Positions 1 to 64,000 of a DNA stretch of 64,000 nucleotides are shown here, in pieces. The translations under genes and the position numbers were made by a program. Every line of letters begins with the position of its first letter. Position 1 is the stretch's first letter. The notes under the pieces are model-generated. The model was not told the DNA's origin. It was given only the letters and a program-made list of their open reading frames with translations, and ran no database searches. The DNA is from Bugula neritina (Eukaryota; Animalia; Bryozoa): positions 6,418,741-6,482,740 of the forward strand of contig OZ037768.1 in NCBI GenBank assembly GCA_964035545.1, given 5' to 3'.

Positions 1-1073
1 CTATACAATAATACATTTTTATTTGGATAATCATAATCAATATCATTATCATTATGATTATTTTCATCATTACGGATTATCATTAAATCATTCATTATCA
101 CTCATTATAATTATCAATTTCTACATCGGTATTGTAATTAAACTTGGCGTTGATATAAAATGAGAATAATTATTCATTGAAATCCAATCGTTATGTGTCT
201 GTATATATAAGCATGATTATGATTACAGATTAGTCATTAGTCTTGGACTTAGAGTTAGCAGAATCAGAATGTCACTGTTGAGTGTTGACGGCAGCATTGC
301 CTTTGAGTTTGCGATTGACTTAGTTGTACAGTTACTGAGTTAGTGTTACTTCGGTAACAGCAAATTATAAGATAAGAGTAAAAAGTTCAATTTTAGTTTT
401 AAAAACCTAATTTTTAAACGTGATATTTATCATTAAAAATCAGTTAATTTTAAGTCATAACTTTGAACTCAATTTAAAAATTGATCTCTTAGATTAATGG
501 CAATACTGAGCTGAAAGTTAAATTGAATTTGCTGAATACTGATAGTGATTAGCAATAGCAGTATTGAAATTAAAAATAGAATAAATTACTAGCTATATAA
601 TAAAATATCAATATGGAAGGCATATTGGTCAATTGTTATTATGAAAAAAAGTTTGGGTATCAGTTAAATTTATCTATGGTGGTTTTAGGTTTAATTGGCT
701 CTTACACTGAGTTACAGTGCTTACTATAAACAAATACCATTAATACATTATCATGATTTTTGTTAATAAATCTCCATTCTTATTATTACCATTGTAGTTT
801 TTGGCCTAATTTTATTAAGAGATAGATTTTTTAAACGACTTGAAAATTTACAGTAACTTCAATTGTGACAATAGTAATCATTGAATGACTTTTAAGATTT
901 ATTTCACGTTTGAATTTTCAAACTGTAATACTGGTAAACTAACATCTTTTCTATTTTAAATACCGGTATAATTGTATTTATATCAGTATTTGGCTAAATG
1001 TGGTTTTGTAAGTTTTTAGATATTCTATAACCACCAAATTTTACTTTGTTTTTATTGACCTTTTTGTAGTTTA

Positions 1074-4000
1074 ATGGCTGAAGATCAGTCACCTTCCATC
1101 GGTATTCAAGAAGATGAAGATATTAGTCAAAATTCTGTGGCTGGTGATGATTTAAACTCTGGATCAGATTCCGAACAATCTCCCTCCCTACCCGACAATA
1201 AGAGTGATCATGAAACTAAGAGTAGGCCTGCTATAAGTACATTGTGTTTCTTTTTTCATTTATTTGCTCAATTACATACATTCATACTGCTGTTTGTTTT
1301 GAGCCTTATTAAGAACATTGACTGCTATTGTTATAATTTTCAGATTTAGGGTTGATGTGCTATCCAGAGAGTCTATTTATCTACTATAGAACTGCACCAG
1401 GATAAGTCGAGTGAACGAGTATATTTTATACACAACTATACATTACAAAAACACGATACATTATTTCTAAACAAGTTACACATCTAATCTATTTCACACT
1501 CTAGCTTCGACTGAGTTAGCAGCGGGAAACTACAATTGCTGCTAACTATCAACTACGCTAATTGGTTATCCATTGTTCCGGGTCAATTGCGCGACCCTAC
1601 ATGTTGTGCTGCTGGTAGTTCCACGAACCACCACACCGCCCCCACCAGCAGAAAGCCATCTTTCTGATAGATATATAAAAAAAAACATTCATTGGTAACC
1701 GCATACATCAGTGGACAAAATAATACATAATATACAGGAAGAGACATAATAATAGACAGAATCATTATAACGATCCGTTGCATACAATTGGCCAGCTGTA
1801 GATAGACGAGGAATACTAGCTAGCTGTGGTGTTAGACAGGGGATAACCTGTTAAGCAGTCAAACATTTACATGACATCTTGGCTTCTCCCAAGAGGCGGA
1901 GTTGGAGTACTCCGGGTAGTCTAACTAGAGTCCTTGTTGGGCACGCCGGTGCTTGGCTTGGCATGTACGCAGTTTCCGTTTCATACGGCATACGGATCCT
2001 TTTAGCTGGAAGAGTCCTGTTGTAGTGTTAAGTAGATCTGGTGCCAGCTGGGTGAACTCTTCTTGTAATCGTAGGAGGCGTTCTTCTACTGTGGCTAGGC
2101 GTACTGGGTCTGGGGACGGTGTCCGTCTGCGGCGCAGGGGTGGACTGGGGGACCTGGTCCGTCTCTTCGCCGGGGTATGGGAGATCTCTCCTTCTTCTGG
2201 ATATGTAGTTTCCTCGGGGGTGTATGTAATTGGAGGGCGGTCAGACACCAACGGGGATTGTTGGCGGGCGTTGTCTAACACACGTTGGAACCCCGAGGAT
2301 AGAACGGCTAATAGCATGGCCTTCTTCACCAGAGGTCGTATATATGTGAGGAACTCCGGGTACAGCTTAGCGTCGACCACATAGTTTTCTCCAGGGAAAC
2401 AGCCCGCCGCTCTGTGTCTGGTGACGGGGTAGGGATACACATCATTGTACCCGCAGGGGCAGAAGGTCAGTAGGAGATGAGCATTGACGTGTAGTTTAAG
2501 GGAGCGGTGAGAGGCGCAATCTTCACCACAGATCTGGCATCTCGTCCGTCCTCTGGACCCCCAGGCTGTTTCTATTTCTTCTTCGGTTTGTGGAGACACC
2601 CACCGCCAACGGCGGCGTAGTGGCTCAGGCCGGTCACCACTAGCATAGTCCTCCGGATACGGAGCGGGAAGTGTTCTATCCCGTACCCTGGTTGTAGCGG
2701 GTCGAGTGTAATCTGAAAAAGTTTCAACAGTGTTAGTACAGTACACTGCTGTGTTGTCAGCTTGAACAGCTTGGCAACTCCTAATTCAGTTACCTCGTAG
2801 AGATTAATGATAGTGACTAGTCAGATAGAACCGTATTGCAATGAGATTATAAAAATCTCTAAGTCAAACTGAGTTCTTACTACGGTATTTCACTAACCTA
2901 TCTCCAGCTCGATTGACTCAGTGAGTCAGAGCTGAGCGATGCAATCTAGTTTCGTATTAAGATATAGTTAACTCACCCCACGATCTGTTGTCGTAAGACA
3001 TACTGAATATGTGAAATGGTTTAAACTACTGCTTAGAAACACGTCTACTCTTGACTGCATCAGCGTATGAAAAGATCGAGCAACGTGGTTGGGGTGCGTG
3101 ATTAAGACTTTGTGCACCCGGCGGATGAATTTTGTTTCTATTTCCGCCGATACAAAAGTTGATATTTCCGTGGTGTTGACAACTCCCACATTTGCTCGAT
3201 TCTTTTCTCGTACGGTTTTCCCCTAGACTTTCATGTGTGCCGCTTTTAACGCAGTCACATACGAAGTCCTTCAAGTATGCGGGGGGTTGCCTCGTACGCT
3301 GTCCCCTTTCTAGGGGGGGTGACACGCTTGCCGGTTCGTTAGTAGGGGCCTCTAATGGCGTCTCTACTTCACCGTCAGCGGTCACCTCTTCTTGTTCTCC
3401 GGATGGAGCCCCTCCCTCCGTGGGGGTTTGCACTTCCGGAACCGGCTCGGTTTCTGGAAGTGATGGAATTAGACTTGGCGGTGGCGGACACGCTTCTGTT
3501 GACAAAAGCTGCTGCTCCTCTCTCACCAAGTTTTCTTCCCGCGGTATGACCACTTCGTATTCAGGTCCATGCCGCCGTCGCCCGCGCGTTGTTGTCTGCC
3601 TCCTGGGCTCTAACAACGGGGGGGCTTCTCCCACTCCGCCGGGGCTAGCCCAATACGGTTTCAAGCGAGACTCATTCTAGATAGACACCTGTCCTGAGCG
3701 CTCAATCTTGTACGTATGATTGGGCATAGCCTCGACGACCACGTAGGGGCCTACGAACTTAGGCTTCAGCTTATCAGCCTGTCCGCGGCGCCTACGGTAA
3801 TTGACCATCCACACCTTATCTCCCGTTTGATAGAGAGGTGGTTCATCGGAATCTTCGTGCCGCACCTTCCACTGCTGTTGACGCAGTATATCGTGTGCGG
3901 CCTTCATCCGTTCCACTAGTTCACTGGCATACTCGTGAACCGAGTTGTCTTGCTCTGGAACGTGATAGGTGAGATGGTCAGGGACACGAGTCTCTCCCGA

Positions 4001-7000
4001 GCATCAAGAGGTTTGGGGTCTCACCAGTACTGGTGTGTGGGGTGCTACGGTATGCACGCATGACTTGCGGCAACACCGTATCCCATTCCTCTTGACCTCG
4101 TCCAAGGAGGAGACTCCGGAGTGCGTCACCTAGCATCCGGTTGTTGCGCTCCACCACCCCGTTACCTTGAGGGTGGTAGGGGGTGGTCCTGCTCTGATTT
4201 ACTCCCCAGAGGTGGCAAAGGTCGCTCATCAGTTGAGACTGGAATTGAGCGCCTTGATCAGAGTGTATCTGTTCGGGAAGCCCAAAATAACAGAATACAT
4301 GTTGGTCTAGTGCCCTGGCCACTGTCGGGGCTGATGCATCTGGGATAGCCAGAGCATCCGCCCACCTAGTAAAGTGGTCGGTTAGTACTAGGATCCAATT
4401 ATTGCCTCTGGGGGTCAGGGGCATGGGTCCGACCAGGTCTACAGCGACTACTTGCCAGGGCCTACCAGCATATAGCCTCCGCCGTCCTGCTTCACCAGGG
4501 GGGCGGCTATGCTTACTGGCCTGGCAGATCTCACACTGTTTGACTCTGAGCCGGACGTCACGCTCCATCTGCGGCCAATACCACCGGAGTCGTAATTTGG
4601 ATATCACTCGCTTGACCCCTGCGTGGGACTGCTTGTGAGTATCCCAAATCAACTCACGGCAGATGGCTGTGGGGCAGACTACCCTCTTCCTTTCCGGGTG
4701 TCTGCCGCTGGCAGCTAGAGAGATGGTTAGCAACCCATCCTGCCCGATCCGCAGCGAGTCCCAACGCTGACAGTATAGCCGGAACTCGGCGCATCCCTGT
4801 CGTATGCGTTCCTCGCTGGGTCGTCGCCCTTCCCTTTTGGCCCGGTATATGTCTGCCACGACTCCAGGCAGCTCTTCTTGGAGCTTCTTCAGCTCTCGAA
4901 CATTACCGGCCAGTACAGGGTTGGCGCGGAGGTTTTGTACATCCTCCGGGGACTCATCAACTCCTTGCCTGAGTTGACCTTGATCCCAATCAAACGGTGC
5001 TCCGTGATGAGCCAGCGTCTCCAACTCGCATCGTGGGGGACCTCCATCCCTCCTCTCGATGTTGAGACACTGTTTGCAACCTCCGTCAGGTCGGCGACTC
5101 AACCCATCCGCATTGCTGTGTCTCTTGCCCGGTCGGTGTTCGATCCGGTATGAGAATTCAGCTAGGATTTCGAGCCACCGTGCGACCTGACTAGAGGGCT
5201 CTGCTCTCCTGCACAACCAGATCAGCGAGGCATGATCCGTACGCAGCCGGAACTTCCTGCCATATAGGTATGGTCTGAAGTGCTTCACTGACTTGATTAC
5301 TGCCAGCAGCTCCTTGCGGGTAGTGCAGTAATTTCGTTCAGCGGGAGAGAGAGACTTGCTGTAGTAGGCTACTACTACCTCTCGGCCTTCCTGCACTTGT
5401 GACAGCACAGCGCCAACATTCTGGTCACTGGCGTCCGTGTCTAGGATGTACTCCAGAGTGGGGTCTGGGTAGGCCAAGATGGGCGCCGTTAGTAGGCAGC
5501 CCTTGAGGCGGTCGAACGCTTCTTGTTCGATTGGAGTCCACTGCCACGTCACTCCCTTTGCGGTGAGCCGGTTTAACGGCTGGGCTATCCCCGCAAAGTC
5601 TGGTATGTATTGCCTGTAATACCCTACCAGCCCCAAGAAAGCCCGGAGTCCGGTCAAGTCTTGGGGGGTGACCCAGTCTTCTACTGCCCGTACCTTTTCG
5701 GGATCCGTTGCCACGCCGTTTCGACCGACAACGTGCCCCAGGTACTTGACCTCCGGCTGCAATAGAGCGCACTTGGAAGGTTTGAGCTTAAGACCGGCAC
5801 CTCGGAGTCTCTCGAAAACCTCCTGCAGACGACTGACATGTGTCTCGAAGTCTGGAGAGATTACGATGACATCATCGAGGTAGACCAGCAGTGTCTTCCA
5901 ATGGAGTCCACTAAGGACTTGTTCCATCAGCCTCTGGAAGGTGGCTGGGGCGGAGGTTAACCCGAAGGGCAGCACCTTCCACTTCCACAAACCGTCCCGT
6001 GTGATAAACGCCGCTTTCTCTTGGGCGTCGGGACTCAGAGGAACCTGCCAATAGCCGCTTAGCAAGTCTAACGTACTGAAGTACTTGCTGCCGGCTAGGG
6101 CGTCCAATGACTCGTCAATACGAGGTAGAGGGTAGGCGTCCTGTATGGTTACGCTATTGAGTTTGCGGTAGTCCACACAGAACCGCCAACTGCCGTCTTT
6201 CTTCCGGACCAGTACGACTGGCGAGCTCCACGCACTATGGGCGGGCTCTATCAGTCCCCGGTCCAGAAGATCCCGTACTTGTCGGCTAACCTCCTTCTCT
6301 TTCTCCGGCCCCAGCCTGCGCGTGGGCTGCCGGACAGGGACTGTCCCTGCAGTCAGCGGTATTTCGTGTCTGACAATTCCAGTCAGTCCCACGTCATGCT
6401 CTCCGCTGCTGAACACATCACCGTAGTCGCGTAGTAACTTAGCCATAGCTTGGCGTTCCCTGTTACTCGCGCAGCCGCCACTGGCTGTTTCATATAACTC
6501 TCGGAGATGTGTTGGGACTGCCCCTCGTCCCTGAATAGGGTGTTGAGGGGGTGCCTCTGTCGCATCATCCAGCGACGGGCCTACGTCTCCCTCCTGAACA
6601 GAGTGAAAACGGCCCAGCATCGACCCAGCCGGGAGCTTGATAGGCTCGGTGAAGGGGTTGATGCACTGCACTAAGATCTCCCCTTGCTCAGTCAGCTGAT
6701 TCAGACTGCTGGCAAGTTGGATCTTTTCGTGCGCGCCTTCAACCACCCCGAGTCCAGAGATCCGGCTACTATTCACCCTGCAGTGAATGGTAGCCCGGGA
6801 GCGGCCTGGTATGGTACGGTTGCGTACCACTTGCACACCTCCCACTAAAGGGCGGCCGAACTTGTCGACGCAGGCGAGTTCCCGCCCGGACATCATCATT
6901 GCAGATCTGCTAAAATCTATGTGACATCCGTGCCGTTTAAGGAACGGCATCCCGAGGATAGCATCCTCCTTGAGCTGACTGACGATGAACGTCTCTTGGA

Positions 7001-10000
7001 TCGTTTGATCGCGGACTCGTCCCGTCAGCTCAATTATACCATAGAAGGGAAGGCACGACCCATCAGCTAGGGTGCCGTATTCCCCTTCGTATGCTTCCAT
7101 CTCGCCCCTGACCCTAGCACTGAGGGTGTCGAAGAGTTGGCGGCTTAAGAGGTTTGTGGTACAGCCCGAATCAATGAGAAAAGTAACAGCTTTGCCTTCC
7201 AGTTTACCGGGCAAGAAATAGCTGTTCCCATGGGGCTGCACCTGAACTCTCCCTTCAGGCCTTACTCTCGCAGGGAGTACCTCCCTCGCTTTGGGTTGCG
7301 AAGGAGGTCTCTTGGGGCGGTGATAGGTAGGCCTCGGGGGTGCCGAGGCTAGATTCTCAGCTACCTTTGTGTGCTCCCATCCAGATTCTTGGACTTGTAG
7401 CCCTGTGAATCTGTTGTGAAGGGGCATAGAAAAGGCAGCCGCGGGGCGAAGCCCCTTGCTGGTCCGTCGTGGCTGTTGCCACTGTTGGTTGCCAGTACGC
7501 GGTACCCGTCTGGGTGACCTGCGTTTCTTCTTCCCTAGAGGTTTCATCGTCGGCCCGCGGAAGGTGGGAACATCTGCGGGCCGCGGTAGTTTAACCCCTG
7601 ATTTAGGAAGGGACAATATCGGCGGAAATGTCCTTGATTTCCGCACTCCCAGCAAAAACTGACTGTTTCTCCCTGTGGCGGCGCCGATGGCCGCATGGGC
7701 TCAGGGGCGGTACTCACTGGGTTTTGTGGTGTCAGTGTTGCTATCAGCTTGGCTAGCATGTCCGTCATTTGAGTGACTTTTGATGCCGTCGCCAACTGGG
7801 ACACGGCAGCCGCGGCGGGGGTTTCCTCCCCTTGTCCCGCGGCCGTGTCTGCGCGGTCTATCTCCACTTGGCGGGAGCTTCCGCGACTTTTATGCATTTG
7901 ATTAGCTAGGAGGTAAGCTTCCCCCTCAGTCAGAGCATCTTCAACGGTGGTGACTCCCCTAGCTAGAAACTGGTGGTGGAGACCCAGATCGTCGACAGAT
8001 GCTATGAAAGCGTCGAGGGTGTACCTCTCGCGGTTGACTGGGGGCAAGTCGCTGTACGCGATCTGTGCCAGCTTCATGACCGCGGCGGCATGCTCTCGCA
8101 GCGGGGTGCGGGGATCACGCCGCAACCTCTGCAATCGGGCCCTGGCATCTGTAGCAGAGAGGCCAAAGCGGGCCCGCAGAGAAGCAAAGATATTATCAAT
8201 GTCTACGCCCAGCCCATAGGGCTTGGCTTTGTCCATCAATGCCATTCTAAGCTTCAGCAGGGCCACCCTAGGGGGCCACTGAGCGACGTCCATTACGTCG
8301 CTAAACTCTTGGATAAATTGTTCCACCTCCTCTTCACCCGTGAAGGTGGGTGCCTTTAACCTGTAGCGGTCTTCAGCTAGTTCTCGCGGAACCCTTCGCT
8401 CTTCTACTACATGGTTAACAGGCATTGTCTCTACAGCATTGTCTCTACGCTCACCTTCGATTGCCGGTGGTTGAGTTCCAGCATTTTCAGTCTCCATCTT
8501 GGATGCACGATCCCACTGCTGCCACCACTGTTATAATTTTCAGATTTAGGGTTGATGTGCTATCCAGAGAGTCTATTTATCTACTATAGAACTGCACCAG
8601 GATAAGTCGAGTGAACGAGTATATTTTATACACAACTATACATTACAAAAACACGATACATTATTTCTAAACAAGTTACACATCTAATCTATTTCACACT
8701 CTAGCTTCGACTGAGTTAGCAGCGGGAAACTACAATTGCTGCTAACTATCAACTACGCTAATTGGTTATCCATTGTTCCGGGTCAATTGCGCGACCCTAC
8801 ATGTTGTGCTGCTGGTAGTTCCACGAACCACCACACTATTTACAAAACTATTTTTTCGAAATCTCTATTTATTTTTAATAGCAATATCTCAGAAGTTGAA
8901 TGTTATGAAGAGCAATTATTAAACTGACTTGACAGAGTTTCTCATTCGCACACAATGTATGTTATGTGCTGCAGATAACAGAAAAGGTCTTCCGGACACT
9001 AAAAGGGACCAAAACCTTATAGATGAGGAAAGAGTTCCAGTTGAGCACAACTCCGAAGAAACATCATTTTCTACCAAAACTAGTGATCATAGCATAGAGC
9101 CCAAAACACAATCTGACAATGACAACAAAATTGTAGATAGTTTTGTAACTAACTTAGAGACTGTAGAAGAAAATAACAGAGATTCTGCTGGGAATACATC
9201 AGAATATTCAGAGGCACTCAAACATGTAAAATCAAACAAACAATTATCACCAGATGACAAGAGTGTTGATGATTTAGGTATGGATTATCTTGCTTATTTG
9301 TAACTTTATGATCTTGTGACTTCCTTGTCCATAATATCAATTTAAGGGCATCATGTGCAAATTTAATCTAGCCATTTAAATTTTGGCTTCAGAGCATGTT
9401 TAAAGTAGATGTAAGGGTAGGTGTTAAATTTAAAACATAATGAAATGCTGATGGGTTGTTTGAGTAAAAATATGAAGTTAATTCCTGGACATTTTAATAT
9501 TTAGCTATTAAATCAAATTTTCACACTGCAGCTATGACCCAGTATTACTTGATAAAAGCAAAATATAACTTTAGTTGTTGGTTATACGACCGACATTCTG
9601 ACAAGTACTCTCTTAATTTCCAGTGTAAAATGTGTCAGCCTTTTTATCTCTGTATTTTTATTTTCAATTCTTTGCAGAAGGTACAACAGAAGAAAAGAAT
9701 GAAAACTCAGAAGTTGATATTCAAGTTAGTTATAGTAATAATCCTCCTGTTTTCAAATCTTGTAATAAAATAAATATTAAACCATTGATTACTTCAAAAA
9801 CTGCTTTTAAAAAATTGTCCTGCTCATTTGTAGATGAAAAATCCAACTAGTTTAGAAAATGCGGAAGATAATATTGAATTAGACTACGACATAGACTTAG
9901 CCCAAGATCTTACTAGTGCTGATCTGGTACAAGGGGACAGTAGTCTGGGTGCCTCATCTGCTCTTGAAGATCAACAAAAAGAAAGTGACCAGCTTTCAGA

Positions 10001-13000
10001 CACTGGTGAAGTTGGTATTCAGTCTGCTGGTCAAAAAGTGACAGTTTCAGCTAAGACTGTTGCTACTAAAGGAAAGAAAAAGGCAAAGAAACCTTCAAAA
10101 GATGTAGGTCAAGTGGATTTTCAGTATTTTGTTTTCAAAAAATAGTTCATAATGCCGTGCAAAAATTTGGCATTGATGAGTATAAATTATATCACATGCA
10201 TGCAACGTGCTGTACCTTTAGCTTTATTTCCTAATTATTTGATCCATTTAGCAGCCATGACTGCAAAGTAAGCGCTTGTTTATGTATGCATGTCTACACT
10301 TACCTAGCCATGCACTTTTCATTAGTTTTTCATAGGTTAATAGACAGAACACAACTTTGGGTCGTGATTATTTTGGTTATTGAGAAAGTTTCACTGTGTG
10401 TGATACTATTAGCCTTATATAATATGGTTTTATTTTAATTAAAAAAGAGTTGTTTGATTTACAGTAGTGTTCATAATAATTATCAAGTTGTCTTGTACAC
10501 TGCATCACATCTCTATATGTATATATGAGCAGGTGGATAGTGGTGAAGATGGGGAAGTGCTATCAGACTCTGACGGGGAGATCAGCTCTACTGACGAGGA
10601 GGAAGGAGCCATCAAGGTCAGTTTTATAGTATAGAAATGTTTTACTAATGGTTACTATATTACACCACGCCGTTTTTATTTACTATCAAAATAATTTCAT
10701 TTCAATATTTTGATAATTGAATTTCAATATAATTTAAATCAAGATGGTATTTAAGTTTTATGTTTAGTGAATGAAGACTAGTAATTAAAACTTTCAAGTT
10801 ACATTTTTTCATAGCCAGTGAATTGTTCATTCACCAAGTGGACTTATTTGTAAATTAAACTAAACAGCACAATTAACTACATATTCTGTCATCACAATTT
10901 TACTTGTCACTGCGGTTCGCAGTCTTCTTGTAAAACTTTTTGGAATTATGCTTTGTTTTTATCAAAGTCATTCATGCTTTTACTTACTTAGTCATTTATA
11001 TTAAATGGAATTTGGCTGTAATGTGTTCTAAGATGGCAAAAACTTTATAATCAATCGTATAAGATTTTAGTAAAAACCTGATCTTGTTTTAATTAGAGAG
11101 GTTAATTAGCTATTTCATAATATTGGAAAACTGATGAAAATATTTGGATATTTCTGCTAAAAATTTCTCCAATTTTTATACGAACACAAATTATAACAAA
11201 TCTCCATACTTCTAACCTTCTTCCATACACATACCATTAAAGAACACTGTATAGAACTTAGCATATATGATGGTATGTATTTGTTTGCTTATTCGCATTT
11301 GTGTGTAAATTCAGGATGAAGCTGAGGAAGGAGAAATTCAAGATGGAAGAAACTTCAATTCAAGGAGTCAGCTGTGTCGGTTCTTTGCCCGAGGTTTGTG
11401 TACCTGGGGGTATAGCTGTCGGTTTCTTCATCCGGGTATCAATGACAAAGGTAAGTTCGTCACGTGTCTTTGAGACTAGGAGTTTAGATACTTTTTTTCT
11501 CTACTTAGCACCACCTCGAATCGTTTTATCATGTGCAAAGTTACTGAAAACTTACGAATGACCACCTCTAAGAATTAATATAATACATTTATTATATAAT
11601 ACTATGTATGACTCATCAGCTATGAGTAAGGTGCAGGGGTTACCCAGTCAGAAGTGCTCGCCCAGGCCTTAATAATATGAAACTTTGGTGTTCGGACACA
11701 ATTGCTCTTATGTCTAATTTAAAGTACTCAATGTTGAGCTATTTGTAAATAGTTTGTGTCATCAACTATGGGATTTGTCTTCCCTTGTAGTTATTGCTTT
11801 TGCTGAAATATTTAACATATAGCTCACGTTACATGTTTAGGTAACTACCAGCTGATAGAGCGACCTGGTATGAGACCACCACCTGGGATATACCGTCCTC
11901 CTGCAGAGTCTGACAAACAGGAAGAGGAAGTTGAGCCACAACCCGAGGAGGAAGACCCGCCAGTACCCGTAGAGCCACCTAAACCAGAAACACCCTGGGA
12001 GAGGGGTCTGCGGCAAGCCAAAGAGGTAAGTTTATTGTTGTACACAGAACCTTATGTTTAATAGAGTGAATCTGTAAAACATTTTGATGTATGTGTTGCA
12101 TGCTAATACTCGGGTGTATTGTTCTAACAAGCATGAATTATTTTTATTTTGTTTGATGAAAATAAATGGCAAAAATAATTAGCACAAATTTGTTGAACCA
12201 ATCATATAAATATTCCAATATATTTGCTGTTTTACACCCAGGCTCTTAAAAGGGCGAGTCGGAAAAAAGAACTGGAATTAGATATTGAAGACAAAAAGTT
12301 AAACATGACCTTGGATGCTAGGGTCAGGGATGGCGATCAGTTTAGAGATGACCCTTATTACGATAATCTCGACTAGTAAGTCTTTCGATTAGTAAGTCTT
12401 GAAATGGTATAAGCAGGACAGAAAGGAGGTGATGAAAATTCTTAATTTAAATGTGTATCCTTGCTGGTTTCATGTTGATTTGTTTTTGCTATAAATATTT
12501 GTCATTTGTTTGCTGTCTTAGTGATGAACTGGACCCAATACAAGCCACCACATTTGAAGAGTACAGTAAGGAGGATAATTGGGAGCAAGCTGGTTTTGAG
12601 GAGTCATTTGACGTAGAGTGGACGCAGGCAAACTACAGCTTACCACATGTATGTACTTTCAAAAATTCAGGTGTATGCTGAGAAAACTTCTACCTTTAAG
12701 AAGTGTATTATTTTGAAAATGGCTATGGTTTTCAAATTTGAATTCACCAATACCTATCATGTAGTTTCATCATTAGGGTATAAAGATCAGCTGCATTTTG
12801 TCCTGCGAAATAATTCTACTTTGAAGTTTGTTCATTTTTCAATTAGTTTTTATGCAAATCTTAATTATTATTTGGTGCAGATGCATGTGCCTCCACCTCC
12901 CAACCCAATGGAAATGCAGTGGAGAGAAGACAGAATGAGATCCGATGGCCGTAGAATGTACGACAGAGGTGGAAGCAGGTCACGGCATCGAAGCCCTCCA

Positions 13001-16000
13001 AGGTATTCAGATAGCCCTGTTTGTTAGTTGTGGTGGGAATAAAAGTAAAGAATAAAAAGCAAAAATTTAAAAATAGTGAATTTTTTGGTTTTATTTGTTG
13101 ACACTTCATCAGTTTTATGCAAACATCGATATTTTAGATGTTTCTGGAATAAACAAAGTAGGCATCTCTTAAACTTTATTTGTGTTTTTTATATTATATA
13201 TGATCTAATACTCATATTATGTTTGTATATGTTAGTAGAAATAGCAGGAGAGATTATAGAGATAATCGCCCTGAAAGACGGGGTCTTAACAGACAAGCCT
13301 TTAGTTCTGATGGATGGGTAGATCCTTGGCAGAGAGTGAAACCAGAGGATAGAAGAAGGAACAGGAGACGGTCTAGGTAAGAACTTTATTCTACCAATAT
13401 GCCACACTCTAACAAAATATCTCCAATATATTATGTGCACTATTCATAACCTGTAAGGACATGACAGCTTCCAGTTCTATACAGCATACTTGATACTTAT
13501 TCTAGCGTCTAGCTTACAGTATCTGATAGTCTATCTTGTACAAGCAACAATTATTAGATTATCAATGGCCTAAGGGTTATTAAATTTTGTTTAGGATGGT
13601 ATCTTTGTATTGTGTTAATCAATCAACTTCTCATGTATTGTAGTTCTGGATCCTCATCCTTTTCCTCACTCAGTGATAGCAGTCGTCAATCTAGTGCATC
13701 TCCCTTTTCTTCCAGGTAAATTATGCGGTTCTACTTTCATGGCAGCGCCATATCGTTATTGCTGATTTGAATAAAGTTGGTATAGGGAAAGCTATTTTGA
13801 AAGCATGTATGTGAGCTTTGCTTTCTGCAGTTAGTGAAATCTAATAGACTTTCACTGTATATTTCAGTCTACATATTTTTTTCATTTGGTTATATTTGTG
13901 TTGCAGATCTCGAAGTCGTACGAGAACCCCAACTCCATTAAGAAATATTGCTAAACCTAAGAATTTTGTAACGCAAGGCAATTCTAGACCTGGTGATAAA
14001 AGAAGCAGGGATCAAACTCAACCTGACGGTGCCCAGGATAACAGACCTGTGAGAAGAGGTCCGGAATGGCCTTCTGGTAAATCTGACTTTTGACTTTTAT
14101 GTGGAAAATTGTTATTCTAATTTAAAAAAACTTGTGTATGTAGTGTACTACTGTGTGTACTGTGTAGCGTGTTACTGTGTAACGCACTATCTACCGTGTG
14201 GTTGCTTTGCACTTATCAATGTAAAAATGGGCATTGCGAATGAAGCTTTTGCTAATCTCATTCATTTTTTAATAATTGTTTGAAATACTCTCTGGTTTCA
14301 ACAGTTGTCTGTCAATGCTGTAAATGTATAGCTGGTTCTTGTGCCTAAATATATAACGGGCATTTGAAACAAATGGCAATGTGTTTGAATTAATTTTATA
14401 TCAATGTTAATGATGATGGATTATTTACTGTGTTCCTTTACTTTTTACTTTTTAAATCGTATTTGTGTTGGATTGTTTATCAACTTTGATGATAGCATAA
14501 TTCTAATGTAATTTGCTATAAAATGTTGAGCTTGAAATATGCTCAACATTTTGGATAAATTAAACAGGATAAAGACACAGGTGAATCTTGTAGGACAAAT
14601 TTCTAACGGAGAGAGACCTCCTCTCTTAGGTAACCGAAATAGACAGACTGATCCTGTTGATAAGAGTAGTAGAGATAAACAGGCAGGAGTGTCTGGTAAC
14701 ATACCAGATGCCAGATTGTCTCGCAGAGATGTGCCACATCCTTCTAGAAAAAATAAGAATAAGTTTAAAAGGAACAGTTCATCTGGCAGGTGGGACTATC
14801 TTACTGTATCCCCCACTATTTCACTATTCCAACAGTTTTACTGGTGTCGGTGTATTTGTAAAACACTATGTTTGATGAAGTAAAATTTAGATATATCACT
14901 AATCCTGGTAACAATGGCTGTTCTTCTAGTAGGTGTCGGAGATACTGACATTAAATTCAGTTTTCCAGCACATGGTTTCATATAATATTTAGAAGGTGAC
15001 CAAACAAGCCCTTATTCTCATTTTAGCAGCTCGTCAAGTAGTAGTAGCAGCTCCAGTTCCAGCAGATCAAACTCTAGCAGTAGCTCAGGCTCCAGTGACT
15101 CCAGTTCCTCTTCTGGATCTTCTTCTGACAGCAGCAGCAGTGATTCTAGTGGCAGCGAGAGCGATCAAATCTATTCCGGCATGAGTAAACCTAAAAGTAT
15201 GTGCGCTCTAGTCAGTCAACTGAACCTAGATGTTAATTTACTAAATTTACATACATTTTATTCGGAAATACATAACTTAATCTACTAAAGCTGATTTATG
15301 TTATATTTATTTTCTCAATGCTGCCACAGTTTTTGTTTTTCTAAAATTCTTTGGTGTTGTGGTGAGCTCTTGCTAAGTTTGTTTCTGATAAACTTGTGCA
15401 TAAAATATTGACTATTCCTTTTTAAGAAGAAAAGCGAAAACAGAAGAAGCGTTCAGACACAGCTCCTCGGCCAGTCAAACCTCCCACGTCTGCTTCAACA
15501 AAGTTGTCAGCAGTTACTAAAAAGTTAAATACTCCGGAGAGCTCAATGCGTGAAACCACCACTAGCACTAGTAAAGCAGGCATAAAGCTTACATTAGTAA
15601 ACAAGGTAACATAACATTTCCAGAGCTGCATGATTGTTACCTACAAGTCCTTATGAAAGGCGGTATTATCAACTTTTTAACCATATTGTAGACCAAAGTT
15701 CCGTCTAAAAAGAGAGTACTGGACTCTCCTCCACCTGAAGAGTTACCACCTTCTAAGAGAGCTAATCTACCAATGCCAGAGAAAGGTCAGTATGAAATGT
15801 CTCTTAGCCTGTTCAGTTTATCACTACGGTGGTTCATTCTATAACATTTTGAGAACAATTTTCACTGCTGATATCTTTACATTTTGTACAGTTGAAAGAC
15901 CCAAGACTGTAATAATCAAACCCGGCGCTGTGGCTGCTGCTAAGGCTAAAGCACAGCCACCCAAACCTGTGGCAGCACCAGTGGCCAAGGCTGTAACCAA

Positions 16001-16145
16001 ACCTTCATCGAAACCGGCAGCAAAACCCAGCAAGCCTTCAGCCACCACACTCGCCAAAAAGTCTCAACCCAACAGACGAGAAGAGCTTCTGAAACAGCTT
16101 AGAGCTGTGGAAGATGCAATTGCTAAAAAGCGATCAAAAACTTGA
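1074..16145 (+). CDS. ZC3H18: Zinc finger CCCH domain-containing protein 18 (CBC-NEXT/PAXT adaptor), multi-exon
   Basis: Phase-consistent GT-AG exons: 1074-1236, 8975-9277, 9678-9725, 9834-10103, 10533-10616, 11315-11450, 11841-12025, 12242-12375, several more, last 15892-16145. CCCH finger CRFFARGLCTWGYSCRFLHPGINDKGNY, ETPWERGLRQAKE, RS/Ser-rich middle, and C-terminal RREELLKQLRAVEDAIAKKR are all hallmark ZC3H18 segments. Confidence 0.93.
1329..1635 (-). repeat. 3' LTR (307 bp)
   Basis: Identical by eye to 8529-8835 (offset exactly 7200); minus strand reads TGTGGTGG...TATAACA. Confidence 0.97.
1636..1646 (-). other. Polypurine tract (PPT)
   Basis: Minus strand GGTGGGGGCGG directly abuts the 3' LTR. 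Confidence 0.8.
1925..2712 (-). CDS. Retrotransposon ORF3 (non-Env): C2H2 zinc finger / Arg-SP-rich / coiled-coil protein; predicted exon 2 of a spliced gag-leader mRNA
   Basis: Open frame 2746-1925 with CQIC-x12-H-x3-H, then C-x-C-x12-H-x4-C, KRRTRSPSPPLRRRRTPSP and a heptad helix (LATVEERLLRLQEEFTQL). No ATG at the start; acceptor TACTAAC...TTTTTCAG ends at 2713. Confidence 0.8.
3026..7595 (-). CDS. pol: Pol polyprotein (protease, RT, RNase H, integrase); integrase C-terminus disrupted in this copy
   Basis: FLIDSGC (PR), WRFCVDYRKLN and YLDD (RT), DTDAS...KELLA...TDH (RH), HHCC plus DLVG/DQG/ERNN (INT). GPY motif lies in a shifted frame (3677-3916), followed by an in-frame TAG at 3677-3679 and a tail with RTRQPPAYLKDFV to 3026. 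Confidence 0.95.
7544..8497 (-). CDS. gag: Gag (capsid plus CCHC nucleocapsid knuckle)
   Basis: 317 aa starting 12 nt after the PBS; APTFTGEEEVEQFI...W...LRARFG capsid-like region; CWECGNQGHFRRYC knuckle. Confidence 0.93.
   Translation of the reverse strand: METENAGTQPPAIEGERRDNAVETMPVNHVVEERRVPRELAEDRYRLKAPTFTGEEEVEQFIQEFSDVMDVAQWPPRVALLKLRMALMDKAKPYGLGVDIDNIFASLRARFGLSATDARARLQRLRRDPRTPLREHAAAVMKLAQIAYSDLPPVNRERYTLDAFIASVDDLGLHHQFLARGVTTVEDALTEGEAYLLANQMHKSRGSSRQVEIDRADTAAGQGEETPAAAAVSQLATASKVTQMTDMLAKLIATLTPQNPVSTAPEPMRPSAPPQGETVSFCWECGNQGHFRRYCPFLNQGLNYRGPQMFPPSAGRR
7551..7595 (-). promoter_or_regulatory. -1 programmed ribosomal frameshift signal (slippery heptamer plus GC stem-loop)
   Basis: G_UUA_AAC in gag frame (7595-7589), 5-nt spacer, then CGGCCCGC...GCGGGCCG 8-bp stem; pol is in the -1 frame across the overlap. 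Confidence 0.85.
8510..8527 (-). other. Primer-binding site, tRNA-Leu type
   Basis: TGGTGGCAGCAGTGGGAT (18 nt), 1 nt from the 5' LTR; complements a tRNA 3' end ATCCCACTGCTGCCACCA resembling metazoan tRNA-Leu(AAG/UAG). Confidence 0.85.
8529..8835 (-). repeat. 5' LTR (307 bp)
   Basis: Identical to 1329-1635; contains an Inr-like TCAGT and a TATAAAATAT element on the minus strand. Confidence 0.97.
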
Positions 16146-16994
16146 ATGTTTTCAACTCAAATTAGCATATTTAAAGGCTTTGGAAGTAATAAGTTAATGC
16201 TCTAAGTTTGAGTCTAAGTTCTAATGCTGTTCCACCAGATGATTTTTGTTGATTCTGGAACATTAAAATATTTAATCTATTGTAAATAGTATCAACTTCA
16301 CATTTTTAAATATTTCTTGTACAATTTTATGATCTGATTCTTTTTCCGAATTGTAATGATCGTAGAAAAAATGCGGTTTGTAAAACTATGGATTTCGTTT
16401 TACACTGTGCTACTTCAACATCTTTTTCTATAATTCTCTAATTGCTAAAACGTTGAATCTTGCATTTTGGAAAATAAAAATATAGTATAATGTTGAAGTC
16501 ACTAAAACCCCTGCAAGATATCATGGGATAAATAATTGCTTCAAGGTGCTGGAAAAGAAAATGCAATTACACTATAAAACAGAATAATTATATTTGCGAA
16601 GAATTCCATTCAATAGAACTAGTGATTTACATGAGTTTACATTGCTGAAGCTAGTTGAAGTATATATAATCAAGGCCAAACATTACTACTGGCAAGCACG
16701 ACTACAAATTATTCATCATAATCCTGACATCTATGAATGAAATATTATTTACAGTAATTAAATAAATACCAATATAAGCAATTTCCTTTAGACCAAATTT
16801 AAAACGTGGCTAATATATTCAAAACATTATAAAGAAATGGTATTACTAAATATTTTGGGGCTGGATAAAAAACAGTTAATTATATCTATAAGTGCAGCAT
16901 TATTACAGTGAGGCAAAAAAATGTAATGTTTATGATCATTATAATATATGTAAATCTCTCATTAGCAGCGAATCTTGCATGAATATTTATGATG

Positions 16995-19900
16995 TCATAG
17001 CTCCATATCTTGGGCCTCGTCTTCTGAGAAGTCGCTGAGAGAAGATTCAGATTCATCCGACTTGTCTCCTCCATTCATGCAAGTGGCTCCTTCATTTGTA
17101 GCTCTCTTTATTTGTTCATTTGTAGCTTGCTCCGTGGCATACTTCTTGACGTATTCTACAACATTAATTTCTTTTATAGTCACAGTTACTAGTAGGATAA
17201 ATGTAACAATCAAACTCCATAGCAGTGTTTCACCCATTGCCGTTTGACCTGCGATACAGAGACCAAGTGCTGTGGAGTTGGAAGAAGTAACTTGGTAGAG
17301 CTAAAAAAGAACTTGTACCATATTCCAAGAAGTCACAGCGCTTGCACAGTATTACAATAACAAAACAATCTATAACATGTAGAAATTGAATGCAAAATAA
17401 AGAATTGATTTCGATGTAAAGATTTCAAGAATAAACAATGCATGACTGAAATTTAGTGGTTTCAGACAGCATTTGGAATAAATTGAGACCAACATATATA
17501 TTTTTTATTTTAAAATCGATCACCTTTGACTTTTTTGTTATATTCTTCAGGTTTATGCAATAGTAGGGCAGCTGCATCTCCATTTAACGGATCAGATGGG
17601 TTTGGATATCTCAGCAATTGAGGTAAAAAAGATTCAAATATATTAGTCAGATCTGCAACAGAAAAAACCTATTTTTAAATAAATATATACACAAATAGTC
17701 AGAATATTTATTTATGTATAAGATGTATTGTAACACTTTCTGAAGATCCACATTTTGATTAAAGGGGTCAATAAGAAAATGAAACCCCATACGAAGCATT
17801 CTTCAGTCTTTAACTAAAAATCTCATGTTTGATTATGAATGTTTCTGTTAAGTAGGCCTATGATTTTCTTTTAATTGGGACTAGCACCTGGTGGCTTCCC
17901 AAACCATTAGCATAACATGATAAAACCCTTAAATCTGGGGGTAAGATATTAACTGAATTGAGTTGTTCAAAGACCTTTAGGTTATAATGCTGAAAGCAGT
18001 TGTTATACAAAAGTGAAAAGGTTATTTCAAAAGAGAAGAGAGCTACTAAATATTTCGACTACATCATCAAACCACTGCCTATGTAACTCCATGCTTACAG
18101 CTTACCATATAGTGCAGTCCATGTCTGGTTTATAACATTAAGACAAACAGTTCCTGAGCTAAAAAATCAAGAGCGCCAATGTCAGGACATTCAATACATG
18201 TCAATAGAAATAAAAAGCAAAAAGCGTTTGAAAATAACTAGCAATAAGTAAATAAAAACAAATCTTTCATTAGCATGATAAATGCTTTTTATAACTGCCA
18301 CAGCATATACTTACACTTCATCAATATTTGGATGATATATTCTGTTCATAAAACCTACAAATAATTACAAATCAAATAATTTGAAATAAATCTATTTTTA
18401 GGTGATCTGATTAGAAATAAATTATCACATCACAAATATATTAGACAGAAAAATAAGGTTTAACATTGTTTAGCCTTTACCAATAGAAGGACTTTTGAAA
18501 GGATAAGCTTCTGGGAGATCTACTCTGACATTCCATATTCCACCTTCATAGGGTGCTACAAAAATATCATCAGAAGTAATGCCAAATAGCTTGAAATTCT
18601 ATGTATTCCACAAAAAATAAAAATAACAAATTATAGTACACAGTCTACATAGTTACTAAATGAGATATTACAAAAAACAGTTTACGCAACAGAATAACAC
18701 AATGAGTAACTGGACTTTGTCCAGTGGTTAGGAAAATAAAAGCCTTACTTTCATTAGGTCCATCGAACCTTACTATGAATTCATTCATGTTATCTAAAAT
18801 GGTGACTTGGTATTTGCTTTCCATCCTACAAACAGTTGAGAAATTATAAATTGTGACAATAATCCATAACTGCAACATTTTAACTTTCAAAGGTTAAAAG
18901 AGGTCAAAAATTATTATATAATACCACACTGCATGTATAAGAGCATAGCCACTTGAGATGCATATTGTCAACTACAGATTCATGATTACTCAGCACTTAA
19001 TTAAATCGTCAAAATCAACTATCTCAAAACCGATCTCCAATATGACTTACTAAGTTGTGCAAGTCATTGACTTTCACTCTATGGAAGCTGATACTGCCTT
19101 ACATTTTCCACATTTAAAGGCCTGGCCTCACGATCGTGAGATCACACTAAATCGTCTATTTGACACGAAAAAAGAATCGTACGAGAAAAATTGAGGGAAT
19201 TCAAACGAAATCGTCTTTGTTGGGTGTACACAACGATGATGATGGATGAAAAATCACAATCGACGATAAGTACCATTTAATTGGTCAATAGAATTTTAGC
19301 AACAGTAATTATTTCATCTCTACCACGTTTCGCTATTTGGTAATTTTCTGCTGTTTGTATTTCGTACAAGATTCATTCACGGACTATTTATTATGTGTTT
19401 TGTCTGACGAATGTGTGGCTGGTCATAACGAGAGGATAACTCATGAAAATCGTCACACGATTTCGTGTGATTCTCACGATCGTGAGGCCAGGCCTTTAGA
19501 ATAAATAAGTCAGGCAGGACTTGGAAAGGAAAATTTATACGCATATAAACTTTTATTTAGGAGCAGCTGCGGTCTAGAGGTTAGAGTGTTTGGCTTAGCC
19601 AACACGAAGTCATGGATTAAAATGCTGACAAAAGGCCATTGGTAATGTTAGGAAGAGCACCTGGTCATAATTGCCTCTGTGCCCCATCTGAATAAGTCCT
19701 TAACCCGACTTAACAAGAAACCCTTCCATCAGGGGTTTTCTCACAGAGATGGTGACCATAAACTTTCGTGAGTTTTTTTATATAAACTTCAATTCCAGCT
19801 TTAAAATGCAGTTAAAAATATTTTTTAGGTATCCGTTTCCATGTTAGGATAACAAATATTCTTGCTATGTAACTTGTTATCAGAACTGATGCTATTGTGT

Positions 19901-20812
19901 AAAGTGCATCACACAGATTAACTTAGAAAAGAAAGGAGGCATGTAAGATTTTCTTCAAAAGGGCAACAGTTTGAATCACTTTTCCAGCCAGCAGAGCATT
20001 TCTTAATGATACATTCATGAATGCAGAGACTTTTTTTTATTTTCTTCAGAGTTAAAGATTATCCATCGGTATGTTGCTTGGTTTTTAAGTATTTCCATGT
20101 TGCTTGTAGTTTGTTATTCTTATTTTAGTTATATTTATTTCTGGTATCATACAGCAGCACATTACTAAATTTTCTAGTTCAAATGGTTTTAATTACTAAA
20201 TAAATGAGCAATAAACATAATACTAGCGTAACTTTTATTTGGCATAACACGAATTATCAAACAAAGGTGGTCTTAAAACTTTTTGCAAATGATTGTAAAT
20301 ATTTACTTTTAGTGAGCATTGCACATATATTTCATAAATCAATATTAAATGACGGGTCTTATAAGATGATTTGGAGAATCCAAACGCGGTTGGTCATTAT
20401 AAAAATAATGGTCACCATTATTTTTTATTTAACTATTTTACTTTAAACTTTCAATTGCGATTAGGCTGTGCAGAATTATTCAAAAATTGAAAAGTAAGAT
20501 TCAGATTAAGTGCAAATTGAAATTAAAGTTACAAACCCAACTGAAAGTGAAACAGGATTTAACCTTGGAAATTGTAAATTCTAACGTATTACTATTAGTA
20601 TTACCTATCTACTTAATAACTAATAATATAATTCAACAAGAAAGAAAGCTAGGTTTTGAAAATTGAATTTAAAACAATAACTATGACTATGAGTACCAGT
20701 ATAAATTAAAGTAAAGATAAATTGAAATTTAAAAGTTATACTAGAAAACCTCAACCTACAGCTTAACAATGTCAGTGTCCATTCTTCGTTTTCCTGGACT
20801 AGGTGATGACAT
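16995..20812 (-). CDS. UBE2H: Ubiquitin-conjugating enzyme E2 H, 7 coding exons
   Basis: [18 protein letters not shown] start (20812-20760); exons ~18825-18749, 18555-18481, 18354-18315 (HPNIDE), 18159-18107 ([12 protein letters not shown]), 17653-17523, 17155-16995 ending [13 protein letters not shown]. Confidence 0.96.
19117..19496. mobile_element. MITE / non-autonomous DNA transposon (~380 bp) in a UBE2H intron
   Basis: ~40-bp terminal inverted repeats AAGGCCTGGCCTCACGATCGTGAG(A)ATCACAC.AAATCGT; flanks read as TA/TA (or TAA/TTA if the ends are set 1 bp inward); no coding capacity. Confidence 0.88.
19561..19685 (+). mobile_element. Possible decayed tRNA-derived SINE fragment
   Basis: A-box-like GCGGTCTAGAGGTTAGAG followed by GGTAATGTTAGGAAG, loosely echoed at ~27056 (GTGGTGTCAGGAAAG); no intact B-box. 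Confidence 0.35.
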
Positions 20813-20839
20813 CTTCACTGTTTAAGTTTATATGCTAAA

Positions 20840-21330
20840 ATAGAAGAGTTAAGCAAAAAACAGCTCACAGCGTACAAATGCTCGAAGTAGCCTAAGGTGT
20901 GAACAAGCAACTTTGAGGTAGAGCAACTTGAAGGTAAAGTGATATTTTCCAAGAGAAATGATCACGAAGTGCTCACTCAGGTTGGCTAGTCACGTGATCT
21001 AGCTTGTACAACGCCACGAGTTGTAGTTTCGTTTTATAGCATAATTACTTTTTGGAGTGTTTTCGGCTGTTTTTATTTGTAAGCAAACATCCAAGTGTCA
21101 AAAAAGTTGAATGAAAAACTAAATTAATTTTCAAGTATTTTTTTAAAACAAAACAAATTTACAAGCTGACACAAATCAAATAGTCCTAACATGCGAGTAA
21201 TAAGATTTTCGTTGCTCGATGCCAAGAGTTATCCTTTGTTTATAAACATTAAACACGTGGTTATTACCTTTTCCACCAAAGATTGGTGGTAGCTGTAGTT
21301 TTCTTTTAGGAAGGAGTGGGCAAGAGTGGG
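20840..21330. promoter_or_regulatory. Candidate divergent promoter region between UBE2H and SDS
   Basis: Head-to-head genes, both with splice acceptors just upstream of their ATG; GTCACGTGA E-box at 20989-20997 and a second CACGTG near 21254. Confidence 0.5.
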
Positions 21331-22276
21331 TGAATTAAATTTATCATTTTTTAGTTTTATGGAATATAGAAATCGCACATTAATGTTGTATTCCGTTATT
21401 TAGTACATGTGAATATTATTTTTGATTATTACATTGTTTTATCTTTGTAAGACAAAAGTAGTCGGCATAATTGCTCTGTAAACATTGACTTTAGGTTTAA
21501 CTTCAAGTTTATCTTATCTCCTCTACTTTCAACTTGTTATTTTGAGTTATCTGTTTTTGATTTATTTTGAATTTGAACTTCATATTACATCTTTAATGCT
21601 GTTTTATATTGGTACTAAAAGCTATTGCAAAATCAAAATGAAAGTGGCAATGTGAGACAGAATGTCAAACTCAATACATGTGTGCTGAATGAAACATTAT
21701 GATTATGATTACCATTGTCATTGTGCCCATAGCTTATACTAATTATCTTTACTATAGTTCTTTTAAAAATACTGTTAAAGATGTAACGTGAGTGTTCGTT
21801 TTAGAGTAAATGTCTAATTCATGTCATTATTCATTATCATAATCGTTGATAGTTATCAGTTTTGACTTATAGCAATTAGGATAATTTTATTAATATTAAA
21901 TTCAGTGATTAAAATCGTGGTTGTAGTCATTTGTCATAATTATGGATATTATTTTTACAATCAAAGCAATTTTTGGCTGAGTGAAAAATAAATGAAGTTG
22001 TATTCACAAATTTTAAGTTCTGGTCTTGGTAAAGACTGTAATGGGTTAGAAGCCTGGTGTGAAATACTTTATTTCAGTACATATACATATATAATATATG
22101 ATTGCAATTTGAAAAATTGCCTTATTTTAAAAAAACTAGTTTGGTCTCAAAATCAAATTGTAAACTGCATGAAATTCACACAAATTTTTATATTTAATGC
22201 AAGACTATCACTTCTGAGTTTTTTATTTTAGAATCAGTTAAGAGTTTTTTGTGACATACTTGTTGATCTGAAGAAG

Positions 22277-25109
22277 ATGGCTCTGCACATTGAGACTCCA
22301 CTGATAGCTAGCACAGCCATTTCTTGCATTGCCTCGTGTAAGGTCTGGCTAAAGTTGGAGAACTGCCAACCTAGTGCATCATTTAAGTTGCGAGGTATTG
22401 GTGCACTGTGTATTGAGGTAAGCTATTTCTATGGTGTTTTTCTTTTAAAGTTTAGCTTGAAAATTTATCCAAATGTATAAAATAACCAAACTTTAAAGCT
22501 TTTTCTCATTGAAATTAAAGTCTGTCCCACCATATTTCACAAAATTCTTTCTTTCAACTTTTGGTGTTTGTAAGTTTATAATTAACTAAATAAATTCAGT
22601 CAGCCTTGTAAGAGTAGACACAAGCTCAAATTCTGAACAAAGTCTTAGGCTTTTTGCTGTTATTGTTGTTTTGTATTCTATATTACTCAAATTATTCTTG
22701 CATTTCTCAACACAAGTCAATGCATCAAGTCTATCACAAAACTCTTGTTATGTAACCATATAGCTAGAGAATGTTTTATTTATTTAGCTGTAATGTTGCA
22801 GTCTAAGAATGCTGGGAAGAAGAAGATCATCAGCTCATCTGGAGGTAACGCAGGTCTGGCAGCTGCATATTCCAGTAAACTCTTGAATATGCCATGTAAG
22901 ATCTTTGTACCTGGGAGCACCTCTCAACATACTATCAAACTGCTAGAAGCCGAGGTTTGTTTTATTAGCAACCTTCAACCATTCCACACTTATAAGATTT
23001 TTGTGTGTGTATATCTTTATAATTTACTTATTTAAGCAGTCATTCAACTACTGAAGGTATTTCATTTTCTTCAAGTTAAAATATTTAAAAATAGCTTGGT
23101 TAGTGAAATATCATATTGCTGTAAATAGATCATATTTGTTATTATAATATAGACACGATTATAAACCTACAACTGGGTCGTTTTTACTCCGTGACTTCAA
23201 TTGCTCTTTAAACTCCAGTTACTTTTCCCTATATAGTCGCTATAGTTTGGAATTGTTCTCTCATATATAATCAGGGAGCCGAAGTACAAGTTGTTGGAAA
23301 AATTTGGGATGATGCTAATGCTGCTGCCATGGAGGAAATAAAAGCTAACCCGGACTATGCTTTTGTTCATCCCTTTGATCACCCAACTATTTGGTGTGTA
23401 CTTCAAGTATTTGATTGAAATTGTAATAATACTGCTGCCATGTTCTGATCTCATAATGATTTAAGTGAATGTTTTGTAGGAAAGGAAACAGCACTGTTAT
23501 TCATGAGATAAAGCATCAGCTGGGAAACATTGTTCCAGGCTGCATCATTGCATCTTGTGGTGGTGGGGGCTTATTGACAGGTAATAATATTGCTTTATAT
23601 ATTGCGACTGGTGGAGTTATCCTTCCAAACTAAATGTACAGTGATGTAGTTTGCCTTGCATTTTGAAAGTAAAATGTGTAAAATAAGATTCACTGGCATT
23701 TTTATGCAGGGATTTGCTTTAATTACTGTAACTTAAAGTAGCCTAATGATACACCTAAATTTAGACTAATTTCTCCAGAGTAGCTCATCGAAACATTATA
23801 ATGTTTATGTTTAGTCTCCATTTCTTTATACTTTGACAACAGTTGCATTTAATGAGTATTTTACAAGAAAAAACTTATTACAGTTTAGGCCATAAAGAAA
23901 GCATTCGAGCAGATTTTACAGACTTGACATATATGTACTGTGTTTCCTATGAGATAGCTAACTCTATCATACTGACTATCAGGCATCATACAGGGACTAG
24001 ATGAGATTGGTTGGTCTCATGTTCCAGTAGTTGCCGTGGAAACTGAAGGCGCTGATTGTCTTGCTGCTAGCGTAGCTGCCAACAAACTAGTCACACTTCC
24101 AGATATTACAAGGTGTGTCTATACTTTATATGAGACTAATGCTTCAAGTTACAAGCAAATCGTTCAGGTTTCAGTATAAGTGTAAAGCAGTGTAATAGAT
24201 ATGAAACCAACTCTGAGTTGTTCATGTCATTTGCTCGCAGTGCTGATGTAGAATATTTGTTGTAGTATTGCCAAGTCGCTAGGGAGTCGTACAGTATGTC
24301 AGCAGTTGTTTGACTACACTAAGGATCATAATATCTTATCACACACCGTCACTGATACAGCTGCTGTCGATGCCTGCATAAAATTTGCAGGTAAGGATTA
24401 TATTATGTAATTGAGCCTTCGTTATGTTTGGACATGGTCAACCTCATTAGGTTGACTTTAATTGTATTCTAGTGACTCATAAATCGATTTTTAAAGGAAA
24501 GAAGTAATCTCTAAAAAATATTAATTTTGTTTCCTGAATTATTACTTAAGACAAAAATATTAAATGATTTAAACAAATTATCAATATTTAAAAAAGAGTT
24601 GACAACTCCTAATTTGTTCGTATAGGTTGCTGAATAATTTACAAGTATACTATATATAAATATATTGTTAAATTATTATCTAAAAGTAATTTCTGTTGTA
24701 GGTTAAAGTTCAAAAACAATTGAATTATTAGTATTCAATGAATATATAACATAATTATGAATATATTGCATAATAAGTGTTTAGTAACCAATAAATATCA
24801 AGACATTAAATAGCAGATATATGTTGCTTTAATATCCTGTGGCTATGAGACAGTGGTAGTATACATGTGTATAATCTTACAATTTCTTGTATAAAAGAGT
24901 TCTTTCTTTCAGATGATCACAGAATGCTGGTTGAACCTGCATGTGGTGCGTCTCTAGCAGTCATTTATTCTGGAGAAATTCAGAGACTGCAAGAAACTGG
25001 CAAACTGCCAAAGGATCTGGATAATATTGTAGTGGTAGTGTGTGGTGGGAATAGTGTATCTATGGAAACTATGGAATCATATAAAATGCTAATATCTTCA
25101 ACTGCTTAA
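22277..25109 (+). CDS. SDSL: L-serine/L-threonine dehydratase (SDS/SDSL family, PLP-dependent), 7 coding exons
   Basis: KLENCQPSASFKLRGIG (PLP lysine), SSSGGNAG, HPFDHPTIW, GGGGL, VAVETEGA, LVEPACGASLA, VVCGGN; exons ~22277-22417, 22802-22954, 23275-23392, 23481-23580, 23983-24111, 24266-24390, 24913-25109. Co-ortholog of vertebrate SDS and SDSL. Confidence 0.92.
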
Positions 25110-28100
25110 ATAATTGTGATAAAATTTGTTTGTTTTAAATGATAGAGCTTTCATTTAATCCAATGCGAAAAGGTGTGAAGTTGACTGAAGAAAAAATGTA
25201 AAGTTTCTGCCTCCCTATCAATATAAGTTTGCAAAATGATCCTTAGAAACTTTTAGATTAACTAATGTAGTATTCATAGTTTAGTTTTGGGATTTCTCAT
25301 TGAGTAGAATTGTTCGTGGCTTATAATTTAGGACAGAGTGACTAGTCTTTACTTTATCAAAAAACAGTATATCGACTTATTTTTAGATGAAGTTGTGTTT
25401 GTGGGAAGCTATAGCTATATTTACCCACACATGTCTGCACCATTGCAGTATTCACGTTGGCTTGTAGCATAATATAATTCATAGCTGTGATTTAGGTGTG
25501 TATAGTTTGTGTCCAAGGTCCACTAATTTGCCGTTTATCATTTCTTCCTTATAGTTTGTTATTATGAAATCTGCTTAATAATTATTACTTAAATTTTTTT
25601 TGTAATTTTATAAACTCTTTTTGTTGTAATCATCTGTTTTTTATCAGTTTTTAGGTAAAATTGTAAGCTGAACTATTCAACATTTTAGTTTAAGTTTAAA
25701 TTACAATTAATTTAGAATAATTTGGAGTTATCCTTCTTTTGTGACACTAGCGATAACATTATTATATAGTGGCTGTTCAATTATTTCAGTGCCATACTTA
25801 TCTAGGCCAACATTTGTATGAAGCAATAAAATTTTAATCATTTATGAAGAATATATTTTATACGATCTCCAATTTTGGCCTATGCAATTCACTATGTCAA
25901 TAAAAAATTTTTTTATATATAATTCTGCTTTAGTTATAATTATGTATTGTGAGCACTTGAAAGCTTTGCTTCAAGTTATTGTTATATTTGTATTAGCAAC
26001 AGAAACTAGCACCTCATTAGTATCTTGCTATAAAGTTAGACAAGAAAGCTGTCAATAGTTTGTTTTGCTAAAATAAAAGTTATGTACATTTTACCTAATA
26101 TGTTTCTTGGAACTTTGCCAAATATTCTGCTTAAGTTTTGCTAATGTTATTTTGATTTTATAGTTAATTTGAAAATATTGCCTAAGAGTTGATCTTAAGT
26201 TATTATATTAAAAACCTGTGTAAATAATCATGGACATGTTGAAAACTTCAGTCAGAATGTAGGTATAATTGTTAGACTTTACATTTGATTATATTTAGAT
26301 AGATAAATAGCTGGTAAAACAATGGTATCCATTCATTAGTAATGCATAATACTATGTTTAATAATTTGTGCATTGATAACTTATCTAACATAGGTAGACA
26401 GATATAGGCTAACTTACTAGCAGCTGAAGTTCTGCACAATGTACTTAACAATTTGAGTCAAATGCTGGCAGTTTACTAGGTCTTTTCAGAACACTAGAAA
26501 CAGCCCTATACTTGCCTTTATGAGCAAATAATAATGTATTTATTATGAAACCAACTTAATATATTATTTCTCGCATCACCAACTTTGGAAAATAAAAGAT
26601 ATGTGTTAGGCTAGAGTTACAGTTATAATGCAGGGCTCAATAAGCATCTGTCTATTTTTAGATTAGCTCAGTAGTCTAATATAAAGTTACATATTAATGG
26701 AAAATGAAGTCTATCTACTCTATAATAAGTTAATAGTAATATTTTGCATACCGATTTTATATTTTTAGCCGTGCGAAATTTTGAGTAGCTTATGCTAACA
26801 TTAATTTACATTCCAAACTGATAAATGTAAATTCCACATAGGTTTTAAGCAAGTATGCGCTAGAAAAGCCTCTCTGCAATTATAAAACTACATGAATCTA
26901 AAATTTAAATTCAAGTTCTAAATTAGATCTCCTCTCTAATCTAACATACTAATATGATCAAACTTGCAGATACCCCTCACAGAAACATGTGTCCTCCTGG
27001 TTTAGGGGACACATGTTTCTTTTAGTTTCCATTTCAGACCTCTTAGGAACTATCAGTGGTGTCAGGAAAGTATTTTGTCAAAATGAAAATAGCTTTTCGT
27101 GTACTGAATAAGAATGCATTCCCAAATCAGGTTACCATTATTATTTGTGATCATTGCAAAGGCTAGAGTTGCTGTCAAGTGTCATCTTGTCACTCAATAA
27201 AATCTCAAAAGTATCTAGTTATTCTTGCAATGAAGTTAGAAACTGAAATAAATGTTATATAAGATTCATGTGTGCAGACACACAGAAGGTAACTTTGTAT
27301 AAAAGCACTCTGCCCTATTTACTCTGTATCTCTACAATCTATTCAGATTTCAGATAAAATATAATTACTATTTAGGCATTTACTGACCTGCAGAGCTTTG
27401 TTTACAAAATATGTGTGTTTACCAAATCGAGCCAGACTGTAACACATACACTACCACCTCTTATTCACAATGTGGTTTGTTTGGTTAACTTTTACTTGTT
27501 TCTATTAATATGCTCATAAGGCATTGGAGTATGAATATGAATCATTATAAAAATGTCTAAAAATTTTAAAGCTGATGCTTTGCATTCTGGTTACACAGTT
27601 GGTTTTTGTGGCAGAGCCTACTTAATAGAAAAATTGTCAAATATGAAACTGGTACACAATAGAGAGAAGTGTCTCGAGTTACCTGCAGCTTTTCTATGAA
27701 AGCGTTTCCCTTACCATTGACTTTATATTCCCTATACAGAATATCCAGTATAAAAGCAATATGAATCCTTGAAGCCAAAGGACCTTAGCCAAGTGTAAAT
27801 GCCTACATTGATTGCTAATATATAATAATATAATATAAACCTCCCTATTCAATAGTTTTAACCAACTAATATTTTAAATATTATATATTAATTAATATAC
27901 TATATTGTAATATAACTACTCCACTATAATATTGTAATAGTAAAAATAAAAATCCTACTGTACAAGATGGTCATTACACTTGGCTATATATAGCTATTAC
28001 TGTAATATATTTGTATGTTATTCCATTGGTTAATCTAGCTGTTAAGTTTAACATACTCCCATAAACAATAGAATTTATTCAATTACTGTATGCTTTTAAA

Positions 28101-28407
28101 AGCTATGTTTCGATATAATAAAATTTGTCCATAATGATACTTTCACTGCATTATACATAATATAATATTGACTTTATGAGCTTACTATAAAAAAAATGTC
28201 CTTCTGTTTTAGCAGCAATGTTTAAATTATTTTTATGTTTTTAAAAGTATCAAAAGCAATTGCAACATTTTGCAGTATGGATTTTGGTAAAATCAATATT
28301 GTTCGCTAGACCATGAGTTAATTTGGGCTTAGTACAGTGCTTTTGAAGTACCAGAAAAAAACATAGGGGCAAACTTGTGAAATTGGAAAGAAGCAAACAT
28401 TTCATTC

Positions 28408-28432
28408 CAACACCCGGTATTCCTAAGTAGGT
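28408..28432 (-). pseudogene. Short 5S rRNA-like 3'-end fragment
   Basis: Minus strand GGAATACCGGGTGTTG (28423-28408) matches the conserved 3' end of metazoan 5S rRNA; the rest of 5S is absent. Confidence 0.45.
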
Positions 28433-31400
28433 TGCAGCTGTATGACATTTCTGATGAAAAACTGAAGGGTTAAGATGCTGGGGCTCAAGTTATTCGGTGC
28501 TATAAGATTCTGACGCCATTAACAATAACTCTGTGTTTTGTGAGGTGATGCCAGCGTTTGATATTACCTTCTTACAACTGGTGAGGTGTGAAGTGCGTGG
28601 CTATATCTCATATTATTATGAATAACTTGGGTACACATAACATTTCTCAGCATACTATCTAGTCTTGAAATACTGCAAGATGTAACCGGAGCATTTTACA
28701 TGTTACAAATATGGCCATAGGACATTCATAATGTGAACTTTATACACGGGCAACTATAGTGTGAGTCTTATTCATAAATCTCATGTAGCAGTTGCTTTAT
28801 TCAAGCTTTGACAGTTCTTACAACTTGGCTATAAATCTGAGAATTCACAGATTTTGCTCGATTTGTAAAGCATGTCATTTAAACAAGAGTTTGATATAGG
28901 CAGCTGACATCTTGCCTAGATCGCAATTATCACCTCGTTACTGTCTACAAGTATTAAATGTTCTAAATAAAGCAGACTTGTCTAGTTGCTACACTCCCTT
29001 GCCATATGCTTAAAGTCAACACTTTGTTGTATGCAGTGACAGCTATATCTGAAAAATCTTCCAGCATAGCAGCTTGATTTCAAATATTGCAACAATAAAA
29101 GCGTACATACTCAATTGCTTGGTTTAAGTGTGAACTTTTTTTAATTTCATATAGTGTCTCGTTTATAGTTTGGAGGTGAAATCATACTGCATAAGCACAA
29201 TTACATGGTAGTCTAATAGCAGAAGTGGCATCAATGTTGGGTTTTGCACTTTCAGTGAAGGGATTTTTGCAAATCTTAAATAATTTTAGTATTGATGCTA
29301 GATTTCATGGGAAATGATTCGCCAGACAATAACTCTGCATTCACGTTTTTAACATTTACTCAGCAAATGCCAAATAAGAGATATAAAAAGCGATTCGTAT
29401 TCCCCACTTTGAAATTAGGAGAAATTCCGAAGGAAAACCCCCAATTATAGCCATAATTACTCCAGCATATGATTATTATTACCCTTTATATAAAAATGAC
29501 TCGTAGCAAGTAAAATGACAGAAAGATAGATTATAGCCCAATTACTAATGCCTCATTACTCATGGTCAAGATGGCAGACGAGCTTTCATCTGTGAAAATC
29601 CTGTTCATGAACTTTACAGCAACAATAGCAGGCACACCTTGGGTGTATAGTATCTATGATGTGGGACAGATATTTACTGATTTAATCCTTCTATCATTAT
29701 ATATGTTTAATAAACAAGATGTCTTCTATTTTAAAGTTAAAACAACCGAAAGACAAGATGGGGGAATGCTGTTACATCATGCTATTGTAATCTACGGCAC
29801 AAAGGTACCTACACAGCAAGAAGATTCACCCATCAAGTTAAGTTCATAAAGATTATGTTTCAAGGGAAAGCACTGATAGGCTGAATACTGGCATTTCAAC
29901 TTCTGTAAGTCAGTGTAACTTACATAACTCAAATCTCCCCTTAGAGGTCGAACTACAATCGATACCTTTAAGACAACTGTTTGATTCAAGTTACCCAACA
30001 TATTGCACTTTGTGACCTACAGCCCTTGAAGTAGAGCTGCAGTCGGTGTAGATTCCTTGCTTGCTCAACTACAAAATCAAACATGATTCCTGTAATATTA
30101 TTCACCCTTTATTTATCATTTGTCAGTTTACTCCTTCTATTTTGTATTCATTTGTTAAACATTTGTTTTATTTTTTAATTTTTTGAAAATTATAATTTCG
30201 AAAAATTTCAGATTTTAATAAATACTGATGTTATAGCAAATCACTGGCAGCACAGTCTTTTGTTTTCTTGCACACAGGAAAGATACCAAGTATCTAAATA
30301 AATTCCATTCCTTCTACTAAATCTCCATGCTGTTAAAAGAGCAATACACTAGAAAGAAAAGGTTGCATGATAGTTTTAGAACCTGTTGCATGCAACTCTT
30401 TGTTTATATTGACAAATGGTGTGTCTTATTTCTTTTTCATGATGTGGGGATGTTGTGGCAGATAGACAAAGGCCTAGTGGTATCTCTCACTGCTCTACGT
30501 TGGTGTGGCTTGCCAATCTTGTACTTTTGGGTGCCTCCGTGTCTGAAGAAACTATTGTAGTTGTTATAGAGTTAATTGTGGGTTTAAAACAGGCCCAAAT
30601 ATTTGCAGTCCACAATTTATTCTGAACATACATATATTCAATAATTTGAAAATTATGAAAAAGAAAACTTATATTTTAGAGCAAAGAGTTCATAGTAATT
30701 ATTATACTATTCCTAATAATGGGGTTTTTGAATTTAAAATATTTGTTTATCAAGTTGTACAAAATAGTATGATAATATGAAAAATAATTATATTACATTA
30801 TAGTAAAGATATATTTACTATAAGACTATATATAAGTTATCAAAAGTATATAGTTTAATTGTTTACGACTGCAGCAAAAAATCATAACACGAAACATGTC
30901 TTAAAGAATAGGCTATAGACTACACAACTCACGGATGTATTCATAAGTCAAGTAAAGAAATATGTAGTGGTAAGTCACTCATAGAATCTCACTAGAATGA
31001 TTGTCTCAGTGACTAGGTTGAGACGGCTTCAAGTACCTCTTAGCTCCTCTTGGGACATTCTCTAATGTCAATGAGTCACATATTGAAGACATGCTCCTAG
31101 GCCTACGATTTGGGAAACACTTCTGCACTATGATTGTCGTGATTCATCTGAGAATGCTGTCACACACCGCTGTCACAAAATATAATTTACACAATAGAAG
31201 AGACACAACAAAACTTAATAAGTAAATGTTGGTTTATGATACCTTGGGTAGATTCACTTTGTGAAAAGGCTACGGCTATAGGTAGAGCAATAATAAAATA
31301 AAAATTTTAAATAATCAAATTAATTTCCAAGTGTAACTTTTATTGAGGCTGATGAGCAGACATTTAAAACCTTAACCGTTAATGAATAGCTATGATTGTA

Positions 31401-32341
31401 AATGTCACATCTCATGCCTGTTTCAACACCATAATATTTACATAGTTGTTGTGCCCCTTAGATGTGTCTTTTCCATTGTCTTTGAATGCTAATAAGAAGA
31501 ATCATTGAGAAACTGATCCGTTTTGTATCAGATTTTAGGTAATGCTTTGATATGACAGACACTAACTGGAGTGTGATGCTGTATACCTGATGATCTATTG
31601 TTTGTAACACCTTCTGTCCTTTATTCATGTTATGGTTCAATCAGAATATTTCATTATTAATGCCATAGTTTTTAAACACTGGCACACTGTGATGGTGTTT
31701 TATAACTACTAACTAAGCTGCAGTAGAAAAATTATTATAATTTTAATAGCATATCAAAAACATTTTTCAGAATCTTATCTTTTTATTCTCGTCGTATAGA
31801 AATTCATTTGTTTTATATTGGCTGTCACAACGATTCTTGGGAAACTAAGCTGTACATTTAATTTTAGCATAAGTTTTCACAAGTTTTATAATTGGTAAAA
31901 TAGTTACTTAACTTACTTTATATAAACAAAATATCAAAATTATAAAGCATCTAATAAACTTTATTCAAAGGAAACTTGTGGGGGTTGAACTACCAAAACT
32001 GTATTAAATAAAATGTTACAATGCCTAGATTTAATTCATTTTTTTCTGAAAATGACAAGAAAATGTTCCTTTAAGCTTGCCTTAGATTAAAAAGTATGAA
32101 TCATGAGCAACCAACCAAAATAATATACAGGCTTACAAATAAGGCAAGAATTAGCTTGACTGTTGCAAGAAAAATACTCAGTGAAAACATTTTAATATTT
32201 AATAGCAGCAGAAATTAGGTTTGAAGGCATTGAGATATAATATAGACAGCGGCAGAAAATAAATTAAATTATATACGTAATATTTACAATTTTATAATAC
32301 ATGAATATGCAGTAAGTTAAACCCAATGCATTATTCAAATG

Positions 32342-35300
32342 TCAATTAATATGGTGATACATGTTCCAAGGTGGGTAACCGGGTTGCTGCATGGGATGTT
32401 GTCCAGTACTATAATAACTCTGAGAGGGATTGTACATGTTCTGTGACTCATGCATGTAGCCAGTCATGGGTGGTTGGACTGGTACTATTGGCTGGATAAG
32501 GTCTTGTGGTGGTGTGAGAGCTTCAATGGAGGGCTGATGGACGTGAGGTGGCATCATCGGAGGTGATTGTTTGTGAACTCTGTCGTACTTTACAGCTTCA
32601 GGACTTTGCTGCTGCTGCTGTGGCAAAGAAGTTTTTTGCAGGCTTTTATCATCATCTTGTCTGTTGAAATCGGAGTTGCTGGGCGATTGCAAGACATTTT
32701 CTTCATCGCCTGATCCCACTCCTTCACCTTCTGCTGCACTTTCGCCATTACTTGTTGTGGATTGTTTTGATACTTTCTTTTCTTTTGACCTTCTATTTTG
32801 AAACCAAATTTTAACCTAAAATTATTAGAAAAATAAATTGTTAAAAAGAGGCAACATTTTTCAATTCAAAGCATAAAAAAATGGCCACTTAATAAAAGGA
32901 AATATTTAAGCATGTATAGTTTGTCACTTCATGGCCACCAGCTATATCATTCAATACTGGCAGCTACCTCAGTCTTCGCTAGGTGTTGATAATATGGCTT
33001 GTGATGCCACTAAACCACACAAAAACATATTGATTATTTATAGCAGCAACAAAATTATAAAATAGGATTAGAATAATCTGGCATGTACACCTGCATAGAG
33101 TTGAGCAAGACACCTTACATTTGAAAGAAATTTTGAGATTAAGCAATTTCAGTATACATTTTCTGTCATTTTTATTGAGCATAGATTTCAGAGAAAAGCA
33201 GCTGCTAATGGCACTATTATAATGGTTGAATAACCATAAGGAATACCATATCTCTAGCATCGGCTGGTGTTACAGGCTTGAATTCATATTTAAACCTGTT
33301 GCCAAGCAATCAGTTCGCATTCAGGCAGGATGAATGGTTGATGTTGCCCACCATATAATCAGTGCCAGTTAATTCAACTCCAACATATAATTATGTGCCA
33401 CAGGCATACATAGCAATTTACTCTATGAGAAGTTGCATACTCTGTAATTATATGTCTCCTAGCTACTTGACAGTAGTCACTGCCTTGTGTGATTCTTACA
33501 GAAGCAGTAAACTTGACATGAAATAGACCTACTGCTGCGCTACACAATAAGACAACTGGCTTTCATGCAGCTGGATTTTAAAGAATCCTGGCAAACATTT
33601 CCCTTACATTTATAGGCGAAATAACATGTTGTTATGATTTATTTTGCTGCATGTACTATCTATTGTCAGTTGTGTGTTCCAATCATTATAAATACACGTA
33701 TACTAAAAAGATATATAAATATAATTTTTAATGGTGATTAGATTTTTTCAATCAGCTTATAGTGCGTTCTTGTCACAAGTTATAAAACTTCTCGTATGCT
33801 ATTTAATGATTCCATGTTTTTATTATACATAATTGGATATTATGTTTAACATTTTCCCATTAACTTCAAGAAACTGCTACAAATTGACTCACAGTCTAAA
33901 TTTAGAAAACCTAACTGAATAAAATTATCATGAAACTACCGTTCAAATCAAATTATTGAATGCAAATTTTGACCAAAAGCATAAGGATTTGAGCTATAAG
34001 CAAATGCTAAAAGGTCTTAAAACTTGGTAAATATGTGTTTACGGCATTTAGCAAATTGCACCTATTTATGGATTTATTTTAACTTTGATATTTGAATTAC
34101 TAGTTGGTGGTTACTAAAAAAACCTTTAAACTTGAATTTAAAACTTTGTAAAACCTACGGGCTAAAGTTTATAAAGTAATGCGTAAAATATGGAAATATT
34201 ATATATAATACCCCATTAACAGAATTAAGATTCCTATGGGTAATTATGTGAATAAAAAGGTAAAAGTAGGCCTAACTAACCCCTGGGTTCAACGAAGCTA
34301 ATGAAACTAACAACTATTTTATTGGAAACAAAAGTACTTGATTCAAGCAGTAAATATTTTATGTATAAAAAATATTTCTAGTATTCAGAATATTTGTGTG
34401 GAAAGCAAATAAACTACAGCTAAATTATCGTATGACATGCTTGAATTTCTAGACCTAATAATTCAGATATCCTGAGAAAATATACACCCCAGTTTTTACA
34501 ATGTAAGAACTGCCACTGTTCTAGATAGAGAGATGGAAGCTAAGAGCATTTCTAACACTGAAACTATTTGAGATTTAGCGCTTGTCATTTGTTTAGCAAG
34601 CTGGATATTTTTTTACACATCTGAATTATATTTCCGACTGTATACAAATTAAGAATGGTTGGTGCTCATTTCAAAGCTCCGCCATTTTGAAAGTCCATCA
34701 AAAATAAATAATTATACCTGAGTTTGAGTGAGACCTAAGGTTGCAGCCAACTCAGCTCTCTCTGGCAAGGCTAGATAATTTGTCACCATAAATTTTCGGT
34801 TCAACTGATCCAATTGCATACTGGAGTATATCGTTCTAGGTTTTCTAGATTTTTTCCCATTAGCAGTGCCATTTCGACCTGTAATGGTCCCTTCTACACT
34901 TTTACCTATGAAGTAAAAGTGTTACACATCATCACATGACTAAAAAAATACAACCTTATAATGCAGGTAAAATATTCATACAATACTTAAAGACAAATGC
35001 TACATTTAACTATTAATAAATATATGGTTGAATCATTTTGAATTAAAGACTATACAAATTAAATAAGCACTTTGTCATAATATATGGAAATAATAAAGAA
35101 TAATAAATACTTTCAACAGAGTAAACTTTCAAAATTGCTTGTATAGAACTGAATATATTTACAAGCACTCAAAACAAACTAGAATTTTCTAACAGCTACC
35201 TGTACCTGTAAATTAGAGCTTCCATTAAGGCCATAAAGATACCTATTACCATTAAATTACTACAAGTTGAAATAATTATTATAATTACAGCCTTAATATT

Positions 35301-35680
35301 TGTGAAATAATTTATTCACTGAAAGCTTTCGTTAAAACTAACCCTTTAATTTTTGATAGCCCATTAAATTTAATTATATTGGTAAATATTTATCTTTGTC
35401 TCCGCATAGCTATTGCTTACAATTAGATACAAAGACTGTACTTACCAAGCTCTCTGGAGATTGATGAAGGACTGCTGGTATGATATCCCATGCTAGCCAG
35501 GCCCTGATTACTGTACGGAGATGAAAAATATGGTAGACCTCTTTGGCCATTGTAAAAGTCGGCCATGTGGCTGTAGGAATTTCTCATGGGGGTCTCTGCG
35601 TATGACATGTTACCGTTGAGTCCAGCAACAGTTAGGCTTGGATGTAGAGCGTATGAGTCTGCCTCGTTGTTGATAGGCAT
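32342..35680 (-). CDS. Dlx: Distal-less / Dlx homeodomain transcription factor, 3 exons
   Basis: Exons 35680(or 35743)-35446, 34905-34718, 32815-32342; homeodomain [43 protein letters not shown]|[14 protein letters not shown] with the typical Q|VKIWF intron. Confidence 0.95.
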
Positions 35681-35694
35681 TGCTAAGAGTTGTG

Positions 35695-35765
35695 GTATTG
35701 AACTGTAGCGAGGCTGGCTTATATAGCTTTTCATTTTAGGCATATTCTAGCATCTGATTGGCTAT
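35695..35765 (-). promoter_or_regulatory. Dlx core promoter (CCAAT plus TATA)
   Basis: AGCCAATCAG at 35763-35754 and TATATAA at 35725-35719 upstream of the ATG at 35680; argues against the longer ORF start at 35743. Confidence 0.65.
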
Positions 35766-38700
35766 ATGGGTTTAGGCCTTTTGGTACAGGTGGGAGATTA
35801 CGCACTAACTGCCTCTTCTCTCAATAATTCTATCTGTTAACAACTTAAACTGTTTCACTAACTATCAACATTTTATAACAAGTAATAAATAACATAATTA
35901 TAATTGTCCAAATATAACTTTTTCCCCCTCACAATTTGCAAACATTTTGCTATGCCTCTATTTCTAGTTATATTTTGATTTGATTTAAGAATCAAATAAA
36001 ATTTTATTCTGAAAATTACTTACACTCCACATTTGTTTCAAAGCAAATCTTTTTTTATAGAGTTACAAAATAATATAGTTTTATTACACTTAAATATATT
36101 GTTTACTTACGCTGATTCCACTTTAATGCATGCCCAAAGTGTTATAACTGCATAGTTCTCTCATTCCAACTGTTTCTCTTTACAACCCAGTGAACTTTGC
36201 AGCTATTTGAAGCTATTTAGCTGAGACATCTTTGATGGCCTTAAAGCATTCATTCTTTAAAATGCTATAACTTGGGAATTTTTTAGTATTAAAACAATCA
36301 TCTATATGGTTATTAAAAAGTTGTTAACTTTGAGTAAGAGTGATCAGTTTTGTACATTATAAGAGGGTTTCTTCTTATTACTGAGATTGTCAGTTGGATA
36401 TAAGAATTGAAAAACTTAAATGATAAAAATGCTAAAAAGATGGCTAAAAGTAACAAATGTAATAAGTCGAAACTGGCTAACAAGCTTTTCTAGTGCAAAT
36501 CTTGCTATTTGTAGAATTTTTGAACAAGACTTATATTTAGTTTATATTGCTATATAGCCGTTGAAAAATAAGTTCCAGCAGTAGTTTCCTTGAGAGCTTA
36601 CACCAAGTAGCTATAAATATTAGGCTTACGAAAAAGTAGACCATATACATGGCTTGGGGACATGGCGTCAGTATCAACAGCTCATAACACTTAGAAAATA
36701 TTTTCAATAACTGATTAACCATTACTTTGCCTTACACATTCATGTGTTGTGGGAAATGTTCTTTCACTGCAAAACACAATCACTTCTTTAGCTCTGTTCT
36801 ATTGACCTTTAAGAGGCTATTCTCATATTATGAAGAGCTAGGTTTTTGAGGTGAGCTAGTCGCATAGAGGCATGTTCACGTCGGCGCCTACTTTGTATAT
36901 TGGCCATATGAAGGTGATAGTAGTCCAGTATACAGTAGCTGTAAAAGATATATAAACATACATGAATGTTCAACTTGATACAAGTGTTTTATACAGTCAG
37001 GCGCCTTCATTGTCAAAGTGACCAGAATGTATATAGGTACTTGAAATAATGCTTAAAAAACTGCTAGATGGTACTCATAATTCTTTATTAATAATATGAA
37101 GCATTGAGATTTCCACAAATCTTTATCCAATATGAATGCATCTTCAATACAAATACAGGGTTTTGTTGAATAAGTTATAACAAATAGTCCAGTGAGTTAA
37201 GAATGTCCTGCTTATGGTATGTTGCTGTTTATGATTAAAACAGTTTATATTCTCGACTACATAGCTCATTATGCTAAAAATGTAACAACTGGTGATAGTC
37301 ACACTAACAATTATCTTATATTATACTCCATGCGCAGTTATGCCTAACTTATCATTATCACTAATACAAGGTTGTCTGTTAACTTTGCTTTGAAAAATGA
37401 GCCTTTTAATATTGTGTAAGCTCAAATATAGTTAACTTATAACACATAAACGTAGATGTTTAACAACAATGAGTAAACAATAGCCATACCATTTTCAATT
37501 TTGAAATAATTGAATAATGTAAGCGTAAATATTATAGTTATTAGATTAAATTTTATTAATTTACAAAAGTTAGTTTTATATTCACTGTTTTAGCTGAAAA
37601 TATACAAACTAAATAACTCATGGTTTCGTTTAGCTGTGTTCTCATTGACACTTATAGAATCACCTACAATTAGAATACGAAGCAAATCTTCCCTTGAAGG
37701 GTCAAGGAAATCTTCAGTGGATCTAGAGACCAGTTTTACCCTGGCACAACGTAAATTACTAGTTTCAATTTCTAAGCCCTATTGAGCCCTTGGAATTCTT
37801 TTGTGCTGTAACTTAAGAGATTAGATGGTAACTCAAACAATAGAAATATAGATAATGATAGCCTTCAAAGAACTCAAATATTTACTAGTCATTGATTCCA
37901 GTTTCTAAACAAGTCTAAACTCAACGTAACAGAAATCTTGGAAAAAATAGAGAACTGCCACTTGCCCACAATTCATCAACAACATAATTATTGTGCCATG
38001 CTCAAGTAAATGTCATATAAAAATAATTCTTTCCAATATAATTATATATCTCCTAATCATTAGCATAAGGAGCTATGGACATGGTGTATCTTTTCTATTG
38101 GTCGTATTCTTGGGGAATGCCTTTTATTCAGAGTAATTAGCTTAATGATAGAATCCTACTTGTATTTACAGGCATCTGTTTATGGATAGGGAGAAAGTTT
38201 TGTCAATGAACTTGGTGAAGATGTAAAAACAGGTGGTATTAAACCAGTAGGGCCAGACAGGTGTTTTCGTCTGTAGATACTATTTGATAAGCTAAAATAT
38301 TTTGTAAAATAGTTGCTTAGATATTTTCTCTTAAAAAATGACCTTCAAACAACTAAGCTAGTTTGGCGTTTATTAGATTTTATAAATGGATCAAAATGTA
38401 TCAATTTAGTGAAAAGTACAAAAAAGAGAAATTCAATAACACCCCTATTTATAACTTAGGTGGAATTATCTGTTCTATAAACTCTGTATTTGATTTTTAC
38501 ATAAAATGTAAATTGGGGAAACTTTTATTCTACTATAGCTAGTTTTCTTCAATATAATAAAGTCTGGCTTATTTTTCTTATCGGTTATAACTTTAATAAG
38601 CAACATATTGAACTTATATATGCAGTTTGTATTAAAGTGGAAGATGGTGGTAGTAACATAGCAAGTTTAGGTGCATTATAGCATATGTCTCATAACAATA

Positions 38701-38816
38701 GACACCTACTCAACTAGTGCAGCTACACTGATATTAACTACAAAGTAATAAGATAATATCTTTAAGGATATATTTAGGTATAATATACAATATAATATTT
38801 GAATTTCAAAATATCC

Positions 38817-40005
38817 TCAGAAAATCGATGACTTTCTTCTGTCGTCTATATTTGCATTTGTTGAAGGTTTGACCATTTGCCTGACGTACTGTGCGTACTG
38901 GTTATCATGTATATACTTTCTTGTTACTGGACATCGTACATCAATCCACATGTTCTGTTGTGTCAAGTGCTGCAGTGCCTCCCTAGCTAAAGCACAGCTA
39001 ACCCCTCTCCCTCTCATATTCTCTGGAACATGCATTCCATCCACTCTTACTAGTCCTGGTTTAATCTTTCTATACCTGCAAAGATACAAGCATTTCAACA
39101 CCAAACTTGATATTTATATACTATTTTCCCACAAATTTAGTATTTTGAAGAAAATTTATCAAGTACAATTTTTCTGTTACCATGGGAAATATTTCAAATT
39201 TACTTTAATCCAAATATTTAATATAATATGTTGCACAATTTCATAAGATACAGCTAAGAATTCGGAGCAAAGTATGTTGACCTTCAAGTCTATGCTGTAA
39301 ATATGATATACCTAGCTCTGAATTAGAGACGTAATATGAAGTTAGTCTTTGCTTTACTAGGCCCAGTTTGAACTACTAACATAATATTACTCTTATTAGT
39401 TATGTTTATCAGTTTTCCACTCCCACTGAAAAGTTGAAAAGACTAGAAAATAAAAAAGCCAGTTTGATCCTATAAATTCATAGAAAAATGTTGCTCGGAT
39501 CAGTATCCGTAGCCATTTAGTGGCTTTCAGTGAAGCAAAGCAAATGTGGCCCAGTCGAAACTCTTTTAACTCCAGCACTTGTTCACTGTAAGCCAACTAT
39601 AAATTTACTTGCATTAGCAAAGCTAACTCTAATAAATGTATTTATAAAAAGAAAAAATATTATTTTATACATATTATTTATATATGCTCTGCATACAATT
39701 ACTATTGACTCTAACGTAAGCTTCAGAAATGTAACTGCAGCATGAGAAACATAATTTAATAACATAACATAACATAACATAACATAACATAATATTGTAG
39801 ATGACACCTACTTCATCAATGCCACTCGGTGTGAATAATTCGCCATGTTGTTGTTTTCTGGACATTCTCTGACATAGAACAGGTTCATGCTGTCACAGTG
39901 GCCTACCATCAAGTATGGTTTGCTGGGTGGGTTTTGGTTGGTAATAGAAGGTAGGCTAAAGTGTCTAGGAGCTCCATAATGAGCTGGAAGTAGTCCTGAT
40001 GGCAT
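38817..40005 (-). CDS. NATD1-like GNAT-fold protein (Acetyltransf_CG/YjdJ-like)
   Basis: Exons 40005-39812 and 39075-38817 join in phase 2 to give ...HRVALMK|YRKIKPGLVRVDGMHVPENMRGRGVSCALAREAL...CPVTRKYI, with the RGRG acetyl-CoA loop and the conserved C. Confidence 0.8.
39762..39793. repeat. (CATAA)n pentanucleotide microsatellite
   Basis: About 6 perfect AACAT units in the NATD1-like intron. Confidence 0.9.
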
Positions 40006-42858
40006 AACAACTGCTATATCTTCATCTAGTATATACTTTATATGCTGCAAACAAGAACGAACTTACAAATAGCATGACAACTTACAACTGGTTCATGTGG
40101 AAACTTAGTCTATGAGTTGAAACTGTACTAACAAGTCATGTTCCCATTTCTCAATTACAGATTGTAACAAGTACATTTCTTAAGAGCCAGCTTTGGTATG
40201 GTGAGAAACAGCATGGGGTAGCAATTGCTATTTTAAACTATGTTGCTTGCAGTGAATATTTTTACAGTGATTAATTTGCATAAAATATCAAGCAAAAGTT
40301 TATTCCTGCGTTTACAAGTTTCACACCAACTAAATGTGGAATAACAACATCAACATCCAACTAAATGTGGGCTTATAGTTTCAACTTATAACAACATAAT
40401 GTATAGTAGCATAATATACAAAATTATATAATATAAAATAGAATTATGATAATTTATAATAAGCATTGCACATTAATCAATAGTTAGGTTATATCAATTA
40501 CATCAATGCTAAATAAAAGCTGATAATAAAATAATTACTTTTTAATTGTATTCTAATTTTGCTATCCATGTTACTACGTTGTATTGACAAAATTAATGTA
40601 TACCTTACAATCTCTCTGTGTGATACCTCTTAGATATATGCGAAGCTCTACAAAAACATTGACTGGCAACAGAGTTCTAGACTCTGGAGTGTAACATGAT
40701 ATAAGAACCTTTGCATTTACTATCAAATATGCATAACATGTAACTATATTTCATATCAGCGTACACTTGAATGACTGCCATATTGTTTCTCTAATTATGG
40801 TTTACACTTCAAAGGTAATGAAATAAAAGAAAACTCTATTCAAGATTGAATGGAAATGTCAAATCAGATAAGCAACTTTGTAAGACACAATTACTGTGTA
40901 CCACGCTACACAAATATTGTATTTACGTGTTTTAAGTCCAATCTCTAGCGTGTTGAAGTATATTACATTATAGCAAAATACTAAATTAAAAAGCAACTAA
41001 GAATATAAGCAATTAAGTACACACTTTTGTTTAGGTTTATTGAGTTTACACTTTTTTAGTGGCTGGTAATTTAAGGTGTACTTTTATCCTTAAAATTAGT
41101 TTGAGTGGTTACCACAGAGTCTATTCACTAAGTATGTAATGGGGTTCTTCTTATACCCAGTATTTGAGATTGTAACACTCCATTATTGATGAAACAACTT
41201 TCGGAGGATTTTGCCGATAGTATTGCAATCACATGACCTTGCTACGTAGTATTGCTTTCTTTGGCTTTTTATTATTTTAATCAAAAACTTTATAGACAAT
41301 TCAAATACGTTGGCAACATTTTGAAACTTATAAGCCATAAATACTAACACTATGTGGAGACAACTCTATTTTTTTGTTTACAGTTACTACTACATAGTGT
41401 CTTGATAACAAAGCTCAACATTACAATAGGTCTAAAATTGGTCTAATGCACATTAAATATTGAAGCAGTTTATAAATCAATTTTGTAAGCCCGCAACAAA
41501 ATAGCAATAAAACATATAATATAATTATACTTATTCGTAAAGGCGCTTCTTACCAAGTGTCCTAGTAGGGAGAATGCCTTCGGTTCGTGGGGAATTTAAC
41601 ATATTATTCTAATAAAAGGTTTTAGTAACTCTGTACGTGAAAGCTTATAGAGTATATACTATTAGATTAACGTAATACTAAGCTTTAAAATGCCACAGTA
41701 TTTGTAGAGTCTATAGCTATAAGAATGATTTAACTGCCATCATTAATCTATTTCGTAGAGAAATGTAAAATTTTGCTTAGCTTTAGATACGACATTATAG
41801 GGTTGGATAGTTAGACAACTTCTTTTACTATAAATCTTTGCTAGAACTTGAGCTATTTGACAGAAAACTGTAATTTTGCACCTGCTTTAGGTGCTTTAAC
41901 AGACTTAACTGTTTTAACAGAATATGTTTAAGCCTAGCTGTAGCCTAGCGTATAAAGGCTTTGCCGATGGAGTGCATGTGACATTATAAGAAACACGCCA
42001 TTACTATTTTGAAAATAACTTGCCAACATGGATGGAGGGAAAAATTAATTAACAGAAACCCAGTGCATTTATTTGAAACAAGGAGTCTAAATGTTGGTTA
42101 GTCATTAAGAATGATGTCAACAGAGTAACACACTTAATGTTACAATAAAAATTTAAACCAAGGTGCTAATTGATGTATGGCAATACAGTATAAATAAATA
42201 TATGAATGCTATATAATCTAAATTTATCAAAAGCTTCCCATTTGCATGTAATGTAAATTATTTAAATATACTAGCGAAAAAATGTTAAACTAACAGCGAA
42301 GCATTAGACAGTCTGGAGACGGGAACAGATGCAAGCATGCCTTTAGGTGCAAAAACCCTTCAATATTGTATATTACTCCTTCACGAAAAAGGAAAAAGGT
42401 AAAAGCACAATTCTTTACATATAAAATATAACCGAATTTTATATAACCTACAATATAATGTATTTTATAGCTGTGTTGTGTCTATTTTAATACACTGAAG
42501 TTATCGTCTCATATGATTACAAAAACATCAGGCCATGCTAGTTGTAGCATATTATTATAGATTTAATGATTCAAATTTCGTACTTTGAGACTATTGCTGA
42601 GCTGTTTTAGATGTCACGTATAGATTTTCAGTTTATTTTGAGGTGGCCTATTCTAGCATTGACAGTAAAGCCGTTCAATCAACATGCAAATTTACCAATC
42701 CTCAATTATACTAAAAATCTAACTCTTGGAAATGTATGTATGTTATACTCCAGAAGCCATTCATGCGTGAGAATATAATGAGTAAGATTCTCACAGGCGG
42801 ACTACAGAGATAGTTATCCAGTTCTGAGGGCAGGAAAGTTAGAGATTAGAGATTAACA

Positions 42859-42866
42859 TATAAATA
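42859..42866 (+). promoter_or_regulatory. TATA box of the secreted-protein gene
   Basis: TATAAATA ~50 nt upstream of the ATG at 42917. Confidence 0.65.
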
Positions 42867-42916
42867 CTCAGTCCCTCTCTTGCAGTCATCACAGTTATAC
42901 AGCCAGAGCTCTGACA

Positions 42917-45900
42917 ATGACAAAAATTCCATTATACCTGCTGGTGTTGGCTTCTATATGCGAGATAGGTAAGATATACTTATCTTTGGTACCTGTCAAC
43001 AATTTCTCACACATGTATTTTGATTACTTGAATTATATGGTGTAGTGGACTACTAAACTATATGTGGTCTACTGATTTATCTACAGCTCTATCTGCCACA
43101 TGTAACCAATGTTTGCACCCACTCTGGTACCAGGCTGTCAGATCCAACTCAGATCTACAGCATATGTTTGGTGAAAGTGTATGTTCAACTAGGTAAGGTT
43201 AAATTTATATTGATAACTTTTATCTATCATGTTCAGTTTAACACATTAATAATCTCCAAAATATATTATCATTATTTAACACTAGTTGAAAAAAGCTATC
43301 AATAGCTTGAAATATTTTGCTTGTCTACCTATTTTTGTATATATTATACTATGTACCTTGAAGTTACCATGTTAATAAACTGTTAAGCCGGGGTTGGTGA
43401 TGCTTTTAGTTTTCTAGAAAGTGTGTTTGATTGTCTGGACAAATGTGATATAATGGCAGCAAGGGAGTCAGAAACTGCAAAGATAAGACAACTCACGCAA
43501 GTATCAGATATATTCTATGCCCTCTCTGTCAGCAACTGCCAGACGTCTTCTAAAAGAGATGTGATAAGTAAGAGAACACTACTCCTATTGATGATCCATA
43601 TTTACTTATCCACCTTAATACCCACTTTAATATCTACCTCTCTGATACTTACTTCTCTAGTACTTACTTTTCTAATACTTACTTTTTTGGTACTTGCCTC
43701 TCTGGTACTTACTTCTCTGGTATTTACCTATCCAGTATTTACCTTTTTGGTACTTACCTCTCTGATACTTACCCCTCTGGTACTTTATGTGAAACATCTA
43801 TTATGTAGAATTGTATATAAGATGCATAATGTGCAATACATAAAAGTAATTTACAAAACGTAGTATATAACGTATTTTATAGTTTTTTCGATTCCCAATA
43901 TTTGCTACAAAGTTTTTATGCTGTTTTCTAGATGCGTCTTGCAAGAGAGTTATGGAATGCGTAACAAGTACTGCAAATTATGAGCATGAAAACTCAACAG
44001 CTCATGCGCCATTCAGTACAGTGTTTAGCTACAGATGTAGGTGAGTTGATACAACAAAGTTAAAGCCATCAGTAGCTACTTCGTATCTCTTTATTTCTTG
44101 TAGCAGTAAGCAGTATATCTATGCTTTGCATCTAAACACTTTACAGCTTAGTATTTCTACTGCAGTGTGCGAAAGTTACTAACTCCAATACACACAAGTA
44201 AGTCATAATGATGTTATCACCATCATCAAACGGTTGAGCCATAACTTTGGTTGTCACCTGAGTTACTAATGAACTACAAGGCTTTGAACGATTCGTAATT
44301 TTTTGAGGTAGGTGCAATAATGGAGAAATGGAAAAAAGCCTGTGTTCTAGATTAAAAATGTAGCAAAAGAAGTTACGTTCTCACGCAAATTTCAACCAGC
44401 GCCCCAAACAGAAATCTAATAAAATTAAAGAACTTATAAGGCTATCTCAATTTCTCCGCTACTGCACCTAAGTGAACTTGTTAGCTTTATGCTTTATATG
44501 CTTTAGCTTTAGGAATATATACTATTATACAAAAAGGAATGTGGTAGCTTTTATACTATATTGCATTACATTATGATTATTAGGTATTTTATAATATATT
44601 TTATTATATTATCTTACATCGCAGTAATAATTACTATACAATTATGATTAATAAGCAAAATATATTATTTTATAAGGGAAGGAAATGAAAATTCATCAGC
44701 ACTCCTTAAAAATCAGACATCAGAGTGTTTGCAACAGAACAGTGCTGACTGCACAGATATAAGTATGAACAGGATACGCAGACTTGACTTGCTGACTTCT
44801 GTAGGCATAGAGGCAGCATGTGAAGAGCCTCGAAGGTGTGTGAAATATGGAGTCATCTTTGAAGTCAAACCAGGTTTGTTGTTCTCAACATACAATTTGA
44901 AATATTTCCAATATCTACATTAGCAATATTCTGCGTGTTCTGGGAATGGTTTGTATGTGTATAGTAAGGATTACAGTTATTGTTATACAAAGATTAAAGT
45001 TCGATAAGAGATTAGAAGGTTTACTAAGTTAATGGACAGTCTAATAGCATGGTATGCCACTAAGGGTAAGCAAACGCAATTCTAGATCCATTTAGCCATT
45101 CTGTAAGCTAACTGTAACAGGTGGTTCTGTAGTATTATTTTCTCTCAAAGCTGTAAAGGAAATATTTTCACTCAAATACTTAATATAATCATAATGTTAA
45201 TTTATTCTAACTTGTCGTTGAAATACAACATGGAATAACTATAGTTTATTTGCATAATGTATAGGATTTAAAATTCCATTAATATGTATAAATAAACCAC
45301 CAACACAATGGGAGGGTTGGCAAATGGTATTAGTCATAATTGTTACTTGCACTCTCTCTCTCTCTCTACTTTAGAACTAGAATCACTCGGAGCATGCGCA
45401 TAATGATTTAAACCTCCTTATCCTTTCTAAGAGTTTTAGTAAATACTATTCAAGTACCATCCTAAACAGTATTCTAAAAATTTGAATCTAAGTGGTAAAA
45501 AAAGCAAGGCTTAGATGAAAGACAATATAAAGTAGCCTTTTACTATTTGCAAGAAAAAGCTGATGTCTTTATTAAAAAGATTGCATCGTCAATTGTTTTG
45601 AGAAAGTTAAATTACCACAGTGTGTACATACTTACTGAAAAGTTTAGTGAATTAATAAGAATGTGACTGAATCTGTGATGTGACATTTAGAACTATCATA
45701 GCAATAGCTCAACTCATCTAGTTGGAAATTAGTAATAAATAACTGCCATCAAATAAATTGCTGTAATGGCAATAACTCATAAAATCTAAGGGCTACAAAT
45801 CTTATTGACTGCTGCATTGATACAAGTTAGAAGTGTGAAATCTTAAATTAATAATAATTATATTAAAAGTTTAACAATAGCATTACAAATCTCAATAATA

Positions 45901-48900
45901 GAAAGACATGTGACGGTATAACGAGGGAAGAGCTCCAACGTATTTATTATAGGAAAACTGTTAAAAAACTAAACTCTTTCCCCATTTTTATTGCATAGAC
46001 AGTTGATGACACCTTGACAGTCTGACAAGTGTGTTTTCTATTTTCTGAATTTTTTTCTATTATTAAAAAAGAGGAAATATGCAGTTCTGTTATTTATTTC
46101 GGATTTAGTTTCAATCCTGATCTACTCAGAGTGATATTAATGTAGTCATTGTATTGTCTGCGGGTTGCCTTAGCTAAGGACCACATGCTATTTTATTTTT
46201 GTGGACAGGTAGCAACTGCACTGAGCACTATCAAGAACCTGCGGCTTATGGTCCAAGTCTAAGTACTGCTATCGCCAGTAGAGATGGTGAAGGCTTTAAT
46301 GTTCAAACTTGTGGCTCTGATCACTTGGCTAATATAGACTGTCCATTTGATGAGTCAGAGAATAGCACTGAGCAGACAACTACCACAGAAAGGCCCACCA
46401 CTGTGAATATGTCACAATATAGCCTTAATTTTTTCATTATGTCAACTTGAGTTGTATACAATACTTTTCATACTATGTAACACATAAGTTGGCTCTTTGA
46501 GATTTGTCGAAATTCTTATGCACTAAAGCATTTGTGTGCAAACCTTAATAAGTACGAGTATATATGTATTTAAAATAGCATAGCTTAGGTTATAAATTAT
46601 TAATTCTGATCATGGAAAAGCAAAAATGGCTGATATACATAATATGTAATGTATGATATATTTTATACTATACAATGATATATTATACATTATATATTAT
46701 ATATAGTGTATTATATGCTATCTATTATATATTACAGTAAGTTGGTACATATTACGAATGCACTATGTGATCTTATATGAGCATTACTGGTTGTAGACTG
46801 GAGTGTTGGATGTGTCAAGGTTTCATGCCACCATTACTGTCAACACTAACACAACATGTGAGCAATGCCTATACCCTTTATGGTACCAGGCTGTTACTAA
46901 CAATGGGTCTCATCTTTGTGACAACAGGTAAGGCTTAGTTTCTTACAAGTTTGACCATGAATTCAGAATATTTGATAAGGTAATCTAACCAGTTAATGTA
47001 CTTCTTTCTAAGGATAAAGAAATAATCTCTGCCATATGAAATATTATTATCAATTAGCTTACATGAAATATAACCATTCTACTCCTATGCCTTACAGCAG
47101 CAAAGATCTTGAAAGTTGAAATTTTTTTATGTTGATGCATAATTTTGTCTTTATGCTGTGCAGTGGAGTTATCATGCTATGTTTCAGATTCCAAGAGCAA
47201 GTGTATGAATGTCTTGCTAACAGTCAATGTTGTGGCCAAAGCAGTGAATGCACCAATCGGCCTGAACAACTTTACACAGAAGTGTTAGTCAAATTAGCTG
47301 ATATTAGCAAAGCATTTGCAATGAACAACTGCAGTGGTAACACAAGTGCGTACTCATACATTATAGTCCGGTGCCAATGTTTATCACAGTATTATAAACA
47401 GTTTTCATAAACAGTCGTCCAAAAAAATAATAGATTTAAACCTAATACAACTATTTGAACAAGTCAATTTATTCAACACATTTATTTATCAACTTAAAAA
47501 AAATACAATTTTCAAACAGATGATGATGATTATTATTGGCTAAAGATTAAAATATGTACACTTTTTTGTTAACCTTTCTGAACACTTTTCAAAGAAATTA
47601 ATTGTAGTTTTAAAAGCTGTTTTGTATTCATAATTCGTTATGAAATGACTAATGCATAAATGAGGCAGCAACTCCCGATAGCAGTGCTAAATCATGGAAA
47701 TGTGCTTCACAATATGTAGCTTAGCTCTGTTGAATTTATCAGATTACAAAAGTTCTTGGCATACGACAAATTAAATAATACTAAAAAGTCAATTATGTAA
47801 ATGAGATGAAACAATAATATGCAAGAGCGATGTATATACCCTTTAAACCTTTGCAATATGCAAGATTACCAACTTGAGATAATCATTAGGTCAATGAAGA
47901 GGCTTGAACCTTAGATAGGCCTGAACTGTCTGACAGTATAGAGTGAGCTCCCTGCTTTGTGCCTCACCAGATCTGCCAATCTTGGAACACTCTCGTGTTT
48001 TTATATTTCAGAATGTTCGGCAGCTTCCCACAAGTGTACGGAGAACTTAGCTAAGTTTTATCCAGCATCAGCACCTCATGTTACTGTGAATTCGCTGGCT
48101 TGTGGGTATGTAGTAATACATATACATGCAGTAACACACATTATACATGTATTAATACGCATACAGTTAGCAATACACATACATGTAGTAACAGACATTC
48201 ATGTAGTAACACACGTACATGTACGTGTGTTATTACATACATATAGTTATACCTAGATGTAGGAAGTAATGTGTGATACACAAGGCTGTATGTAGCATAA
48301 TGAAATACCGACTAATTTAAATAGTTATAAAAGAAGCCATGCAGTATTTTATGCTAATAGCATAAAATATATAAACACAGGCAATAACTTAATAAGGCTA
48401 CAACAATACAAGACACCAATAAGGTTATGTTTGGTCTTTGCTACCCTTTGCTTTAGCTCCTGCAGCAATGTACTTGTCAACACAAACTGGTGACACCAAC
48501 TTAAGTAAAAACAAGAATGCAGAATCCTTCTGATATTATCAAAAGACTAATTAAAAACGCCCTTAAATATCACATATGCATAAGTGTAATGAATTTTTCC
48601 AGGGTACTAATCAATAAAAGAAGTATGCTCGGTTTCACAAAAAAAGTTGGGCGTCACACTTCAAGTACAACACACTTGACACCACTGGTTCGTTATAACT
48701 GCATATAATGTAACAATTCTACTAATTCTAACATGTTTTATTTTATTGTTTATAGAGAGCAGGAGCTGGCTGCGACGCTACAATGTTTTAGTTTATCATG
48801 CACGTCTGCAGAGGCTGCAGTCTTATCGTCTGCTGTTGTCGCCGGTTTTAACTCAATATGCAACTCTAAGTTGAGGTAGTATAGTATAGTTATAGTGTTA

Positions 48901-49470
48901 TAGTTATTCTTTCTACAGTGTTGAGTGTGTTGGTTTATCTTTGCAGCAACAGCTTGTTATATTGTATGTACCTCATACTAATATGCTCGTTATAAACATT
49001 TAAATGCAGTATAATTCTGCAACTATCAGCCATAACATATATTGTTGATTTAAATATCTAAAGATTGTTTTAACATCACAACTTAAAAACATTTTTATCT
49101 TTGTAATATTTTCATAATCGTTATTCTACACCTATATATAATATGGAGTGTCACATTTATTACACATGTCACATTAATCATCTGTGGTTTTCGCATGTGG
49201 TGACTCATAGAGTGTTATTCTTCTAACAGATGTATGACATATGGTAACATATATGAATATGTACCAGTATCTGAGGTGATTGCTGAGACAGCCAATGAAA
49301 ACGTAACACCTTGCACTCACTTTAAAAGAATGGGAGTAAATGGCTGGAAGGCCACAAGTGTTATACAGAAAGTTAAAGAAGGACTGCTCTTCAACACCAG
49401 GAGCTGTCAGCCAGATTGGCCAGCCGCAGTGGATTGCCCTGCGGTGATCAGATTTCCTAGTTTAGCTTAA
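42917..49470 (+). CDS. Uncharacterised secreted cysteine-rich protein (~502 aa, 11 exons, two homologous halves)
   Basis: Signal-peptide-like MTKIPLYLLVLASICEIALSA. Exons 42917-42968, 43087-43192, 43410-43567, 43932-44040, 44677-44835, 46213-46402, 46797-46927, 47188-47336, 48012-48105, 48756-48875, 49230-49470 sum to 1509 nt with consistent phases; AATAAA at ~49525. Confidence 0.82.
43603..43785. repeat. 15-bp intronic minisatellite (TACTTACYTCTCTGG-like)
   Basis: About 11-12 degenerate units; explains the LTSLV-repeat tail of ORF 43423-43863. Confidence 0.85.
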
Positions 49471-49684
49471 GCAACTGACGGAATACATCAACTCATGGCC
49501 CCATATTTAATTTCAAGTGTCTTTAATAAAATATATATTAAGAGACATTTTCAAATAATTATTTATTAATAACATTAATGTATATACACAGAACAATTAA
49601 TAAAATCTATAACAAGTTTTATTATCAATGTTACATGCTACAAACATCACTGGTATGAACAAATTAAGACAACACAGAAGAATT

Positions 49685-52600
49685 CTAACTTGTAGTAGAA
49701 ATGACTAGAGAGTCACCATTGAAATATTTACTAACAGCACTGCTTGCGTCAGAGTTTACGTCACTCCGTTCCTTGTATGAGGAGTTGGCCTGGAGAGAAT
49801 GTAATACAGTTTGGGGAGCTTTGCTCAGGTGTTCCTTGATAGAATGAAAAGAAAATGATTTGTTTACAATGTTTCTCTCCCTACCAGAACTAGTGGGTGT
49901 AGCATTGTCTGTACTGGTGGCGAGACCATTGCTAAACACTTCATCTGATGGCCTTCTTTTCTCTCGCCGACGACAGGAAGTAAAATGCTCTTTAAGATCA
50001 TCCTGGCAACAATAGAGTTTAGAACACCAGGGGCAACTTCTTATGCTCTCTGCAATAAAATAGAACAGGTAAATGTTGGCCATTAAATTATACAAATATA
50101 GGCAGGTTATAAAATATCATACATGCATACATAGTTGTGACAACAGTAGGTAATCAAATGTTGATCAAATCACTACAAGACAGCATAAAATAATTTTGTC
50201 CCCACTGGGATTCGAACCTGAGACCTCCGACTTGCAAGCAGGCGCGCTAAGCACTACACCACAGGAGCCACTGGGTAAACTCAATATTACACACATGCTT
50301 AAAATCATGCATTTAAATGTTTATGCTTACCTTGATGGTGCAAATTCAAATGGTTACTGTATTGGTTGAGAGAGGCAAACTCCACATCACATTTACTGCA
50401 GAACAGTTCTCCGTGATCTTCATTGTCACTGAGTGCTTCACTCTTGACTACTTTAGTCTTAGGCACAGACTTGTTGGTGTCGTAGTGTGCGGCAGACTGA
50501 GGTCGCTTCCTGCCTGCCAACTCGGTGGAGGCTGGGGAAGGTGAAGGTCGATACATACTGGTCAGCCCGCCGTGATGAGCAGATGAATGATTTACCAGTT
50601 CTGTTTCAAAGAAGAAGCTCTGCAGGCAATAAGCACACACATAACTTCTGTTAGTAATGCTGTGCTCTGAAGTGCAGTGATTCAGCAACGTCGCAGCGTC
50701 AGAAGTTGTGTACTCACATTTAGGACACGTCATACGATTACTAAACATAAAGTTATGAGCTACTAAGTGAGCTTGCAGCTTGCCTGAAGTTAGAAACAGT
50801 GCCGAACACAAATAACACTTGTGAGATTTATCATTCATATGAGATGTTAAAATATGAATTTTAATCTCATTTTCAGATTCACAGGATTTCGGACACTGTA
50901 TGCATTGATAAATCTTTCCACTGTTTCCAGATACATTTGGTGGAGATTTGTTATTAGCCGATTCAAATACTGAGTCATTCTTTGATTGGCTAATGCAGAG
51001 CTGACACAACGCTGCTTCCTTTCCACTCAGCTGACTAGGCATCATGTTTAACATCTCCCCACAACTAGAACATTTTACTCTACATACATGTCCGTCACTC
51101 TGCAGGTAAGACTCTGAGCACGCATGACACGTTTTTACTTTTTTGTCACATGACTTGCAGACGAGCTTACTACCTTTGAGTAAGAGCTGTGAGTGATTGA
51201 ACCTGCCTTGACACAAACTACAAATCTTTCCGTCTCCAAGTGCTATGCAGTTGTGTTTCTGATACTTCTCCTCCCGAGTAAATGTTAATTTGCACTTATC
51301 ACATTTCCAGAGGTCTTTGGTGATACTATCACAGGAGACGCATATATATGAGTCGAGTTTACAAACGAGTTCGGAGATTCTAAACGTCTTCTGGCAGTTG
51401 AAACACTGCTTCTGCATACATGCGTGGTTGTCTAGCTCGTCCATTGAAGCGAACTTGCTGTTGCACTCTGAACACCTGTGGACAGGCGACAAAGCACCAA
51501 GCTGAGAGCTAACACTCATTTTCTGATCTCTAGTCAGCCCTTTTGCAGCTGGTGAAAGAGCTGTGTGGAGTAAGCTAGGAGATCGAGGGGACTTGCAGTC
51601 AGGGGCGCCCGGGGGAGGGGGAAGGAGACGGTGGGGCAGAAGGATACTTGTGGACTGTTTTCTGGCTATCAAACACTCCTGGCACAGGAGAAACTGGGGG
51701 TTATCGGTGAGCTGAGCCGGCAAAGGTATGAAGTACGGACAGACTTTATTACAGGAGGCACACGACAGGGGTGACTTTTTCGGGAAATGGAACTCAGCGT
51801 GCAAATCTAATTCCACCTAATAAAAAACAAAAACAAAAAAATGTTCTTATTGGTACACAGAACTGAGCGATCAATGAAATTGTGCTTCCTAACTACACAA
51901 ACATTTTCATAAGTATCATTTGTTAACTATAATTAAAATTACTGAAAAAAGAAGCACAAATATATAGTTTTTATTCATTTCCAATTAGAATGCACCAATC
52001 ATATTATGGGTATCATTTTATTACAAAATACATAACGCTAAAAGATAAGATAACACACAATTTACAATCAGTAATTTCGCTAAAACATCATCACTATGAT
52101 ATCAAACATGCTAGATCAGTTAACAGTCAATCTATTGTTTAATTAGGAAGATAGATTATCACCTGAGATGTAACTCTATGCTTGCAAACACAGCATACGA
52201 CAGTGCTATCAGCTTCAACATGTAAGTGAGAATGTTTCAAGTATTCATCTATAGTGTTTATCTCCACTTGGCATAAAATGCATGGTTTGGTTGACGGAAC
52301 CTAAAATAGAACAATTGTAAATGCAACTCATTTTTTATTTTATAAATTACAAACAATACAGTAATGAAATGATCATGTATCACACTAAAACATGTATACA
52401 TCTTTACTAATGAATCTTATTCCAATGCAAATTTTAAGGATTCAAACTAACAACAGTTTACAAACTCTTAAAAAAATACTACTATATAATATTAATATAT
52501 AATACAATCGCAATAAAAAAACTACAGCTTCAAGTTTTAGAAGTTAATTAAATTAATAAAATTAAGAGTGCAATAAGAGTTGTCTTTCCATGGACTGTAC

Positions 52601-55600
52601 AACAAATTTTCTTTTTAGACGTCACTTTCTACTGAAAGGGTGAACAATAGGAGGAAACAAAAATTAATAAGCATCTAAGATTGCTACTATTGCAGCCATT
52701 ACAAAACTTGATGAAGAAATATGCACCTTTCCATGAATATCATTTAAAGTACATCCTGTTAACACGCTATCAGTCATTGACCTATGCACATATGCTACGG
52801 TTATGAATATAAATATACTGTTTCACAATAGACTTATATGTGCATTAGACAGCAATAAGTATTTATAGAGGCACTACATCAACTGTGCCTCACAGTGATG
52901 GTATGCTCTGAACATGTTGTGAAGCACACCATAGTCATAAATGCCAACAGTGCAACATGTGGAGGTAGTTACCTTGCAGTGTTGGAGTTTGTGTTTAGCC
53001 ATATCTGCGAGACTAGAACAAACTTCGTCACAGATTACACAAGTTAGAGAAACCGGGCCAAAGTGAACTCGGGAGTGTTTGTCTAACTCTGAATATGTCT
53101 ACATAATATAATAATATAATGCATAATATAATATAATACATAACATAATATAATACATAATATAATATAATACTTAACACAATATAATACATAACATAAT
53201 ACAGTACATAATATAATATAATATAAAATGATATAAAACAGTATATATTATAATAAAGCATGTATGTGATACAATACAATGTAATGCAACATAATACATA
53301 AAATAATATAATACAATATAATATAGTACGCATAATATAATATAACATTTTACAATATACGAAAATATACTATAACACATTATATAATACACTATAATAT
53401 AATACAATTATTATATATAATATAGTACATCGATTTTATAGTAGATATTACATGCTAGAATTCTTCAGTTATAAAAGTTGTCCCTATTCAGTCAACTGGG
53501 AATTATTTCACTAGAAAAAAACTCATAAAATAAAGGTAAACCTGGTAAGTATTGAACAGGTGATAGTAATTAGCAACAATTAGCACTTATGATGATACAC
53601 ACTACTATTGCAATGTGATCTAAACTCATGATACAAAATGATCCTTCGAAAGGAAATTCACAACCTATGGGGTAGCACCCTGGAGAAACCATGCAGCTAG
53701 AAGAAAAGCATAAACGTATGTCCCTGGGGGAACATTATTTTTAATAAACACACAAAAACCAAATGAGTCTGTTGAATTTTGTTGAGTGAAAACTTATGCA
53801 GGGCACAAGCTTACTTTTGCTAAACATATGTATTATTATTTTAAATTACAATAACAAGTTTACTTTTCTCAATGTTCCTGAAATTCTCTAACTACAACTT
53901 ACATTATGCCATATGACAACTGTTAATTTTCTCACATGGAAAAATGATTTTAATTAAAAACTACATAATTATTTTGCTAATTTGGTTGGTATTTTGCTTA
54001 GATTTTCAAAGTTGTAAAATTTTTAATAGACATTAGCTGCATATTTTTGTTAAATAAATTTTGTCCCAAATTTTAGTTGCTTGAAATTTATCTTTTGTTT
54101 AGCAAGTTTAAAAGATAGATGAGTAGAAATTACACAAGTGCAAAATAATAAACTAAAGGTTTTAACATTTTCAAACCAATTTATAACTAAACGAGACTTG
54201 TTTTTGTCGATTTCCAACGAAACATAAGATGTGATGAAGCTACACCAGCATATATATTAATTTAAATACGGCAGTTTTAGTACCTTAAACGCCTTGCCAC
54301 AAGTAGAACATGCTGTGCTAAACATCTTAGTCTGTACTACGCTGGTGGAAGAGCTGCTGCTACTATTACTAGAATGCTTTTCAATAGTTCTACATTGCCA
54401 GGGTTTAGCTGAAGAGTGACTTTTCCTCTTGTGCTCTTCGTACACTTCTTCTGAATGGAACACTCGGTCACATATTGCACATTGAAAGGGAGCTACGACA
54501 TCATTTGTTACCGCCTGCGTTGAAATATTAAAAACAAATTAAAATGTTTGGCAATATTTCAGTTGGTTGTGACAAAAAAATATGTGCTTTAAAAATGGAA
54601 CTAAAGTTTTTTTGTAAATATTCGTTTGCGAATTTCAGATAAATAACAACTTTGCTCTACAACTGTAGTAATGTAAATTATTTTTATAGGAAACGAATCA
54701 TACAAATTACAATTTATACAATAATTAGTGTAGAAGAATTAAAAAACTGTGTGACTTATGCACCTGATTAGAAGATTGAGAATGACTCTCTGTATGCAGC
54801 TGGCGGGAATGTTCCTTCTGTATGTGTTTGTCCAGTAAGTATTCAACAGCAAACCCTTCTCCACAAAGTGAGCATTGGAACGACTGCAGGAAGGCAAATT
54901 ATTTTCATTTATCTATCAGGAAATATGAATGGTGAGTGATCATCTAACAACATTCTCTTTAATTACTGTATATCAATTCAATCAAAAAAATAATCATCAA
55001 TTGATTTTCCCAACTGCTACCTCAGTCTTTACCTATTTTCTAGACAGATGACATGCATGTTGCTTATAAGCCACCCTAGCACCTTATGATAAATATTGCA
55101 GAAAAACATTTGTATGACTGCTTTTGCATGGCCTTAATACCAGGTTTAGCTGACCTTCAGAGACCAGGGAATTTCCAATGTATAATATCAGGGAACTTCC
55201 AAGGAGTAATACTTGGGAAACTCAACATAAATGAGAATTCTGATCTTACCTTCAAGTTAACTGACTAAAGCCCAGTTTACTAGTACTTCACTTAAAATTT
55301 AACAGCTGACAATTTGCTAATTACACTTACTCTTTGATGTGTGAGTACATGAAGTTTCAGTTCAGATTCAGCTCGAAATGTCATAATGCAGTAAGGACAT
55401 TGAAACTGTTCCTTCTTAACATGTGATAGAGAACTGGAGGGGAGAACTAAGTCCATGTGCATCTGAAGCATATGCGTCCTCCATGATGAGACGTCATCAA
55501 AAGGGTGGCCACAGCATGCACACTTGTATGCTTTGTTCTCGTTACTATGCTCCATGGTGAGGTGTATCTGTGTATTAATATAGTAATCAGCAAGTATTAG

Positions 55601-58600
55601 CACAGCTTCTGCGTTTAAGTAACAACTTGAATTATCAACATAACCTGAATTCAAGTTGCAGGCAAGTTTTTGAAGTATAAAATTCAATCCGAAGCATAGC
55701 TTCTGGTAAACAAAAATATTTATATTTTCAAGTAAAAATTTTCAAATGAAAATTGTTTTAAAGAAATAACTTAAATTTAACAGTTGAGTGTTTAATGAAA
55801 ATTTTGGATTTTTTTCAACATTTAGAAATTGAGAACTTTTATAGTACATTTTTAAATAATAAAATGTACAACATGTAATAGCACATTTTATGTAGCTAAG
55901 AAAAATGTCATAATCTAATTGACTTGGAAGAGCAATAAGTGCTCATCAACATGCTGTGTTGAATCTAGTTCAATAAATCTCTCAACTTTACTATATAAAT
56001 TACACACAGTGTATATGTGTGTGTATATACACGTGCAATAAAATACACTTGAGAAAATAATATATATAGCTTTATTTAAATTGGAGTTGACATGCTTTTA
56101 ATGATGTCTCTTACAACCAACAATGACCTCTTCAATATTATCACTGACCTTCAAGTCAATCTCTGTAGGAAAAACATCAGCACAAACGAGACACTTGTAA
56201 ATCTTTCTAGAATGTTCAGTTATAAGATGAGCCTGTAACTCATCAACCAATGAGAATGTCTTTTTACAGCATCTGCAGATGTAGAGCCTTCTGGTAGACA
56301 GATAGTGTCTCTCCATGTGGTCCAACTGCTGCTGTGGAGAGGAGACTATTTCTGAACAGACACTGCACTTTGACCTCATCAGCTCCTGGTAACACAGTTA
56401 GCATGCAGCATGGAACAAAAAAAATAATGTTTCGACTGATAAATATTTTGAAACAAAATGAATTATTTATATTTGTGAAACGCTGTCAATCTTTAAACAG
56501 AATCATGACACTTCAGACTGGAATTATATGTCTATATAGTATACATATAAATTAATTTGAATTCAATTCCCTTGAACATTTCAGTACTTTTTATTTTTAA
56601 ACATACTTGTATGTATATCTATAATTAGACTTATTAATAAGGTACTGACATGCATATGGATCTGTAGCATGATTTATTGATGTATTGCTACCCTAATACT
56701 AGGTTTGAAAGCAACATTTAAACATTGAAGAGTGCTGCATTATAATATATATAATGTAATATATATAATGTAATATATATATATAATATATATATATATA
56801 GTTTAATACAATATAATATATATAATATAATGTATAATATGGCATATGATTTTGGCTGTTTTGATAGTTCCTTAGAAATCATGTAATTTTTGTCAATATT
56901 GAAAACATCTTAATTAGGACTTTTTAACATCTGCCAAATATGAATATAACTCTTGCTATAGTTGTATTAAAAATAAATCACAATAAAAACTAACTTACCC
57001 AATGCAAGGTCTGTGTGTGCTCCATCAAAAGTGTAAAAGAAGTAAAACTTTCTCCACAAACTTGGCAATTAACTGGAGATGGCGGACTTCGAGATGACAG
57101 ATCTAAATTTTATTATTTCCAAAGATAAGCATTGTGATGATGCAGCATAAAAATAAACAAAAATAAACCCTATGAAGCTTAGATCTGTTAAACTGGAAAA
57201 GATTGTAGTATTATTGAATAGATATTAAGTAAGGCTGTTTCAATAATAATATAAAAACTATCGAACTTTCATAATTAATCACATGTTCAACTATCTATTC
57301 AATATAATTCGAATAAGTCAGCAAAAGATAGACAATAGAGATTGTTACCTAAAGGGGTTGAAGCCTCCCGGACATCTGTATCAACAGCAGAGCTGGTGGA
57401 AGTGGTGTGTGGTGTCTGTGGTGTGTGTTTGGTGAATATATGAGACATAACGTCTGCTGCTGAAGAGAACACCTTCTTACAAATATAGCAAATCACAGAC
57501 TCTTGGTTCACCATAGAGTTGGAGGAGGTGCTCACCTTCCCATTCCCACTAACACTCTCTGTTGGTAGATTTTCAGCTACGGAGCTCGTGGCGGATTTAA
57601 TTCGCTAATATAGTATAAAACAACATAACTTATTACAAGCCTGCGCTGTAAAGTTATTATTGATAATAAAAATAAAATAAATAATACAGCAAAAATTAAT
57701 AAAGAATAAATCCACGGCTAACTTGGTAGTTATTATTGATATAAATATAAAAAAATATAATAAATAAATAAATAATAAAACAAAAATTGATAAAGAATAT
57801 ATTCAAGTATATAAAGCAACTTACTGAGGGAGTAGCAACTGAGGAGGTTTTACTCTGAGTCCAGCTTGTTGATAAGTAAGAGTCAGCAGTTGCTGTATTA
57901 GATATAGTGCTGCCTTGTGAGTGCTCTTGTTCAATGTGGTGGTTGAGCGTTGGCACCGTAGGAAATGCTGCTTCACAGTGAGGACAAGATAGCAAAGACA
58001 AACCTAAAACAGTCATCATGATTGTAAATGAGGCAAGTGTTGCAGCCTAATACACAATGGCTCTACTGTGAATTGACAAGCACTTGCACGATTAGTCTAT
58101 ATATACTGGAATATTTGTTAGTGACGCTCATATACAATAGAAGATAAATTGAAAATCCCGTAGGGATATGATAATACCAAAGGGTAAAAGAGAACTCCAA
58201 TTAAACCAAAATAGTTTAGCGCACTTGGCATAAATTATTGAAGGGCTGTAATTGGACAAATTATATCAGCTCACTGTTAGCATTGAAAACAGTCTCTGCC
58301 TAATCATAACTAATATATAACTGTCAGGGAAACTGCTCTTACAAGCACTTAAATTATTCTATTCCAGCAAGTATTGTTTTGTATGTTGTGTATGCTGTTG
58401 CTGTCATTACTGGATCTCTATACAGTTTCAAAATATACAATAGTCCGTTGCATACTGAATTAGTACTACATATGCTTGAAATTTCTAGTATTGTAATACA
58501 TGATTATTTTTTGCTAAAACATTAGGAACTGCACGAATGTAAAAAGCAAAATTTAAAAATTTTAAGGTTTCAACTATAAAATGACATATTGCAGTAATCA

Positions 58601-61600
58601 ATAAGTCCATATCTTGATTTTCAGTTTTCATTGAATCCCTGAAGACGTAACAAGACAAGGGAAACATCCAATCAGATATGGAGGTATTGACAAAGGTCAG
58701 GTGTGACAACAATCAATACATAGCCAAGTAAACAACTCGTGAACTACATGAGTCGGTCAAACACTATAATAGCTACTGTATGTAATGTAGCATATATAAT
58801 ACAATAATGTTATATAATATAACAATATTTATATGATAATTAAAATATGATAGGTGCACACTACATAGTATATACAAATCTAATAAAATGAATAATGCCG
58901 GTTTACATAAGCACTTAACTTAAAAGCCTGTAAAAATTAAAAGATAAGAGTTACGTGCTCTAGCCCATTAACAGCTCCAACATAACCATGTAACAATATT
59001 TTGGTGAACAAAATATTGAGCACAAAATAAGTTGATGCCCAAGTTATATTTTAATCATTTTCAAAACCAACATATGCAGGTGAAATATGTCTATATGTTG
59101 ACTACATGTTTGTGTATGTGAACTACATGTTTGTGTATGTTGACCACATGTTTGTGTATGTGGACCACATGTTTGTGTATGTGGACCACATGTTTGTGTA
59201 TGTGGACCACATGTTTGTGTATGTGAACTACATGTTGGTGTATGTGGACCACATGTTTGTGTATGTGAACTACATGTTGGTGTATGTTGACCATATGTTT
59301 GTGTATGTTGACCACATGTTTGTGTATGTTGACCACATGTTTGTGTATGTTGACCATATGTTTGTGTATGTTGACCACATGTTTGTGTATGTTGATCAAA
59401 TGTTTGTGTATGTGGACCACATGTTTGTGTATGCTGCCTGTAGTTGACCAGTGACTTCCTGTTTTGCTGCCATTAACACGGCAGCAGCACCCGAGTAAAC
59501 AGAGCGTGCTACCTGTGCACGTGCTGCAAAATGTGCAGCTTCCAGGCTTGTGGTTATCCTGGAAGATGATGTTTGTTCCTCTGGGATGTGTAGACATTGT
59601 ATTCAGACCTTAGATGTGGGCTTTGGTAGAGATAATTTCCCCAAACAAACCATAACATGTTTAATTTTGTTTTTAGGCACTTGTGAGGCTTCATTCTTAA
59701 ATGATTTGGAACCGAAATGATACCTACTACAAAGTATAGTAGGCTAGGGGTTAAAATAAATTTCACTATCATATAGTTAGAAGCTAAAACCAAGTACAAA
59801 GTTTTCTTAGCTAATTCAACACTTGGTCCTTAGATTAGCCTGTCTTGCAGTTTTCTCTATTTTCTTCCACATACTAGAGTCTGTGGACATGTTTCCCAAA
59901 AATGTATACACTGTGTGGGCATCCATTAAGCATAACCTTAGACTATTTTAACCACCAAAAATAAATGAAAGAACTACGAAGGAAAGTCTAGTCAGTTATA
60001 GTTCTGGGGAGCATAAACCAGGTAAATATCTCAACCATATATTGTTTGGCAATGCCAAAGAATTTATTAGAATCTATTTCGTAAATTCTGTAAATTGCAA
60101 GCAACTATTTTTCCGATCTTAAAAGATGAATTTGATTAAAAAGATAAATTTGTAAGATAAGAGTTCATGTAATATATACATTATATTATATAATATATAA
60201 TGTATAAGCTGAACTTGTAAGATAATGACACTAGGCAATGCACATGTAGTATAATAAATACCTTTACCAGAGTGCATGTGAGTTACATGCTGTTCAAGAG
60301 CCAGTAGTGATGCAAACACCTGCTTCAGACTCTGCTTGGCACAGTGTGTGCAGTGATATTCCAGCGGCTTGCCAGGAAGTGTGAGACCAAAGGAAGTTGT
60401 TTTTGAAGAATGATTGCCATCAGCCGAGGCTGGCACACCATGTGCATGACCTTTGAGATGCTCGTCAAGGTCATAAAGGTTAGAAAATGAGACTCCACAA
60501 AGTTGGCAGCTGTGAACGGCTTGGCTATTCTTCACTGGCAGCTGCAGGTATACAATCATACAATGTGCAGCCATAAATTTAGACATCTATTCTAGACATT
60601 TCTATTCATTGTATAACTACCTAATGTATTAGTGTCTGCAAATTCACACACCATACAGAGTATATTTACCAACTTATGAGAAGCCATTGAGTGGCTAAAC
60701 TTCTTTTTGTTTCCCATTAAACAGATTGACTTATAATAATAAAAAAATGTTAAGTTACTCGTTGTAACCAAGTTGTCTATAACATCTTTCTTCTATATAA
60801 AAATTGATTTTTTGTTTAGAATAGCGTATTTCAAAAAAGCTTAGACTTATTTATAATAAGTTACTGGCAAAAAGAAAAAATTAATATGACAGGAAGTTGA
60901 TCTAGTACGCAATGTTCAATTGAGTAAGGGAAATTCCCTTCAGAGAAGTGTATTTTTAAACTACTGGGTAACTCCTTCCTATGGCCTGAAATTTAAGCAT
61001 ATTATAAGCATTTAGCATATATAAGTATGGCCTGAGATTAGTAGTACATGTAGTGGAGCAGAGGGAAGGTTGGTAGTTTTCAATATACAATTATATTATA
61101 TTTACAATAGCTACCATTTGCCACTCTTCTCACAGCAGTCAGGAACTTATTGTAGTGAGTAAAGAAGATCAAATTTTGTGTGTTTACATTGAAAGTGACT
61201 TTATAAAAGGTAATTTGATTAAAAGACAATTTATGTTTACTAATTATTCAGTAGGCTATTGTAGTAAATACATTGATAAATGTAATTGATCATCAAAAAT
61301 GCTTTCATAGGTGGAAAGTAGAAGGTCAAAAAGAAAAGCTACTCTATTGTTATGTGTTTTAAGCATTTATGCTGATTTTTTTCCAGAAAATTTTGCTTTG
61401 TGTGATGAGCTTGTATGTCTTGGTAGCAGTCAAGCTATAAAGATGGGAGATAGCTCCCGCATATTAGACTGGTGCTAAAAACCTTTAGGCTATATAAAAT
61501 ATAAACTATTTTAAAAAGCAGACTTTTGTAAATAAGCAATTAGCCTTGTTCAAGTTTGTCAAGTGCAATATTATAGACTAGCATTCCATACTGGATTGGT

Positions 61601-61812
61601 AATGGATCACCAGGAATGTACTGTTAAATAGAAATTAAATGTTGCTAAATAAATCCAGAGTATGGACTGTCTGGTTAAGCATCTGCTCCTAAGCTAGACA
61701 TCTATAATATCCAGGACATTTTAGCTTACCCCAATCTGATTGAGAGCCAGGAAAAAGAGTAAAGACTTACTGGTGCTGCTGTACGATTTATCGCTGCCAG
61801 ACGGTCAGACAT
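49685..61812 (-). CDS. ZNF423: ZNF423/ZNF521 (Oaz) family multi-C2H2 zinc-finger transcription factor
   Basis: Family-specific fingers YICRCCKKTFSLVDELQAHL...HSNENKAYKC, YQCIQC...ESENEIKIH, KLQAHLVAHNF, FFFETELVNH. Exons include 60541-60262, 58003-57823, ~57604-57349, ~57102-56999, ~56387-56149, ~55567-55331, ~54884-54764, ~54513-54284, ~52280-52163, 51816-50331, ~50050-49685; candidate first exon 61812-61771. More 5' exons may lie beyond the window. Confidence 0.88.
50197..50269 (-). pseudogene. tRNA-derived element (SINE head or tRNA pseudogene, Ala-TGC-like loop)
   Basis: Intact A-box TGGTGTAGTGCTTAGC and B-box GGTTCGAATCC with loop CTTGCAA, but the acceptor, anticodon and T stems pair poorly. 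Confidence 0.75.
53100..53425. repeat. AT-rich degenerate (TATAA/CATAA)n simple repeat
   Basis: Low-complexity intronic tract; source of the spurious Y/I/L-rich ORFs. Similar tracts at ~46640-46740 and ~56741-56840. Confidence 0.9.
59092..59432. repeat. 21-bp minisatellite (GACCACATGTTTGTGTATGTK), ~16 copies
   Basis: Near-perfect tandem units in the ZNF423 intron between exons at 60262 and 58003. Confidence 0.95.
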
Positions 61813-62282
61813 ATAATATATATAAATAACAATTATAGTCTCACCTCCGCCTACATCACGGCAATACTATTATTACCACGTAGCCACCAAATAACCATTA
61901 AAGCCCGCCAACTGCTCCCTAGATAGCAGCAATTAAGCCTTTCACCAAGATTTTTTTACAGATAAAAAACCATAAATGGCTTTTCCGTAAAAAAGCCGTC
62001 AGATCAAACTTTGTGAAAATTGTAGCGTATAGGCAACGGTAGGGCAGTGCTATTTTTGTCAAGTATTGCAATGAAATGTTGCACAGTAAAATAATTGTAG
62101 TTTACTGTTTTAAGAGCTTTATTTAACAAGTGTTGCAAAGAACTGCCAATTACTTCAATCACCCCAGGAGCCATTTAATTTTAAAAATAATCTTTGACTT
62201 GGTCAAGCTATTGTCTTTAAACTATAGAAAATTTCCTTCAAGAGCACTAAAACTATGAATGAAACTAAACATTTAATAATTA

Positions 62283-62349
62283 GGGTAGATAGATAGATTG
62301 GTAGGTAGGTAGGTAGGCAGGCAGGTAGGTAGGTAGGTGTGTAGGTAGG
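62283..62349. repeat. (GATA)n/(GGTA)n tetranucleotide microsatellite
   Basis: Directly visible tandem units adjoining the palindrome. Confidence 0.9.
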
Positions 62350-62521
62350 TATTATTTAACCTCTTCATATATTTATCCATCTATCTCACTATCTGTCTGT
62401 CTGTCTTTCTATCCATCTATCTACCTACCTACACATGTGTAGGTAGGTAGATAGATGGATAGAAAGACAGACAGACAGATAGAGAGATAGATGGATAAAT
62501 ATATGAAGAGGTTAAATAATA
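62350..62521. repeat. 172-bp spacerless palindrome
   Basis: 86-bp arms centred on ACACA|TGTGT (62435/62436), one mismatch (62388 vs 62483). Confidence 0.95.
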
Positions 62522-64000
62522 ATTACTCTCAATGACTGAAAATAATTGCACTAGCTATGGAAATAAAGAAAGAGATTTAACATAAACTGATTGAATTTCT
62601 GGACTAGTTTTTATCTTCTTCACAAAAAACCATTCAAATTTGTATTTAGTATACTCCCAAAAGGTTTTCAAGAAAAATTCTATTGCCAAATAAACAAGTA
62701 TGAGAAAGATTTTTCTGATGAAAGACGAGGGAGAGGGGGAGTTTTCCTGTCTACTAAATTAATTTTTTTGGGCTAATTGAATTCTTCTGAGGAGACAACC
62801 CTCTAAACTGTTTCAATTAAAAGGGTGGAAGCAAGTTAATGCTTGACGCTTGTGGTTTAAAATTTTAAAAACATGCCGGATCGACATACAAACTTTCAAC
62901 TATATAAAATATCGCTATTCTTACTCATTAATTCTAAACCAGATAGAATTCAATTTCAGATGTGAAAAAAATTAATCTGAACCTTTTATGACCTCAAATA
63001 AGAATAACCGAAAACTAGAGGGAGACAAGCAATAAATATGAGCCTTACATATCAAAATTATTACTTTTTATTTCTATGTATAAATTTGAAACCCAAACAT
63101 TTAACTTGACTCTTTTTTAAATGAGCTTGAGGGCAACAGACATTAAAAAATATCATAACTTTTAAATTAAATACTTCTTTGCTATTTTTATATTTCCGAT
63201 ATAGCATTAAGCCTGCATAAGTTTTTTATTTTCTTTTGCAACAGAGTGAAAAGGAACTAAAAATCGTTCCCATCTCTAATAAAATTTATAAATTTTTTGC
63301 TATAGCAGAGCAATATTATAAAATTGCTCCCCTGAGAAGATTTACTGGCATTACTAGTTCCAGGCTATTTTAGTGTCAGGTGAATCACCGGAAGATAGCA
63401 TACAATGAGCATCACGCTATATAATTGTTATACTTGGATCACCACGCAAGCAAGAGTAAAATCTGAACACTAAATAACAGAGTTCACTCTGCTACATCAA
63501 GGAGTAAGGTTTATAGGACTCGGCTGTATATATACTATAACTACTCTATGCTACCTTACTAGAGCATCTTAATGTAGAATAATATAATTTCATGCATTAT
63601 TAGATACTTTAAACTATGAATGCTTTATAAGCTGCATTCAACATAAACGATCAAACCAAACCTGGTCAAATAATAATGCTGTTTATTTTTCTGTATTTGT
63701 AGGGTCTAGACTCAAGAGAATGAACCTTAGGGCTAGCTAGTACATGAGAGAGGGTTATAAGTTCACACTCCCCATCCAACTGAGAGAACACACTCTAACA
63801 GTGCCAAGATCTAGCGCAGCACTCAATAGCAGACTCGCAGGGCAAGCAATGCCCCTACAGAGTTGGCCAGCAGGGGAATGGTAGTGAGATACAGGCATTG
63901 ACTGCTTGGATATAACACACACTGCTCTCCGTTATATATCAGATATTTTTATGTAGACTACAATTGATTATATGCTTGTCCTTAAAAAGTCCATAAGAGA

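Follow-up and report, generated by a model that had tools for sequence, protein, structure and literature searches.

Complex vertebrate Retroviridae make small basic regulators, among them Rev/Rex and Tat/Tax/Tas, from spliced RNAs. Among the closest described systems is Cer1, a Ty3/Gypsy element of C. elegans, whose spliced, gag-led, nuclear, non-Env accessory protein CERV sits on genomic RNA and has been shown to be required for its export (PMC10309623, in the text available to us). There, CERV is described as a 517-aa product of five exons that combines a C4 loop with H, M, and G-protein-like domains and shows no obvious homology outside nematodes. In Drosophila errantiviruses of the idefix subclade, env-F is a third ORF after pol, spliced from a donor within gag, which encodes a protein with a signal peptide, a fusion peptide, and a membrane anchor (PMC12992720, available sections), and bdelloid rotifers have Gypsy-type LTR elements in which a gene other than env occupies the env slot (PMC5408684, available sections). 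When a third ORF follows pol, the usual reading is env; at the locus described here, it appears to be a conserved, spliced, soluble zinc-finger protein, referred to below as ORF3. It lacks all three env-F features and is a different protein from the GDSL, DEDDy, coiled-coil, and TM types reported for the rotifer elements in PMC5408684, whose main text does not contain the word "zinc."

We analyzed a 64,000-nucleotide window of the genome of the bryozoan Bugula neritina (contig OZ037768.1), in which ORF3 lies within a young, recently inserted Ty3/Gypsy (Metaviridae) LTR retrotransposon (Table 1). Its direct LTRs are paired and flanked by a short duplication, primer-binding site (PBS) and purine-rich tract (PPT) motifs stand at the expected places, and pol has the domain order protease, RT, RNase H, and integrase, followed by an SH3/integrase C-terminal domain (Pfam). 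We take the tRNA that matches the PBS to be tRNA-Leu. Despite the identical LTRs, pol is disrupted twice in the C-terminal part of integrase, by a frameshift near 3990 and a stop near 3677. The structure of the 3' UTR is ordinary (z -0.36).

Table 1. Positions of the element's features and of the predicted ORF3 exons in the window
Feature	Position	Strand	Remarks
5' LTR	8529..8835	(-)	307 nt, TG...CA, identical to 3' LTR (no mismatch)
3' LTR	1329..1635	(-)	307 nt
Target-site duplication ATAG, 4 bp	8836..8839	(-)	other copy at 1325-1328
PBS	8510..8527	(-)	nearly the same 18-mer in L022
gag	7544..8497	(-)	317 aa; CCHC knuckle at C terminus; ATG at 8497
pol (protease, RT, RNase H, integrase, SH3/GPY-F tail)	3026..7700	(-)	-1 frame relative to gag
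PPT (short)	1636..1646	(-)	precedes 3' LTR
ORF3 coding exon 1	8455..8497	(-)	gag codons 1-14 plus one nucleotide (43 nt); junction position matched by P0023
Predicted intron	2713..8454	(-)	5,742 nt: remainder of gag and whole pol
Acceptor	2713..2720	(-)	T-tract + CAG
ORF3 coding exon 2	1925..2712	(-)	
Predicted 9-bp RNA hairpin	2725..2751	(-)	arms 2751-2743 and 2733-2725; TACTAAC in loop and 3' arm

The first-pass annotation had proposed that splicing joins the start of gag to ORF3, and its coordinates for donor, acceptor, branch point, and frame all held. The donor AAG/GTGAGC follows 8455 in phase 1 (GT at 8454-8453), and downstream of the branch point TACTAAC (2738-2732) come a T-tract and a CAG that ends at 2713. 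The open frame of ORF3 extends from 2785 to 1925, with 286 codons between stops and 262 counted from the acceptor, and donor and acceptor join in frame to give a predicted product of 276 aa. Together these sites go beyond chance: no second AG/GTRAG lies on the sense strand of the element (chance would give about 1 over its whole length and 0.02 within the 150 nt that follow the PBS), the T-tract YAG is unique between 3030 and 2560, a TACTAAC within the 25-nt band has p ~0.001, and phase agreement has a chance of 1 in 3. The hairpin predicted around the branch point has pair probabilities of 0.90-1.0, and its stability is not unusual by itself (z -0.94 for a 53-nt piece; 84 of 500 shuffles fold equally well). 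ORF3 had also been described as lacking an initiating ATG; the expected length of about 276 aa stands, but internal Met codons occur at exon-2 residues 133 and 244. In many sister families, an in-frame Met lies close to the beginning of exon 2.

That this junction is used is supported by a natural protein from a sister family (P0023), which is identical to the gag protein P0223 over its first 14 residues and then continues as ORF3 from the acceptor residue. Because P0023 switches from gag to ORF3 at exactly the predicted point, we conclude that the gag leader is spliced onto ORF3 in this lineage, a conclusion that rests on this one sister-family protein and by extension would hold for the present copy. 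It is the only one among 180 ORF3-family proteins to start with at least six gag residues, and its contig, at 5,320 nt, is shorter than both exons plus a 5.7-kb intron. The sister-family product has the Gag N terminus of a CERV-type protein and, with the consensus in-phase sites, points to a third ORF made from a spliced subgenomic RNA, as in errantiviruses. E-G-E across the donor is retained in 23 of 31 gag leaders while leader length and sequence vary, and the unspliced relatives that read across the acceptor (n = 14) have [FL]-S-[DG] in 13 cases and L-L-D in one, each of which fits YAG. For this copy, the expected junction appeared in the reads of neither run, an absence that proves nothing: RNA run X1 gave 19 low-depth contigs that leave donor and acceptor uncovered, and in run X2 none of the joints listed (15 of 52) matched the junction, and the acceptor showed no loose end.

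Sequence comparison indicates that ORF3 is a real, conserved coding gene family, in support of the earlier annotation, with frame and zinc ligands retained across a diversified set of members. Close relatives (n = 65) are 46-100% identical and remoter ones down to ~27%; mean identity over 30 relatives is 58% in the core, 77% in the helix, and 27% in the linker, and both zinc-ligand sets are retained in 90 of 108 near-full domains. At shallow depth there was no sign of purifying selection, the 11 classified ORF3 differences (4 synonymous, 7 nonsynonymous) lying mostly in the variable N terminus. A distant Gypsy element (L022), whose gag is 38% identical, carries the same domain immediately upstream of its PPT and LTR (hhalign probability 98.8%). 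L022 bears out the env-slot placement; no AG/GTRAG lies near its gag start, and the 5' end of its ORF3 is missing. L022 was also the sole real member among the 7 + 21 loci found with a degenerate zinc-motif pattern. Scans with the ORF3 alignment returned no related DNA from viral, metagenome, or genome contigs, and a pol query against viral contigs, an LTR-PBS pattern scan, and a phage tblastn gave no match.

In the structural model, exon 2 forms one confidently predicted 120-residue double-zinc domain (residues ~30-152), a disordered linker, and a single helix of 53 residues (209-261) whose end is conserved and rich in Arg. Finger 1, initially called a canonical C2H2 finger, is C2H2-like but falls below the Pfam cut-off (13.3 versus 25.2 bits); finger 2 is atypical (C-x-C...H...C/H), and the two are joined by H-[FY]-x3-[FY]-C and not by TGEKP, so that neither fingers above the cut-off nor the linkers of classical tandem C2H2 proteins were found. 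C2H2 families were matched at E 0.01 by 6-7 of 46 members, while Pfam and PDB gave no match to the double-zinc domain. Foldseek searches of PDB and viral models found nothing at E 0.001, and VIA-align matched the whole model to nothing but generic coiled coils and the domain to nothing with a Z of at least 5, which is not proof of a new fold. The basic Arg/SP tract is present in this family but restricted to 2 of 31 aligned proteins, and we dropped an RS-domain function; a basic C-terminal end with at least five K/R occurs in 30 of 31. The original description of a product free of signal peptide, furin site, and membrane anchor was right about the first and last (the top 19-residue hydropathy of 1.24 indicates a soluble protein without a membrane helix). 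Furin recognizes R-x-R-R, and an RRRR run in ORF3 fits this pattern, yet it is unconserved and unaccompanied by a signal peptide.

By analogy, we tentatively favor, at somewhat short of even confidence, a nuclear Rev/CERV-like role in which the ORF3 product acts on the element's own RNA so that unspliced gag-pol RNA escapes splicing or retention. LTR transcripts would first be spliced from 8455 to 2712 with removal of gag-pol, as P0023 indicates for the lineage, and the 276-aa product is predicted to adopt a compact two-zinc fold plus a long helix whose end is rich in Arg. This protein would then enter the nucleus, probably multimerize via the helix, and bind element RNA, perhaps at the branch-point hairpin, tipping the balance so that more full-length RNA would be available for packaging and for making Gag and Pol. 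Spliced RNA would retain the PBS and PPT and could itself be reverse-transcribed, which may explain the intron-less copy on the 5.3-kb contig.

Compared by description, ORF3 and CERV share a Gag-derived N terminus, a Cys-rich putative zinc site, a helical zipper, and a basic signal (PMC10309623, available text). Unlike CERV, ORF3 has 276 aa in two exons, lies after pol, lacks the H, M, and G-protein-like domains and the ~517-aa length, and carries a double finger of the C2H2-like and C-x-C...H...C/H types, its role being predicted. With Rev/Rex and Tat/Tax/Tas, it shares small size, basic character, and origin from spliced RNA, and we found no sequence or fold link. A broader version, which we consider possible but doubtful, is that an old, widespread invertebrate Gypsy lineage is "complex" in the retroviral sense: the env splice would yield a previously undescribed protein with two zinc fingers, which would recognize a hairpin-gated branch point or some other site in the element's own RNA and switch the element from spliced to genomic RNA. 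Counting retroviruses and nematode CERV, Rev would then have been invented independently three times, and copies may have been domesticated in bryozoan genomes. If RNA regulation is true, regulatory accessory genes recur across animal LTR retrotransposons and are not a peculiarity of C. elegans, and the element would offer a small testable system for retroelement retention of unspliced RNA and evasion of host silencing.

The same spliced gene could instead encode a regulator of DNA or chromatin, either an LTR transactivator or an anti-silencing factor, that dimerizes via the helix, which we judge rather unlikely. In profile searches against PDB sequences, finger 1 resembles DNA-binding C2H2 fingers (best E 7e-6), the weak fold matches are tandem C2H2-DNA complexes, and retroviral transactivators are likewise made from spliced RNAs. 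But ORF3 has only two fingers, one of them atypical, and every fold match has Z <4, the best tandem-finger match (DNA-binding C2H2) aligning 57 of 130 residues at Z 3.7 and rmsd 3.0. At helix position 6, finger 1 bears a hydrophobic residue, which together with the absent TGEKP linker argues against classic tandem DNA reading. The basic stretch also follows the helix, whereas in bZIP proteins it precedes it.

A product acting later or outside the nucleus, as a particle or integration cofactor or by inhibiting a small-RNA or decay factor of the host, with the helix as a protein-binding surface, is less probable again. Conservation of the helix at nearly every position, beyond its core positions, suggests such a partner surface, and non-Env roles of several kinds are reported for the ORF3s of other invertebrate Gypsy elements (PMC5408684, available sections). 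However, we found no enzyme fold or known interaction domain, and remote groups retain the zinc domain but not the helix sequence.

It is very improbable that the element carries ORF3 as a passenger, a zinc-finger exon captured from the host, or that the splice sites are incidental. The named relatives are annotated proteins of bryozoan host genomes, some with isoforms and two domain copies, but within the domain these share just 27-34% identity. Diversification of the family is deep; ORF3 occupies the same slot where gags are 38% identical, retains its frame and zinc ligands, and is represented by a precisely spliced product; on these grounds, we rejected recent host-exon capture. The view that ORF3 is a small membrane fusogen or a strongly diverged Env has env-like position and splicing in its favor, including a gag-internal donor like that of the idefix subclade (PMC12992720, available sections), but we rejected it as the most improbable reading given the soluble hydropathy, the lack of any signal peptide or Pfam Env family, and the zinc-finger model.

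ORF3 had been reported as having no described equivalent. This was correct for the protein family, which is absent from the literature searched (including the available text of PMC13228809 and PMC2774666, which holds nothing on ORF3), but not for the architecture, which is known from CERV (PMC10309623, available text). What is new is a protein family without a Pfam model, solved structure, or paper among those searched; what is known is the spliced, gag-led accessory arrangement. Atlas leads for ORF3 were C2H2 families and clusters without a name. With the domain profile, entries listed as "uncharacterised C2H2 proteins" in invertebrate genomes can be re-annotated.

The two 307-nt LTRs of the Ty3/Gypsy element (TG...CA) do not differ from each other, and the target duplication is ATAG, which indicates a very recent insertion. 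It has a PBS 3' of the 5' LTR, a short purine tract ahead of the 3' LTR, and a pol whose Pfam domains (protease, RT, RNase H, and integrase) follow the Gypsy order. In the window copy, two breaks interrupt pol within the tail of integrase, and ~120 residues between protease and RT (6501-6863, minus strand) had no Pfam or PDB sequence match. By eye, the gag-pol overlap (~7600-7550, minus strand) holds a possible -1 frameshift signal, TTAAAC with a GC-rich inverted repeat behind it. In P0173, a close relative, gag is joined to an RNase H domain; this is probably a copy with an internal deletion.

The first-pass annotation proposed that ORF3, the third gene after pol, is expressed by a gag-to-ORF3 splice, and a natural product from a sister family bears this out for the lineage. 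P0023, one of 65 ORF3 relatives, opens with a Met leader and agrees residue for residue over its first 14 positions with P0223, a gag among the matches listed in our gag search (134 matches, best 120 examined). Past residue 14, P0223 continues as gag and P0023 as ORF3, switching at the residue right after the acceptor in its unspliced relatives. P0023 alone among 180 ORF3-family proteins has a start of at least six residues found in a gag. Its contig (5,320 nt) is too small for both exons plus an intron as long as that of the window element. The gene caller took no account of introns, since other proteins of that source run on across the acceptor. The simplest reading is that P0023 stems from a spliced RNA, either directly or by way of a reverse-transcribed copy. 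The donor-spanning E-G-E is kept, at two leader lengths, in 23 of the 31 gags with a leader of at least 30 residues among the matches listed. An exon-start pattern scan of 73 ORF3 proteins gave, among 21 matches listed, 14 unspliced read-throughs (set aside were P0023 and six further matches, three of them internal and three unclear), which read [FL]-S-[DG] at the acceptor in 13 cases and L-L-D in one, both YAG-compatible. Counting against the splice, the junction turned up in neither read run: coverage in the RNA run (X1) misses donor and acceptor, and the second run (X2) has neither joint nor loose end at the splice sites.

Re-reading the sequence, we found the annotated splice coordinates to be exact. 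Ten GTRAG sites lie on the element's sense strand, and AG precedes only the one after 8455; base composition predicts 0.02 AG/GTRAG donors in the first 150 nt past the PBS. Among 21 YAG sites between 3030 and 2560, a T-tract accompanies only that at 2713, which is in the ORF3 frame, and TACTAAC within a 25-nt band has p ~0.001 from base composition. The predicted joined product has 14 + 262 = 276 residues. A predicted 9-bp hairpin at 2725-2751 (minus strand) contains the branch point, with observations that are suggestive only: both arms are encodable by the read-through peptides of all four relatives long enough (two in another frame), the arm spelling arose in 1-2% of shuffled peptides, and X2 differences number none listed at 2698-2766 versus nine between 2627 and 2697.

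AlphaFold models the window ORF3 as a compact domain, a disordered linker, and a single 53-residue helix; modeled alone, the zinc domain reached pLDDT 94 and pTM 0.86. No Pfam family matched the protein above its cut-off, C2H2 families were matched weakly by 6-7 of 46 members, and fold searches yielded nothing beyond generic coiled coils and weak matches to tandem-finger structures. We looked for a membrane helix and found none, in agreement with the earlier call of no clear TM anchor. The basic Arg/SP tract did not hold up as a family feature (just 2 of 31 aligned proteins); the helix end is Arg-rich in 30 of the 31. Across 30 relatives, mean identity to the window ORF3 was highest for the helix (77%), intermediate for the core (58%), and lowest for the linker (27%). 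ORF3 carried 11 single-base differences, four synonymous and seven non-synonymous, with one adjacent pair excluded; this split is uninformative.

Searching 1.84 billion representatives turned up 104 matches at E 0.001 or better. The near-full domain was present in 108 of 169 proteins examined; 90 of these 108 kept the C2H2 ligand set, and 90 kept the C-x-C...H...[C/H] set (last ligand C in 76, H in 14). A quick tree of 83 domains set a 54-member group, including the window family (21 members), against a distant 29-member group. Five ORF3 matches fell on a contig of exactly the same size (at least 3.5 kb) as a gag match, against a mean of 0.22 and a maximum of 3 by chance, which points indirectly to linkage. 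A zinc-motif pattern search yielded one real member among 28 loci, the distant Gypsy locus L022, which carries an ORF3-type domain (hhalign 98.8%). Among the relatives, L022 is the one whose DNA could be read. Its ORF ends just ahead of a PPT and LTR, followed by a near-identical PBS, a gag 38% identical to the window gag, and the start of pol; we therefore regard it as the same gene in the same slot of a distant family. We conclude that ORF3 is a real and well-supported spliced, non-Env accessory gene.

The L022 ORF3 (2348-4528, minus strand) is 726 aa or longer and has a low-complexity stretch, present in duplicate, ahead of its zinc domain. Along the contig the order is ORF3, PPT, a single LTR of ~720 nt, PBS, gag, and pol, a layout that would fit a collapsed assembly or tandem copies. 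Three clusters had a named organism (30 proteins looked up), all bryozoan proteins of unknown function. Annotated bryozoan proteins with the double-zinc domain are P0074, P0167, P0120 (Watersipora subatra), and P0168 (Bugula neritina), which could be either copies that have been domesticated or elements annotated wrongly; the domain occurs twice in P0074, P0167, and P0103.

The statement that no equivalent had been described stands for the protein family and falls for the spliced, gag-led layout. Full-text literature searches brought up no description of a zinc-finger ORF3 like the window element's (Repbase, Dfam, GyDB, subscription journals, and supplements, outside this search, could hold one), and the main text of a metazoan env survey contains neither 'zinc finger' nor 'splic' (PMC13524379); the family is apparently undescribed. 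As for the layout, Cer1, a Ty3/Gypsy element of C. elegans, protects its unspliced RNA by means of CERV, a nuclear protein that is made by splicing and begins with gag sequence (PMC10309623). ORF3 is like CERV and Rev in layout but belongs to neither family. Spliced env with a donor inside gag has been reported in idefix-type errantiviruses (PMC12992720), and non-Env ORF3s in rotifer elements (PMC5408684).

An element that carries all of gag-pol inside an intron with consensus splice sites has to protect its unspliced RNA. The ORF3 product is presumably nuclear, and we infer that it quite probably regulates expression of its own element. The best fit, which we hold tentatively, is an RNA-level switch for the element's RNA, favored by fingers of non-classical type, by the basic end of the helix, and by the predicted branch-point hairpin, itself a weak sign on its own. 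A role as transactivator or anti-silencing factor follows closely, with a somewhat lower probability. A role as cofactor or host-factor inhibitor is improbable. 

Exons flanking the element point to an animal host. The element lies antisense in a host gene, in what seems to be its first intron (~1073-1200 and 8974-9303, plus strand). Later exons of this gene (12617-13027 and 15681-16145), which we take to resemble ZC3H18 by motifs, had no Pfam match. Elsewhere in the window, the homeobox exon is presumably Dlx-like.

Features of the window, with strand and basis of assignment
Feature	Position	Strand	Basis
Ty3/Gypsy LTR retrotransposon	1329-8835	minus	LTRs, pol domain order
gag	8497-7544	minus	
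PALP-family enzyme exon, host gene	22649-23035	plus	
Homeobox exon, host gene	32342-32815	minus	
Multi-zinc-finger host gene	49685-60586	minus	
Minisatellite, 17-nt unit	53079-53418		
Minisatellite, 21-nt unit	59022-59483		
Palindrome, 91-bp, no spacer, 97% complementary	62345-62526
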